Shown here: one piece after another, positions 1 through 64,000 of the stretch
How the letters are laid out: each line of letters opens with the position of its first letter
Numbering within the stretch: the stretch's first letter is position 1
Assembly (NCBI RefSeq): GCF_004010195.1
Contig: NC_057718.1
Location: 62,604,311-62,668,310 of the forward strand
DNA length: 64,000 nucleotides
DNA from: Chiloscyllium plagiosum
Lineage: Eukaryota
Direction: 5' to 3'
Position numbers and translations under genes: made by a program
Notes under the pieces: model-generated
The model's database searches: none
What the model saw: only the letters and a program-made list of their open reading frames with translations
What the model was told of the DNA's origin: nothing

Positions 1-479
1 TACAAAGTAACAATTTATAATGGCCTAGATTCTGATGTAAGTGACAAAAGATTAACTGTCACAGACATTTGGCAAGCTTTTAAATGCAGATTTCCTCCAA
101 TCTTGAGTCTTTTCCAGCAGGGCATCCATTTACAAGGGATTTGTGTTCAGGAACAGAAACAGCAAATAAAAACAAAGTACTGCAAGTGCTGGAGATCTGA
201 AACAGCAAGCTTCTTCAACAAATCCAATTTATGTGGAGTGATTTGGTTAAATTCAAAATCAGTGTCTTAAGTTGAACAAAGCAACTACAAAGACATAAGA
301 GACAAATTGACTAACTTTGGAAACTACATTTTAAAAATATGCCCATAGGCATACAGTTCCAAAAATGTAGTCAAATCATTCATATTACACCACAAATATA
401 TATTGACTTAGGGATAAAGACTCCATGAGAGAGGCACAGCTAATGAGAAATTAAGAATAGTGTTTGATGAAAGGAAGAG

Positions 480-1400
480 GCTTATCGTATTGCCAAAGAA
501 AAGAATGAAAATTGCGGATTTGGAAAGAAGATAGATTTCAGAAATGGTCGACTAATAAAGTAAGAAAATGAGAATAAATTAGCAAGGGATATAAGCAAAA
601 GCTTCTATAGGTGTGTAAAATTGAAGAGATTAGCAAAAGTAAATATGGGACCCTTTTTATTTTTGCTCACATTCGAAAATGTAAACACATGCCACAATTT
701 GTGGGGAGATAAGGTTGTGGTGAGAAGAGGAGTTTAAAGAAATTAGCGTTCGTGAATAAAATAACACTAGAGTTTTTTTTAAATGTCAACAAAACTCCTG
801 AGGCTGATGGCCTGTCTGGAGTTGTAAAAATTGTGGCTACAGTCATAATGAATTCATTAGTTTGATCTGTTAGAATTTTCTAGAAGTTTCTAGAATGATC
901 TCAGTGAATTGAAATGTAGAAATAGAAAACCCTGCTATTCAAGAAAGAAGGGGAACAGGAAACAAGGAAATAAAGGGCAGCTAGTTAGGCAGGTGTAGTT
1001 GCAAAATTCGAAAATCTGTTATTAGAGATATAGTAACACGGCACTTGGAAAATTATCAATAGGAACAAATTACTGCAGATGCTGGAATCTGTAGTGGAAA
1101 CAACAAATGCTGGAGGTCACAGCGGGTCAGGCAGCATCCACAGCGAGAGAGCAAGCTAATGTTTTAAGCTGGCAGCACTCATGAAGAGTCATCTAGAATT
1201 GAAATATTTGCTTGCTATCTCTCCATGGATGCAGTTTGACACCCTATGATCTCCGGCATTTGTTGTTTTCAGTCGGAAAATTTATATATGATTGGGCCTA
1301 CTCAACATTGATTTGTGAAAAGGAAATTATGTTTAATACATCTGTTTGTAATGTGAAAATTAGGTAAAGCAGAACCAGTGGATAGATTGTACTGCATTTG
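480..1400 (+). mobile_element. Highly decayed CR1-clade LINE fragment, interrupted by a Penelope mini-element
   Basis: CR1 ORF2-like tracts (gcttctataggtgtgtaaaa..., ctattcaagaaagaagggg..., ggatttgtgaaaaggaaat-like). No intact ORF; edges approximate. Confidence 0.6.
1057..1273 (+). mobile_element. Old palindromic Penelope-derived mini-element with degenerate hammerhead core (1178-1209)
   Basis: Imperfect inverted arms (aacaacaaatgctggag.../...ctccggcatttgttgtt) around ctcatgaagagtcatctagaattgaaa. Possible TSD ggaaaatt at 1047-1054/1275-1282. Same family as 30608-31049. Confidence 0.75.
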
Positions 1401-1639
1401 GATTCAGAACCTAAACCTGAGCTATAAATCTTCTCACAACTCGCTAGATACACAAACAGGCAGAAAAACTATAAACCAGGCCTAACTTTTTAAACACCTT
1501 TTTAGATTGGAACTGGCGGGCACTCATTTCATTCCTGGTCTATCTGACCATAGTTGTGAAGAAGTTGGATTCACTGACAGCAGCTTCTGTACTTTTGCAG
1601 TCATGGCTACTGGACATTGATTTTGCCTGATTGTCTTGA

Positions 1640-2900
1640 ATATATCCAAGTGCTGTGTTATAACATCTTTAATAATAGCATCCAGCATATCCCTTATGAC
1701 AGATGTTAAGCTACCTGGCCTATAGTTTGCTGCATTCACCACCCACCCTTTTTGAATAAAGGAATTACATTAGCCATTTTCTAATTTAAAGGAACTTCCT
1801 CTGAATCAAATAGTTTTTGGAAAATTAAAACCAATGCATTAACTACTTCACCGGCTACTTGTTTTAAGACTCTAGGATGAAATCCATCAGGATCTTGGGA
1901 CTTGTCAACTCCCAGTTCCAACAATTTACTCAGCACCCTACTTTCCCTGGCTAATTGTAATTTTTCTGAATTTCTTCCTTTCAATTCCTGATTTACAGCT
2001 ATTTACAGGATGCTACATGTATCCCCTCTAGTGAAGACTGATGCCAAATATCTGATCAATTCATCTTCCATCTCTTTATCCTACAATACTAATTCCCCAA
2101 GCTCATTTTCTATATGATCAATACTTACTTTGTTAACTATTTTCTTTTATAAATATCTGAAGAAAATTTTCTTAGCAGTTTTATATTTCTGGCTAACTTT
2201 CTCTTATACTCTTAATTTTTTCCTCCTTATTAATCATTCAGTAATTTGCTTGCTTTTTAGTATTCTGCCCAATTCTCTATCCTGCCATCTATCTTTGGAG
2301 ATTATATGTCTTTTCTTTGAGTTTGAGACTATCTTTGACTTTTTTAGTTAACCACTGATGCTAGCTCCATCCCATAGAATTTTTCTTATTTGTTGAAATG
2401 TATATATTCTGCACTTTCCAGAATATCTCCTTAAATGTTTGCCACTGCATCTCTATTGACCTATCCCTTAACCTAAATTGCTAAGTTCATATTCGTTAGT
2501 TCTGTTTTCATGCCCTCATAATTGCCCTTGTTTAAATTCAAAATGGTCATCTTGAACACACATTTCCTCCCTTAAGCTGTGTGTAAAATGCAATCATATT
2601 ATGGTCATGCTACCCAGCGCTGCTTTCACTGAGGTCAGTAGTTAATTCTATTTTATTTGTCAAAAGCAGGCCTAAGTATAATCACGTTGGTGCCATGACA
2701 TACTAGTCTAAGAAATTGTCCCAAAAGCATTCAAAGACTACTTTATCCTCATCTGATTTTTCTATCTATATGTGGGTTAAAATCTCCCATGACAATTGTT
2801 GTATCCTTTTGACAAGCTCTCGTTTTTTCTTCTTTGATATCCTGTTCTATCATGTGGTTACTGTTAGGAACCTGTACCACAACTCCAACAAGTGACCCCC
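1640..2900 (-). mobile_element. Decayed CR1 LINE ORF2 fragment
   Basis: ORF 1781-1984 has the CR1 motif DKSQDPDGFHPRVLKQVAGEVVNALVLIFQ. Confidence 0.8.
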
Positions 2901-3196
2901 CACCCCCGGCCAACTTCTATCATTCCTAAGGTTCCAATCTAGGTAATCTTGCAACCACATCTCAGTTACGGACACTAGATCGTACTCAATTATCTGAATT
3001 TGTTCAACTAATTCATCTGTTTTGTTTCGAATGTTATATTAAGATTTGTCCTTGTATTATTTTTGTAATCTCTGGTCATACCTGCTGATTTCCTCTTAGA
3101 TTTGAATTCTCTGTTCTTGTCATTTTTTCCAGTTGCATTTATTGAACGTAATGTTGTATCAATGTATTTGTAATTAATGCAACTTTTAACTTTCAG

Positions 3197-3288
3197 ATCA
3201 AAGAAGAATGGTTGAAATAATTGGACATCTGACAAAATTAAGGTTTGGAGAAAAAATTGATCGCACCAAGGGAAAAGAAGCAAAAGAG
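3197..3288 (+). CDS. Internal coding exon of unidentified host gene A (phase 1 to 0): DQRRMVEIIGHLTKLRFGEKIDRTKGKEAKE
   Basis: Acceptor ttttaactttcag|, donor GAG|gtaaat, 92 nt open frame, non-repetitive context. Phase-compatible with 16620-16711. Confidence 0.7.
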
Positions 3289-3933
3289 GTAAATTGGGAT
3301 TCCATCAGTATTTTACAATATAATGCACTTTGGATTCTTACCTGAAGTGTTTAATATGTTAATCTACTTGTTAAAGTCTATGGAAAACATCCCTTGAAGA
3401 GTGTGACTTCATTGTGTTTCCCTGTGACAGGAATATTTCCTATTAATTTGATTTGAGGCAATCTGTATATGGGCTCACCTCATTCATAAGATGTACTTTT
3501 GGTGGGAAGAGAAGGAGAAAATAACTGAATAGTTGCAATCTACTGTTTAAACACTTGATGGAAATGCTTTCAAGTGCCTGTACAGACCCATTTGATGCTT
3601 CCATCTCAGTAACCCTTCGATATTCAGAGTACATATTTACTGAGAAGTTGCCTGAAATGCTTCAGAATCCTACAGGACAGCATTGAACCTGTGAGAGGCA
3701 GTGCTTTCTGTGTCTAAATGAAAAGAAACAGTAATAGGCCTTTCAGCGTGCTCTATTAGTTAATAAGAATATGGCTGATCTGTTGGGTTTCAAATTTCAC
3801 ATTGCCATCTATTCCCAATAACCACAGATTCTTGTTAAGCAAGAGAATCAATCAACTTCTGCTTTGAAAATTCAATGACTGCTTCCACTGCTGCCTGAGG
3901 CAGAGTTACAAAGTCACACAATCCTCTGAGAGA

Positions 3934-4251
3934 GGGCAGCACGGTGGCTGAATGGTTAGTACTTGCCTCACAGTGCCAGGGACCTGAGTTCAATTCCAGC
4001 CTCGGGCGACTGTCTGTGTGGAGTTTGCACATTCTCCTCTTGTCTGTGTAGGTTTTCTCCAGGTTAGGTGAATTGGCCATGCTAAGTTGTCCATAGTGTT
4101 CAGGAATGTGTAGGCTAGGTACATTAGCAAGGAGTAAATGTAGAGTAGTGGGTGGGGGAGTGGATCTTGGTGGGTTGCTCTTCGGTGGGTGTGTGGACTT
4201 GTTGGGCCAAAGGGCCTGTTTTCACACTGTAGGGATTCTATGATTCTATGA
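3934..4251 (+). mobile_element. HE1-type tRNA-derived SINE inserted in a CR1 3' fragment
   Basis: Head gggcagcacggtggctgaatggttag with A/B boxes, V-SINE-like core (gtgtggagtttgcacattctc), (gattcta)n tail. Confidence 0.9.
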
Positions 4252-4395
4252 AAAAAACTTCATCATCTTCGTCCTAAAAGGTTTACCCCTTAATTTAAAA
4301 TAGTGGTACCTCCTTCTGAACTCATCAAAAAGACAAACATCCTAAACAGGTCCACCTTTCAAGAGTATTCAGGATCTTATACACTTCAATCAAAT

Positions 4396-4888
4396 CATAG
4401 AGTAGTACAGCATGGAAACAGACTCTTCAGTCGAACTCAACCATGCTGACCAGATATCCTAAACTGATCTAGTCCTGTTTACCAGCATTTGGTTCATATT
4501 CCTCTCAACCCTTCCTATTCATGTACCCATTCAGATGCCTTTTAAATATTATAATTGTACCCGCCTCCATCACTTCCTCTGGCAGCTCGTTCCATGCACC
4601 ACCCGTTGTGTGAAAATTTGGTCCTTAGGTCTCTTTAAGTGTTTCCCCTCTCAGTTTAAACCTATACTCTCTAGTTTTGGGCTCCCCTACCCTGGGAAAA
4701 AAGACCTTGGCTATTCACCCTATCCATGACCCCATGTTTTTATAAACTTCTATCAGGTCACCCCTCAGCTTCAGATTCTCCATGGAATTCAGCCTCTCCT
4801 TATAGCTCAAACTCTCCAATCCTGGCAGCATCCTTGTTATTCTTTTCTGCACCCTTTCAAGTTTAACAACATCATTTCTACAACAGGG
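4396..4888 (-). mobile_element. CR1/HER1-type LINE 3' fragment
   Basis: catagagt tail and CR1 RT C-terminal/3' UTR sequence, similar to 17580-17885 and 62036-62470. Confidence 0.8.
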
Positions 4889-5748
4889 AAGTTAAGCGCA
4901 GTTAACTGTCCAAATTCTGCAACTGGGGTGGAGAGAGCATGCCTTGTAGTTGGCCCTCTTGGCATGGATGATTTAGGTGGTTATCCTTGGGACTGATTGG
5001 GCATACACGGGTTAGATGGGAGAGGCCACGCATTTGTCGAAGTGTCCTCAGGCAAATCGTTAGGGAATCCTCCACCAATTAATGCATGTTGGCATCACCC
5101 TTTCTCTGTGAGGGAAAAGTGCAATGGAGTGGGGTTGAAGTTTCTCATTCCTCCTCTGCCTTACCATCAAAGCTGAGCGCCAATTGCTACAGCGTGGAGT
5201 GCAGGACTGAACATGTGTCCAGCAGACAGTATGTACTCAACTTAGCTTTCCCTGGCTGCTGTGAACCACTCCAAAGAAATTACTAGATGCAAGCATACTG
5301 GAGTCAGCACAATACAGATAAGATTGACAGACTCCTTCATTCTTTGATCAAGCTTACCAACTGACTCTGAAAAAGCTGTTTTCTGCTCCTGATGCAGTCA
5401 TCAATGTCCAAGACCATGGGATGGGCACAATGAACAGGTGCCTAGATATCTCCAGCAATCCTCTCAATTGAAGAAACATAAGGCATTTCTTCCTTGACCA
5501 GCTGCAGAAACATGCCTGTGGAGTGATCATCAAATTGGTTGCCCAAATTTAACGTGGGTAAGAGTTCCCATGAGGTGAAAATTAATGAGCTGGTGGAGAG
5601 GGCAGGTGAAAACATTGCTGGTGTATCCTCTAAGGCTTCAGTGGCTTCCCCCTCAGAATTGGAGGTGATATTGAGAGTCTCAGGTGTAGGCCTCTGCTTG
5701 ACACTGAGAATCTGAAGAAGAAAGGAGAAGGAAGTGGTTGTGTAAATG

Positions 5749-7024
5749 ACCATAAGACATAGGAGCAGAAATGAGGCCATTCGGCCCATCGAGTCTGCTC
5801 CACCATTCAATCATGGCTATGTTTCTAAATCCCATTCTCCTGCTTTCTCCCTGTAATCCTTAATCCCCTTAACGATCAATAATCTATCTATCTCCATCTT
5901 AAATATACTCAAACACCTAGCCTCCACGGCCTTCTATGGCAGTGAATTCCATAAATTCACCACTTTTTGGCTGAAGAAATTTCTCCTTATCTCCATTCTA
6001 AAAGGTCTTCCCTTTACTCTAAGGCTGTGCCCTCAGGTCCTAGCCTGTTCTACCAATGGAAACATCTTCCCAATATCCACTCTGTCCAGGCCATTCAGTA
6101 TTCTGTAATTTTCAATCCGATCACCCCCTCACCCTTCTAAACTCCATCGAGTATAGTCCCAGAGTCCTTAAACGTTCCTCATATGTTAATCTTTTCATTC
6201 CTGGGACTATTCTCGTGAACCTCCTCTGAATGCGCCCCAGGGCCAGTACATCCTGCCTGTGATATGGGGCCAAAAACTGTGCACAGTACTCTAAATGTGG
6301 TCTGACCAGGGCCTTATAAAGCTTCAGAAGTACAAGTTCAAGTTCTCTCAAAATAAATGCCAACATTGCATTTGCTTTCCTAACTCCTAATTAAACCTGC
6401 AAGGTTGCCTTGAGAGAATCCTGGACTAGAATGTTCAAGTCTCTTTGCACTTCAGACTTCTGAATTTTCTCCCCATTTAGAAAATCGTCTATGCTTCTGT
6501 TTATCAAAGTGCATGACTTCACACTTTCCCACGTTGTACTCCACTTGCCACTTCTTTACCCACTCTCCTAACCTGTCCACATCCTTCTGCAGCCTCCCCG
6601 CCTCCTCAGTACTACCTGTCCCTCTACCTATCTTTGTGTCATCTGCAAACTTAGCCAGAATACCCTCAGTTCCTTCATCTAAATTGTTAATGTATAAAGT
6701 GAAAAGTTGTGCTCTGAACGCTGACACTTGCAGAACACCACTTGTCACCAGCTGCCTTCCTGAGAAAGACGCTTTTATCCCTACTCTCTGCTTTCTGCCA
6801 GGCAGCCAATCTTCAATCCATGCTTGCACTTTGCCTCTAACACCATGTGCCCTTTTCTTACACAGCTGCCTCCTGTGCGGCACCTTCTCAAAGGCCTTCT
6901 TGAAGTCCAAGTAGATAACAACCATTGGCTCACCTTGGTCTAACCTGCATGTTATTTCCTCAAAGAATTCTAGCTGATTTGTCAGGTATGACCTCCCCTT
7001 GATGAAACCATGCTTTGCCCTATT
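5749..7024 (-). mobile_element. CR1 LINE, 5'-truncated (RT to 3' tail)
   Basis: ORFs 6452-6925 (YLDFKKAF...FADDTK) and 6121-6366 (LVRPHLEYC); cataaga tail. Confidence 0.92.
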
Positions 7025-7562
7025 TAAAAGGCATAAATGCTTGTGTAGATTAAGAACGAACGAGTATTAACATTAATGAGAGAGCAGCATGAACCTTGCT
7101 GGATTGAGCAGCCATTGAGGTCTCACCATCCCCACGTGAACAGTCATGCTGCTGTCCAACTAAGTCCACTGTTTTCTCCTCAAGTGGGGTGAAGGGCCTA
7201 ATGGCTGCTTGCCCCTTGCTAGTTCTCAACCTCTTGGCCCAGTTATGGGCCATTTCTTCCTATAATGAGACAATGGGAGGATTTGAATATAGTGGAAGTT
7301 GATGAAAGAACAGTTAGTGATAATACAGGATTGTGGGGGGGGAGCTGGTAAGGTGGACCCCAGTAAGTGTGTGGAGCGCAGATGGCAGGATGGGTTAGTC
7401 GTAGTTGGGAGTATAAGGTGGGTGAGAACCATTGAGTGGACATGATGCATACTATAGTGAGCTCTTTTTATTTGTTCATGGGAAGCGGGCCACATTTGCT
7501 TTGCCATCATTTATTGCGCATTCCTGATTGTTCAGAGGACAGTTAAGAATCAACCAGATTGT

Positions 7563-8762
7563 TGTGATGACAGGTGTGAGATTTATAAATTTATTTATGT
7601 TTTGTAGTTTGGATTTTAAACCAGTGGCATAGAGGTTTCAGTCTGTTTGTGTGAAGGCATTCAATAATTAACTAGGGTAGTCTGTCCAGAGCCATGATTT
7701 TAAACCAGTATGTGCCAGAAAACAGATGACTTAAGTCTTTCTGGAATGTTAATGAAAGATTAGATTAGATTACATTACATTACAGTGTGGAAATAGGCCC
7801 TTCGGCCCAACAAGTCCACACTGACCCGCCGAAGCGCAACCCACCCATACCCCTACATTTACCCCTTACCTAACACTACGGGCAATTTAGCATGGCCAAT
7901 TCACCTGACCTGCACATCTTTGGACTGTGGGAGGAAACCGGAGCACCCAGAGGAAACCCACGCAGACACGGGGAGAACGTGCAAACTTCACACAATCAGT
8001 CGCCTGAGGCGGGAATTGAACCCGGGTCTCTGGCGCTGTGAGGCAGCAGTGCTAACCACTGTGCCACCGTGCCGCCCACAAGTTTGTTTATATTGTGGGG
8101 ATTTATGACAGGGGCGCAAAAGCTTTGAAAGACATTAGCTTACTTTTGGGTTTAGAATCCTCAAAGATTTAATTTGGCTTTGAAAATTGGAAAGCTTGTG
8201 GATCAATTTTAAGTTAGATGCACGGAGATGCTCTTCTATAAAAAGGTGACTGTTCAAAGTGGTTAAGGAAGTAGGTAATTTGAAAGAGTGTAATTTGTGA
8301 AACAGTGTAGTTGAAACCAGGAGTGCTTGCTTTAAAATCTGCATTGGTTACTCAAAGTTGAAAAAGTCTCAGGAAAAGCTTTGCAGATCACAGGACAAGA
8401 ACTGAGAAAATAGTAAAGTCAAATCTACACGTTGGATAGGAAAAGAAAACTTTTCTTCTGTTTTATTTATCTGTAAAGTGGCAGTGCTGGGGAATAGATA
8501 AAAGTTTGCATTACTGTGTAAATTGAAATCTTTCAAGTAATATTGTGTATATTGTTTGGCTTGTTTTGGTATGTTTTTATTTTTCTTTTGTTATAAGATT
8601 CTTTTTTTTAAATGTTGAAACCAAATCTGCAATCTGGCATGCTTATGTTTCAGTAGAAGACTACCATGTTAAACCTTAAAAAGAGCAAAATATGATTTGT
8701 CTCACCAGATTTTATTCTTGGTTCTGACATGTTGAGTAGTAACAAAAGCTGGGATTACAACA
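7563..8762 (+). mobile_element. Probable solo LTR (TG...CA) containing an HE1 SINE
   Basis: Begins tgtgatga and ends attacaaca. Interrupts an older SINE-like sequence. Confidence 0.55.
7757..8077 (-). mobile_element. HE1-type SINE, young full-length copy
   Basis: Reverse complement of gggcggcacggtggcacagtggttagcactgctgcctcacagcgccag; (agatt)n tail. Confidence 0.95.
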
Positions 8763-9989
8763 GTTTGGAATTGTATTTAGACCAGGCCAGTAGTTACAGT
8801 AGGTTTCCTTCCTTAAAAATTACACTAGAGTTGCAGTCCATCAACCTTGAGGTGCACTTGCAGTAGCAGAATTTAAATGAGTGCTGGACCTTGCAGGGTA
8901 CATGTGATCATTCACCTTCTTCCTGATCTGCTGTGCATTCTGTCTAATCTTAGGCACAGCATTAACTTAGGCCACTATCTGTGTCCAGGCTGATTATGCC
9001 TGATGGCATGGCCTCTTTTTATAGTCTGCAGAAAAAATGATGGCTGTCCTCACATGCCTCCAGGTCCCAGTTTACAAAACAGGAAGTTAACTCACCTTCT
9101 TGGGCCATTTCCTCACTGATAATGGTCAAATGCCACAGTGTGAGGAGCAGTTCCTAGTTTATTTGAAGTTATCTGCAGCTGGGCTTTAAATACGATGGTG
9201 TGGTGTAAATATTGGAAGCAAGCGTCTCCACCTCTCCTGCCACGCAATTCTACACGAAGGGTGCCATCAGATCTGATTGCATAATTCAGAAGATTACATG
9301 AGAAAAGTTGTTCTGAGCCATAGTGGATAAAGTGCCATAAATCTTATTTAACTAAACATTGAGTATGGAAAAACTCCACCCATTGTTCTTTATAATCATC
9401 TTGCACTATTTTTATAGGTGACAGGTGCCATTTAACAAGCTGTTTCCTTAATTTCTAAGCATACAGATATTTTCACAATGTCACATTAGTCCACTATCCG
9501 GTTTTGTATCTTCTCAACAGCATCATCAGGATTGCAATAAATTTTAAGCGTGGATGACCAATTTATCTTTTGTTAGTTTCTTTATGCGTTATTTGACCCC
9601 CTCCTGCTTTTCCTAATCTAAATCTATCATAGGTCTGTATTCTGTTCTCCCTCATAAGCGTGTCTGGCTTCCTTTTAAATGCATTCAGATTATTTGTTTC
9701 AAACACTCTGTTTGTCACAAGTTGCACAATTCTTGAGTAAAGACATTTCGGCTTAATTCTCTATAGTTTTTCTAGGCACTTTCTCATAATTACGGAGAGT
9801 TATACTTTTCCCCACAAGTGGAAACCTTCTTTGCCCATCCATTCTATTAAAATCTTTTGTAGTTTTATTTACCTAATTAATTCATTACGTACTGTACTTT
9901 TTTTCAAGGAAACTGACATCGTTTTGCATGATTGAATGTAGATATCTTGGGGTTATGGGCCGAGACAAGGTTAGACTAATGGGGACTTC

Positions 9990-10365
9990 CTAAGATGTAG
10001 CAAGGATAGGCTATTTGGCCCATTGAACCTGTTTTATCATTCAGTGACATCTGGGCTGTCTCGAGAGTGACCTTACCTCCACATTCTTGATTGTTCCCTA
10101 ATCCTCAACTGCTTTGTAGATCAAAAATCTAACCAACTCAACTTTGAATATTTTCAATGACCCAGCACCCACAACTCTGTGGAAAGAGAATTCCAAAGGC
10201 TAATGACCTTCTGAGAGAAGGAGTTTCTCTTAATTTCAATCTTAAATGGGAAACCCCTTCTATTTAAGCTATCCTCCCTAATTCTAGACTCCCCACGAGA
10301 AGAAAAATCCTCTCAGCATCTACTTTGTTAAGCACCCTCAGAAGCCTGTGTGTTTCAATGAGAAG
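9990..10365 (-). mobile_element. CR1 3' fragment
   Basis: Similar to the 3' part of 5749-6100. Confidence 0.65.
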
Positions 10366-10629
10366 AAAATGCTATAAAGCAATTTGTAAATAATTAAAAC
10401 TTATTGCTTAGCCGAAGGAACAAGGATGATCAGTGAGCTGGACTTAACTTAAGCTAGGACATAAGCGGTACACTTTTTGATTTCTCAAGTTTACAGAGGG
10501 TAGGATAAAAGAGGATGGCCAAAAATAGTCAAGTCTGGAGATGGAATAAAATTTGGATGAAGGTTTCAGCAAGGCAGGGGTAGGGTTGAGCAATATACAA
10601 TTCATAGTGAGGGTACAGATATATGTTTG

Positions 10630-10824
10630 AGGAGAAAGTGAGGTCTGCAGATGCTAGAGATCAGAGCTGAAAATGTGTTGCTGGAAAAGCGCAGCAGGTC
10701 AGGTAGCATCCAGGGAACAGGAGAATCGACGTTTCTGAAGAAGGGCTTATGCCCGAAACGTCGATTCTCCTGTTCCCTGGATGCTACCTGACCTGCTGCG
10801 CTTTTCCAGCAACACATTTTCAGC
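10630..10824 (+). mobile_element. Palindromic Penelope-derived mini-element with perfect 71-bp arms and 16-bp TSD
   Basis: Arms 10665-10735 and 10755-10825 are exact reverse complements. TSD tacagatatatgtttg at 10614-10629/10825-10840. Unpaired tail of about 35 nt. Confidence 0.92.
10735..10762 (+). ncRNA. Minimal hammerhead ribozyme core (PLE type)
   Basis: CUGAAGA-A-GGGC-UUAU-GCCC-GAAA-CGUC: all core nucleotides present, 4-bp stem II, self-complementary ACGU stem III, GUC triplet. Confidence 0.8.
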
Positions 10825-11290
10825 TACAGATATATGTTTGTAAATTCAACTTGAAGTCAACTTATGAACAATTGATATAGCTTCAAATGGTTGCTGCAAA
10901 AGAGGATAGAGTTTCTGGCTAAGCAATGTTTGTGGAGTGAATGGACAATAATGGTTTCAGTTTTCTTAGTATTTAGCTGGAGAAAATGTCTGCTTATACA
11001 CTATTAGATGTTGGAAAAGCATTTTGACAAGTTTGAGACAGTGAAGCGGTTGAGATAAATGTTGGTGAGGTAGTGGCAGGTATTGCCAGTGTACTTTATA
11101 ATTTCTCATATGTTTTTGGCTGATTTCACTGAGAGTCAATATAGAAATGAGAATTAGCAGGGAGCCAAATATAAATCCTTGGGTAAATCAGAGGCACCAA
11201 TAGGAAAAAAAAGCTATTATGAGTAGATAGCTAAGAAAAAAACAGAACTCTGCATCCCCCCGCCAGCTGAACAATGATGAAGAGGCCTTC

Positions 11291-11385
11291 AACAAAAACA
11301 GAAGTTGCTAGAAAAGTTCAGCAGGTCTGGCACCATCTGTGAAAAAAAATCAGAACTAACGTTTCGTGTCTGGTGACCCTTTCTC
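11291..11385 (-). mobile_element. Penelope pLTR fragment with truncated hammerhead (3' half only)
   Basis: Minus strand reads aagggtcaccagacacgaaacgttag; shares the gctggaaaag...gcaggtc terminus motif. Confidence 0.65.
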
Positions 11386-13289
11386 TGGCCTTAGAGGTGG
11401 GAAGTGTTCTCAAGTGGAAGATGTTTCTTAAAGGTGACAGGTTATGAAGGACAAAGAGAGAGAATTTATCTTTTGTTTTATATAGACACTTAGCACATCA
11501 TTTGTGCCTATGAAATGGGCCATTTTTGAACTGGGGCAGAGAAATTTAAGCATCGAGTTCTGGGAAAATGAGCATCATTTTCAGAATGAAAATATATTCA
11601 AGGATTTTGGAAAGAGATGATGAAAACAGATTTGAAGAAGATGAGGACGGTGCTTGTGGAGTAAGTACCATTAAAAGTATCAAGTAACATTAGAATCCCA
11701 AAAAGAATTTGGATCGTCAGCAGTTTTAGTGGGAATAGAGTGCAAAGAACAGGAAGTAAATCTATTGGACAAAGTGAACTCAGAGATGGAAAGGAAATAT
11801 GGTCATAGGAGATGGAAAAGAAATCATAAAAAAAACAAGTTCAGGGTAGAGCAGAAGGAAATGTATACAGGAAACTTGGCCTGATTCTTTTCCCAAAAAT
11901 ATACTCCATTCATAAAATTTGTAAAAGCATTGGGACTTGAAAATTAGAGTGCAATAACATGCAACATTTCTCCATATAATATTCCACTTTTACCGTGCTT
12001 CAGCATGTTTGTAACAGTCTTCATATTTAAAATATACATTTCATGCCAAGCATAGAACCCAGGGCAAAAACAATTTAAATTGAAAACTGTAGAAAATGCA
12101 GTAGAAATAAACTTTTCTTGATGGAACATGTTCCATGCTGAGTTGCATCAATAGCACTTAGTGCTTTTGATGTTCACAATGTATATCCTTGCCAGGAATG
12201 GAACCCTGGCAAGCCCTTCATGGCCAAGGGGAAGAGGGGTAAATAGGAAAGGCAGATAAACGAATGGATTGAATGTTGGTGCCAAAGAAATCCATAGTGT
12301 CATTACGCTTGTTTGGAGGCAAGGATAAATGAGACAGGGCAGAGGATTTAAGAAGATGGTTTGCAGTCTTGGAGAAGCCAGGGTTATAAGGAAGATAATC
12401 CAAGGATTGTTATCTGTTTTGGCAGGTATTAACAGAACCTGATGGTCTTTATGATCCAACCTGACTTGGTGTTGATTGACTAAACCGTTTTTGCATGTCT
12501 TTTCTAATCAATTTTACATTCAGTGGACTTAAGGCGTTGGGGATGAGGCCCATATTTGGGAACTGGGGTCATGGGGGAGGTTTTTGTGTGTGAACCCTGA
12601 AGGTGGAAGGGGGGAAATTGTGGCTCATAGATCAACAGCTTTGGGGACATGTAACGTGGAAAAATGAAATGGCTTGCAAATTAAAGTGATGGACTCAGAC
12701 CCAAAGTGGTTTCCAAAATGCGCACACAAATGGGCACAGACAAATTATATGTGCTTGGTTAGATAGCAATTATTGGAATGCCTGTGCCCTATGTATACCT
12801 AAAGTGGGCATGAGAGAAACAATTTTCGTTCCTGTTATCTGAAATCAAGAGGCAAGGTAAAATTCCTGACATTGAATTACTTGAAGTTAAATGCCAAGTC
12901 AACAAATGCTACTCTCACGAGGGTGTGTGGCTTGGTCACCAACTTCTGGTGTAGGGGGGACATAAACAAATAATTTCTTATATGGATGACTTTTGGATAC
13001 TTCAAGACTACTACGATCATTTGTGCTCAAGTTAAAGAAAATGTTTCCAAAGAACTTGAAAACTTCGATAGTGCAGGCTGTGTTGAAGGATTACATTGCA
13101 TCTTGGAGACCCAAGGAGGTTAAAGGCAAAAATAGAAAACAAATTCAGGGATCGATGCTAAATGATCCCATGATTTATACCTGCACCACTAATAGTAATA
13201 ATTGTTGTTCAAGAATTGAATTCTTAAATCACTCATGATGCAGAATGGCAAAGTAAGTGAAATATTTTGATTTCTGCATCATTCATTGA

Positions 13290-13725
13290 GACAGTGAGCC
13301 AAGAGAAGCAAACATAGAACTGAAAAGCAGAGATATTTGTTTAAAATTGTATAGAATCTTAGTTAGGCTTGTTGTTCTTGTCTTCAGATTATGGAAAGGC
13401 TTTGAAACGCTGGAGGCAGTGCAAAAGGCAGGGATGCCACCAGAACTGTAAACATGTATCGAGCAAGAGAAATTCAACAGGGTTGGTACCTCTCTGTAGA
13501 AAAGACTGACTGGTGACAAGGTATTTAAGATTATGAAAGGTTTTAATACGGTAGATGTAAAGGTGCTGTTTTCACTAATGGGGGAGACCAGAACTAAAGA
13601 CCATATATATAACAGTCACTAATAAATCCAAAGAAAAGTTAAGGAGAATTGTTTTAATCCACATAATAGTTAGAATGTGAAATGTACTATAGAATAGCCG
13701 AGGCCAAATACATTTAAGGGGAAGC
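13290..13725 (+). mobile_element. Decayed CR1 3' fragment
   Basis: ctggaggcagtgcaaaag..., ttttaatccacataatagttagaatgtg (FFTQRVVR-like region). Confidence 0.65.
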
Positions 13726-13870
13726 TAAATGTTCTGCTTATTACTGATATTTCTTTGCCAACTGTCCACTGCGGATGCCATTTCCTTAGCACTGCATTCA
13801 TCCCTGGAACATCTGGACAACAAGGACACCCACATCAGACTCCTGCTCATTGAGTACAGCTCCACCTTCA

Positions 13871-14863
13871 GAGGGTCAGCATGGATACCACCATTACACG
13901 TGGGGTCACCACCCACTATGTACGCAGCAGGTATTCATGTAACGCAGCCAACATTGTCTATAATGCGCTGCAGGCAAAGACACCCTGAGGTATGGTACAT
14001 GGGTGAGACCAAGCAGAGGCTACAACAATGGATGAATGGACAGCGCACAACAATCAACAGGCAGGAATGTTCCCTCCCAGTCCGAAAACACTTCAGTGGT
14101 CTGGGACATTCGACCTCAGACCTTCAGGTGACCATCCTCCAAGGCAGACTTCGGGACAGGTAACAATGCAAAGTGGCTGAGCAGAGACTGATAGCCAAAT
14201 TCGAAACTTATGGGAGTGGCCTCAACCGGGACCTTGGGTTCATGTAACACTACAGGTGACCCCACTGCATTGCACACACGCACATACACACACACCCCTT
14301 TACACTCACACATACATAGACACACACACTCTGACAGACTCACACACACAATTTTGTGGAGTGAATCTGTACTTGCAGAATTACATTTTATTTTGCTCTA
14401 AAACTGCATGAATCCATGTAAGATTCTGTAAATCCCTTTTTTAGAAATCTTTTAGAATCAGTCTGAACTTTGGGGCACAGATAGCCTCACACAGGGCACC
14501 TCACACCTTCAATGCATTTTCTGGGCCAACATAGCACCTATTGTTAAAGTTCACTTAAGAATGTAATTTTAAAAAAAGGATTCTGGGATTTACTTATGAA
14601 AGAACCAAAACTAACATGGTCATTTTAAAAGATGCGAGACTTTACAACAATGCAGGTCTTTTTCAATATATAATTTCAGTTGCATCACACTGTAAACATT
14701 TGCTATAAATTCTGTGTCTTACGATTTTATACTCCACAACTACCTGATGAAGGAGCAACGCTCCAAAAGCTAGTGCTTCCAAATAAACCTGTTGGACTAT
14801 AACCTGGTGTTGTGTGATTTTTAACTTTGTACACCCCAGTCCAACACCGGCATCTCCAAATCA
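13871..14863 (+). mobile_element. Penelope-like element 3' part (GIY-YIG endonuclease plus pLTR with hammerhead)
   Basis: [27 protein letters not shown] is GIY-YIG-like; CA-rich spacer; hammerhead-like motif at 14744-14772. Confidence 0.85.
14744..14772 (+). ncRNA. Hammerhead core variant (AGCU stem III) with G12>A substitution
   Basis: CUGAUGA-A-GGAGC-AAC-GCUCC-AAAA-GCUA. GAAA has become AAAA, consistent with CpG decay; probably inactive. Confidence 0.65.
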
Positions 14864-16619
14864 CCCCTCCAGACTGATCTCATAACTCCGTGACTGGTAA
14901 CTGCGTCTTCTCCACAATAACATTCAACACTGGACCCCCCCCCCCCCAAGGATGCATCTTCAATCCCCTACTGTTCTCCCTGTACACGCACGACTGTGTT
15001 GCCAAATTCCGAATGAGCGGCATCTATAAGTTCACTGACAACATCACTGTAGCTGGACAGTTCTCTAACAACAACAAGTACAGAAGGGAAATATAGAGGG
15101 TTTGGTGACATGCAATGAGAACAACCTCTCTCTCAACGTCGGCAGAACTAAAGACTTTAGTAAGAACGGAAGATAACATGCACCCATCTACATCAACGAA
15201 ATAGACGATGTGCATGTGTGGAGAACCTCCAGTTCCGTGGAGTGACAATAACTGACAACTTATCCTAGATTTCCCATGTAGTTGCAACGGTCAAGAAGAC
15301 ACAACAATGTCTCTTCTTCCTCGGACAGCTCAGGAAATTTGGCATGTCCATAAGGACCTTCACCAACTTCTCCAGATGCACCATTGAAAGCATATTATCC
15401 AGGTGCATAATGGCCTGGTATGGCACTTGCTCTGCCCAAAACTATAAGAAACTACGAAGGTAGTGTGCGCAGCCCGGGCCATCACAGGAGCCAACCTTCC
15501 ATCCAAGGACTCCGTTTACATGGCCCGCTGCCACAGAAAGGCTGCCAACAAAGACTCTTTGAGCCCTGTTAATGTAATGCTTCATCCTCTTCTATCAGGC
15601 AGAACATACAGGAGCCTGAACAAACGCACCAGTAGGTTTTTCCCAACCATTATTAGACTATTGAATGAATTCTCTAGCCTAAAATAATGCTTATCTTGCT
15701 AACGTTGATCTCTCTTGTACATCCTGTGGAATGTTACCTGTATGCCTATGTCTAAATCTTTTGTTCTATACATCTATGATCTGCCTGTACTGCTCATAAA
15801 CAAAGGTTTTCACTGTACTTAGTACACATGACCGTAAATAAATCAATCAAAGTGAAATATCAGTAATTGGATAGATAATCAGAGGCCATATCAGGATCAC
15901 CAATGTACAAGCCTCCTTGCACAGAATACCACAAGTAAGAGACAGAGGTGATCAGGCTCTTGTCCAGAGAATACTTCTGTTTTATCAGTTCCTGAACTAG
16001 GGTCCTATGGTCAAAAGTTGATCCTGGGTTCTCACTGTTTTCTCTGACACCCAAATCAGGGTTGTCCTTCTTATAGTTGTTGCTGCTGGATTTTCTCAAT
16101 CACTGTGCGAGTTCATTCCTCTTTTATATCATCAGACTCTTCTTTCATATACCTGACGTGTCTCTGGTCACATGCTTTTTACCTAATTAACTCTAGATGA
16201 TTTGGTCAAGCTATTATTGATCTAATCAGTTACCTGTGGAGCATTGTGTTAGATTATCTTGTATGGTTGTAACTATAATATTGTTTTCTGTTTTTTGTCT
16301 GCGTGACAGTCCGTTATGCTAGTCTATTACCTTTAAACTATTGCTACCCCTACTGCGTGCTGGTTAATTTGGTCAAGTTAGAGCTATATTTACTTATTAG
16401 TACCCTTCTGCTCGATAAAGACTTTGGAGAAAAAGGAACAGAAATATCTATCAGTGACGCTTTATGAAAAGTGTGGAAGGTGGTGCAAATGGAGTGTAAA
16501 AGCTAGTATGGTCCTGATGGATCTAAAGGCCTGTTTCTGGCTTGTAATAAAATATAAATGCAATAACGAAGTAAGTACATTATCTCTTCATTACTTTAAA
16601 ATATATTTCATCTTTACAG

Positions 16620-16711
16620 TTTGCTGGTGGCATTTACTGCAAGTTGGAGTCCCAGCTTAAAGCCTGTCCACCAACATCATCTCGTCAGAATAATTCATCA
16701 CAAAATGCGAG
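16620..16711 (+). CDS. Penultimate coding exon of gene A (phase 0 to 2): FAGGIYCKLESQLKACPPTSSRQNNSSQNA
   Basis: Acceptor atttcatctttacag|, donor GAG|gtaaac, 92 nt; phases match both neighbours. Confidence 0.7.
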
Positions 16712-16959
16712 GTAAACTTGATTTCAAGTTATGTGGTTTAAATGAAGATTGCACATGGTACTTATTACTTAAAAATCTTTTAACTATGGCCTTCTAAAGA
16801 CCCATTTTTGAAGCTGCACAACATTGTTTGCTGAGTTGAAACACAGACACACACACACACACACAAATGCATAATGAAGCACTTGAACAGTACAGGACAT
16901 CTGTAATCATAATATGTTGCATGTAAAATGCATGCACTGTCCAACTGGGAAATCATGTT

Positions 16960-17885
16960 TCACTTGATTGAGTTTTTGAAGAAGATTGTTGAGGGCAGAG
17001 TAGTAGATGTGATCTATATGGACTTCATTAAGGCGTTCGACAAGATTCCCCATGGGAGACTGATTAGCAAGTTTAGATCTCATGGAATACAGGGAGAACT
17101 AGCCATTTGGATACAGAACTGGCTGAAAGGTAGAACTCAGAGGGTGGTGGTGGAGGGTTGTTTTTCAGACTGGAGACCTGTGACCAGTGGAGTGCCACAA
17201 GGATCGGTGCTGGGCCCTCTACATTTTGTCATTTACATAAATGATTTGGATGCGAGCATAAGAGGTACAGTTAGTAAGTTTGCAGATGACACCAAAATTG
17301 GAGGTGTAGTGGACAGNNNNNNNNNNNNNNNNNNNNNNNNNNNNNNNNNNNNNNNNNNNNNNNNNNNNNNNNNNNNNNNNNNNNNNNNNNNNNNNNNNNN
17401 NNNNNNNNNNNNNNNNNNNNNNNNNNNNNNNNNNNNNNNNNNNNNNNNNNNNNNNNNNNNNNNNNNNNNNNNNNNNNNNNNNNNNNNNNNNNNNNNNNNN
17501 NNNNNNNNNNNNNNNNNNNNNNNNNNNNNNNNNNNNNNNNNNNNNNNNNNNNNNNNNNNNNNNNNNNNNNNNNNNNNNNNGGGAGTCCAGAACTAGAGGG
17601 CATAGGTTTAGGGTGAGAGGGGAAAGATATAAAAGAGACCTAAGGGGCAACTTTTTCACGCAGAGGGTGGTACGTGTATGGAATGAGCTGCCAGAGGATG
17701 TGGTGGAGGCTGGTACAATTGCAACATTTAAGAGGCATTTGGATGGGTAGATGAATAGAAAGGGTTTGGAGGGATATGGGCTGGGTGCTGGCAGGTGGGA
17801 CTAGATTGGGTTGGGATATCTGGTCGGCACAGACGGGTTGGACCGAAGGGTCTGTTTCCATGCTGTACATCTCTATGACTCTATA
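16960..17885 (+). mobile_element. Young CR1/HER1-type LINE, 5'-truncated, spanning an assembly gap
   Basis: [13 protein letters not shown]...[11 protein letters not shown]...FADDTK; (ctctatga)n tail. Confidence 0.92.
17317..17580. other. Assembly gap (264 N)
   Basis: Run of N. Confidence 1.
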
Positions 17886-20353
17886 ACTGTATTGATTACA
17901 AATCCTGGTCACAAGCAATCTTGGTTATTTTATTAATCATTGCAAATGGATAATAGTCACATCTGTGAAGTAGAAGTAATCACAGGCAATCTTAAAAGTG
18001 AAACCTGCAGACCAGTATTCACAAAAACAATTTAAAATCTCGTTGACTACACAAGGGCACAGAGCAGATTTTATTTCACCGGGATCTTTCAATATCATTC
18101 AAATGTGTGCCACGTAATCTTTGTATGCTGCTCAGTGCACAACTGGAGCAAGCAATGATGAATGCTGAAGAGCTAGGAGAGTTGCAGCGGTCTTCTGGGG
18201 TATAAGATTAAGTCTTTGAGCAGGAGGAGCCTCATCTTCTGCATGATAGACCACTTCTGCATCTGGTGTAACAAGCCAGACAGGACTCACTTGACACTTA
18301 ATAACTGGGTGCAGTGATCACTCTTTCACTGAAATTTGTTGTTGATCAAAAAGCATTCAGACCCTGATGGTTCACAGAAGCAAATGTGGTTTTCCTTTGT
18401 TTTCTTTGAGAACAATGAAGATGTTATGCTACACTGGGCATTAGAGAAACTCCCTTACGATTTTAAAATGGGATGCTGCTAAGGTTCAGTAACTTCTGTA
18501 GCTTAGAATGATTGTCACAGAAGCAGATGGCGATGTACAATAGCAATGCATTTAAATGTGCAGTTGTATTTGCATTGCACTGTCAGCTGTTCCACGTATT
18601 TGCCCTCATTTACCTTCCTTTCCCTTCCCTTACCTTCCACTACATTCACTGTGAAGAGCATCTCCTGTCAGGTAGTGATTGACCTGATTCATGTTGGGTT
18701 TTAAAAATGGCCAGGAATCTCAGGAGATCCCAAAAGTGGCAAGTACTTCTGTCATTGCTGAGCAGAGAATAATGCAAGGAATGGACCACCTGATGTGATT
18801 GTAATTTCAGAAGTGCAGGTAACCTGCAAAAGGGCAATTAGCATAAGATGTGGAATATATAACATTTCAAAAGCAATATTTCCCAAAACAATTTCAAACT
18901 AGACTATGAACAGCAGAGGTCCCAGCACTGATCCCTGTGAACACCGCTAATCACAATTCTCCACTCCGAAAAGCATCCTTCCACTGCTACCCTCTGTCTC
19001 CTATGACTGAACCGATTTTGTATCCATCTTGCCAGCACACCCCGTTGCAGGCTCTATTATTAATAAGTCCATTTGCTTCTAAATGTGTATAGATTTTGTC
19101 CCTGAGAATCTTCCAATAATTTCCCTACCACCAGTATGAAGCTCATAAGCCTGTAATTTCCAGGATTATCCCTGTTACTGTTAAACAATGAAACAACATT
19201 GACTCTTCCCCAGTCCTCTAGGACCTCACCTGTAGCCAAAGAGGACACAAAGATGCCTGTCAATATTCCAGCAATTTGTTCTCTTGTCTCCCTCAATATT
19301 CTGGGATAGATGCTATCTGAACTCAGGGATACACAACACCTCTTCCCTTTTAATAGCAACCTGGCTTAGAAATTCGACACTCCTTTCCCTGAAATGATCT
19401 CCACCAATTCCTTCTGTTTGATGAATACTGACACAGTATTCGTTTAGAACCTCACCTATGTCTTCTGGTTCCACACATAGATTTCCTCCTTTGTCCTTGA
19501 GTGGGCCAACCCTTTCCTTGGTGACCCTTGTGCTTTTTATGTATGTATGAAAAGACTTAGGATTCTCCTTAATCCTGTTTGCTAATGATTTTTCATGACC
19601 TGTTTTAGCCCTTCTAATACCTTGTTCAAGTTATTTCCTACTTTCCTTATATACTTCAAGAGCTTCATCCTCCTAGACCTCACGTATGCTTCCCTTTTCT
19701 TTTTGACCAAAGTCATAACATCCCTGGTCATCCAAGATTGATGTAGCTTGCCATACCTATCCTTAATTCTTGCAGGAACGAGCTGCTCCTGAACTCAATT
19801 ACCATTTGAAATATCTCCACATGTCCGATGTGGATCTACCCTCAACCAGCTGTCTCCAATTTCTGCCTAACATTGTTGTAGTTCACCTTCCCCAATTTAA
19901 CATCATCACCCAAGGAATGCTGATATCTCTATTCGTGTGTCTCTTAAAACTCACGTTGTTATGGTCACTAATCCCAAAATGCTCCCCCACTGATACTTCA
20001 CTCACTAATTGGCCAACTTATTTCCCAAAACCAGGTCCAGTATAAGCCCTTTCCCGGTTGTACCATTTATGTACTGTGTCAAGAAATCTTCCTGAATGCT
20101 GCTGCATCCAAACCCCTAGCATGTAGTAAGTCCCAAAGGCCCAGTCAATATTGGGAAAGTTAATATCACCATCACAACAGCTCTGCTGTTTTTAGATATT
20201 TCCAAAATCTGTCCACATATTCTCTCCTCTAAATCCTGATGGCTGTTGGGAGGCCTGTAGTGTACCCCCAGCATTGTGATTTCATCTTTCCTATTCCTAT
20301 GTCTTGCTACACAAGTCCTCTGATGTGTTCTCTCTCAGTATGATTGTGAAATA

Positions 20354-20540
20354 GGTAAAAACAATGACTGCAGATGCTGGAAACCAGATTTTGGATTAGT
20401 GGTGCTGGAACAGCACAGCAGTTCAGGCAGCATCCGAAGAGCAGCAAATTCCTGATGAAGGGCTTTTGCCCGAAATGTCGATTTTGCTGCTCCTCGGATG
20501 CTGCCTGAACTGCTGTGCTCTTCCAGCACCACTAATCCAA
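20354..20540 (+). mobile_element. Palindromic Penelope-derived mini-element with central hammerhead
   Basis: Arms about 20391-20449 and 20481-20540; TSD tgtgaaata at 20345-20353/20545-20553. Confidence 0.9.
20452..20479 (+). ncRNA. Minimal hammerhead ribozyme core closed by a long stem I
   Basis: CUGAUGA-A-GGGC-UUUU-GCCC-GAAA-UGUC; the flanks gcagcaaattc/gattttgctgc pair directly next to the core. Confidence 0.8.
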
Positions 20541-21559
20541 TAACTGTGAAATACTCCTTCACCAGTAATGCAAGTCCTCACACCCTTTACATCCCTTTCT
20601 ATCACACCTGAAACATCTAAATCCTGTCCCTCTTTCAGCCATCTCCTTAATCGCAATAACGTCATAGTTGTAATTACTAACCAAAGCTCTGAGTTAATCT
20701 ACCTTTGCCTATTATACTACTTGCATTGAAACACATGCAGTTCAGACCACCTCTCCTGCTCTTTTCAGCAGCGTTTCCCTGCCTGTTTTTGTTCTTAATT
20801 ACATTTGCCTTGGTTTCTATCTCTCCCTCAATTTTGACATCTTCTGCCCTACCCCTCTGGTTCCCATCCCCCGCCACACTAGTTTAAACCATTCCAACCA
20901 CTCTACCATATACCCCCACCTCTGCCAGAACCGGTCCCATTGCCCCATGAATCTGAAACCCTCCTCCTCACATCATCTTTTTAGCCACGTGTTCATCCTA
21001 TATATCCTGCTGTTTCTACTCTGATTAGCTTGTGGCACTGGTAGTAGTCCTGTGATAACTATCTTAAGGGCATACATTTCAACTTTCTTCCTAATTCTCT
21101 ATATTCAGCGTTTAGATTTCATGCTTTTTTAACCTATGTCGTTAGTACTAACGTGTACCATGACCACTAACTGTTTGCCCTTCCTCTCCAGAATGTCCTG
21201 CACCTATCACTAGGAAGGCAGCTCACCATCCTGGACTCTCATTTGAAGCTACAGAAATGCCTATCTATTTCCCTTATGATTGAACCCCCTATAGCTAAAA
21301 CATTTCTATGCCTATTTCTCCCTCCCTGTGCAGCAGAGCCAACCATGGAACCATGAATTTGCTGCTCTTGTTATCCCCTGAGAGACCATTCCCCTCAACA
21401 GTATCCAAAACGGTGTATCTATTTTGCAGGGGAATAGCCACAGAAGATTCCAGCACTGCCTGCTAAGCCCTCCCACTCAGCCTGGTGGTCACACATTCCC
21501 TTTCTACCTGTGGAGTCTGAGACTGTGGCATGGCCACCTCTCTATGCATGCTGTCTATT

Positions 21560-24500
21560 GGTGTTCCTGATGCCCATTTCACTGCTGGCATCCCCCAAGG
21601 TTCAAGAAGATCAGATTTAACCTGGTGTGGAGCCTTCTTCCCATTAGCAACTCTGCTGCAGCTATCCCTGTGGTTGTATGAGGGGTGGTCTGATAATCAA
21701 ATAAGAACTGTGAGAGTCCACCCCCCCCCCCCCCCCAAAAAAACACCAATTCCCCTCCCTCCATATTTGATGAATAAACTGTATGCACATCCAAGTATTT
21801 TGAGTGGGCACCACAATGACTGAGAACATTAAGCCCATGAAAAGGGTCAGCATGGTTGACATGTAACTGAATGCAGGATTTACCCAGTCATTCCCACAAA
21901 TGTGGGGAGCTGCTGATGGTAATTTTTTCCCTTGGTGACACTCTGGGCAATGCCCCCACCAACATGGCTATGTCTGCATCCAACCCTGGCCACCAAACAT
22001 AGCTTCCCACCAACATCTTCATTTTGGATATTCCTGGATGACCTTGATGGAGTATCTGGCAGCAACCTTTGCTCGAAACAATCATTCTTGCTCCCTTTAA
22101 TAAATTGCAATCCTTTACAGTGATCTGGTCTCACGGGATCTAGAAACATTTCGGTTCTGGTTATGATGGCTGTTTCATTTTCCCCATCACTACCAGCTGA
22201 TTACCAGGATAAGATCTTTTTGTGTCCACAGTCTGATATTGTTTGTGGTGACCAGAAGGGTGTCCAGAAAGTTGGAAACAAAAACAGACTCTTCCAATAG
22301 CTGCATGATTGGTGGTGTATCTGCCAGTGGGAGATCACTCAAGGCTTCTGCATTTGCTACTTGGGTGGTATGGCCTTGTCATCTTTGAGTTGTCTGAGTA
22401 AGGGTTTACAGTCTGTTATTATTACAAATTTATGTCTATAACGGTATTGCTGGAACTGTCTCGCACTAAAGATGACTGCCAAACCTTCCTTCTCGTTTGG
22501 GCATATTTGCGCTCTGTATCAGCCAAAATCCAAGAAGTGTATGAAATTGGGTGTTCTTCTCCATTCGGCCATCTGTGAGCCAACATTACCCTGATACCGT
22601 GTGGGGAGGCATCAGTGGTCAGCACCAGATCTCGCTTGGGCTCATAGTGTACCAACACCTTTGACAGTGATAGCTGCTTCTTCACTTCCCTAAAGGAAGA
22701 CTTGTCTCCAAGGTTGTCCCTTTGTCAATAACAGATTTAAGAGTGCCAGGGTAGAGGCCATGTTACAAATGAACTTTCCATTATAATTTACCAATCCAAG
22801 GAAAGACCTAACCTCTGTTACAGACTTGGGAGTCAGGGCACCTTTGATCACCCTCATTTTGTCTTCCAACAGGTATAACCCAGTCTTGTCAACGCTGTAG
22901 TTCAAGTAGGTCACTTGAGGATCCTGAATATACATTTTTCCCTTTTAAGGTGTACACCCACCTTGGAAAAGTGTCTAAGGACTACATCTAAGTTTTGTAA
23001 ATGCTGTTTATTGGTCTTCCCTGTTATTAGCACATCATCCAGATACATGGCAACTTGGGGTAGACCTTATAAAACATTCTCCGTAATCCACTGAAAAATG
23101 GCACAGGCTGATGATACCCCAAATGGCAGTCTCATATATTGGTACAAATCTTTATGGATGTTAATTATAGCATACATCTGGGAAATCTTATCTAACTGCA
23201 GTTACAGGCATGCATGACTCATGGCCAGCATTGTGAGGGAAACCAGCTTTGCTTGTATGTCATCCATGCGAGGAATTGAGTATTTATTCAGCTGCAAGAA
23301 GCGGTTTGCTATTTTCTTTAAAATCCCCACAAAGATGGATTAACCTGTCAGTCTTCACAATTGGTACGGTTGGTGCTGCCCATTCCACAAACCGTACTGG
23401 TTTCATTATTCCTTTCCTTTCCAGCCTCCTGATTTCTGCCTCTACTTTTGCACATAATGGTGCTAGGTAGGCCTTGCAAAATCATGGAATTCCTTCTGGG
23501 TTAACATGCACAGTGGTTTTAGCTCCTACCTTCCTAAAAAACTTCCGTGGATTTAAATAGGGTTTCACTCTAGTTGAAAATGTTGAGCCAATCTAGGTGA
23601 ATCTTCCTCAACCAATTTCACCCTATCAAACTTGGACCCAAACCTTTTACTACAAGCAGGGGTAACTGAACCAGCTGCTTTTCAAGAAACCGGAACTGAA
23701 GTTATATCCCCAACGTAGATTCTCTGTCTAGCCGAGGTCTTATGCAAACTTAAGGGTTGGAGTCCAGAGCAAAATTTGTTAAAAACTGGTTCTGCAATGA
23801 GTGATACAGCCTTGCCAATTCCATTAGAACCGGGTGACCATTTAACCAGACATTTATTTTGATTGGTCCTGATTTGGATATTGCTAAGCAATTTAACTGT
23901 TCCAAACCAGATGTAGGTGTGCTTTCCTACTTTCTCCTGGATACCAGCCAATGTATTCTTCTACTCCATTCAGGCCTAATAGGGTTGTTTTGTTGTTTTA
24001 AGTCAGCAATTACAATGACTTTCCAGCCCAGGTCCTGGAGGAAATATTAACCATTTGGCTGGGGCTAGGGATTTTACTGTGCGCAGAGCTAGAGTCCCTC
24101 CATTCAGGATAAGCACGGAGTGAGGCTATGTAATTGCCTTCACTCAAGTGGTGTCCCCCAAGGTCAGTTGGCCTGGTGAGGGTATGCACATCCATCGACA
24201 TACTCTGTAACCCATAGGCTCCACTTGCTGCATTTTCTCATGACAAAGCCAGTTGTAAGTGCCTGTTTGAAGTCCAATTGGGCTTCTGCTACCACCTGCT
24301 TTTGCATGGCTACATCATTAATCCCACATGCCAAATGGTCTCTTAGCATCTCATTAAAGGTTAAACCAAAGTCACATGCCTCTGCCAGTCATCTAAACCT
24401 CATCAAAAACCCCAACATTTCTCTGGTTCTTGAACTGCCCAGTAAAATTGATACCATCTCAGAATTAGAGAAGGCTTGGGGTCAGAATATTACTTCAGTA

Positions 24501-24760
24501 AATTTGTCACCTCTTGAAAGGATTTAGTAACTAGTGCCTCAGGAAACATTAGACTCCAAATAACTGAAAAAGGTGTGGATCCACAAGCTGTCGGGTGAAT
24601 TATTCGTTGGTTTACATCTACCCCAATGTCATTTGCCTGGAAAAAATACTGCATCCTTTCCACATACTAGGCCCAGTATTCAGCAGGATCAAACAAGTCA
24701 CAGTTCCCAAATAACAACATGATGCCAGAAATGCTAACCCCAACTCAAAGACGACCGTTG
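21560..24760 (-). mobile_element. Decayed Ty3/Gypsy retrotransposon internal region (gag-PR-RT-RH-IN)
   Basis: Gag start ...W.QYVERMQYFFQANDI-like (about 24620-24720), YLDD at about 23035-23047, RSFLGLVNY, LTTDASPHGI, LHQGHPGISKMK, TTPHTTTGIAAAELLMGR. Many stops and frameshifts. Confidence 0.92.
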
Positions 24761-24764
24761 CAAG

Positions 24765-25077
24765 TGTTGTAGTAACATTAATAAAACTTAAATTTAGAAG
24801 CAAGTCAATCAAATTTATTAAATCAAAAGCTTTTGGGAGGGGCAATGTGATTCTGACCCTAACCGTGGGACTTGACCACGCCGTCTCTCCCAGAACAACA
24901 GATACAGCAGTTTTATTGTCTGGATGACATGTACAAAAAAAGCCCACAAAGGATGGTTTCTTGTGTTCTGTGCATGCGCACGCAGCGATTGCTGTTTCCG
25001 GGAATGGCATACACGTCATTGTGTTCTGCAAGTATTTCTTGTTTAGTTATTTATTCTTTAATTAGTTTCTGTTTTCA
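24765..25077 (-). mobile_element. Putative ERV 3' LTR (313 bp) preceded by a polypurine tract
   Basis: Minus strand: aaagagggac|TGAAAACAG...AATAAA (24814-24819)...ttactacaaCA, directly downstream of env. Confidence 0.7.
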
Positions 25078-25125
25078 GTCCCTCTTTGTGATCTGAGACA
25101 TGTGGGAACAGAATGAACAGACCAC

Positions 25126-25720
25126 CTACGTCCAATAATCTTCAGTGGACCCAGAAAGGGGGTAGAGGCTAGCACCCGGCATAATTCTCGCTGTCAATAC
25201 TTTACAACGTAAGGACAGCCATAATAATGCAGTAAGCATTGACAATATCAGTGAACATGAAGAAGGCATGCAAAAGATACGAACTCCAAGATACACCTTG
25301 TAGCCATTCCTCGCCACCCCAGGGGGATTGTAATCATGAAACTGTTTGCCTTTCTGCCAGATTTTATCAGCCTCCAGGCAGATGTGATTCGCTAGGTTAG
25401 TTATTTTGTCCGAGGCGTCCAAAATGTACGTGCAGCATTCTAGGATGATAACAGCTCAGGTTGCACTGTGTGCCACTAGTACATCGTCAAAGGCCAAACA
25501 GTTCTGCAACACAACAGTACAGGTGGCAACAATCTCAGCCGACACTTCAGAGCTGGCCATACTAATGGCTGCAAAGTCATCAGCAATCTCATTAGCCAAC
25601 CTTTCTAAGGTTAAGGCCATATTGATCAGTTCCGTAGCAGCCTTAGCAGTCCCATAGGTGGTGAAGGCGATCATAAAGAATTGTTCAGTCTCAGTGATGG
25701 ACCAATTGGATCAAAGTAGG
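25126..25720 (-). pseudogene. env: Endogenous retrovirus env, transmembrane subunit (gamma-type)
   Basis: One frame: fusion-peptide/heptad region, ISD-like VLQNCLAFDDVLVA, then T*AVIILECCTYI, which is CX6CC with the first Cys mutated to TGA (25456-25458). Confidence 0.88.
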
Positions 25721-25759
25721 TGTATGTTGGAATGAAGGCAGAGGGATCGTTTTACCAGT

Positions 25760-26200
25760 ACAGAGGAAGCTCAATTATCCGAATATCAATTATCTGAATT
25801 TCGGATTATCCGAAGAAAATCTCAAGGTCCCGATAGAAACATTACATCAACTGATTGCGTCTTCTGTTTACAATGATTAAAATCAAACACGGCTTACTGA
25901 AATGCTGCTGAGAACAGTCCTGGGCATCAATGGGAGCCTAGGCAGATGGGGCGGGCATGTGACGGATGGGGGGGAGACAGTGGGGATGGAGTTGGACAAG
26001 ATTGGGGGTAGACTGGGGTGTGTTGGTGGGGGTGGGGTTGGACAGGGTGGGGGGGCGGATGGGGGGGCTGACGGGGACGACGGCAAGGCGGCCGAGTCAG
26101 TGTTGGACGGGGTGGGAGGCACACACATGGTGTGCTACTGCCTAGTCTCCTGAGCAGGGAGTGGACTTAGCAAGTGCTCGCTATGTCAATCCCATTGAAC
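25760..26200 (+). mobile_element. Tigger/pogo-like DNA element terminus with G-rich interior
   Basis: TA|cagaggaagctcaattatccgaa...; matches the reverse complement of 31890-31965. Confidence 0.7.
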
Positions 26201-27900
26201 TGATGGAGGGGTGGTGTTTGCTGAAGGCTTCAGCAATGCTGCAGGTCCCTTACAGCAAGTGTGTCTCTGCTCAGAAACAAACTCTGAGACAGCATGGATT
26301 TAGTTGGTGGCAAAAGAACAACCTCCGATTTTGCCCTTCGCATGTTATAAACTGTGCGTAATTTTCCCGTATTTAACATTTTTACGAGGGTGTGTTTGGT
26401 ATGCAAGACTATATTCCCTGTCATCAGAATAAGCTCACTCACCCTCACAGCCCACGCAGAACAGTCTAAAGCAGCCATACATCTGGGCAAGCCATTCATA
26501 GAACATAGAACATAGAAGAATACAGCGCAGTACAGGCCCTTTGGCCCTCGATGTTGCGCCGATCCAAGCCCACCTAACCTATACTAACCCACTATCCTCC
26601 ATATACCTATCCAATGCCCGCTTAAATGCCCATAAAGAGGGAGAGTCCACCACTGCTACTGGCAGGGCATTCCATGAACTTACGACTCGCTGAGTGAAGA
26701 ACCTACTCAGCCCCAGGTGCCTCAGTCTTTCCTCATACGATTTTCCTTTCATACCAGGCAACATCCTGGTAAACCTCCTCTGCACCCGTTCCAGTGCCTC
26801 CACATCCTTCCTATAGTATGGCGACCAAAACTGCACACAATATTCCAGATGCGGCCGCACCAGAGTCTTATACAACTGCATCATGACCTCAGGACTCCGG
26901 AACTCAATTCCTCTACCAATAAAAGCCAGTACGCCATATGCCTTCCTCACCGCACTATTTACCTGGGTGGCAACTTTCAGAGATCTGTGTACATGGACAC
27001 CAAGATCCCTCTGCTCATCCACACTACCAAGTATCCGACCATTAGCCCAGTACCCCATCTTTTTGTTTTTCTTCCCAAAGTGAATCACCTCACACTTAGC
27101 TACATTGAATTCCATTTGCCACCTTTCTGCCCAGCTCTGCAGCTTCTCTATATCCTGCTGTAACCTGCCACATCCTTCACTACAGGACCACCATTCACTA
27201 CGGGACCCTCAGCAGCATAAGAGTACCCTATAGGTCACCTTTGTTCGCCATGGAGCTGCGTTACTACTGCTTAGTAAAAACCTCCCTCTTCGTTGCAGTA
27301 AATGTGGAATTCTTTACTAGCATCTGGTAATCCCAGTCCCGGTGCTGAGATTAACTCCACTTTCAGTTTTGTATAAGAGTCGTCTTGCTCCAGCCCCCAG
27401 TCAACAGGGCCTGTTGCAGGTTTACTCCCTTTTACCAATTGTTGTATGGGCTCGACCAGTTCGGCAAACTCAGGGATAAAGTTTCTGCAGTAATTAAACA
27501 AGCCCAAGACCTTTCTCATACCATGGACTGTTACGGGCCATGGCATCTGTTGTATAGCTGGCTTCCTGTCTGCAAGCATTTCTTTCATGCCTTGGGAAAT
27601 TAAATGTCCCAAGTAAAGAACTCTAGTTTTCCCAATGTGAGCTTTCTCTAGCTGGCTTTTAACCCTCTGTCCTGCAAGTGCTTCAGGACTAAGTATAGCA
27701 CCTCCTGATGTCTTGGTTTGGATTCAGAAGCCAGGAGGATGTCATCGATATATTGGACTATTATACTGCCATGTGGCAGGTCAATCTCCCTGAGTACGTC
27801 ACTCATTATACAGTGAAAGATGGCTGGACTATTATGGAATCTCTAAGAAAGTCTTGTCCAAATATACTGTTTATCATCTGTCAGCCAGGGTTCCCTCATT
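26200..27900 (-). pseudogene. pol: Endogenous retrovirus pol fragment (RT and connection), split by a CR1
   Basis: WTRLS*RFHNSPAIF, VQYIDDILLA (YIDD at 27741-27752), LGLFNYCRNFIPEFA, SAPGLGLPDASKEF, PVVNG|LPRC. Confidence 0.88.
26499..27190 (-). mobile_element. Young CR1 insertion with internal deletion and 7-bp TSD
   Basis: ORF 26579-27115 is CR1 RT C-terminus; (catagaa)n tail; TSD ccattca at 26492-26498/27191-27197. Confidence 0.92.
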
Positions 27901-28331
27901 GGTCTGTTAACCACACTCTACCACCTAACTGACCTCATTGCAATCACTACACTCTGCAATGTGATCTGAATATTTCCCCTGTCCTGAGCTGACCTACCAT
28001 TTGTCGCCCTATATTCTTCAGTTAACCAACCGTCACCCAATGCCCTCTCCTATCCATATGATATCCCACCCTCACCCAATTACGTTCCCTTTATAGCTGG
28101 TCAAAGTGCCTATTAGACTTTTATATCCTATAATATGGCACTTACTGTGGTAAGAAGGGTCATGCTTTGGATTCCCTCGTAAATTTACTTTGCAAGGATA
28201 ATCGAGGTACCCTCTGCATTGCACAAGATGCTCAGTTCAGAAGTTTTGGGCCAGAAATGCAGAAAGAGAAAAGGTGATCTGACAGTGTTTGCCACTTCTT
28301 ACCATGTGAATTATTATTTTTGTACCTTCAG

Positions 28332-29605
28332 CTGAGAAAGGTGACTAACCTGAATAGGCCAAAGAAGTGCAATAGAGAACTTTATGTCAGAACCAGAGAA
28401 CAAATGGACTGAATTTGTTTTATTTTCTTGAACCTAGGTCCAAAGCCCGCTTTTCACAGATGCGTCCAACATAGTGGATTCCAAGAACTAAAAAGGATGA
28501 TTCTTTGATTTTTTGAGATGATTAATTAATAAATACTGAACTGCACCATAATTTAAATCTGCATGTATACTTGCATAATTAAATATCTATACATGTACAA
28601 CCAGCTGATGGTTTTCCTAATTTTGCAGTGGTATATACTTGAACCATATCAGATAGATGCAACCACATTAATTCCACTTATTATGTTAGCTGTTCTGCAT
28701 CTATTAGTATTCAGATTAGTTCAGATAGCTTAATTACATTTATGTCATAAATTTGTACCTTTTCCTACTTTCAGTGTGGCTTTTCTGGTTGTCCAAAACT
28801 ACAGTGAATTAATTATTAGAACTGTGAACTGCAGTTTAGTAATTCTCCTACTATTACTCAATGTTAAAAAGCTTGAACTTGCAAAATTCTGAAACTTAAG
28901 TTGCTGGACAACTGATCCTGAAACAAAATATCTTAATTTGAGAAAACTGGTTAGCAGCCATCATGAATTTAGAAAAGTGGATTCTTTGTTTATAGCTACC
29001 CAAGGTTCTTGTGGCTGTGTAGTACCTTTCCAGATATCCTTGAAGTGATATGATCTAGACCTTTATTTATAGAGAGATTGTTTTCATAACATCCTTCTTT
29101 GTTTTTAAACTTCAATCTCAGTTTATGAAATCTAAATATTGGTACTTTAAAATTCTTTGGAATTCAATTTTGTACTGTAATTTCTGAAATAAGTTTTTGG
29201 GAATTTTAAAAGCCATTTCTGACATTCTGCACTTAAAATAGCTTATACAATGTAATAAAGTCTATACCCTTTTAAGGGCTTCTAGTAGACTAGATACCAA
29301 TTTTAAAGATACAAGTTATGAAAATAAATACATGGAGGAATACATGCTGTCTTCATTTATATCACTATAAGTATGAAATTGTTTAGTGCAGAGGATTAGA
29401 AAATAATGGAGATGTATATCGAAGAACTTTAAGATCGAGTTTTGAATTGCAGTCAACTGTCTTTCCACACAATGTGCTTTATGTTGCATATTTGTTGATT
29501 GCTTAAAGTGAAACTTGCATTCATGCTTACTGTATATATTTTCTTTACACACAAACTACATGGTTGACAATGAAGAGTGACTTCCTCAATAAAATGTAAA
29601 ATAAA
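28332..29605 (+). other. Terminal exon of gene A: stop at 28333-28335 then AT-rich 3' UTR
   Basis: Acceptor ttattttttgtaccttcag|C TGA completes AG+C (Ser) then stop. About 2 kb without recognisable repeats; AATAAA near 29254 and 29588-29605. UTR end uncertain. Confidence 0.6.
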
Positions 29606-30607
29606 CGCTGTTGTACCATAGAATTTTCAATAATATGGTGTTTCAGAAAATCAACACAATGAAACTATCTGAAAACCAAAAATGTTTCATTTGAGCAATC
29701 AGGAGGCCAAAGCAATTACAATAGCTTTATGTATTTTGGAGTTTACCCAAAAGCCCAATTTAGTACTTCATTTAGATGTCAGTTTTGATAAACTGTATAT
29801 TTTCTTTATTCTGTCAAAACTGATTCAACAACAATAATTTTGTTTAGTTATTTAAATAGTTTAAGATACTTACCTATCGTGATGTTTTAAAACGGATTAT
29901 AAATGCAACTACTGAGGAGTCGTGTTGAAGCTTATTTTGACTGACGTCATTCGATCTATTTCTAAACTTCAAATATTTTGGCATAGTTGTCAAACCGTCT
30001 GATATTGAACAAAACCTTGCTGTATCTCAGTGAAATATAGTATTAGTTAATTTATGCAATTTCTCGAATTAATTTAATTGTTTGCTGTGGTTCTGTTTTT
30101 AAAATTCCACCATTCCATCATTGTAAAAAGTCTTTTATGATGTTTTCAGTGTTGAGGTTTATGTGAAATATTCTGCATTATATGTAAGAAGCACTCACCA
30201 TGGTTTTTTAAAAAACCTTCTATGTATTATGTACCTGTGAAGTCTCGTGCATGAACAGATTGCTACCTTTTCATTTTTTTGCAAAATTGCAACAAATTTT
30301 AAAATGCATTTGAAGTACTAGTATATCTTCTTAGCATACTTTGATTTGCAAGCGGAAGTATGCTGATATTTTGAGTATCCTATTCTCTCCAAACTACATT
30401 GTTGACAATATTTCTCTCAGGAGCAAGTGCAAGTCCAGTGGATAATCTGATATGGTTGATAGACTGGATGTGAACAATTTAATTGCATTAATTGAGTCTG
30501 TTATCCTTTTTATCTGATTCTTTATCTTCCTGGAGGTTATAGTATGACAATAGAGCATGATTCTAACCAAATGCATGAATTTATGAAACCAACTCTACAA
30601 ATGTTCA

Positions 30608-31049
30608 AGCAGGAACAGATTTTGGAATCTATACTGAAAACAACAAATGCTGGAGATCACAATGGGTCAGACATTATCCATGGAGAGAGAGCAAGCTAAC
30701 GTTCTAGGTCTAGATGACTCTTCATCAGAATATTACTTGTTATGTTCTCCCATTTCTTTCCTTTCTTTTAGCTTTACTTGTTCCATTCTCAGCCACCATA
30801 TCCGCTCTACCCACCCCCCCCACCCAAGTTTCAAGTCTGCTGTTCTCACATTCAATCACTTAATCTGAACTATCAATATCTTTTCTCCACCAGCACTCCA
30901 CACCCCACCACCACCCCCCTCCAAACTATTGTATAAATGCTGTCCCCATCTACAATTCACTTCAGTTCTGATGAAGAGTCATCTAGACTTGCTCTCTCTC
31001 CCCATGGATACTGTCTGACATGCCATGTTCTCCAGCATTTGTTGTATCC
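30608..31049. mobile_element. Penelope-derived inverted-pLTR element with two opposed degenerate hammerheads and 13-bp TSD
   Basis: TSD ctacaaatgttca at 30595-30607/31050-31062. ctgatgaagagtcatctagac occurs on - (about 30708-30728) and on + (30968-30988). Confidence 0.85.
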
Positions 31050-31231
31050 CTACAAATGTTCAGCCATTTAAGTGTGGGAATATCATAGCAGAGCTGATCC
31101 TCATCTAAATGTACACAACCATGGACTTTACCAGAAAAGTGGTATATAGTGGGGCTACCAATGATCCAACTACCACAAACTAACTCAGAACAGAACTGAC
31201 ATTGCATCTTTGACTTTTCTGATCACATGGA

Positions 31232-32005
31232 TTCATGAACCCTCGATTATCCAAAGGACATGGGCAGGGTGCATTTGGTTCACTTAATCAAATTCCGGAT
31301 AATCGAATGTCGAATAACATAGTTTAACCAAGCATCGGGGCCTTGCGATCATGCCGGATAATCCGATACAGAGGAACCTCGATTATCCGAACAAGATAGG
31401 CGGGCACCATTTCGTTCAGATAATCGATTTTAGATTAAACAGGGGAAGCCATACTGATCTAATGCTGTGCTCTACCAGAGAATTGTTTAAATCTATAATT
31501 TTAATGAGTCAGCCATTTAAACAAACTAGTCTTTTCAGTCTGCAAATTACAGGTTAAACCCTTACCATGAAATTCCAGCATTGAACAAGATCCCAAACAG
31601 CATCTACGATCGCTAGACCATTTACAGTATCGGTTTCTGGAAACTCAGTATGGCGATAGAAAGACAAAAGCCCCGCCTCACGCATGCGTTTACATTCTTG
31701 GCCTTTTTTTTAAATGAACGGCCCGGTAAAGTGCTGGGAATACTGTAAAAGACTTACTTTTGCAAAGGGCTGTGTACCAACCCTTACCTAAAAAATATCC
31801 AGTCACTGATACTTGAGCTGCTTGTGTTTCTTTGTTTTTGCCAGCGTTTTCACATGTTCCTCAGTAGAGGTAAAGTGAATACACTTACATCTTTGATGTA
31901 ACATTTTGTGGGACCTTGAAATCTTCTTCAGATAACCCGATATTTGGATAATCGAGCTTTCTCTGTATGTGAATAATCGAGTGTCAGATAATCGAGTTTC
32001 TTCTT
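31232..32005. mobile_element. Tigger/pogo-like MITE with a related MITE (31369-31965) nested inside
   Basis: Inner TIRs cagaggaacctcgattatccga / ttggataatcgagctttctctg with TA on both sides. Outer ends ccctcgattatcc / gataatcgagtttcttct. Confidence 0.8.
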
Positions 32006-32418
32006 TATGTGGTACATCTGTCCATTATCCAGTTCTCATCATGAGAGCTCAGTTCACTCCTGATATTTGTATTTTCAATCACCCTTCTCATGCATGTTTT
32101 GCGACACTTCTGAAGCAAGTGGGACAGCTGGTATATAATTGATCACGCACATCACATGTTGGCAGTCAAATTATCTGGGGTCTGTTTGTCAAAATTTCAG
32201 TAAGATTAATTTAAAAATATTTAACTATTGTATATGCAAGACTCAAATAGAGATTTCCTAAAGAAAGTTTATTTTTTCAGCTGCAGAGGATGTGTAGTGT
32301 ACAACGATTCTATTCCTGTAGAATTCTACTTTTGATAAACCTCTTGTTTTTTTGCAATGAAGGTCTCATCATAATTTCTATCTCTCATCTTCCTGCATTA
32401 AAGTTGTAGAACTGTATG

Positions 32419-32730
32419 ATTAGATTAGATTACTTACAGTGTGGAAACAGGCCCTTTGGCCCAACAAGTCCACACCAACCTGCCAAAGCGCAGCCCACCC
32501 AGACCCATTCCCCTACATTTACCTCTTCACCTAACACTACGGGCAATTTACCATGGCCAATTCACCTAGCCTGCACATTTTTGGATTATGGGAGGAAACC
32601 GGAGCACCCGGAGGAAACCCACGCAGACACTGGGAGAATGTGCAAACTCCACACAGAGAGTCGCCAGAGGCGGGAATTGAACCCGGGTCTCTGGCGCTGT
32701 GAGGCAGCAGTGCTAACCACTGTGCCGCCC
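32419..32730 (-). mobile_element. HE1-type SINE
   Basis: Near-identical to 7757-8077; possible TSD actgtatg/accgtatg. Confidence 0.95.
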
Positions 32731-34125
32731 ACCGTATGTTAACCAAACAGCTCTATGATTCTGGAAAGAATTCTCTAAAATATTTATGGTAGGTTAGGAT
32801 ATCTGATCGGCATTCACGAGTTGGACTGGAGGGTCTGTTTCCGTGCTGTACATCTCTATAACTCTGTAAATCCTCTATCCATGAAATCACAAATCACACA
32901 TTCACCTATATGTGCCAAAAAACATATTAACAAAAATCAGCATCCATGGGCAAAACTGGCATATCTGCAATTTCTAACCTATTTTTAATCAGTTGTGCAT
33001 TCACAAATTTCATCATCTGCAAGGGTTCTATTCCTGAAAACCTTTACAGATACAGAAGAATGATTGTATAAATTTTCAGTTTGATCATAAAATCTGCTGT
33101 CTTAAAGCTCTCTATTGGAACAGGAACAGCTTAAGGTCATTTTCAAGGGGACTGGAAGTAAGTAGCAATGCAGTTCAGTAAACTGGTTTCCCCTCATAGC
33201 TTAGACTTAAATGAAGACTCAGTTAGTGTTAAGAAGAGTCTCTTCTAGTTAATAGCTCTAAGAATCCAATGTAAAATTATATAATCTTGTGTAAAATTGA
33301 TTAAATGAAATGCATACAATAAATTGTTGGATTTCTCCACAAAGGGTGATTGATCAAATCAGACATTCTTAGAAGTGCATAATTAATATCATAATGTTTT
33401 AACCCAAGAACATTCAGTTTTTCATATTAAAGCATATGGTTGAATGTATTATTGCAGCTATTGAAAGCATAAAATTACTTTAATGCAAATTGTAAATATT
33501 TGCTATACCCAAATTATTCAATTTTATTGCCTTGGTGTAATACAAACTTGAATTTAGATATCAAATTTGAAATTTGCTTCTGAAATAATGTAATATACTT
33601 AGACTTTCCAAAGATCATTCACTTTTATTCACATTGTAAAAGTCTATTTATTTGAAATTATTTGAAGCAAAATGTATTGCTAAAATTACTTTGTCAATTC
33701 TCCTCTGTACTCAGATACTCAGTTAACTGAGTGCTTGCATTGCAAGCAGGTTTTTAAATGAACAGAACTGTGAAAGGTAGTGGCAACAGAACAGCTAAAG
33801 GCTACATGAAGGATAAAATAGAAGAATGGAACTGGGCTTTAAACGTTTAAGTCAGCAATATGAATTATTTACATAGGATGGCATGAGATGTTTATTATCC
33901 AAATATGGAATGTCAAATCATGATGCACGGATAAATCATAACTACCTTTCTCTAATGCTTCCTTAATTAAAAATTATTTGTATAAGCTAATCTCACCAAT
34001 TGTTGGCTCACATGAAAATGAGTCTCTTATCCAGATCACAAGGGGATACAATTGTTACATTCCTGAATTATGCTGTCATACAAGGAGGTATAGAAAATTG
34101 AGTCAGTTTGCACATCATTAAGACT

Positions 34126-34412
34126 TTAGAGAGCAACTGGATCACAGAAGATATCTACACAAAAGCTCATTTTTGTACCAGTAACCACTTCTGAAGGTAT
34201 GGCTTGAAATATCTGAATTGCTTTGTTAGAGTTGATCAGTTTTTCTCTGACTGTTTTCAATATTGTGAGAGAATTGGTGCGACTTGCAAGATAAATTCTG
34301 AATGAATTAGGAAGTCCTTGAGTAGTTTTGCACAAATAATCATCACTAATATCAGTTCGCACAATTCGCTGGGGCTCCAAGTCATAAATGAATTGAGACA
34401 AGATTGAGAACT
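34126..34412 (-). CDS. Probable terminal coding exon of unidentified convergent gene B
   Basis: Strong acceptor tttttttctcccccccag|, then 94 open codons (FSILSQFIYDLEPQRIVR...FCDPVAL*) in non-repetitive DNA. Followed by about 1 kb of AT-rich UTR-like sequence with AATAAA on - near 33523-33650. Confidence 0.5.
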
Positions 34413-35320
34413 CTGGGGGGGAGAAAAAAAATTGTGTTTTTCTGTTCTTACTTTATGTACTACACTCTGCAAAGCATATATTGTGGGAAACAACACTGTA
34501 TGTATGAGATCATCTGCCAGGATCTTACCACATGAGAAAGGCCGTTTCACCACAAAAATGACACAGGTGAAAATTAGAGTGCACACAATTCACCCCTTGT
34601 CACAATGAATTTCGACTACGTTTTGGTGTTCATTGTGCCACCTGAACTATCCTTTCCAATAGCTCTGATTTGCAATTGTTGATACATTAATTATGATTTT
34701 CCAAAAAATAGGAAGTATAAACAATTTTTTTTCTGTTCCAAAGCATGAATATCAGTTCCAAAGCATAAGATCATCCTATTGGTGATATTATTAATTCAGG
34801 TCAATAAAATATCTGATTCAACATCTTCAGGAAAAGCTCAAGATAAAATTAAGTGTGGATATATGAGCAGTCTCGTGATTATACATAACATTGAGAGAGG
34901 ATCAGGAAAATATACATTATAGTAATAGATAGTTCTAAGGGGAAAAGATGATGGGTAGTAGGATTTTGAAGGCCTGGAGAAGTACCTCTTTTCCTGCCGT
35001 AACATTGCTGTGCCAGTTATCTAAAAGGACTGAGGACATGTAGAGAGGGAGGAGCAGGAAAAAGAGATGAGAAAAATATGGCCAAATGAAATTAACAGTG
35101 ACTGGTGAGAACAGGAGAACAATTCCATATTCATTATGTCATATGTAGTGCCATAAAAAGGTTTAAAGTAGTTATGACAAGCTATTTAGTGGAGGCCTAT
35201 TTTAGTGGATGTGTGAATTAAAACTAACTACCTGCTTAAATTATTCTAAATATCATTATAGCTGATTGTGGTTCTCCTACAAATTATTTTTTTAACCAGT
35301 TCCCTGCAACTGATCTTTAC

Positions 35321-35353
35321 CAGGATAAAAATGGATTTTCAACATTCCAGTAT
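35321..35353 (-). CDS. Candidate 33-nt exon of gene B (phase 1 to 1: TGMLKIHFYP)
   Basis: tctctatttacag| ... CTG|gtaaag; phase-compatible with the exon starting at 34412. Confidence 0.35.
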
Positions 35354-36112
35354 CTGTAAATAGAGACTAATCCTTTGGCAGGATTTGACCATCATAGCAG
35401 CAAGCCTTGGGAAAATGTGTCAATGGGAATTGGGAGAAACTCTCCCCTGGTTACAGTCATGCCTAACACAAATGTTGATGGTTGTGGTCATTGGAAATCA
35501 ATCATCTCAGCTCCAGGACATCTTTGCAATTCTTTAGAACAGAGTCTTAAACTCAACCATCTTCAGGGTTCTGAAGATTCCTTAAACAGCATCGTGCAAA
35601 CCCACAGTCACTACCATCTTGAAGGACAAGGGTAGAAGATACATAGGAACATTACCACCTGCAGGTTCACCTGCTAGCCACTCACTATCCTTACTTGGAA
35701 ATATATTGCCATTCCTTAAGCATCCTTTAAACCACAGATGATATTGTGTATCTAGAAGGCCACTCAACCAATATCTTCTAGGGATGGACAATTAAATTCT
35801 GGTCCAATCAGTGACAGTTACAACCCACAAATGAATAAAATAAAAAGAACCTCTACGGCAAGTAAAACCTTTTGTGCAAAATAAAGGGCCATATTAATGA
35901 GACATTACTTGAAGATGAATTTAATATTAGGTCATAGTAGCCAGCCAAAAACAATTACAACCTTTAGTTCAGTTAATGCTTTGTTTATGGTCAGCAAAGT
36001 GCTCTCAACCAATAAAATCTATAATAGATGCTGGGTTTTTTTACCCAAAAGCCATCCAGCTTTTCTGGGTATTTGTGAAGCATGGACAGGAAGGGATAGT
36101 AGCCATATATTG

Positions 36113-36723
36113 TGTGATGAAGCTGCTCCTTTAACAAGGTTATGCAGTCTTTGTGTTTTTTAAGAGAGGGTGTAACCAACACAGACTCCGAAAAGTCTGG
36201 AGGCTGAAGGGTTTTAGGGCCAATTTGATAATAGCTAATGGTTACTGCCTCAGGCAGACGTTTTCAAGTTTTAAAAAAACATTTGTACAATGAAAGGAGT
36301 GTGGCCATTTTTTTCTGGCTCAGCTTTTCTCTTTTTCTTAAGCAGTAATGTGGGAAAACTGCTGGACCCAAAAGCAGGTCCAGGCTGGTACTCTCTCTCT
36401 GACTTCTATCCTATAAGAACTTGTGTTTGATTTTACCTTTTGTGTTAAGGGGTGTTTATGGGAATTGTTGCAAGTATTTTGAATATCATCATTAAGTTGG
36501 GTTGATCTGTTGGTTTTCGGATAGGATAAGTTATTTGGTTTTCTGTTATCTGTTTGTTTACATTCAGTAATCTTGTAAATAAATTCTGTTTTAAAAAGAA
36601 GTGGTTTGACCAGCTGATTCTCTCCTGGAATATCCACTTTACAACTGCTTATAACAGGTCGCAACATTGGGGTCTGGGCTACCTTCTTGAAATTTTTTGA
36701 GGGGTCTGGCCTGGTCCGTTACA
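36113..36723 (+). mobile_element. Solo LTR (Gypsy-type)
   Basis: tgtgatga...aataaattc...ggtccgttaca; similar to 52260-52874 and 63019-63618. Confidence 0.75.
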
Positions 36724-36729
36724 ATGCGT

Positions 36730-38350
36730 GAAATCTGTTCTGTCCCAAAGACTCAGCCAGATCTCAGAACAAAACCAAGGTGTACAGCAAAACAGTGAAA
36801 CACTACAACAGGGCAACGAGGAAGGTGTTAAGATGCATAAACACAAACATTTGAATGAAATCCTAAGTCAACCAAGTAAAATTCAAATTGTAGATGATGT
36901 TAAGATTTGTATATTGTTCACCTCACACTTCATGTTGACAATATGAGGCGATTGGAAGTTTCTAAAGCCATTATTGCCATGTTCCTTAAAAGGAAAATCA
37001 GTACACTTCAAAAGCTAAAATCAGCATAAGAATTAATGCCAGCATATTACCATTATCCATCTGAAAAACACAGGTGGCACTCCATGGTACAGCCAATGAG
37101 AGATTGTCTCACAGCATTACTAGATCACCAATTCCATTCATTGACAGAATCATACCAGTATAAGGATGCAATCTCATCTCAGCTTCCCAAAATTGACTAC
37201 CTGGTAGACACTAACAGGCCAGTGATGGCAGCCAAGTGGTATAGAGATTCATGAGATTTGAGCCACACTCTCTGTGGTGGAACAGACAAAAGGTGACATG
37301 ATTGAATCAGTCAACAATCTCAAAAGATATGGCCTTTGAAGTGAAAAATAAGCCAGGTAACTGCATGATTACACCTGACACCCTGAGAAAATTATACGAA
37401 GATCAGTATAAATCCTCTTGACCTCCATGTTGGGTATCAAATAAGATGATTAGCACTTGAACCTGTATACTTACTAGGGATGAATCAGGCTATTCACAAG
37501 AAGTAAATGCATGAGAGGCAAGCCAAACATAACTCCAGGAGCAGAAGGAAGCTCTGCAGCCACATGATGTTTCATCGACTCTTTGGATGAAAGTAACAAC
37601 AAACCTTTTCATAGTCCATGGAAAAGATTACATCTTTGTGATAGGTTATTCTCAATTTTGCATTCTTTGATAATTTGACAGCATAATGAGTGTGTCCATT
37701 GTTGACACAGTGAGCATTATTTTCAGTTTCAGTCTGCTGAATCGATAATGTGGCTGAGAATTCCACAGGCTTGACACTCTGGGTGAAGACATTTCTCCTC
37801 ATCTAAGGATATTCATTCTCCTCTGTTTTTTGAAAAAGAGATACATGATATAGGTAAAGCTATCAAAACTGTACTTTGGGCAAGGAGTCAAAATTACAAA
37901 TATAATTACTTGGATACCAGCAAAGATCATATGAAGACATTACTGATAGTGCTATATTGCAAAGGAACAGAAGTTGTTGCAGACCATTGTACTGCCATCA
38001 ATCATGCATGAAGACAGTCGGGAAAAACACTCTGACAATAATAATTGCAAGTGATGCGAAGTGACATCAACCAACAACAACATAGCCAAGTTGTCAAACC
38101 AATGCAAACGAGAATAACCCTTCTCCAGATGGGTATAGGATCACTAGATTAAGACGAGTTGTTAAACCTCCAAAGTGTTACAATGAAGTTTGTAAATTAT
38201 GTTTGCCTTATTGGTATAATTATCAAATTGACAACATGTGCCTTTTTCCAACTATGCATATCATTTTGGATCATTTTTCATCTTTTGAAAAAGAGGGATG
38301 CTGAATTATGCCTCAATCTGTATACTTTTAATAAATAAACTCATGAAACA
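36730..38350 (+). mobile_element. Very decayed Gypsy internal remnant with PPT and 3' LTR
   Basis: Integrase-like LFIVHGKDYIFVIGYSQF (about 37605-37660), TRLRRVVKPPK (about 38143-38175), aaaaagaggga|tg PPT at about 38288-38300. Confidence 0.6.
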
Positions 38351-39406
38351 CACTGTTGGAGGCAATCTTACAGTATAGACATGTAAAAGCAACCTGATCC
38401 AAACCATATTGCAATATGAATGAATGAAGTAAATATAGAATTCTGGTGTAAGCATATGAAGATTTTCAACTGCCTAGATTTATAATGTTTTGTAGCCTCC
38501 TTTTGAAGGTTCATAGACTAATTTAGCCATTTTCCTGATCATTAGACATGACCCTTGATACGTCTGTTGGAAACTGCTGCTCATCTTCATGAGGGCTGCA
38601 GAAAGAGTTTGTATTTTTGTACTGTCACGATGATGCAAAATATAAAGTTTTAAATTGGTTGATGAGAATTTAAATATTAAAAACCTTGAACTTTGACATT
38701 GAGAGCAAAAAGCCAAAAATGACTTGGAATAAAATGGCTGCTAAAGTCATAGAATTATACAGTACAGAAGAGGTCCTTCAGCTAATCAAGACTGTATTGC
38801 CAAAATTCTACACTAGTTCCACTTTGCAGCTCTAGGCTCACAGACTTGCATGTTATGACATTTTAAATGCTCATCCAAGCACCTTTATAAATGTTGTCAG
38901 GTTATCCATGGCAGGCAGTGCTTTCCAAACCCCTATAGCCTTTTGTTTTCCCAAGTCTACCTCTAAAATGTGGCCCCTTGTTATTGGTCCTCAATTAAAA
39001 TGAACAGCTACTTCCCACCTTTTTCATGTCCCTCATAATCTTACATACTTCCATCAGGCCCCTTCTCAACCTTCTCTGCTCCAAAGAAAACAACCTCTCT
39101 TCATAGCAAAGATGCTCCATCCCGAGTAACATCCTGGTGAATCTCTAACCATATCTATGCAATCACATTCTTCCCACAGTATGGAGACAAGAACTCCACA
39201 AATTATTCCAGCTCTGGCATAGCCAAAATCTGACCCACTTAAGTTCTCTGCTCTTATATTCTATGCCTCAACTGATTAAAAACAAGTGTCCCCTATGCCT
39301 TCTTAACTATCCTATTAACGTGATCTGCCTTCAGGGATCTGTGACAAGCACTTTAAATCTCTCTATTCCTCTGAGCTTCTGAGAGTCCTGCCATTCATTA
39401 AGTACT

Positions 39407-41015
39407 GGATCAGTGGTGCTGGAAGAGCACAGCAATTCAGGCAGCATCCGAGGACAGGCAAAATCGACGTTTCGGGCAAAAGCCCTTCATCAGGAATAAA
39501 GGCAGAGAGCCTGAAGCATGGAGAGATAAGCTAGAGGAGGGGGGGGGGGGGGAGAGAGTAGCATAGAGTACAATAGGTAGGTGGGGAAGGAGATGAAGGT
39601 GATAGGTCAGGGAAGAGAGGGTGGAGTGGATAGGTGGAAAACGAGCTGGGCAGGTCGGACAAGTCCGGACAGGTCAGGGGATCGAGTTTCTGGAGGTTAG
39701 AAGCTAGGATGAGGTGGGGGAAGGGGAAATGAGGAAACTGTTAAAATCCACATTGATGCCCTGGAGTTTAAGTGTTCCGAGGCGGAAGATGAGGCATTCT
39801 TCCTCCAGGCGTCTGGTGGTGAAGGAGCGGCGGTGGAGGAGGCCCAGCACCTCCATATCCTCGGCAGAGTGGGAGGGGGAGTTCAAATGTTGAGCCACGG
39901 GGCGATTTGGTAAGTGCCAGGATGGGAGGGTGGGTGGTAGGGGGGCGTGGACCTGACCAGGTAGTCACGGAGGGAACGGTCTTTGCGGAAGGCTGAGAGG
40001 GGTGGGGAGGGAAATATATCCCTGGTGGTGGGGTCTGTTTGGAGGTGGTGGAAATGTCGGCGGATGATTTGGTTTATGCGAAGGTTGGTAGGGTGGAAGG
40101 TGAGCACCAGGGGTGTTCTGTCCTTGTTGCGGTTGGAGGGGTTGGGTCTGAGGGCGGGGGTGCGGGATGTGGATGAGATGCGTTGGAGGGCATCTTTAAC
40201 CACGTGGGAAGGGAAATTGCGGTCTCTAAAGAAGGAGGCCTTCTGGTGTGTTCTGTGGTGGAACTGGAATTGGGAATACGGGATGGTATATTTGCAGGAG
40301 GTAGGTGGGAAGAGGTTTAATCCAGGTAGCTGTGGGAGTCGGTGGGTTTGTAGAAAATGTCAGTGTCAAGTCTGTCGTCACTGGGGATGGAGAGGTCCAG
40401 GAAGGGGAGGGATGTGTCAGAGATGGTCCAGGTAAATTTAAGGTCAGGGTGGAATGTTTTGGTGAAGTTGATGAATTGCTCAACCTCCTGTGGGAGCACG
40501 AGGTGGCGCCAATGCAGTCATCAATGTAGCGGAGGAATAGGTGGGGAGTGGTGCCGGTGTAATTATGGAAGATCAACTGTTCTACGTAGCCAACAAAAAG
40601 ACAGGCATAGCTGGGGCCCATATGGGTTCCCATGGCTACCCCTTTGGTCTGGAGGAAGTGGGAGGATTCAAAGGAGAAATTGTTAAGGGTGAGGACCAGT
40701 TCGGCCAAACGAATGAGAGTGTCGGTGGAAGGGTACTGTTGGGCTCGTCTGGAGAGGAAAAAACGGAGGGCTTAGAGGCCCTGATTATGGCGGATGGAGG
40801 TGTAGAGGGATTGGATATCCATGGTGAAGATGAGGCATTGGGGGCTGGGGAAACGGAAGTCTTGGAGGAGGTGGAGGGCGTGGGTGGTGTCTCGAACGTA
40901 TGTGGGGAGTTCCTGGACTAGGGGGGATAGGACAGTGTCAAGGTAGGTAGAGATGAGTTCAGTGGGGCAGGAGCATGCTGAGACAATGGGTCGGCCAGGG
41001 TGGTCAGGCTTATGG
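39407..41015 (-). mobile_element. Penelope-like retroelement (RT, partial GIY-YIG, pLTR), 10-bp TSD
   Basis: GRPIVS, MDIQSLYTSI, QTKGVAMG, FLRYIDD; TSD attaagtact at 39397-39406/41016-41025. Confidence 0.95.
39466..39493 (-). ncRNA. Intact minimal hammerhead core in PLE pLTR
   Basis: CUGAUGA-A-GGGC-UUUU-GCCC-GAAA-CGUC. Confidence 0.82.
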
Positions 41016-41819
41016 ATTAAGTACTCCCTTGTTATGTTACTTCTTCTGAAGTGGGTCACCTGACACTTAACAGAGTTAAATTCCATCTGTTACTTACCTA
41101 ACCTGACAGCAGTGTTCAAAGTACATGGGGTTAGTGGGAAGATTTCCAAGTCACCTGAGGAAATTTACTCACAAGTGCAAACAATCAGAGAAAATTAAGG
41201 AGCCGAAAGCCTGTGAAGGGCTTGGAGAGGGGAGAGGGATTGCTGGAGCCAAGGGATTAAAGTTGGGGCCAAATGCCAGGGTAAGGAGCATGCCGCTGTT
41301 TTACCAATGCTGGAAGGGGAGTTTAGGAGCCACATCTTTAGTGAACAGGTAGACAGTAACGTGAGTCACAGAGTGTTGAGGTGTAAGAAGGAGGCTGAAA
41401 AGTAATCTGGGAGATAGGAAGGCCATAAGCGTGATAGGGAAATGGAAAAGCAGCAAGGGAGTTGGGAGCAAATAGAGCAGGGAATGGGAAAGAGAGATAC
41501 ATGTTGTAAAGAAGAGAGAACAATTTCAACACAACAAAGGAACACTCAGCAAACTAGGAGCGAGGAAGATTTGAAGTAACTGAGGTAATGAATTATTTAC
41601 AAATTAATGTGGAATCCCTAGTTAATGTTGCATGTGACCAGAAGCTGGCGAAGCAGGCTTGAGGATATGAAAAGACTGCTCCTGTTCCTACTTCTTATGT
41701 TCCATAGGAGACAAATGCCATGGATGCTATCATGATGAACACTGTGTCAATTGTTACATTTAAATCTGAGTTTGAGATCTGAGATGCAGTAAAAGGGTAA
41801 TATCTGCCTGGTTAAAATA

Positions 41820-42140
41820 TCATATATACTCATGTAAAAGTCAATCTTGTAAAAGTCAACCCCTTACTTTTGGCCAAAATGTCTTGTATTTTCCATACAT
41901 CTCATGTCAAACTCGACCCTACCACATTGCATTGTAAACGTCCTACAAAGGAAACTGCATGTTCCCATTAACCCACTTAAACGAAATCACATTCATTCAT
42001 TCATACCAGTAATTCTACTCAGCGCGCTTTGTTTACTATATTGCATCTCCATTCATTCATTCATAATTCTACTTAGCCCACTTGGTTTATGACAGCATGC
42101 ATTGATTCATTCATTCATTCAGACCGGTACTAATTCTATT
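41820..42140 (+). repeat. pogo/Tc2-like terminus followed by three ~60-bp (cattc)n-containing units
   Basis: catatatactcatgtaaaagtcaa...; cattcattcattca...taattcta repeated at about 41990, 42050 and 42105. Confidence 0.45.
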
Positions 42141-42160
42141 GGTACTTATCGCACATTGTT

Positions 42161-42246
42161 CACTCTCAGCTACCTTCTCCCCATACCCCACTCCCCTCCC
42201 AATTATCTCTCCACCCCGGAGGCTCCCAGCCTCATTCCTGATGAAG
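42161..42246 (+). mobile_element. Inverted 86-bp copy of the neighbouring PLE pLTR, ending within the hammerhead
   Basis: Reverse complement of 43112-43197 with about 2 mismatches; ends cctgatgaag. Confidence 0.85.
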
Positions 42247-42514
42247 TTAATATAATTAAAAAGTTAATATAATTAAAAAAGTTAATCATTTTAATTGTGC
42301 CATTATATCTGAATAAAAGCGAGATATATTACCTACGTATATCTTTAATTCTTTGACAAATTTATTAACGTTGCTGAGGTTCATTACGTAAATGGGAGGG
42401 AAACGGAAGAATTTGGTGGGGAAGAGTATGCTACATCTACTTTCTCCCCTTTACTACTTGCACCCTAAAAATCTCAACTAAATTTGTCAAATGTGATTTG
42501 CTTTCCATAAAACC

Positions 42515-45105
42515 ATGATGACATAAAAATAGGTAAGAAAATGAGTTGTGAAGAGGACACATGGAGCCTACAAATTGATACAGATAGGTTAAGTGAGTGT
42601 ACGCGATTTGCTAAACCTTTGCCCAATGTGGGGCAGTGTGAAATTGTGCAATTGGGCAGAGAGAATAAAAAGAAGCATGTTATAAATGGTGAGAGGTTGC
42701 AGAGTTCTGAGATGCTGAGACAGTCCTGGTGCGTGAATCACTGAAGGATAATATGCAGGAACAGCAAATAATCAGGAAAGCTGATGTTATGCTTTATTGC
42801 AAGAGGAAATTGAATGCACCAGTAAGGAAGTTATGCTTCAGTTGTACAGGATATTGGTGAGACCGCATTTGGAGCACTGTGTACAATCCTCGTCATTGTA
42901 TTTACAGTATAATGTTAATGCATTAGAAGCAGTTCAGAGAAGGTTTACTGGACTAACATCTGAAGTGAGGAGACAGTGAGGTCTGTAGATGCTGGAGATC
43001 AGAATTGCGAGTGTGTTGCCGGAAAGGCATAGGAGGTCAGGCAGCATCTAAGAAGCAAGAAAATCGATGTTTCGGGCTGGAGCCCTTCATCAAGAATGAG
43101 GGGCTGGAGCCCTTCATCAAGAATGAGGCTGGGAGCCTCCGGGGTGGAGAGATAATTAGGAGGGGAGTGGGGTATGGGGAGAAGGTAGCTGAGAGTGCAA
43201 TAAATGGATGGAGGTGGAGTTAAAGGTGATAAATCGGAGAGGAGGGTGGAGCAGATAGGTGGGAAGGCAGATTGACAGGTCATGAGGGCAGTGCTGAGCT
43301 GGAAGGTTGGAACTGGGGTAAGGTGGGGGGAGAGGAAATGAGGAAACTGGTGGAGTCCACATTGATGCCCTGGGGTTGGAGGGTTCCGAGGAGGAAGATA
43401 AGGCGTTCTTCCTCCAGGCGTTGGGTGGTAAGGGAGTGGTGATGGAGGAGGCCCAGGACCTGCATCTCCTCGGCAGAGTGGGAGGGAGAGTTAAAATGTT
43501 CAGCCACGGGGCGGTGTGGTCGATTGGTGAGGGTGTTGCGGAGATGTTCTCTAAAGCGCTCCATGAGAAGGCATCCAGTCTCCCCAATGTAGAGGAGACC
43601 GCATCGGGAGCAATGGATACAATAAATGACGTGTGGAAGTGCAGGTGAAGCTTTGATGGATGTGAAAAGCTCCTTTGGGGCCTTGGGCGGAGGTAAGGGG
43701 GGAGGTATTGGCGCAGTTTTTGCAGTTCCTGTGGTGGCAGGGGAAGGTGCCAGGAGGGGAGGGTGGGTTTTTGGGGTGTGTGGACCTGACCAGGTGGTCA
43801 CGGAGGGAACGGTCTTTGCAGAAAGCGGATAGGGTGGGGAGGGATGGTGGGGTCCGTTCGTTGGTGGCGGAAATGTCGGCGGATGATACGATTTATGTGG
43901 AGGTTGGTGGGGTGGAAGTGAGGACCAGGGGGGTTCTGTCTTTGTTGCGGCTGGAGGGGTGGAGTTCGAGGGCAGAGGTGCGGGACGTGGATGAGATGCA
44001 TTAGAGGGCGTTTTCAATCACGTGGAAGGGGAAATTTCGGTCTTTAAAGAAGAAGGCCATCTGGTGTGTTCTGTGGTGGTACTGGCCCTCCTGGGAGCAG
44101 ATGCGGCGGAGGCAGGGGAATTGGGAATACGGGATAGAATTTTTGCAGGAGGTAGGGTAGGAGGAGCTGTAATCCAGGTAACTGTGGAAGTCAGTGGGTT
44201 TGTAAAAAATGTCAGTGTCGAGTCAGTCCTCGTGGATGAGATGGAGAGGTCTCGGAAGGGGAGGGATGTGTCAGAGATGGTCCCGGTGAATTTAAGGTCT
44301 GGATGGAATGTGTTGGTGAAGTTAATGAACTGTTCGACCTCCTTGTGGGAGCACGAGGTGGCGCCGATGCAGTCATCAATGTAGTGGAGGAAGAGGTGGG
44401 GAGTGGTGCTCGTGTAACTACAGAAGATGGACTATTCTACATAGCCGACAAAGAGACAGGCATAGCTGGGGCCCATGTGGGTGCCCATGGCTACCCCTTT
44501 TGGCTGGAGGAAGTGGGAGGATTGGAAGAAGAAATTGTTGAGGATGAGGACCAGTTCAGCCAAACGAATAAGAGTGTCAGTGGGGACGTCGGGAGAAGAA
44601 GAAACAGGGGCCCTGGTCATGCATATGGAGGTGTAGAGGGATTGGATGTCGTCTGAAGTGAGCAAATTACCTTCCGCGGAAATGCTAAACAAACTAAGCC
44701 CTGTATCCTCTGGAGTTTAGAAGAATCAGAAATATTTCATAGAAACATACAAGAACTTGAGGCGACTTCACTGAGTGGATGTTGAAAGGATCTTTCCTTT
44801 TTTGGGAGAATGTAGAAGTAGGGCTCATAGTTTAAACATAAGGACTTGCCCATTTTAAACAGGTGAAACATTTTTTTCTCTCAGAGGGTTGAAAGTCTTT
44901 GGAAAAGTCTTGAAAGTAGGCAGATGCAAAACCTTTAAATATTTTTAAGGCAGCAGCAGCTATATTCTTGATTCCTGAGGGGATGAAGTTTGTCAGGAAT
45001 ATGTAGGGAAGTAGAGTTGGGGTTAAAATCAAATCAGCCATGATCATATTGAACAGTGGTACAGGCTCAAAGGGCCAATAGGCCTACTCTTGTTCATTGT
45101 ATGTA
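42515..45105 (+). mobile_element. Old CR1 3' fragment hosting a Penelope insertion
   Basis: LYRILVRPHLEHC...EAVQRRFT; resumes after 44662. Confidence 0.8.
42970..44651 (-). mobile_element. Penelope-like retroelement (RT, GIY-YIG, pLTR), 11-bp TSD
   Basis: DIQSLYTSI, KGVAMG, VIYCIHCSRCGLLYIGETG; TSD tctgaagtgag at 42959-42969/44652-44662. Hammerhead at about 43066-43093 has C3>U. Confidence 0.95.
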
Positions 45106-46151
45106 TGTAAACTTAATCTGATTATATTCTGATTTTCTAAATGCATCAAAATTTCCTTATGAATAGATTCTAGCAGTTTCCTAATGACTTATGTTAGACC
45201 CATTAGGCTGTAATTATCCACTTTCTTAGTCCCTCCTTTCTTGCATAGTTGGGTCACTTTTCTATTTTCCAATCTGCTGGGGCCATTCTAGAATCTGAGG
45301 AATTTTGGAAAATCCTAAATCATCTGCACACAACCGTGCAACCATTTCTAAGACCATATGACCTAGACCATTAGGTATTCTAGTCCGTTAAGCTTCTCCG
45401 ATACTTTTGCTAATTTTAAGTTCCTCACTCTTATTAGTGCCATGTTTACCCTCCAGTTTTGCCATATAACTTGTGACTTTTGCAGTAAAGACAGGCACTA
45501 AATATTATTTGAAGTATCAGATATTTTTTCATTCCCCGTGATCATTTCATACTCTTGCAAGTGATATTGGTCTGTCATTACTAAATTAGTGAAGCATAAA
45601 AGATAATCTTTGTATTCTGCATCTCTGGGATCGCTAGCAAGAGGTAGATATGACTAAATGTGAATAGGTTCCTTTGGAGGAAATATTAATGAATTCAGGA
45701 ATTTTCAAAGGTTTGGAACATTTGAAATGTAAATGACATCTTAATATTTGCCTTAACATTTGATCAAGTATGTTATTACTGGGACTTGAATGTGTAAGTT
45801 GATGTGAATGTGCTACAGGATTTTTGTTCACAGGTGTAAAAATAAATAGTTGTGAACATTTTGTTGACACTAGACTTACAAAAGTTTAACGATATTAATT
45901 CAGTATTTATTTGGTGTATTGTGCTAGTATTGTTAATTTCTCCTTTTTCCCATTCTGGATCTTACAGCTTGACAGAAGAGAAATCTCTTTATAGATGGCT
46001 CTTATTGTGATATTTTTACTGTTTTGGGAATTTCTTGGCCTGTGCTCAATACATTTCAACCTTTTCAAAATAAATTTTGAAATTCTTTATGTATTTTGCT
46101 TACAGCAAGTTCCCTGCAGGTTGCTAGCTCAGTTAGTAATGGACAAGACAT

Positions 46152-46449
46152 GGGATGGTACAGTGGGTCAGTGGTTAGCACTTCTGTCTCACAGCAGCAG
46201 GGTCCCAGTTTTGATTCCACCCTTGGGTAACTGTGTGGAGTCTACACATTCTCCCCATGTGTACGTGAGTTTCCTCTGGGTGCTCTGGTTTCCTCCCACA
46301 GTCCACAGATGTGCAGGCTAAGTGGATTAGCCACTGGAAATTCAAGAGTAGAGGGTGGGTCTAGGTGGCATGCTCTTTGGAGGGTCATTGTGGATGCAAT
46401 GGGCCAAATGGCCCGCTTCCACACTGGAGGGATTATATTCTATGATTCT
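46152..46449 (+). mobile_element. Older HE1-type SINE
   Basis: Diverged head and core; attctatgattct tail. Confidence 0.85.
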
Positions 46450-46896
46450 CCAATAGTTTGAGGGAGCACTATTTACTTTAGCTAATCCCCTCCTTTTAAG
46501 ATCCTTGTAAAAAAGTTCTTACTATCTATTTTTGGTTTATTCTGTTCTGTTTTCTCACCCTTTTATCAGTCTTTTGGTCACCTTTTCCTGATTTCTAAAA
46601 CTCTCCCAATTCTTGGCAATTCTTTGCAAAGTTACATGTTTCTTTTAATATACCATATGTAACCCTTCTAATGAGCCTGGATAACTCTTTCTTGTTAAAG
46701 TTTTGTTTATTTAAGAATAGAATGTATTTTTGTTGGAGATTTTGAATAAGTTTTGTTAAACAGCTACCACAATTTATTTACTGTAATACCTTTTAGTCTA
46801 CTTACCCAATCCATCTTAATTAGCTTTAATCTCTTACCTACAGGCTTTAAGATTTATTTGGAAACTAGTATGTCATCTCAAACATAATATGGAATT

Positions 46897-49800
46897 AAGT
46901 TAATTGATTAAGTTAATTAATTAACTGATGATTCCCACTTTGTTGTGGTGGAGAGGCTTGTATATACTTAGGAACTTGAGAGCTGACAGTCTGGAGTGTA
47001 GCTCCTGGCAGGGTCACCCATGACGGTAGGGTCAAAGGAGGAGGTTCTAGATAAAGCACAATCCATGAAGACCTCAACAGGAGAGCAGGTGGAGGATGAT
47101 AGTGAGACTTAAATTAGGTCATCATAATATTTGCGAAGGTGGACGAAGGCTGCAACACAAAAGAGCTGCCAATCGTCTTCGTCTCCATGCCACTGGGTTT
47201 CAACCCCTATCTTGGACCCCTTCAACCCAAAGGTCAATGTAGTGGCTGTCAGTGCACATCTCCCCATATTAAAAGACATCACATGCAGGCACCCTCCCAA
47301 GAGCTACCAGTCCTACTTACATCCTGGTGGCAAGGAGTGCAGGATTGTGACATCTGGAAGCTCCCAGTCACAAACTGACACATTAGGCGGTGGGTGTCAG
47401 ATTCAGTCGTCTTGCTCCTGGAACAAGGCAGATCGAGCATTTCAACAGCTACACTCTGTTTAGGATCTGCGCTGCTCACCCTAGTAAGGGAGAAGGCTGG
47501 AAAAGGTGCCCTAAAACTAGCCTGCCTCAAAACTCGTGACTGGATTACCAGGTCCAGAGGGATCACCCACATGTGGATAGAAACAAAGAACTTTGGAGCC
47601 CGGAATGTAAGAACACTAATGAATCCAGCTAACAGTGACTGACCTGAGAAAAGACCTGCAATCATAGCCAGAGAACTGAAAAGATACCAGCATGATCTAG
47701 CTGCTCTTTTCAAAACCCACTTTTCAGACCAAAGGTAACTGAAGGAGGTGAGAAGTGGTTACACATTCTTCTGGAAAGGGAAGGCTATTGATAAGCCCAG
47801 AATTCACAGTGGTTGGATTTGCAATTAAAAACCTGCTCATCCGTTGCCTCTCTGAACTTCTTGTGGGGATCAATGACTGCCTGATGCTCACCAACAACCA
47901 GATGGCTACAGTTGTGAGCACTTACGCTCCAACCATTGGCTCAGAGGAGGAAGTAAAGGAGACATCCTATGTCAGTCTTGACTCGTTGCCAAGCATCCTC
48001 AAGGAAGACAAAATAATTCTTCTTGGAGACTTCAATGCCAGAGTTGGTCGAGACCACAACCGTTTGAATGGCACCATAGGAAGGGAAGGTATCAGTAATA
48101 TCAACTCCAATGGAGTTGTCCTCCTCACAAAAAGCACTGAGTGCAACCTTACATCACAAACACACTCTTCTGTAAGAAAAGTAAATTCCAAGCATCTTGG
48201 AGGCACCCACACTTGAAACAATAGCATCTCATTGTTTATGTCACCACTGCTATGATTGGCTCAGATGACTGACCACTGCCTTATCTGTTCCACAATGTCC
48301 ATCAGGCTACACAGAAAAAGGAGCGTTCAGGAGAAACAGACCTGGTCAAATTCAATATTGAGTGCCTGGGTAACACAGTCACTACACAACATGTACAGGC
48401 CTCACTTGCTAAAAGCCTACCTTGGGAATACCCAGAGGACAAAGGAGAACATTGGAGTCTGCTTAAATTCATCATTCTCAGTTCCTACAATAACACCCTT
48501 GGGTACAAATCAAGAAACCATCAGGACTGGTACAATGATAATGATGTGAAAATTGACCAACTCATCTCTAAGAAAAGGACAACATTCTGTGACTGACAGG
48601 ATGACATCAACTGCAAGGTCAAAAGAAAGGCCGATGCCAAAGCTACGGCTGATGTCCAGAGGAGGGTAAAGGAGCTCAAAAACAAACAGTGTAAATCCAG
48701 CAGGTGGCACATGTCAGTGACACAAGAAGCTTTTCAGCACCACCACCAAGGCACTGTATGGTCCAAGCTACGGTGGTCTAAACCCACTGTGCTCTAAACA
48801 AGGATAAAAACTACTCGAGGACAACAAGACTGGAGAGAGCATTTCCAAGAGCTCCTCAACCGTAATACCAATGTTAACTTGAAAATCATCAACCAAATTC
48901 CCCCAGAGATCCATGCAAGGTGACACGGGAGAGCCTTCCAGTGCAACTGAAGTACAAGATGCCATAGAGAGCCTAAGAAACAATAAAACTGCTGGTCTTG
49001 ATAGGAGTCCTGTAGAGGTCCTATAGGAGGGTGAATTACGGCTCCATGAATACATACATGCTTTGCCTTTGAAGATTTGGATCAAAGAAGAACTCCCCTC
49101 AGAGCTCAGGATTGCTCTGATTGTGACCATGTTCATAGGGTGACAAGGCAGACTGTCAACTATTGGCAAAGTACTTGCATGAGTCCTTGCCAGTAGATTT
49201 TTGCCATTATCTGAGGAAATACTCCCTGAATTGCAGTATGGCTTCTGCCCGTCCAGCGGAACAACAGACATGATCTTCACAGCACATCAATTACAAGAAA
49301 ATTGTCAGGATCAGAAACAACTGCTTTACATGGCCTTCTTTGATCTAACTAAGATATTTGACACAGTTAACCACCAGGCTGTCTGGTGGATACTGTCACA
49401 TTGTGGCTGCTCTAAATTCATTAGGATTTGAGGCTGCTCCATGTTTACTTGTCTGTGACAGTGCTTAACAACCGTAGATTGGAGTCTGAGCCTTTCACTA
49501 TGAAGATGAGGTTCAAGCAGGGCTGCATCATTGCACATACTCTGTCCACCATCTTCATTGCTTCCATCCTCCATCTCACTGACCAAAACCTGCCCAAGGG
49601 AATTCAAATAATTTATCGTGTGGACGGCAGGCTGTTCAACCTTGATAGGTTCAAGGTCAAGGGCAAGGTCCATCTTGGAACTTCAACATGCTGATGACAA
49701 TACTACCGCAGCACATTCTACGGAAGATCTGCAATGCATCTTGGATGACTTTTCCAAGGCAGAAAAAGCTCCTAGGCCTTACCTATAACATAAAAAAGAC

Positions 49801-50680
49801 TGCAGTACACAATCAACCACCACCCAACAGTCCCTCCACTCTTCCAACAATAAGGGTCAACAACCATTCTCTTGAAAATGTGGATCACTTCCCAAACCTC
49901 AGCAGCTTTTTCTCCCCCCAAGGCCAACATCAATACAGAAATACAACATCATCTGAGCTGTGCCGGTGGACCCTCTGCCTAACTCAGAAGAAGGGTGTTT
50001 GAAGACCATGACCTACAGGCCCAGACTTAACTTCTGGTTTACAGATTCATTGTCCTTCCCACACTGCTTATATCGAGCTGAAACATGGACTACAAACTGT
50101 AGGCCCCTTATAGCATTGGAACAACACCAGAAATCCCTATGAAATGTCCTGCAGATCACCTGGAAAGACAAGCACACTAATACCAATGACCTGAAGTGTG
50201 CCAACAAGGCCAACATAATCAACATCATAATTTAACAGCAAGTCCAATGGACTGGCCATGTCATCCAAATGCCCAACTCATGCCTCCCAAAGCAGATCAT
50301 GTACCCCCCAGCTGAAGGGAGGTCAGTGTGCCCAAGGTCGCCAAAAGAAATGCTTTATAGATAACATCTGGACCAAGAAACTCCAAATCACTATCAACAG
50401 CTGCGAGGACATGGCTCTGAACCCAAATCACTAGAGAAACATCATCCAGCAGTGTATATGCCATGAAAACAATCTCCACCACATCGTTGAACAGAATGAC
50501 TCTTCTGCAAGGCAGACAGAACATCAGGAAGGGTCCTCCAACCATCATTACCACCAATGCCCACACTACAATAGAATCTGTGAATCCCAGGTTGGCCTGT
50601 TCAGCCATCTGAAGACACACAAATAAAGCCCCTCATGGAGGACAATCATACTCAACCAATGAGTACTGATATTGATATCG
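46897..50680 (+). mobile_element. Near full-length RTE-clade LINE, decayed
   Basis: FGARNVRTL, YAPT, IILLGDFNARVG (APE); LPELQYGFCP..GTTDMIF, FFDLTKIFDTV, KQGC (RT). TSD tatggaatt at 46888-46896/50681-50689. Confidence 0.92.
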
Positions 50681-52259
50681 TATGGAATTCGATTAAAATA
50701 TGATTACTTCCTTTCTCCACAGAGGATTTGTTACAGTGAAATTACTGATTAACTATACCTTACTAGGTATACTAGGTCTAGAAGAGCTTCACAATGTATT
50801 GTTGAAGAAAACAGACTTCTTCTGTCAATTTAATTTGCCTATGTCAATATAAAGATCAAATTAATCTGTGATTATTTCATTGCCCAGTTACAAGCTCAAA
50901 ATATTTCTTGCTTAATGACCAATCCAGTAGTATAACAACTGTTAGTTATCCAAAAAGTGCTCCCACAGGGCTCTTTTCACACGGTAGTAGTGTCCTTCTC
51001 TTTTAAGCCTGAAGGCACAGGTTCAAGTCCCACTTGCTCCAGAGATATGTAATAATGTTGATTGGAAAATATCTATCAAGTGCTTCCAATGGTATTTCCA
51101 CACCCAACTATTTCTAACCTTCCCTCATGGTGATTCTATTGCCTGATCATCTGAGCGATAATCCTCTCTTAGTATTGTCCTTATGCCCTGACCTCTCTCT
51201 TTAGATTTATAAATTCCCATTCACCTGGCTCCACCTGCGTTTTTTTAGCTTTCATGCCTGGTCATACAATTCACTAGTGTACTGATCACAGACTGGTTTT
51301 GGTGGAGAGATTTCCTCAGTGCTCCATGATTCAACTACCTGTCTTTCCATACCTTCAGCCAGATGCTTACTTCTCCAATTTGCATGACTCAGTGCTGATT
51401 TGCACATAGATCAGATGATTCAGAGGTCCTGTTTATTGATTTAAAGCCAACATCCTGAAACTTGTTTCATAGGCACATTGTACTACATGGGCCTCAACAA
51501 TTAGATTATCCCCCCCCATCCCATTCTAAAGTCTGTATCAGTAGGCATGAAGAAAGGTCTTGAACTCTGACACTGTAAAAAAAGAGCAATTTTTTTTTGT
51601 CCCAGTTTTGGATACAAGGAAACAGATGTTTTGCAAAACTATACAGTACCCAATCACTACTCATTTTCTTTTACTACCTCAACTTCCTCCTCCACTGTTG
51701 TGCAAGCAAGAGGTTTTCCAATTCACTCTGTAGTCCTTGTTCTCATCCACAAAGGTAGAAAGTACATCATATCTGTTGTTTTCCTTGTTCCAGTCTTGAT
51801 TCAGATATAAGCACAATAGTTTTGATCTGTCTCTAGATGAGTAATGCAGAACTAATGTTGTGGGGTCATGGGCTTGAATTGACAATGGCAGATGGTGAAA
51901 TTTGAATTCAATAAAATCTAGAATTAAAAGTTAGCCTAAAGATGACCGGGTAGCCATTTATGATTGTCATAAAGACTCCATCTGGTTCATAAATATCCTT
52001 TAGGAAAAGAAATCTACCATTTATATCTGGTCTGGCCTACATGGTGACTTCAAACACACAATAATGTGATTCACACTTAATTGCTTCTGAAATAGCCTAG
52101 CAAACCATTGGCTGTATCAAACCTCTATACTGTAAAGTATAACTAAAAGAATAAATCACCTGGCATCCACCTTCGCAATAGAAATGATAATGGCAAACTT
52201 CTCCTTACCAATATCTGGGGCTTGTGTCAAAATTGGGACAGCTATCCCAGAGACTAATG

Positions 52260-52874
52260 TGTTGTGGACCAGACTAGACCCCCTCACAATAGTTTAAGAT
52301 AACCTAAATCCTAACTTCTTATTTTAAAGGTGGTTATGAAGTGCTTGTTCCAGGTCTGATGCAAACTGGTTAAGCAAAACACAAGTTATTTAAACACTAT
52401 AGTTAAAATACAACCAAAAGAAAGAGGAATTTAGAATAACCTACAGGTAGAAAACTTAACCGAATAATAGACTCAGTATCTATTACTAATCGACTGTTCC
52501 AATATAGTAACATCCTGGAAACATCCCTTGGTAAAAAGGTAAATGCAGACACAGATTCTTACATGCAGTTTCTGAATCCAGGAGGAAACAACTACATGAG
52601 AGATTTCAGAGAAAGTCACAGTTAGGAATCATTTGCAGAAGTTTGAAAACCCTTCTGGGACCCAACCAGTTTTTACTGCTACAGTTTAAAAAAAACTAGA
52701 AAGCCTGATCTGGGAGAACTGGCCACTCCCCTTCCATTGTTACACCTGTTTTGAAAAAAACCTAATGTATTGACTAAGGTCACCTTCAGTATACACTTGG
52801 TCACCTCTGCTTTTAAACCTCTCTTCAAAAAACCCAGGACAAAATAACCTTTTTAGAGTGACAGCATTGTCACA
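52260..52874 (-). mobile_element. Solo LTR (Gypsy-type) inserted in an older LINE
   Basis: Minus strand tgtgacaatgc...ggtccacaaca; flanks aatg/catg. Confidence 0.78.
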
Positions 52875-53654
52875 CATGCAACAGCTTGGTATGATCATAT
52901 GCATAGAATCATACCATGAAATATTCCAGGAACCACCCTCAACATCCTTGGGTATGTTCTGTCCCACCAGCAGGTCAGACCTACCAGAGGTAGCAGCACA
53001 GTGATGTACAGTCTATACCACCTGTATAGTTTATACAGTGCTATATCATTTATCATCTTCCCATCTCAGCTGATAAATCAGAAAGTACTGTTTCATATAG
53101 AACACCACCTAAAGGAATAACTCAGGGTGCCAGGGATACAGACAATACTCTGTGAGGGCTCTTTAACACCTATCATCAAGAGTGGCTTGAAAGCACTACT
53201 GAGTTGAATCACCACTCACTCACTGATTTGGCCAAGTCGTAAAGGACACAGCTGCTAGACAGTGTCTGCAATATGTGGTGAGGGAACCAGTAAAAGAGAA
53301 AAGTCTACTTGACCCCATTCTCACCAGGCTACCTGTCAGAGATACATTAATTCTATGACAGCATTAGTAGAATTGACCACTGCACAATGTCATGGACACA
53401 AAAGTTCAATTTTTGCATTGAGGATACCATCCATCAAATTGTGTGGCACAATGACTGTGCGAAATGGGGCAGGCTTTGAACACATTTAACAATACAAAAC
53501 TGGAGTCCTTGATGTTCTATGGGCCATCACCAGGACAGAAATGTATTCAACCTCAATCTGCCACCTCATGGCTCAGTGTATCCCCACCTCTGTCATGAAC
53601 ATTGAGCTACGGGATCAATCCTAGTTAAATGGAGAGCTGAGGGGGCATGCCAGA

Positions 53655-54237
53655 ACCATAAGACCAGAAGATACAGGAGCAGAATTAGGCCATTCAGTCC
53701 ATCAAATCTGCCCTGCCATTCATTCATGGCTGATATGTTCCTCAACCCCAATCTCCTGCCTTCTTCCTATAACATTGAACTCCTAGCTAATCAAGAGCCT
53801 ATTTGTCTCTGTCTTAAATACACTTAATGAATTGGCCTCTACAGCTCTCTCCATTTTGAAAATAGTCTATGCCTCTATTGCTCATACTTTGCTACATTGT
53901 ATTCCATCTGCCACTTCTTTCCCCACTCACTTGGCATGTCCAAATCCTGCAACCACCCACACCCCCAGTTTTCTCATCACTATCTATCCTTCCGCATATC
54001 TTTGTGTCATCTGCAAACATAGCAACAATGCCCTCCATTCCCTCATTCAGATCGTTAATGTGAATAGTTATGGTCCCAACACTGGCCTCTGTGGAACTCC
54101 ACTAGTCACTGGCTCCCATTCTAAAAAAAACTCATTTATCCCTGCTCTCTGCCTTCTGTCAGTTAGCCAATCCTCTATCCAAACCAGGACGTTGACGGAA
54201 CACCATAGGCTGTTAGCTAATTTGATAGCCTCTGTGT
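53655..54237 (-). mobile_element. CR1 fragment with internal deletions
   Basis: WIEDWLTDRRQR...VTSGVPQ; cataaga tail. Confidence 0.8.
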
Positions 54238-54335
54238 GGCTGAAAATGTGTTGCTGGAAAATGTGTTGCAGCAGGTCAGGCAGCATCCAAGGAGCAGAAG
54301 AATCGACATTTCGGGCATGAGCCCTTCTTCAGGAA
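54238..54335 (-). mobile_element. Penelope pLTR fragment with hammerhead core at 54305-54332
   Basis: CUGAAGA-A-GGGC-UCAU-GCCC-GAAA-UGUC; same family as 10630-10824. Confidence 0.82.
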
Positions 54336-54575
54336 ATTTACCATGTGGATAATTCACCCAGCCTGAACACCCCTGGATACAACAGGATAATTGAGCACGG
54401 CCAATCCACCTAACATGCACATCTTTGGATGTGGGAGGAAACTGGAACACCCAGTGGAAACCCATGCAGACGCAGGGAACATGCAAGCCCCACACAGTCA
54501 CCCAAGGCTAGATTCTAACCTGGGTTCCTGGCACTGAGAGACAGCAGTGCTAACCACTGTGCCACCATGCTGCCC
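54336..54575 (-). mobile_element. Older HE1-type SINE, 3' end replaced by the PLE fragment
   Basis: SINE head at 54575 and core recognisable. Confidence 0.85.
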
Positions 54576-55040
54576 AATCCACAGCCTTATTTGTATGCTG
54601 TATGCATTTACGTACAACACCCTCAGTCTTGCATTGGCTGTCCTTCTCATTGTTGTTCCCTTATCTGCTGTGCCTGAAGTTGGATTCCTTACCCTTTCTG
54701 TACTCTATGTCCTATTACTTATTCTGGAAACTTTAACCTCTGCTGAGTCCTCTTTTCCCCACAAAACTCTTTCCAGAATTTTCCATGCAATTGAACCAAA
54801 CCACACCACCCCAACTATTTTATTTAAAGTCCTATTCACAGCCTTAGTTAAGTGATCCTCCAGAACATTGGTCTCAACATAATTCAGGCGGGGCCTGTCC
54901 CATTGGAACAGCTCCCTCCCTCCCCATTATTGGTTCCAATACCCCATTAATTTGAACACGTTTCTCCCAGACCAATCTTTGAGTCACATGTTTACCTCTT
55001 TAATTTGTTGACCCTGTGTTAATTTGTTTGGGACTCAGGT

Positions 55041-55249
55041 ATTAGATTAGATTAGATTACATTACATTACATTACATTACGTGTGGAAACAGGCCCTTCA
55101 GCCCAACAAGTCCACACTGACCCGCCGAAGCGCAACCCACCCATATCCCTACATTTACCCCTTACCTAACACTACGGGCAATTTAGCATGGCCAATTCAC
55201 CTGGCCTGTGTGAGGCAGCAGTGCTAACCACTGTGCCACCGTGCTGCCC
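55041..55249 (-). mobile_element. HE1-type SINE with internal deletion
   Basis: Head and tail match 7757-8077; central part missing at about 55208. Confidence 0.9.
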
Positions 55250-55274
55250 ATAAATTGAAAATCGTTGATAACAA

Positions 55275-55356
55275 CGACGAGAGTGGGACTCGAGCCCACG
55301 CGCGTAGAACACAATGGATTAGCAATCCATCGCCTTAACCTCTCAGCCACCTCGTC
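55275..55356 (-). tRNA. tRNA-Ser (anticodon GCU), divergent, possibly a pseudogene
   Basis: 82-nt cloverleaf GACGAGGTGG...TTGCTAA...CTCGTCG with long variable arm. T-loop CTCGAGT instead of TTCGAAT. No encoded CCA; T4 about 13 nt downstream. Confidence 0.88.
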
Positions 55357-57015
55357 ACATACTAATCCCACTTCAGAGATTGTTAATAGGAGCAGCACCA
55401 GGCATACCTAAAAGTGACATAACTATCCAGTGAATTGACAACACGGAATTACTGCATGCTAATCAGCAGTAGCAACATGCAATAGAGAGGACTAAGGAAA
55501 CCCAGAATCAACCAGAAAGAATTCATTCTGAGTTCAAGATGACAGTGGCATAGGGCTGCTGAGCTCAGAACTCATCCTCTCAATCTACTTTTGTTTTATT
55601 TCTTCCTTCTCTTTTTCCTTTTATTCTCTTTGACTTTTTACTTTACCCATTACTGTGAAGAATTCAAACAGCATCAGCAGTGACAAGTTATCCCAGACCT
55701 GTGGCAGAAGAGAGCAAGGGAGAGTGAGCCCAGCGTGGGGAGAGTGAGCCCTTATGTACTTTACCAGGGTGAGTATAGAACCCTAAATCATTGGCTGCTG
55801 CATCAGTGGAGCTGACGTCAATAAGATGGGCCCAATGGCAAAGATGGCACTGGAGGATCAACGGTTTTGTTGGTTAGGTCTGGTGGTGGCGGAAGGGCAT
55901 CACAGTGACTTTGACAAGGTGGATTGCAACGAGAGACTAGACTTTGATGTTGGTGTGTCCAGCACAGTCAGCGGCAAGGCAGTGGCAGCAGTGAATTGGC
56001 ACAGCAGTGAAAGATGGCTCTTGAGGATCAGCAACTTCGACAGTAGTTGAGTCTGGTGACTCAGAACCCAAATGTAGATGGATTTCTTTTTAAGCTATTT
56101 CTTTTCATTTTCCTCTAATTCTTAAAGCTGTCAAAATGGAGCTGCATTCTGGCTACAAATGAAAACAGAACAGAGCCAATGGGTTCTGAACAAGGGGACA
56201 ATTGATTGACTCCTGATTAGGTGGCCATTAGGGACCAATGGAACCCTGCGAAGTGAAACATCAAGAAGCTCTCTGTGCCTTTGCTTTTGTGTGGAGGTAT
56301 CAGAAAGTCTCCAGTAACACCAACTGGCTTCCTCTCAGCTTTCACTGAACTAGAAATAAAACACTTTCAGAGATATTGAATGAATGAATTTTTGATCAGT
56401 GAGTGACAGACCGAGCACAAATGTGCAAACTCCTTTAGGTCAACTTTGAAGAATTAGAAGGAAGCAAAAGAAAACATCAAATCCTGTGATCCAGAATTGG
56501 TGCTATCCAACTGTGTTTCCCAATGGTTTTCTTTTCTGCCTTAATATCCATGTTTTGTCTGTCTTTGAGAGTCTGTCTTTTGTCAACAGTGGGCCTGAAG
56601 GGAGGGGGTATGTATGATGGCATAGAGATTATAGAATTATAAATGAGCCATTGTATTCTTTTTTGCCATTTGTTAAAAACACTTTGTTCACAGCAGTTAT
56701 TTTCTCATTAAGAACATGCTGAGTGTTTTCTTTTAACTTGAGTTTGTCAATCAGATATGTTAAATGTTTGGATAGGTTGACTAAATCTTTTTCACATCTG
56801 TGATGACTCCAAAATAGTGAGCCTTGATAAGTGATGGAAGCAGTTGTTGACAGTGTTATCAAGCAATATTTGGAAATGAATAGCCTGCTCATTGCGGCTT
56901 AGTTTGGGTTCTACAAGGGTCACTCATCTTCTGATCTCATTATGGCCTTGTTCCAATCTTGGGAATGACTTTAAGGAGTCCTAGAAAAACTGGAGTATAT
57001 TAGAATTGGGGGAGG

Positions 57016-57360
57016 GGATGAGGTGGTGGTTAAGTGTTAACATACTGGATTAGTAATCCTTAGCTCCACATTAATATTCTGGGCACATGGGTTTGAATTC
57101 CACCAGGGCAGATGTTGAAATCTCAGTAAAAATCTGGAATAAAAAATTAGCCAATGATGACTATCTTTCAACAGCTGACTGTTGTAAAACTCCATCTGGT
57201 TCATTAATGTCCTTTAGGGAGGGAAGCTGCCATCCTTACCTGGTCTGGCCTACATATTGCTTCAGATCCAAAGTAATATGATTGAATTTTAACCAGGGAT
57301 TATACTTGAGCAATAAATGCTGGCCTAGCCAGCAACACCCTCATCCTGTGAACAAATTTT
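57016..57360 (+). mobile_element. Second tRNA-derived SINE family within older LINE debris
   Basis: B-box-like ggtttgaattcc; core ccatctggttca...cctttagg shared with 51830-52130. Confidence 0.55.
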
Positions 57361-57924
57361 TAAAATCTTGGGAAAACTCTGTGCAGCTTGGTGTAATACT
57401 TAGCATCACTGCAGGAGCACCTCAGGCCCAACCTTTTCAGGTAGTTCATCAATGAACTTCACTCCATCATAAGGTCAGAGCAAGATGTTCAGTAATGATT
57501 GCACAATGTTCAGCATACTTCAGATATTGAAAAACTCTGTGTCTGTGCACTGCCAGGATTAGCCTAATAAGTAGCAGGTAGTGTTTGTGTCACATAAGCG
57601 CCAGATAATGGCCACCTCCAACAAAACAAAATCTAAGCATCAACCTTTGATATTCAGCGTCAATCCCATTGCTGAGTCCTCCACTACCACCATCCTGAAG
57701 GTTACCATTGACCATAAGCTAGCCATATAAATATTGGAAAAGCAGGCCAGAGACTAGGGATTTTGTGGCATGGACCTTACCTGTCTCCCTAATCCTGTCC
57801 ACCATCTATAAGGTACAAGTCAGGAAAGAGTTTGTTGGAATATTTTCTACTCTGCTGAATCCAGCTCCAACAACACTCAATAAACCATCCAAGACAAAGC
57901 AGCCCATTTGATAGGCACCTGATC

Positions 57925-59715
57925 CAAGGCATTCTATACATACATTAAAAACAAAAGGATAACTCCGGAGAAGATAGGACCGCTCAAGGATAATGGAGGG
58001 AACTTGTGCTTGGAGGCAGTGGTTGGGTGTGAGATCCTAAATGAGTATTTTGCATTAGTATTTACCCAGGAGAAGGATTTGGAGGATGATGATATTAGTG
58101 TGGAGCATGGTAATATGCTAGAGCATTTTGAGATCAAGAAAGAAGTGATGTTGGGTCTCTTGAAGAGCATTAAGTCACCAGGGTCCAATGGTATCTAACC
58201 CAGGTTATTGAGAGAAGCAAGATCGGAGATTGCTGGGGCCTTGATCAAGATCTTTGTATCCTCGCTAACCAGTGGAAAGGTCCCGGAGGACTGGTGAGTA
58301 GCTAATGTTGTCCCTCTGTTCAAGAAGGGAAATAGAGATAATCCAGGAAATTATAGACCAGTGAGGCTCATATTAGTGGTCGGGAATCTATTGAGAGAAT
58401 TATTAGGGATAGGATTATGTGCATCTGGAAAAGTATGACCTAATTAGGGACAGTCAGCGTGGCTTTGTGCAGGGCAGGTCATGTCTTACTAACTTGATTG
58501 AATTTTTCAAGGAGATGATGAAGGTGATCAATAAGGGTAGAGCAGTAGATGTTGTCTACATGGATTTTAGTAAGACTTCTGACAAGGTACTTCATGGTAG
58601 GCTCATACAGAAGATCAAGATTTGTGTGATCCATGGTCAGTTGGTCACTTGAATCCAGAATTGGCTTGCCAGTAGAAGGCAGAAAGTGATGGTGGAGGGT
58701 TTTGTTTTGACTAATAGTGTTCCATAGGGATCTGTACTGGGATCTCTGCTGTTTGTGATATATATTGAAATGACTTGGAATGAAAATGTAGATGGGTGGA
58801 TTAGTAAGTTGCAGACATCATAAAGATAGGTGCTGTGGTGGATATTGTAGAAGGTTGTCAAAGGATACAACGGGATATAGACCATTTGCAGATATGTGTA
58901 AAGAAATGGCAGACGGAGTTTAATCTAACTAAGTGTGAAGTGCTGCACTTTGGGAGATCAAATGTTAAGAAAAAGCATATGGTTAATGGCAGGACACTGA
59001 ACAGCGTTGATGTACAGAGGGATCTTGGGGTTCAAGTCTGCAGCTCCCTGAAAGTGGCCACACAAGTAGATAGGGTGGTAATGAAGGCATATGGCATGTT
59101 TGTCTGTATTGGTCAGGGAATTGAGTACAAGAGTCAGATGTCATGTTGCATCTTTCTAAGACTTTAGTTAGGTCCACAAAAACGTATTGAAATCAGTTCT
59201 GGTCAACACATTACAGGAAGGATGTGGAGGCTTTGGAGAGGGTGCAGAGGATGTTTATGGGGATGCTGCCTGAATTAGAAGGTATGAACGATAAGGAGAG
59301 GATATAAAAACTCAGTTCGTTTTATCTGGATTGGCAGAAGCTGAGGGAAGACTTGATAGAGGTCTATAAAATTGAGATGCTTAGATAAATTTGACAGAAT
59401 CTTTTTCCCCAGAGTTGAAATGTCTAAAAACTAGGGGCGTACGTTTAAGGTGAGAGAGTCAAATTTCAGAGGCGATGTGAGGAGCAAGATTTTTACACAG
59501 AGAGTGGGAGTCTGGAGCATGCTGCCAGGGCTGGTGGTGGAAGCAGATATGATAGTGGCATTTAAGGGACTTTTAGAAGAGCACATAAATATGCAAAGAA
59601 TGAAGAGATATGGACCAAGCGCAGGCAGAAGGGATTGGTTTAATTGACAGCATGTTTGGCACAATATTGTGGTCTGAAGGGCCCATTCCTTTGCTGTCCT
59701 GTTCCTTGTTCTAAG
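57925..59715 (+). mobile_element. CR1 LINE, 5'-truncated
   Basis: ILNEYFALVFT, SQRGFVQGRSCLTNL, KCEVLHFG, FTQRV. Confidence 0.92.
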
Positions 59716-60198
59716 ACATTTAACATTCACTCCCTTCACTACTGATACACTGTGGCAACAATGTGTACCATCTACAAAATTCACTGTTGTAACCCACTAA
59801 GACTCCTCTGACTGCATCTCCCAAAATCATGGCATCCACCACAAGGGCAGCAGATGCAGTGGAATCTGTATACCATCTGTAAAGTCCCCTCCAAGTCACA
59901 CAGCATCCTATATCAGAATTATATTGCAATTTCTTCACTGTTTCTGGAGCAAAGTTTTGACAATCCCTTTCTACCAGTACTGTAAGTGCCTCTAAATACC
60001 AAAGACTGCAGTGATTCAAGAAAGCAGCTCACCACCATCTTCTCCATAATAATTAGTGATGAAAAATAATGCTGGCCTCGGCTGAAAAGGCCACACCTCA
60101 TGAACACATAAAATTATCTTTCTGTTCCACTGTCTACTTCTATTTGAACTTTAATTTACTAAGTCCCAAGATGCTTGCTTACCTCAATAAATACTCAC

Positions 60199-60220
60199 TT
60201 GGATGTACAGAACTTGAATT
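60199..60220 (-). CDS. Candidate 22-nt microexon (possibly gene B)
   Basis: tcttctcttcaacag|AATTCAAGTTCTGTACATCCAA|gtgagt, with a second donor GAG|gtaagc 16 nt further on. Confidence 0.4.
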
Positions 60221-60745
60221 CTGTTGAAGAGAAGACATGTTAAAGGTTTTCATCAACACAAATGTCACATTTCAAACAATAACAATTTATGCCACAGAAG
60301 AAAAGGGAGCTATCTGATTGGCAAGTGGACACTGGAGAATGCAACAGGTAACTAACTATAAGCTCTCTGAGTATAGTTCTATCTAAGTTGCGTAGCCATG
60401 AAGCAGCTCAGAGGGTCCACACTTTCTGATTGATGTGCAGGCACATTGATTTCCAGAGCCAGAAATCACTGCCATGCACACGTGTTTGAAAGAGGTTTGC
60501 CATCAATTCACATCTTTATTTATAAAATGTCAAGGGTTCTGTATGTCTAATTAATTATTTCATCAACCTGCAACCTTCAATGATCATGTATATAATTCTA
60601 CAATCCCACTCTTCTTGCACCTCATTTAAGTTTGTATTATTTAATTAATATTGCCAATCATTTTTTTTTACTGAAATGTGTCAAATTATAATTCTCTATG
60701 TTAAATTTCATCTGCTACATGTGTGCCTATTCCACAAGTTTGATT

Positions 60746-60832
60746 TTAGATTAGATTACAGTGTGGAAACAGGCCCTTCGGCCCAACAAGTCCACACCGA
60801 CCGTGCCGCCCACTGTGCCACCGTGCCGCCCA
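60746..60832 (-). mobile_element. Collapsed HE1 SINE (tail joined to a duplicated head)
   Basis: ccgtgccgcccac occurs twice directly after the tail segment. Confidence 0.8.
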
Positions 60833-62035
60833 CCATTTGCCTTTAGGATCCATCAACATACCTCTCATTATTCACTGCAAGTTTTATGTCAACTATAAAT
60901 TTTGAAATTGTGGTCTGCATATCTAAGCTTACAACGCAAATGCATATGCAGAAAAGCGGTTGGTGACATCTGAGACATGCGATCATATGTTGTCCTCCAG
61001 TGGAGGATAACTGTTCATCACCACAGGTTTATAAGAATGATACCTTGATTTCAGAAGTTAACAAAGTGATTACACAACAGAAGAGATTACACAAATTATG
61101 TTTTTTCTCTCTAGAATTTAGAAGGTTAAGGGGTGATCTGATTGAAGTCCAAGATATTAACAGGAAAAGATAGGATAAATTATTTCTACTGGTTGGAGAT
61201 TCTAGAACGAGGGGAAATAGTTTGAGAATTAGGGACAGAGCATTTGGGAGAGATGTTAGAAAGCACTTTCTACATACAAAGAATGGTAAATATTTAGAAC
61301 TTTCTTCCACAAATGGTAGTGTATGCTTTTAAATCTGAGATAGATAATTGTTTGTTAAGCAAAGGAATGGGCTAAAAGCAGGTATATGGAGCTAGGCCAC
61401 AGATCAGCCAAGAGGACACCAAGCAGACCTGGATGGATTTCACAGAGGACATCAGCAGATGTGTGATTGACCTTAGTACCTGACCACTGTGTTGCAAAGG
61501 AGTGAATGGCATTGTTCATTTAGCCAATTTGAAGTATCCTTCAGCTCACTTCCCTGAGGGGCATAAATGTTGCAATGTATAAGGGCAACTTTGGTGGAGA
61601 GAGAAAGCTCAACCAATCAGTTGAAAATGTACAAGGCAACAGAAGATCCTGTCAGAAGCAAGGCTGCACTCTGACACTGGACACTTGTTTGTCTGTATTG
61701 ACTGTGGCACGGTCATTCCAGAGTAGCTACATTCAGAATGCATTTGAGTGCTCCTATCATGGGCAGCTAGGCTGCCACCACTTTAGGTATTTTGTTGGGT
61801 GATTAATATTCAATTTTGTGCCGACAGGAAAACGTGAAGGGATGAACCCAGAAACCCTTCCACATTATCTTGACACCTATGGCAGCATGCCAGTCATTCC
61901 ATTCTGGATTATGTCACAGGGAGCTAAATAACCTCATGGATGGATACAAGTTAGCCTTTGATGAGAAGTCTAGATGTGCAGAATCTTTAAATGAGCCTCA
62001 ATGGATTAATGTGCTGCAGAATTGGAGAACCTACA

Positions 62036-62470
62036 CATAGAGTCATACTGCATGGAAACAAACCATTCAGTCCAACACATCCATGCCAGCCAGACATCCC
62101 AAACTGATTTAGTCCTACTTGCCAGCTCTTGGCCCATATCCCTCCAAACCCTTCCTATTTATATACCAATCCAGATGCCTTTTAAATGTTATATTTGTAC
62201 CAACCTCCACCACTTCCTCTGGCCGCTTATTCCATACACACTGTGTGAAAAGGTTGCCCCTTAGGTCCTTTTTAAGTCTTTCCCCTCTCACCTTAAAACT
62301 ATGCCCTCTAGTTTTGGACTCCACCACCCGAGGAAAAAGACCTTGGCTATTCACCCTATCCATGCCCCTCATGATTTTATAAATCTCTATAAGGTCACAC
62401 CTCAGTCTCTGACACTGCAGGGAAGAAAAGCCCCAGCCTATTCACCTTCTCCCTCTAGGTCAAACCTCAA
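62036..62470 (-). mobile_element. CR1/HER1-type 3' fragment
   Basis: MRGMDRV...TRGHSFKVRGE...NLFTQ. Confidence 0.85.
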
Positions 62471-63018
62471 GTCCCATTTTCAGTAGATACCTGAAAACAA
62501 CCAAAGGCGTAGAAGCTTAGCTCCATGGTGACCTTCAGTTCACTGAGTGGCCATCTGCTTATCTGTCACCACAGCACACAGTGTGATGGCAGACACCCAG
62601 AACAGGCATAGTCTTCAGTGACATTGCCGTTCACTTATCTGAGGAGTCTTCATCTTTTGATTGTTTTTCATCCTCAAGACAGTAGCCCTTACCTGTAGGC
62701 TAGTTCCTTCTGTACACAGGAGGCTGCTCATGTTTTCCTCTGCCCTTTTTCTTCCTGCCCTTCCTGAGGGTGATGTTCCAATTGTCCATGTTGCTGCTAT
62801 CCCTCAACCTGGTTGGTGAAGCTATCTTCCTCTCTGCTATACTCCTCAGTAGAGCCTCCCTTTCCAGGAGCACAATGACCATAGCAGTTGGAAACACAGC
62901 CAACTGTTTCTTAACCAGAAAACGCCTTCATTCTACCTACACTTTCTTCCTCCCCTTTTATAATGTGCAGAAATCCAGTTCTCAGGTAGCACTCTAGCAA
63001 CACATCCCTCCGTTCTGG

Positions 63019-64000
63019 TGTGACGATACTATGGCTTTAAGAGGTATATTTTGTCCTTTACTTTATGAAGTGAAATTGAAACAGAGGTAATGACCAGTCT
63101 GCTCAGGCTAATAAAGTAAACAGTTTGGGAGGCCTTGAGTTTTGTTTTAAAAAAAAATGTTGAAACAATAAAAGCAGCATGAATGGGTGGAGTCAGGCTC
63201 CCACAAAACCAGGGTTTCAGTTTAGTTTCAATAGTTGGGGTTTTGAAGTGCCTTAGATGGGGTTACAGCTTAAAGCTGGGGTTCTCTCTGCCACCAGAAT
63301 TGTACGTGAGAAAATTATTTTATTGAATTTGCCTTTGCCAAGGGTGTGTTTGTGGGATATTACTATATTAGAACAATTGCTGTTTAGTTAAGTAATCTGT
63401 CTTCCTGTTAAATTTTCTAATACAGTTAAAGTTAGACCAATCTTCTTTCGTTTGTTTCTATTTTAACTGTAGAGTAAGAATAAAACATGTTTTGCTTAAA
63501 GCTGAGTAGTATAACCAATCAAATTACATCTGGAACATTGCAGCACCTTGTCCTTAAATAAGGGTCTCGGCTATCTCCTTGATATATTTTAAAGGGGGAT
63601 TTGTTCTGATCCATAGCAAACTGTGGGCTTTTGTCACGATCAAAATCTCTAATTCCAGGTTGGGTTTGGGATTATTGGCCTCAAAGACAGTGAGTGGTGA
63701 GTGTTGGTATTTTTTCCACATATAGTATTTGGTTGGTTTAAATAAGGTGTGCTTTGTGTAATAGAGCACAGTCGCTAAGAATTTCCTGGGAGTGGAAGAA
63801 GTCACTTTGGGTTTTTTACAGAAAATGAGCAAGGCAAAGCTTTTGAAGTTGGCAAACAAATTGAAGTTGGAATTAGCTGTGTCTGTGAGGAAAGGGGAAA
63901 CAATTGCGGCAATAATTCTGTAATTACAATTGCCAGGAATGCAAACTGAATCATGGTAAATGGTTAAAATTGGTGAAGCAAGTTGAATATGAAAAGGAAA
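63019..64000 (+). mobile_element. Gypsy element 5' end: LTR 63019-63618, degenerate PBS, gag start; runs off the window
   Basis: tgtgacg...ccatagca, then aactgtgggctttt (decayed tRNA-Pro-like PBS) and gag-like FLGVEEVTLGFLQKMSKAKLLKLANKL. Confidence 0.7.

Follow-up and report, generated by a model that had tools for sequence, protein, structure and literature searches.

The 195-bp insert at positions 10630-10824 of the window (the whole stretch of 64,000 nucleotides of Chiloscyllium plagiosum DNA that was analysed) consists of two head-to-head copies of the pLTR end module of a GIY-YIG Penelope-like element (PLE). It is the outcome of one integration event of an EN+ PLE, in which two pLTR copies of one template lineage, one with a tail end and one with an end about 35 nt shorter, lie between target site duplications (TSDs) from a staggered cut. 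We consider it likely, and with good confidence, that such palindromes arise by priming from both ends on a single RNA, whatever makes their 5′ edge. The whole model is favoured with moderate confidence; in it, reverse transcription is primed by the nicks in both target strands and begins at two internal sites close to where the capped RNA starts. With positions in the pLTR module counted from the C of CUGA as position 1, the insert is composed as follows.

10614-10629, no strand: left TSD of 16 bp, the usual length in relatives being 14-16 bp (35 of 49).
10630-10664, minus strand: 35-nt pLTR tail, module 92-126; 10630 is the outer 3′ end and the putative downstream start site of reverse transcription.
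10665-10735, minus strand: left arm, module 91 to 21, antisense on the plus strand; it ends before the presumed 5′ end of the RNA.
10735, no strand: junction of the two copies, with one common base; the exact junction 27-mer occurs at 39 loci.
10735-10762, plus strand: putative minimal type I hammerhead core with CUGAAGA, one extra A, a stem II of 4 bp and GAAA, in which a palindromic ACGU replaces stem III; the predicted cut lies after 10762.
10735-10825, plus strand: right, tail-less copy, module 1 to 90/91; its end is the putative upstream start site of reverse transcription.
10755-10825, plus strand: the part of the right copy that pairs with the left arm (inverted-repeat match).
10825-10840, no strand: right TSD of 16 bp, its first base common to the arm.

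Repeat analysis confirmed the outline given in the original prediction, namely a 195-bp insert with a tail of about 35 nt, perfect 16-bp TSDs (10614-10629 and 10825-10840, 100% identity) and exact inverted arms of 71 nt (10665-10735 and 10755-10825, 100% complementarity) separated by a 19-nt spacer. The hammerhead-type core (CUGAAGA-A-GGGC-UUAU-GCCC-GAAA-CGUC) likewise lies at the centre, on the plus strand at 10735-10762. As 10825 is both the last base of the right arm and the first base of the right TSD, the arms are strictly 70 bp long, with one further base of ambiguous assignment. The stretch of 35 nt at 10630-10664 is indeed an unpaired, one-sided tail, which has to be read as the 3′ end of the element on the minus strand and not as a leader. 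The plus strand folds into a single hairpin (z = -25) whose stability was equalled in 0 of 200 shuffles. A reading as pre-miRNA produced only non-specific hairpin-type Rfam matches, all below thresholds (up to E = 10), and the insert departs from a MITE in that the tail disrupts the terminal symmetry, TSDs vary from 10 to 25 bp and junctions are re-formed. The insert itself is a single head-to-head pair, with no tandem arrangement.

Copy numbers are exact pattern matches over the 3.56 Gb genome and all of them are lower bounds. Exact cores of the focal subfamily number at least 42,091, the focal junction 27-mer is present at no fewer than 39 loci, and at least 9,301 strand matches to short palindromes correspond to about 6,200 loci, if the first 93 of 100 listed rows (62 loci) are typical. 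Relatives were compared in a sample of the first 62 palindromes by position on one contig (C1, its first 27 Mb), picked with exact anchors and a maximum gap of 38 nt, a choice that leaves out longer pairs and is biased towards young copies. The list for this contig also contains head-to-head pairs in which both cores are complete, at distances of 5, 5, 10, 13, 13, 17, 27, 137, 153 and 472 nt, and perfect short palindromes survive in the assembly, grading into these longer pairs. Sampled arms differ by 3.2% on average, and the focal copy is among 11 of 62 palindromes with perfect arms. At the average age of the sampled copies, perfect 71-mer arms would have a chance of about 10%, so that the recent insertion originally proposed is hinted at rather than established.

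The Penelope-like origin claimed earlier is borne out by the location of the core 159-224 nt downstream of GIY-YIG-like coding DNA in seven of the 20 matches listed, including one locus (L139) where the core resembles the focal one. Decayed relatives in the window carry RT and GIY-YIG motifs with weak Pfam matches below the cut-offs, and together with the position of the module downstream of GIY-YIG-coding DNA they indicate that the insert represents the pLTR ends of an EN+ PLE. The RT motifs of the parent seem Neptune-like. An intact full-length parent was not obtained from the loci retrieved, as L141 is mostly N and L143 is another short head-to-head insert. Retrotransposition as opposed to a MITE, also part of the original prediction, agrees with TSDs in 49 of 53 one-tailed palindromes, of which 35 are 14-16 bp long, with an A+T content of 65%. 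The insertion signature described for EN+ PLEs combines an inverted pLTR, a one-sided tail of 30-40 bp and a TSD (PMC3846280; PMC8557442), and the insert shows an inverted 5′-truncated copy, the 35-nt one-end tail and the 16-bp TSD.

The window holds several other traces of retroelements. On the minus strand, two decayed 5′-truncated PLE copies with RT and GIY-YIG pieces and numerous stops and frameshifts are found at 39403-41089 and 42966-44716, and a single tail-less copy of the focal subfamily at 54235-54335 begins at the TTC ahead of the core. At 20356-20546, a sister PLE subfamily has left an older head-to-head pair with its tail on the left, a decayed TSD-like repeat and a sense copy that begins at ATTC. 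A PLE-like family that is more distant, and whose hammerhead-like core is different, is represented by head-to-head and paired ends at 1076-1271 and 30616-31057, and about 250 nt of internal sequence separate the ends of the pair at 30.6-31.0 kb. Other retroelement fragments with RT/RNase H-like Pfam matches are located at 6455-7066, 16913-17314, 22425-22724 and 27274-27723. A tRNA with GCT anticodon (55275-55356, minus strand, 53.9 bits) adjoins a dispersed repeat at 55049-55256 that has several copies within the window. Regarding the host gene context, the Pfam matches of 53 further ORFs of at least 95 aa in the window were confined to fragments of RT and RNase H, although short exons may be present.

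In its strongest form, the original prediction would make the insert an independently amplifying, ribozyme-centred element. A non-autonomous family of this kind (MITE-, SINE- or retrozyme-like), with a regulated ribozyme and a palindrome that is copied whole, would account for the exact junction 27-mer common to 39 loci and for the recurrence of this junction, with near-identical ends, in 16 of the 30 copies that match the focal one best, and short tandem hammerhead units do exist in this genome (L142). Nevertheless, this is a very improbable reading given the diversity of the copies. There are 39 junction classes among the 62 sampled palindromes, and members of the largest class (14 of 62) belong to three different loop subfamilies and may have their tail left or right. 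The focal junction is found on two arm haplotypes, 15 other copies with this junction are without the private A that marks both focal arms, and the commonest repeated arm differences among the best matches are CpG sites, none of them fixed. Tandem arrangement and terminal inverted repeats are both missing at the ends of the insert, and its flanks had no RNA reads (2% sample of one run). Of 181 diagnostic sites, 171 are identical between the paired arms (mean of 58% and maximum of 67% in 1000 shuffles), and 15 private variants in the 62 copies are mirrored on both arms where 1.2 would be expected, with 55 being one-sided. Diverse junctions, a junction recurring across subfamilies and haplotypes, and mirrored arm variants thus indicate that each palindrome was formed anew from one template lineage. 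Recurrence of junctions can be ascribed to microhomology: overlaps of at least 2 nt are present in 32 of 50 insertion-free joins compared to about 12% expected, and 12 of 62 junctions contain inserted bases. The insert is therefore very probably a PLE insertion product and not a member of a self-copying family. Sharing of junctions is nonetheless genuine, and a sample of 62 copies may be compatible with some amplification in a small subset. Uniqueness of every breakpoint, which was originally meant to decide against an amplifying family, turned out to be too weak a mark, as breakpoints are not all unique (39 loci with the focal 27-mer) and yet the loci that have the same junction appear to have formed independently.

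Alternatively, an assembly artefact or gene conversion after insertion could have made the perfect mirror, since palindromes assemble poorly and conversion could homogenise arms. This is hardly credible considering the intact TSDs, the thousands of varied junctions and the occurrence of similar joints in contigs from two further runs. Among non-diagnostic variants, 55 are confined to one arm and 15 are mirrored, which shows gene conversion to be inefficient.

The tandem at L142 (G000:C2:96929050-96930050) is retrozyme-like: three units, each about 205 nt long, follow one another head to tail, and two of them have a hammerhead core. Its units extend about 80 nt beyond the tail, and a G precedes the leader of the core in one unit. 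Similarly close core pairs are located at C1:26522038 and C3:21110854.

In the part of RNA run X19 that was read (about 2%), 1,817 reads fell on the repeat, 99% of which continue into unlike sequence, and no reads were found on the adjoining flanks of the insert. The private A of the focal copy is missing in 622 of 644 reads covering 10786. PLE family sequence in this RNA derives from other copies. There was no start or end peak in X19, a single-cell poly(A) library, which is unsuited to locating transcription starts or cuts. The other RNA run, X20, contributed 0 reads. As for an empty allele, no joint skipping the insert was present among the 15 joints listed of 174 in runs X15 and X17. Two places (window 10486-10609 and 10825-10835) stand out: contigs of both runs have holes left of the insert, and in one X15 contig the match starts only at 10835 and extends to the right, preceded by 91 letters of other sequence, which may reflect a different allele.

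The outer ends of the arms fall into two clusters, at module 124-126, where 62 of 124 sampled arms terminate, and at about 86-94, which includes the last base before the TSD at the short end in 46 of 48 mapped relatives. Unpaired copies terminate at these two places as well. Tail and short end are combined in 53 of the 62 pairs, with four tail-tail pairs and five in which one arm is broken; tail-less pairs were not seen at all, compared to 13.6 expected under independence (P about 2e-7). No common sequence follows the tail in the 143 tail ends examined; 866 genome matches continue past the tail. At the short end, TSD and RNA overlap by 1.5 nt on average (0.58 nt when shuffled). In 43 of 62 copies, among them the focal insert, the arms are not nested, as one is tailed and the other has more 5′ sequence. 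Among the 53 pairs of tail and short end, it is the tail-less arm that extends further 5′ in 39 (P = 0.0008) and the tailed arm in 14.

These patterns would result from the following mechanism. The transcript would start, with a cap, at the A of ATTC, four bases ahead of the hammerhead core. The RT-endonuclease, probably as a dimer, would nick both target strands about 15 bp apart, and each nick would prime a cDNA on a shared RNA, the two cDNAs beginning at different internal start sites approximately 95 and 130 nt from the 5′ end of the RNA. The leading cDNA would run off this 5′ end while the trailing cDNA would usually halt earlier, and the two 3′ ends would then be joined via 1-4 nt of microhomology and filled in. 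Such a product would have no ORF and no upstream sequence and would be a dead end in which the hammerhead is uncut cargo. Two-ended priming explains the non-containment, the one-of-each ends, the mirrored variants and the 5′ bias of the tail-less arm, which is expected to be further 5′ if it is leading on a shared RNA. In vitro, the anole Poseidon protein has been described to nick and extend both strands and to reverse transcribe from two internal sites bounding the tail; it is a predicted dimer, and uncleaved RNA suffices (PMC11167929). The overlap of 1.5 nt between TSD and RNA is slightly at odds with the homology-free priming seen in vitro.

Self-priming, proposed for rotifer Penelopes (PMC3846280), offers a different origin of the inverted arm: one cDNA or antisense template would fold back and copy itself. 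Mirrored arms and junction microhomology are both predicted by fold-back and both observed, the 19 of 62 copies with the tail on the arm that reaches further 5′ are partly compatible with it, and the 14 of 53 with a tailed arm further 5′ could partly come from it. As a general source of these palindromes it is unlikely, because the copied arm must lie inside the first, and this is violated in the 43 of 62 copies, the focal copy among them, that have a tail on one arm and more 5′ sequence on the other. For most copies fold-back is thus contradicted unless one side of the loop was lost by subsequent trimming and the tail came from a separate step, and it leaves unexplained why the second arm ends at the site used by single tail-less copies.

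A second line of argument concerns the sharp inner edge at ATTC. In 60 untargeted cores, the number of native upstream bases was at most 5 in 40 cores, 8 in one, 22-59 in five and at least 60 in 14, with none at 9-21. The same 5′ edge is found in 21 of 41 copies without an inverted partner, and 7,371 cores genome-wide begin at ATTC after a non-native base compared to 15,370 that continue upstream. Cleavage by the ribozyme was rejected as the source of the edge, which lies 32 nt upstream of the predicted cut, and the sampled arms include no class that starts at the cleavage site. A cut after an upstream CUC was also rejected, as no hammerhead pairing puts it in the core. The native context CTCATTCC fits the pyrimidine-A initiator consensus. 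By hand count, the base ahead of ATTC in the first 100 cases listed is G in 61, A in 28 and T in 11. An extra G at full-length 5′ ends of L1 has been ascribed to the cap (PMC9341517), and Penelope of D. virilis has an initiator and an internal promoter within the pLTR (PMC2377424). The extra G can partly be explained without a cap, via the G of the opposite arm: hand counts of the first 100 G-starts listed gave 24 preceded by a full opposite arm supplying the G and about 15 more that follow other opposite-arm sequence ending in G.

The ATTC edge could instead be an endonuclease cut and not a transcription start, as the anole enzyme prefers cutting at ATT (PMC11167929), or the centre could have been trimmed later by palindrome collapse, with priming still two-ended in either case. 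Resolution by endonuclease has been suggested (PMC8557442), head-to-head pairs with 5 to 472 nt between cores are among those listed, and the inserted bases in 12 of 62 junctions would also be in line with this. We regard such an origin of the edge as rather unlikely, although less so than fold-back. Collapse cannot make an edge that is equally sharp in copies without a partner, and perfect short-loop palindromes persist. A cut by the endonuclease is disfavoured by the fit of the native context to an initiator and by the excess of G over T, which stays at about 46 to 11 once the cases with a full opposite arm are removed.

With two-ended priming on a capped RNA as the preferred reading, the ribozyme takes on a minor role. 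The candidate core matches features listed for minimal hammerheads in PMC4209133 (conserved core, stem II, palindromic remnant of stem III and an NUH cleavage site). The search with hammerhead models proposed in the original prediction was run in Rfam and gave no hammerhead match at the gathering score nor up to E = 10, which is unsurprising for a motif without stem III, so that the assignment was made by reading the core against the published features. At the focal locus the native stem I strand AUUC is replaced by GUUU from the other arm, permitting only weak pairing, and the core is paired in the hairpin. The proposal that the left arm locks the ribozyme off is supported by the predicted fold, in which every tested core position of the plus strand transcript is paired with a probability above 0.99 and opening would cost 16.6 kcal/mol; the lock is predicted to form once the core is transcribed. 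The shorter arm begins at module 8-27 in all 62 sampled pairs, so that the cut site is covered and a lock follows from geometry. The predicted lock is hence a geometric by-product and the ribozyme, on this modelling, a passenger here, which would be central since the template RNA seems to begin 4 nt ahead of it and not because it cut there. Minimal PLE hammerheads are described to cleave poorly, and as dimers (PMC4209133; PMC6765202), and such ribozymes otherwise require the protein (PMC11167929).

In twin priming of L1, both nicks prime on one RNA, which leads to an inversion with microhomology. The inverted pieces do not overlap, and priming starts at the poly(A) tail. The PLE palindromes would have two-nick priming in common with this process, as well as the extra 5′ G that is ascribed to the cap in L1 (PMC9341517), and would differ in that both cDNAs cover the same sequence from two fixed internal sites.

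With the EN+ PLE insertions described in PMC3846280 and PMC8557442, the insert shares the head-to-head copy, the tail at one end, the TSD and a parent with RT and C-terminal GIY-YIG. Unlike these, it is only about 200 bp long, has no ORF between the repeats, is represented by thousands of copies and has a sharp 5′ edge ahead of a hammerhead, and the lack of containment between arms speaks against the self-priming proposed there. Two start sites bounding the tail, nicking and extension of both strands and dispensable cleavage are shared with the anole Poseidon PAc (PMC11167929), the main text of which draws no connection from these findings to insertions with inverted copies, nor to an RNA that begins immediately ahead of the hammerhead; in contrast to PAc, genomic copies here show a primer overlap of 1-2 nt. 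Metazoan pLTR minimal hammerheads, as presented in PMC4209133, have the same core with the extra base after A9, a G-C first pair of stem II, palindromic 15.2-16.2 and mass dispersal as singles and near pairs on opposite strands, and their cleavage as dimers is reviewed in PMC6765202. The focal hammerhead differs from those of PMC4209133 in being without its native 5′ strand of stem I and buried in a hairpin, and its single subfamily has at least 42,091 exact cores where thousands per genome were reported. Animal non-LTR retrozymes (bioRxiv 10.64898/2026.07.22.740005) are similarly protein-less, PLE-related and equipped with a type I hammerhead, but are described as head-to-tail tandem units, whereas the focal insert is a single head-to-head pair with no descent as a unit.

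The architecture of the insert has already been published, and the locus is ordinary, very common and no new element class. Its value lies in being one of thousands of natural reaction products. PMC8557442 lists the origin of tandem and inverted PLE structures among the questions still to be answered, and the printed self-priming model (PMC3846280) fails the containment test in 43 of 62 copies. Neither a prior proposal of two-ended priming for the inverted ends of PLEs nor a published description of these shark-type palindromes was found in a literature search outside subscription PLE papers and supplements; data on insertion ends in the supplement of PMC11167929, and species lists in that of PMC4209133, may be relevant to novelty.

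Hairpins of this type are prone to be mis-annotated as MITEs, SINEs or pre-miRNAs, and genomic hammerhead tallies would mostly represent dead cargo. Thousands of near-perfect 70-90-bp hairpins in host transcripts could also be a source of dsRNA against the parent element. Perhaps PLEs in general integrate by two-ended priming on one capped RNA, with a dimer that uses one internal site per nicked strand, an extension that we put forward tentatively and at somewhat less than even confidence. If true, the position of these sites at the front of the transcript would make a run-off copy of its first 95-130 nt, solo or head-to-head, the commonest product, and one rule would cover three things: why the pLTR is inverted, why only one side has a tail, and why animal genomes contain solo minimal hammerheads by the tens of thousands. 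Neither ribozyme cleavage nor self-priming would then be needed, and stem I would be built from the first four bases of the capped transcript.

Follow-up and report, generated by a model that had tools for sequence, protein, structure and literature searches.

The hammerhead-bearing palindrome at 20354-20539 of the 64-kb stretch of Chiloscyllium plagiosum DNA analysed here (the window, taken over its full length) is best explained as one short head-to-head insertion of Penelope-like element (PLE) ends, in which two cDNAs, each primed from one of the nicked target strands, were likely joined by microhomology, and the long stem I that this joining built onto the ribozyme core is likely an accidental and catalytically inert by-product. 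Two inverted ends, one short and one tailed, lie within target duplications, a minimal hammerhead without a stem III loop sits in one of them, and the join recurs in the genome. The features that carry the argument are given below, with relative positions numbered from the hammerhead cleavage site, so that +1 is 20480 and C3 is -27.

20340..20353, + strand: left copy of the target-site duplication, 14 bp, identical to 20540..20553 at 12 of 14 positions
20354..20448, - strand: tail-bearing arm, beginning at about +4 past the cleavage site and ending at the long 3' terminus; its + strand gives the 5' side of stem I
20448..20448, no strand assigned: inversion junction, with at least 1 base (A) compatible with both arms, placed by comparison with natural copy L135 and the native copy 39406-39497
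20448..20539, + strand: short-end arm, from A(-31), 4 bases 5' of the core, through the whole minimal hammerhead to the short 3' terminus
20452..20479, + strand: minimal type I hammerhead with CUGAUGA, an extra A, a 4-bp stem II with UUUU loop, GAA, and a stem III without loop
20391..20540, + strand: predicted rod that closes on the core, with 58 of 61 positions in Watson-Crick pairs
20540..20553, + strand: right copy of the target-site duplication, by sequence comparison with the left copy

The whole insertion occupies 20354-20539 between 14-bp direct repeats with two mismatches, and a tail of about 38 nt (20354-20391) is found on one end only. Both arms match the natural copy L135 at about 95%, the tail-bearing arm in 92 of 97 aligned columns, tail included, and the short-end arm at 89 of 92 positions. 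An inverted, 5'-truncated terminal repeat lies beside a direct one, making a single head-to-head unit; head-to-tail tandem units of the retrozyme type are absent. The base at which the arms meet, 20448, is also the most frequent restart point among the joints listed from DNA contigs (7 of 15), and the contigs of runs X5 and X7, which are broken up at the repeat, do not include an empty site.

An earlier note on this DNA had described a left arm that abuts CUGAUGA and pairs just past the GUC site in a stem I of about 58 bp, and this description holds. C3 of CUGAUGA is 20452 and the first base past the GUC site is 20480; the strands 20391-20451 and 20480-20540, counted from the core, form 58 of 61 possible pairs, the exceptions being pairs 3 (U.U), 14 and 41, and the hairpin region folds at -127.4 kcal/mol (z = -17; 0 of 200 shuffles equally stable). 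The long pairing is thus real, but the helix is not perfect where it meets the core, where two pairs are followed by a mismatch. The 2-4 bp ascribed to the native stem I proved a fair description, the native copy having 2 contiguous pairs, then U.U, then A-U. Folding predicts that stems I and II are formed and the core is open (0.89 and 1.00), and the predicted probability of the first stem I pair, 0.89 here, falls to 0.02 in the native copy 39406-39497 (- strand) and to 0.00 in the copy at 10665-10825. The modelled stem I is a rod broken only by its three single mismatches, with no loop that could contact loop 2. At 20452-20479 the elements CUGANGA, GAAA, UH, stem II and the G10.1-C11.1 pair are all present and GUC is intact, and the order that follows is GAA-A15.1-U15.2-G16.2-U16.1-C17, with zero loop bases between 15.2 and 16.2. 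Stem III reads AUGU (20475-20478) ahead of C17 at 20479, its 15.2-16.2 pair is U.G, and the palindrome for dimer formation is missing; position 20476 carries T in this copy, whereas 47 of 68 RNA reads of the repeat family have C. Probing of 20391-20540 would be expected to find the rod and stem II, with the GAAAUGUC strand reactive. Hammerhead families are absent from the Rfam matches in the 64-kb window (4 matches up to E 1, no ribozyme), and the microRNA matches, far under their cut-offs, were rejected as hairpin artefacts.

The window also contains longer copies that bear this element end, and a palindrome for comparison:

39406..41020, - strand: native element end with hammerhead 39466-39493, after a broken reverse transcriptase (RT)/endonuclease remnant (RVT_1 and translation)
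42975..44660, - strand: long copy of a sister subfamily with broken RT, GIY-YIG-like motif and tailed end (GIY-YIG and translation)
10665..10825, + strand: comparison palindrome with 71-bp perfect arms, the left arm lying over stem III and the cleavage site (arms and fold)

A putative RT-then-GIY-YIG order is seen in translations of the long copies with the same terminal repeat; both Pfam matches are under their cut-offs (RVT_1, E 0.0026, at 39406-41020; GIY-YIG, E 0.0038, at 42975-44660) and both frames are broken. Besides the core at 20452, the + strand of the window has one intact core of this family, at 10735; it is sequestered, and in the 10665-10825 fold the left arm is predicted to pair over the cleavage site. 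Several further repeats were seen in passing. The 42161-42246 (+) arm of the same family ends within the core, with 98% complementarity to 43112-43197; in the 43013 copy a 28-bp tandem duplication spans the 5' half of the core (43100-43135); and a solo copy at 54269-54338 (-) starts at about -30, within the pre-core cluster of 5' ends. At 1076-1273 and 30616-30728 lie head-to-head palindromes that are older, belong to another Penelope-like subfamily and have a longer stem II, and the end of another repeat family at 14650-14850 (+) has a hammerhead-like core at 14744 with its GAAA strand altered. A tRNA-like match at 55275-55356 (-; Rfam tRNA, 53.9 bits, over the cut-off) adjoins a SINE-like repeat, and a reverse transcriptase fragment of another, LINE-like repeat occupies 6455-7066 (-; RVT_1, E 7e-16).

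The rules by which such insertions are built emerge from an unbiased genome sample of 180 stretches of 10 kb at round coordinates (L031-L210; 1.74 Mb without N). These gave 378 anchor hits, 284 of which aligned well to 14 natural reference copies while 94, weak or from older families, were dropped; among the 276 outside the window, 69 had native upstream sequence, gaps or edges removed 7, and the other 200 were truncated arms, 109 with an inverted partner and 91 solo. Per Mb, this amounts to about 159 arms and about 26 palindromes. Where both anchors are present (46 pairs), the ends are strictly matched, 44 being short plus tailed, two being two short ends and none two tails (p 3e-11), and a target duplication of at least 9 bp encloses 35 of the 46 palindromes, compared with 0-2 when flanks are shuffled. 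Most of these duplications (25 of 35) measure 14-17 bp, 11 of them 16 bp with one mismatch allowed, a cluster that is a possible measure of the nick stagger. The truncated 5' ends have a sharp edge: 75 of the 200 lie between -36 and -27 but only 6 between -46 and -37, the solo arms share this peak (34 of 91), and loose ends with mixed flanks pile up at A(-31) in 34, 30 and 21 contigs of three runs. The base at -32, tested as a cap-derived G, is G in 6 of 17 cases, against 4 C, 4 T and 3 A. One complex unit, L025:1290-1720, has two inverted arms, the second of them tailed, separated by read-through sequence and followed by a direct arm, all within one apparent target duplication.

ACGUC is the commonest stem III form of the family (84 of 155 sampled cores). 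Both arms cover stem III in 33 pairs: it is intact on both sides in 16, the arms disagree in 13, and a variant is common to the two arms in 4 (AUGUC in 2 of these). On these counts the AUGU at 20475-20478 is likely the product of decay after insertion, with inheritance as the alternative.

The earlier note had asked whether the junction recurs across copies, and in the 3.56-Gb genome it does. A pattern that demands an intact core with an inverted arm 3-16 bases away gives 536 matches, the 20354-20539 locus included, with 0 in a reversed control; the pattern requires exact anchors and detects CUGAUGA subfamilies alone, and 536 is therefore a lower bound. Stem I is closed without mismatch at the join in 16 among the 100 matches listed of the 536, by eye the commonest single form. 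A DNA search, in which 40 of 2605 candidates were scored, yielded at least 83 matches, and the 30 loci taken from it have the same layout with differing joins, one (L023) having the same join in another subfamily. The genome has two copies of the exact 23-base junction, the second in another subfamily context. Detail was examined at 31 junction-class loci, 30 from the 536-match pattern and 1 from the exact 23-base search. They belong to several subfamilies, have unrelated flanks and carry the core on either arm (17 have it on the short arm, facing a tailed one, 11 have it on the tailed arm, and 3 were classed as short at both ends). They represent insertions independent of one another, many of them with a stem I better than that of 20354-20539. 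In the unbiased sample, a long stem I stands in exact register at 1 of the 155 cores and within 10 bases of it at 7, some without a complete core; extrapolated from that single case, the genome would hold about 2,000 such copies (95% range about 50-11,400). ACGUC is intact in 11 of the 31 junction-class loci, compared with the 84 of 155 sampled cores (p 0.08), which gives no sign of upkeep.

From these observations a course of events can be proposed. Transcription would begin near A(-31), where the sequence resembles an initiator four bases ahead of the core; reverse transcriptase would prime internally at about +60 and about +98, one site per target strand; one cDNA would run off the 5' end of the RNA, as expected of cDNAs primed near the RNA front, and the other would stop near +2 to +4. 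Pre-core bases could then anneal with post-cleavage bases, which would set the arms in stem I register, and no selection for ribozyme function would be needed. Complementarity between the four bases that begin at -31 and those at +1 to +4 constitutes the native stem I, so that this short stem, acting as microhomology, together with truncated arms that often end just 5' of the core, is the likely cause of the join.

The initiator consensus is YYANWYY, and the 5' edge at A(-31) lies in what we take to be an initiator-like sequence of this kind; from the DNA ends and this consensus we infer that A(-31) is the start site. The RNA starts listed show no pile-up at A(-31) or +1, the poly(A) single-cell library being ill-suited to show one. 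An internal promoter has been described for Penelope (PMC2377424). A splice acceptor at -31 was considered and rejected because the truncated copies have unrelated flanks, with no shared exon; an intron end at helix I has been noted in Drosophila virilis (PMC4209133).

For the priming steps, the Poseidon element of Anolis (PAc) offers a working likeness, since in vitro both target strands are nicked and extended and two internal RT start sites define the tail (PMC11167929). By analogy, the short and tailed ends seen here would fit two PAc-like start sites, one per strand. The PAc work, however, reported start sites that did not differ between strands, in contrast to the strict pairing of one short end with one tail in the present genome sample, which is therefore not predicted by the PAc behaviour alone. 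The PAc hammerhead is inactive without protein (PMC11167929), and inactivity is likewise predicted here. The locus gave no RNA reads on its unique flanks in the roughly 2% of run X9 that was read, from which silence is not implied; 346 reads of that run lie on the repeat only, and 99% of them continue into other sequence. None of the RNA runs is listed as containing the locus. A transcript of it, if made, would fold immediately to the rod with stem III unclosable, a long double-stranded RNA and not a ribozyme.

The stops near the cleavage site could also be read as the footprint of self-cleavage in vivo, the tailed cDNA having run off the 5'-OH end left by an active parent hammerhead, a reading that we consider rather unlikely. 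It would account for a tailed arm that stops at +2 to +4, for the commonest join ending exactly at +1 (the 16 among 100 matches listed of 536), and for the 8 of 16 solo arms between -6 and +11 that stop at +1 to +4 (p 0.013, an interval chosen after seeing the data). The +1 join, however, coincides with the native stem I microhomology, and paired arms have no excess at +1 to +4 (4 cases). Genome counts without the in-register joins have no clear step either (1145 at +1 to +4, 1164 at -3 to 0, 1078 at +5 to +8), in a test that is crude because about 55 among the 100 rows listed of the +1 to +4 set are, by eye, single-base slips in native copies. In vitro, moreover, the main template is uncleaved RNA (PMC11167929). 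Run X9 also contains 39 reads in which the arm starts exactly at +1 after one unrelated pyrimidine-rich sequence ending in CAG; these probably come from a single genomic copy that is expressed and cut short at the cleavage site. Fold-back of a single strand by self-priming, as proposed for rotifer PLEs, or inversion of the DNA after insertion would likewise yield a palindrome. Self-priming on an antisense template has been put forward for head-to-head junctions (PMC3846280), and the overlaps of 1-6 bases at 17 of the 46 junctions are compatible with it, but it should mirror the end of the first arm, and 44 of the 46 pairs have different, stereotyped ends; with extra bases between the arms at 28 of 46 junctions and both arms enclosed by the target duplication, such an origin is improbable. 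Finally, the very high copy number of the family and the recurrence of the junction class might suggest a self-propagating MITE- or retrozyme-like unit that spread together with its junction. This is scarcely credible, given that the exact 23-base junction occurs only twice, the second time from another subfamily context, that junction points vary between copies, that subfamily letters are common to both arms of a copy and different between copies, and that the loci read contain no tandem arrays.

Twin cDNAs joined by microhomology thus remain the preferred origin, and the question is then what the long stem I does for the ribozyme. The earlier note proposed a structurally reinforced ribozyme that may be better at cleaving. 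On this view the stem would pre-fold the core, and the copy would outperform the native form as a homodimer or with the aid of protein, a proposal that has little chance of being right. In its favour, stems I and II are predicted formed and the core open, unlike in the 10665-10825 copy, so the structural sense of reinforcement survives, and the core, G10.1-C11.1 and GUC are intact. Its homodimer is also predicted at +6.8 kcal/mol against +9.5 for the native homodimer, 2.7 cheaper, a small gap for a model of constrained folding relative to two free monomers in which the core is an unstructured loop and the kinetic trap is ignored; the perfect ACGU copy L224 comes to +5.5 kcal/mol in the same comparison. 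Yet the loopless A15.1-N15.2-G16.2-U16.1 means that stem III can form only between two molecules, and in the double hammerhead each stem I takes its strands from different molecules, so that by strand topology the 58 intramolecular pairs would have to exchange first, a full exchange of arms. Stem III as AUGU is also predicted at +4.6 kcal/mol compared with +0.3 for ACGU (about 4.3 worse), heterodimers with four native copies at +21.2 (two of identical sequence), +24.7 and +27.5 kcal/mol, and a free partner core is absent from the + strand of the window. A perfect rod would lack the contacts between loops 1 and 2 that are stated to be required for efficient cleavage in vivo (PMC4209133).

The literature points the same way: a single minimal Schistosoma motif gave no cleavage and dimers low cleavage (PMC4209133), a short helix III forces dimers according to a review (PMC6765202) and amphibian data (PMC7229834). 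Against the explanation preferred here, a PLE hammerhead is reported to cleave when, and only when, the element's protein is there (PMC11167929), and that protein could also speed strand exchange. Better cleavage is nonetheless unlikely on these models, because stem I is not what the ribozyme lacks, and the copy likely ends where the 'locked' copy of the 10630 region does, with no cleavage; the two were held to be opposite outcomes, and they do differ in fold, but probably not in result. The structural half of the earlier description is therefore predicted as stated, and its functional half is unlikely. A bolder idea is that the stubs in stem I register, hundreds to thousands of them, are trans-acting hammerheads, a self-directed ribozyme defence seeded by insertion errors. 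The left arm would be antisense to the element RNA, and arm plus core would clamp a transcript and cut its GUC after strand exchange; for L224 paired with a native RNA the predicted cost is +5.4 kcal/mol, below the +9.5 of the native self-dimer. We consider this highly improbable, and the 20354-20539 copy would be a poor candidate for it, at a predicted +21 to +28 kcal/mol.

Insertion units of EN+ PLEs have been described with an inverted 5'-truncated end beside a direct one, a one-sided tail of 30-40 bp, target duplication, a hammerhead in the terminal repeat and, in longer copies, RT followed by GIY-YIG (PMC8557442, PMC3846280, PMC2377424), and the first four of these features are alike here, the coding order being putative; 20354-20539 differs in its arms of about 90-95 bases, which are noncoding, and in a join that falls in stem I register. 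With the minimal metazoan PLE hammerheads of type I it shares the conserved core, the extra base between 9 and 10.1, the G10.1-C11.1 pair and the lack of both a helix III and a loop 3 (PMC4209133), and it differs in its stem II of 4 bp, its stem I of 58 bp as against a few native pairs, and its U.G at 15.2-16.2. Non-LTR retrozymes and amphibian satellite hammerheads are alike in a weak helix III, in performing better as dimers and in their link to PLE terminal repeats (PMC7229834, 10.64898/2026.07.22.740005), but they are described as head-to-tail tandems with a partner in cis, whereas here a lone head-to-head insertion carries just one core in the sense direction. The insertion architecture is thus already published, and the locus is real, explained and ordinary. 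A literature search, with most subscription journals outside it, returned nothing on joins in stem I register, on a start 4 bases before the hammerhead or on twin priming.

The locus itself is minor, one among tens of thousands of similar stubs, and its value is that of a data point on Penelope-like insertion. The pairing of a short with a tailed end, together with the sharp 5' edge, suggests that the two arms are both copies of the front part of the RNA, made via the two RT start sites known from work in vitro, and it is also suggested that the native stem I is short because transcription begins there. Copies with a perfect stem I and ACGU, for their part, represent handy natural substrates with which to ask whether stem I or stem III limits these ribozymes.

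Follow-up and report, generated by a model that had tools for sequence, protein, structure and literature searches.

Retroviral envelopes of the gamma type are the source of the syncytins and are related to filovirus GP2. They are defined by the presence of an ISD together with a CX6CC motif (bioRxiv 10.1101/2021.11.23.469661; PMC9967133), and the portion of the review consulted describes the exogenous epsilonretroviruses as lacking a gamma-type Env (PMC9967133). In the text of the preprint available to us, 25,498 ERVs with gamma-type Env are reported from 37 anamniotes, including six cartilaginous fish, with 46 orthologous groups in Chiloscyllium (bioRxiv 10.1101/2021.11.23.469661), and the description of the present lineage as sparsely sampled, given in an initial annotation of the DNA studied here, was thus overstated. 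The same text describes a class III, SnRV-related group with gamma-type Env, of which ERV-SA.a-Ppe is an example (Chen et al., bioRxiv 10.1101/2021.11.23.469661). Clade Huo, which is SnRV-related, holds class III ERVs (Xu et al. 2018, PMC6001957), and CmiERV lineage I of the elephant shark is an SnRV-clustering ERV in a cartilaginous fish (Han 2015, PMC4422223). For Xenopus tropicalis, the accessible account of XtERV-S describes a class III gag-pol combined with a gamma-type TM that carries a glycan site in HR1 (PMC8278194). A count of 349 ERVs has also been given for the whale shark, in a source available in part.

The locus described here lies within a window of 64,000 nucleotides (the whole stretch of Chiloscyllium plagiosum DNA that was analysed), whose host context is elasmobranch-like by nearest proteins, as the initial annotation had proposed. 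It probably represents one provirus, long dead, from a shark ERV family of low copy number, in which an SnRV-related (clade Huo, class III-type) pol would be combined with a class I gamma-type env. Over 24765-27878 the following parts occur in minus-strand order, bordered downstream by a Gypsy element.

27650-27878, minus strand: RT palm remnant (FHNSP, YIDD), with an abrupt start, two stops and a frame shift near 27650
27839-27825, minus strand: FHNSP
27752-27741, minus strand: YIDD
27191-27650, minus strand: RT thumb and start of the connection/tether, with two in-frame stops
27197-27191 and 26498-26492: 7-nt target duplication of the CR1
26499-27190, minus strand: 5'-truncated CR1 LINE inside pol, contig depth above 1e6
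26293-26498, minus strand: remainder of the tether; Pol likeness ends at about 26293, the deletion point
25759-26290, no strand assigned: one half of a high-copy MITE, contig depth 2077-22740 against about 6 in unique flank
25126-25710, minus strand: gamma-type Env TM (fusion peptide, HR1, ISD, broken CX6CC, membrane anchor), no SU
25080-25087, minus strand: polypurine tract (PPT), 2 nt ahead of the LTR
24765-25077, minus strand: 3' LTR of 313 nt, TG...CA (TG at 25077, CA at 24765)
24917-24909 and from 24819, minus strand: LTR signals, a TATA-like box and AATAAA
21558-24764, minus strand: decayed co-oriented Gypsy element outside the ERV, gag ATG at 24720, leader abutting the LTR

All the features that had first been read from the DNA, namely the minus-strand RT, the connection domain, a TM with an ISD-like motif and a CX6CC whose first Cys is a stop, the PPT and the TG...CA LTR, are present, and to them can be added the MITE half and the env frame shift near 25340. 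The CR1 itself likewise holds, though its end had been placed at 27197: the last seven letters, 27197-27191, are its target duplication. The thumb/connection stretch occupies 27650-27198 and the tether continues beyond the CR1. The view of the locus as an old and internally deleted provirus agrees with the three pol pieces, the missing regions and the interrupting CR1 and MITE. Everything 5' of the RT palm remnant (5' LTR, gag, pro and the N-terminal RT) is lost, and the copy further lacks integrase, SU and the second end of the MITE; to the absences noted initially (integrase, SU, gag and 5' LTR) RNase H must be added. No open frame for a whole protein exists at the locus, and a single LTR is found in the window, where paired LTRs, a PBS and a target duplication of the provirus were sought and not found. 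An Rfam search of 21000-30000 returned no matches.

The MITE, which we take to be of Tigger/pogo type, has a single terminal inverted repeat with TA at 25759-25781, and its opposite end is missing. This end repeat occurs three further times in the window (none expected by chance); copies of it lie at 31240-31400 and 31890-32010. A proline-rich frame at 25883-26134 was considered as the proline-rich region of SU and rejected, being MITE sequence. Adjoining the 5' break of pol is a moderately repeated stretch, 27918-28051 (depth 110 versus 5.5-6.8). Elsewhere in the window, two remnants that are presumably of Penelope-like RT/GIY-YIG type (39690-40771 and 43002-44653) are 84-89% alike and about 3.8 kb apart, and an assembly gap of 264 N at 17317-17580 falls within a CR1, with 17222-17800 consisting of the surrounding LINE sequence.

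A sequence of events can be proposed because the insertions and deletions are nested. The ERV would have integrated into an older Gypsy element, some 45 nt ahead of the start of its gag, and a MITE would then have inserted at the SU/TM border. One deletion, running from the tether into the MITE, would have removed RNase H, integrase, SU and the second end of the MITE, and another the 5' half of the ERV together with the 5' LTR of the Gypsy element, while the CR1 inserted into pol and point mutations gave rise to the stops and frame shifts. By analogy with its family, the ancestral virus would have used a class III-type polymerase, entered cells through an SU-TM pair linked by the CX6CC disulfide and fused by formation of an HR1/HR2 hairpin.

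The Pol remnant is that of a true retrovirus, neither Gypsy nor epsilon-like. The RT palm piece matches Pfam RVT_1 (E 7.5e-15), and the three pol pieces align to one 914-aa Pol at aa 216-298, 278-446 and 425-510 with identities of 60, 66 and 63% (E 6e-26, 4e-63 and 2e-29, respectively). The cluster of this Pol contains the nearest named one, Mustelus asterias XP_078069418.1, whose identity to the three pieces is 63, 70 and 75%. RNase H is present in the 70%-identical relatives and deleted in the window copy, which keeps the tether. The YIDD of the window is not diagnostic, as the motif is YVDD in the three closest relatives in which it can be read. Long open pol frames occur in relatives, a sign of continued activity of the lineage in sharks long after the window copy had died. 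In databases, relatives with a retroviral Pol carry the labels 'uncharacterized', 'NYNRIN-like' or 'Gypsy integrase-like', and the lineage is thereby hidden from searches by name.

Placement of the Pol was based on an RT tree of 65 rows and 386 columns, in which the three pol pieces stand as separate rows beside 62 references chosen from two Pol searches; 19 near-duplicate or partial rows were removed before the first tree, and the set contains no SnRV, ERV-L, ERV-S, WDSV or class II rows, with epsilon-like labels assigned by the author from host and motifs. Each pol piece groups with the Mustelus and ENA Pols (SH-aLRT 100) and next with Heterodontus and a JGI Pol (100), with six further rows outside these (98), four of which are named proteins from teleosts. 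A separate clade (99) is made up of the 26 gamma and epsilon-like rows, and the window Pol falls outside it. In AU tests, for which 4 rows were omitted, grouping with Gypsy was rejected (p 0.0022), in keeping with the initial reading of a retrovirus, as was grouping with the epsilon-like rows (p 0.00025). The lineage is nearer to class I than to the foamy virus (98); the simian foamy row, itself a long branch, is separate from it, no grouping with spumaretroviruses was found, and the Env is of gamma rather than foamy type. An RT motif, D-Y, is shared by all four shark-clade rows and by none of the 26 crown rows, 25 of which have D-L; according to Table 2 of PMC8278194, D-Y also occurs in class III and foamy RT. 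The affinity to gamma- and epsilon-like viruses first suggested for the whole element is thus not borne out for Pol, which lies outside the 26-row crown, with the epsilon-like grouping rejected and class III-type RT motifs found in its relatives. Judged by motifs and by likeness to the eye, the lineage would belong to clade Huo and class III, a class assignment to be read against an RT tree that holds no SnRV row.

The tree shape also accords with a different history, in which the shark-turtle-eel lineage is a surviving grade just outside the gamma plus epsilon crown and its gamma-type Env is ancestral, rather than acquired through recombination by a class III backbone. The supports along this part of the tree (98, 95, 98 and 99) are in line with such a grade, and constraining the Huo-like rows to one clade met with weak rejection (p 0.035 and 0.036), the groups having been named once the tree had been seen. 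If this history were true, the gamma-type envelope would predate class I, and 'clade Huo' would no longer stand as one clade; we regard it as rather doubtful, and favour the combination of a class III-type pol with a class I env.

The envelope is of gamma type by its TM, as had been proposed. With stops read as X, the TM matches 91 proteins at E<=0.001 (best 7e-31), with the ISD and CX6CC at the homologous place, and it also matches syncytin-2 (E 0.003). No Pfam family was matched by the TM piece itself, and TLV_coat (Pfam) was found in all eight TM relatives tested. Ten matches were looked up: four are elasmobranch 'PABLB-like' Env models, to which the TM is 37-52% identical, two are teleost proteins and four are unnamed. 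The ISD-like motif begins at 25509 and an in-frame stop occupies the first position of CX6CC (25458-25456), with at least one frame shift, near 25340. A profile of 39 of the 91 relatives, leaving out one low-complexity match and matches under 250 aa, matches 25710-25339 (E 1.6e-36), with a weak continuation in another frame at 25342-25208 (E 0.004); the same profile finds no SU (CXXC, furin site) on either strand of 24700-28300. Among these long relatives the ISD is present in 37 and CX6CC in 36. The HR1 exceeds that of most relatives by one heptad, a property shared by 13 of 57, including the Pristis, Carcharodon and Stegostoma models. In a TM tree of 117 columns, no strongly supported set includes the window row, and a single-sequence model of the TM is helical (pLDDT 64), uninformative as to an HR1/HR2 hairpin and without a Foldseek match at E<=0.001.

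It could be argued that pol and the env plus LTR stem from two ERVs, one of class III type and one of class I, joined by a deletion running into the MITE. The join does run through the MITE, and among viral contigs, metagenomes and contig sets, no contig or database record joins the window pol to the window env; searches of metagenomes with a near relative and of viral contigs gave no fuller locus, and an alignment search gave three loci, two of them from a 39-45% fish-type relative that ends just after pol with no env match. In three cartilaginous fish, the preprint text puts ERVs with gamma-type Env at more than 500 copies (bioRxiv 10.1101/2021.11.23.469661), a number at which nesting is possible, and the depth of env is below that of pol. 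Against this, the parts follow the pol-env-PPT-LTR order on one strand, and the abundances of pol and of env plus LTR are of the same order: relative to unique flank, summed contig depth (run X1) is 34-39 for pol, 12-29 for env and 41-62 for the LTR, as opposed to 328-2025 for Gypsy gag. Divergence from paralogous contigs is likewise 12-16% whether measured in pol, env or the LTR, and the combination itself has been published from a sawfish, as far as the available text describes it. An origin from two ERVs is therefore unlikely, and the abundances suggest that pol, env and LTR belong to one low-copy family of tens of copies relative to flank, far below the adjoining Gypsy element, although summed depth is not a copy number.

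Two other species labels supply four orthologue-like contigs, which differ by 2.4-5%. Of these, two run from pol across its 5' break into unique flank, and the remaining two from env into the LTR. Since they share these junctions, the insertion and the 5' loss predate the splits of the species labels. The locus thus seems to have been kept under three labels, with no single contig spanning the whole stretch. Substitution rates on offer in the partial sources are an assumed 2.2e-10 per year and 7e-10 per generation, and dating from the paralogue distance is limited by the viral divergence that it includes.

The proximity of the Gypsy element raises the question of which element owns the LTR. 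This element is 31-48% identical to an unnamed Gypsy polyprotein and its 3' end is cut by LINE sequence near 21450; its CpG ratio (0.17) is the lowest of the region, and because of this it may be older than the ERV. The LTR could belong to the Gypsy element as its 5' LTR, or combine parts of both LTRs as a chimera: only about 45 nt separate its CA end from the Gypsy gag ATG, and the window showed no other LTR for the Gypsy element. This is decidedly unlikely, given that the LTR begins 2 nt after the PPT, that one paralogous contig aligns across 24766-25056 as a single unit, and that two contigs of another species lose the match at 24765 and 24767, continuing with 212 and 29 unlike letters. Contig depth points the same way, at 253-380 for the LTR against 2021-12473 for Gypsy gag, with pol at 208-240 and env at 74-180. 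At 24961-25004, alignments of paralogous LTRs from each of the three contig sets step back by 44 nt, which marks a tandem duplication in U3 that is absent here. A contig of depth 73.5 in run X15 (guessed to be RNA) matches the right half of the LTR (24765-24914) and then diverges; the X15 species may carry many copies of a related LTR or transcribe it.

An ordinary epsilon- or gamma-like fish ERV of class I would account for the gamma-type TM and for a thumb piece that scores 95 bits on MLV RT, its best solved-structure match, and 44 on foamy RT. The lineage also stands beside class I in the RT tree, and a fish relative reads gag and pol in a single frame across a TAG. Yet the position of Pol outside the crown, the AU result, the class III-type motifs and the assignment of the nearest published rows to clade Huo, as given in the accessible part of that study, make a class I origin of the whole element very improbable. 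The fish-type relative is represented by metagenome contigs L001 (1112-6457) and L002 (664-6009), whose open gag and pol lie in the same frame, interrupted by a single stop that is TAG in L002; neither contig reaches an env.

That the TM remnant is a host gene co-opted under the LTR or a host promoter can hardly be sustained, for all its apparent preservation under three species labels, as it has no signal peptide, no SU, a stop within CX6CC and a frame shift, no reads mapped to the env or pol bins in the one raw RNA run, sampled at about 2 in 100 of a single-cell poly(A) library, and its orthologue distance resembles that of the flank. The locus is a dead, decayed remnant without function and is in itself of little weight.

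Its value is rather that of a marker: under three species labels, it adds a shark example in which a class III-type Pol accompanies a gamma-type Env, and near relatives of its Pol lineage occur in other sharks and, judged by eye, in turtles. If the linkage were confirmed in fuller copies and the lineage lay just outside class I, it would bear on when the gamma-type envelope joined the retroviruses. A literature search yielded no paper on the locus, which the preprint supplements could contain; the part of PMC10435555 consulted adds nothing on the Pol lineage, and six short DNA patterns for the CX6CC region gave nothing in Xu's S2 Data, a result of little weight.

The nearest named proteins for env are the 'PABLB member 1 Env-like' models of Pristis, Heterodontus, Carcharodon and Stegostoma, whose names are automatic; three of these four share the longer HR1 with the window TM. 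For Pol, the accessible rows of Xu et al. 2018 (PMC6001957) offer the closest published comparison. Of 19 rows with QGFHNSP, 18 were examined: 15 are in the clade Huo text block, two are not in the figure text, one is unnamed and none is in another block. The Huo rows Rh_ty_ERV4 (whale shark), Ch_my_ERV12, Ch_pi_ERV20 and Ma_te_ERV13 (turtles) and An_ja_ERV1 (eel) carry the RT signature of the window lineage and are close to it in protease, thumb and tether, a likeness judged by eye only (PMC6001957). The link to these rows rests on this inspection and on text order rather than on the drawn tree, with the whale-shark and turtle rows at the end of the Huo block; in our RT tree, Huo-like rows form a grade next to class I, unlike one clade. 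Ca_mi_ERV1 of the same source shares QGFHNSP and appears by eye more distant from the window than the whale-shark and turtle rows.

The combination of a class III-type Pol with a gamma-type Env is already published from sawfish and frog, as described in the texts available, and the window element is a further example. XtERV-S, by its partial account, is ERV-L/ERV-S-like, intact and recent, whereas the window element is dead and of another Pol lineage (PMC8278194); the window TM keeps the position of the HR1 glycan, with the sequon not intact. ERV-SA.a-Ppe, in which we infer that 'Ppe' stands for Pristis pectinata, the species of the best named env match, comes from a fish genome survey and, like the window element, joins a class III-type Pol to a class I gamma-type Env; it is set beside the window element by its description rather than by sequence, and the window copy differs in lacking gag, integrase and SU.
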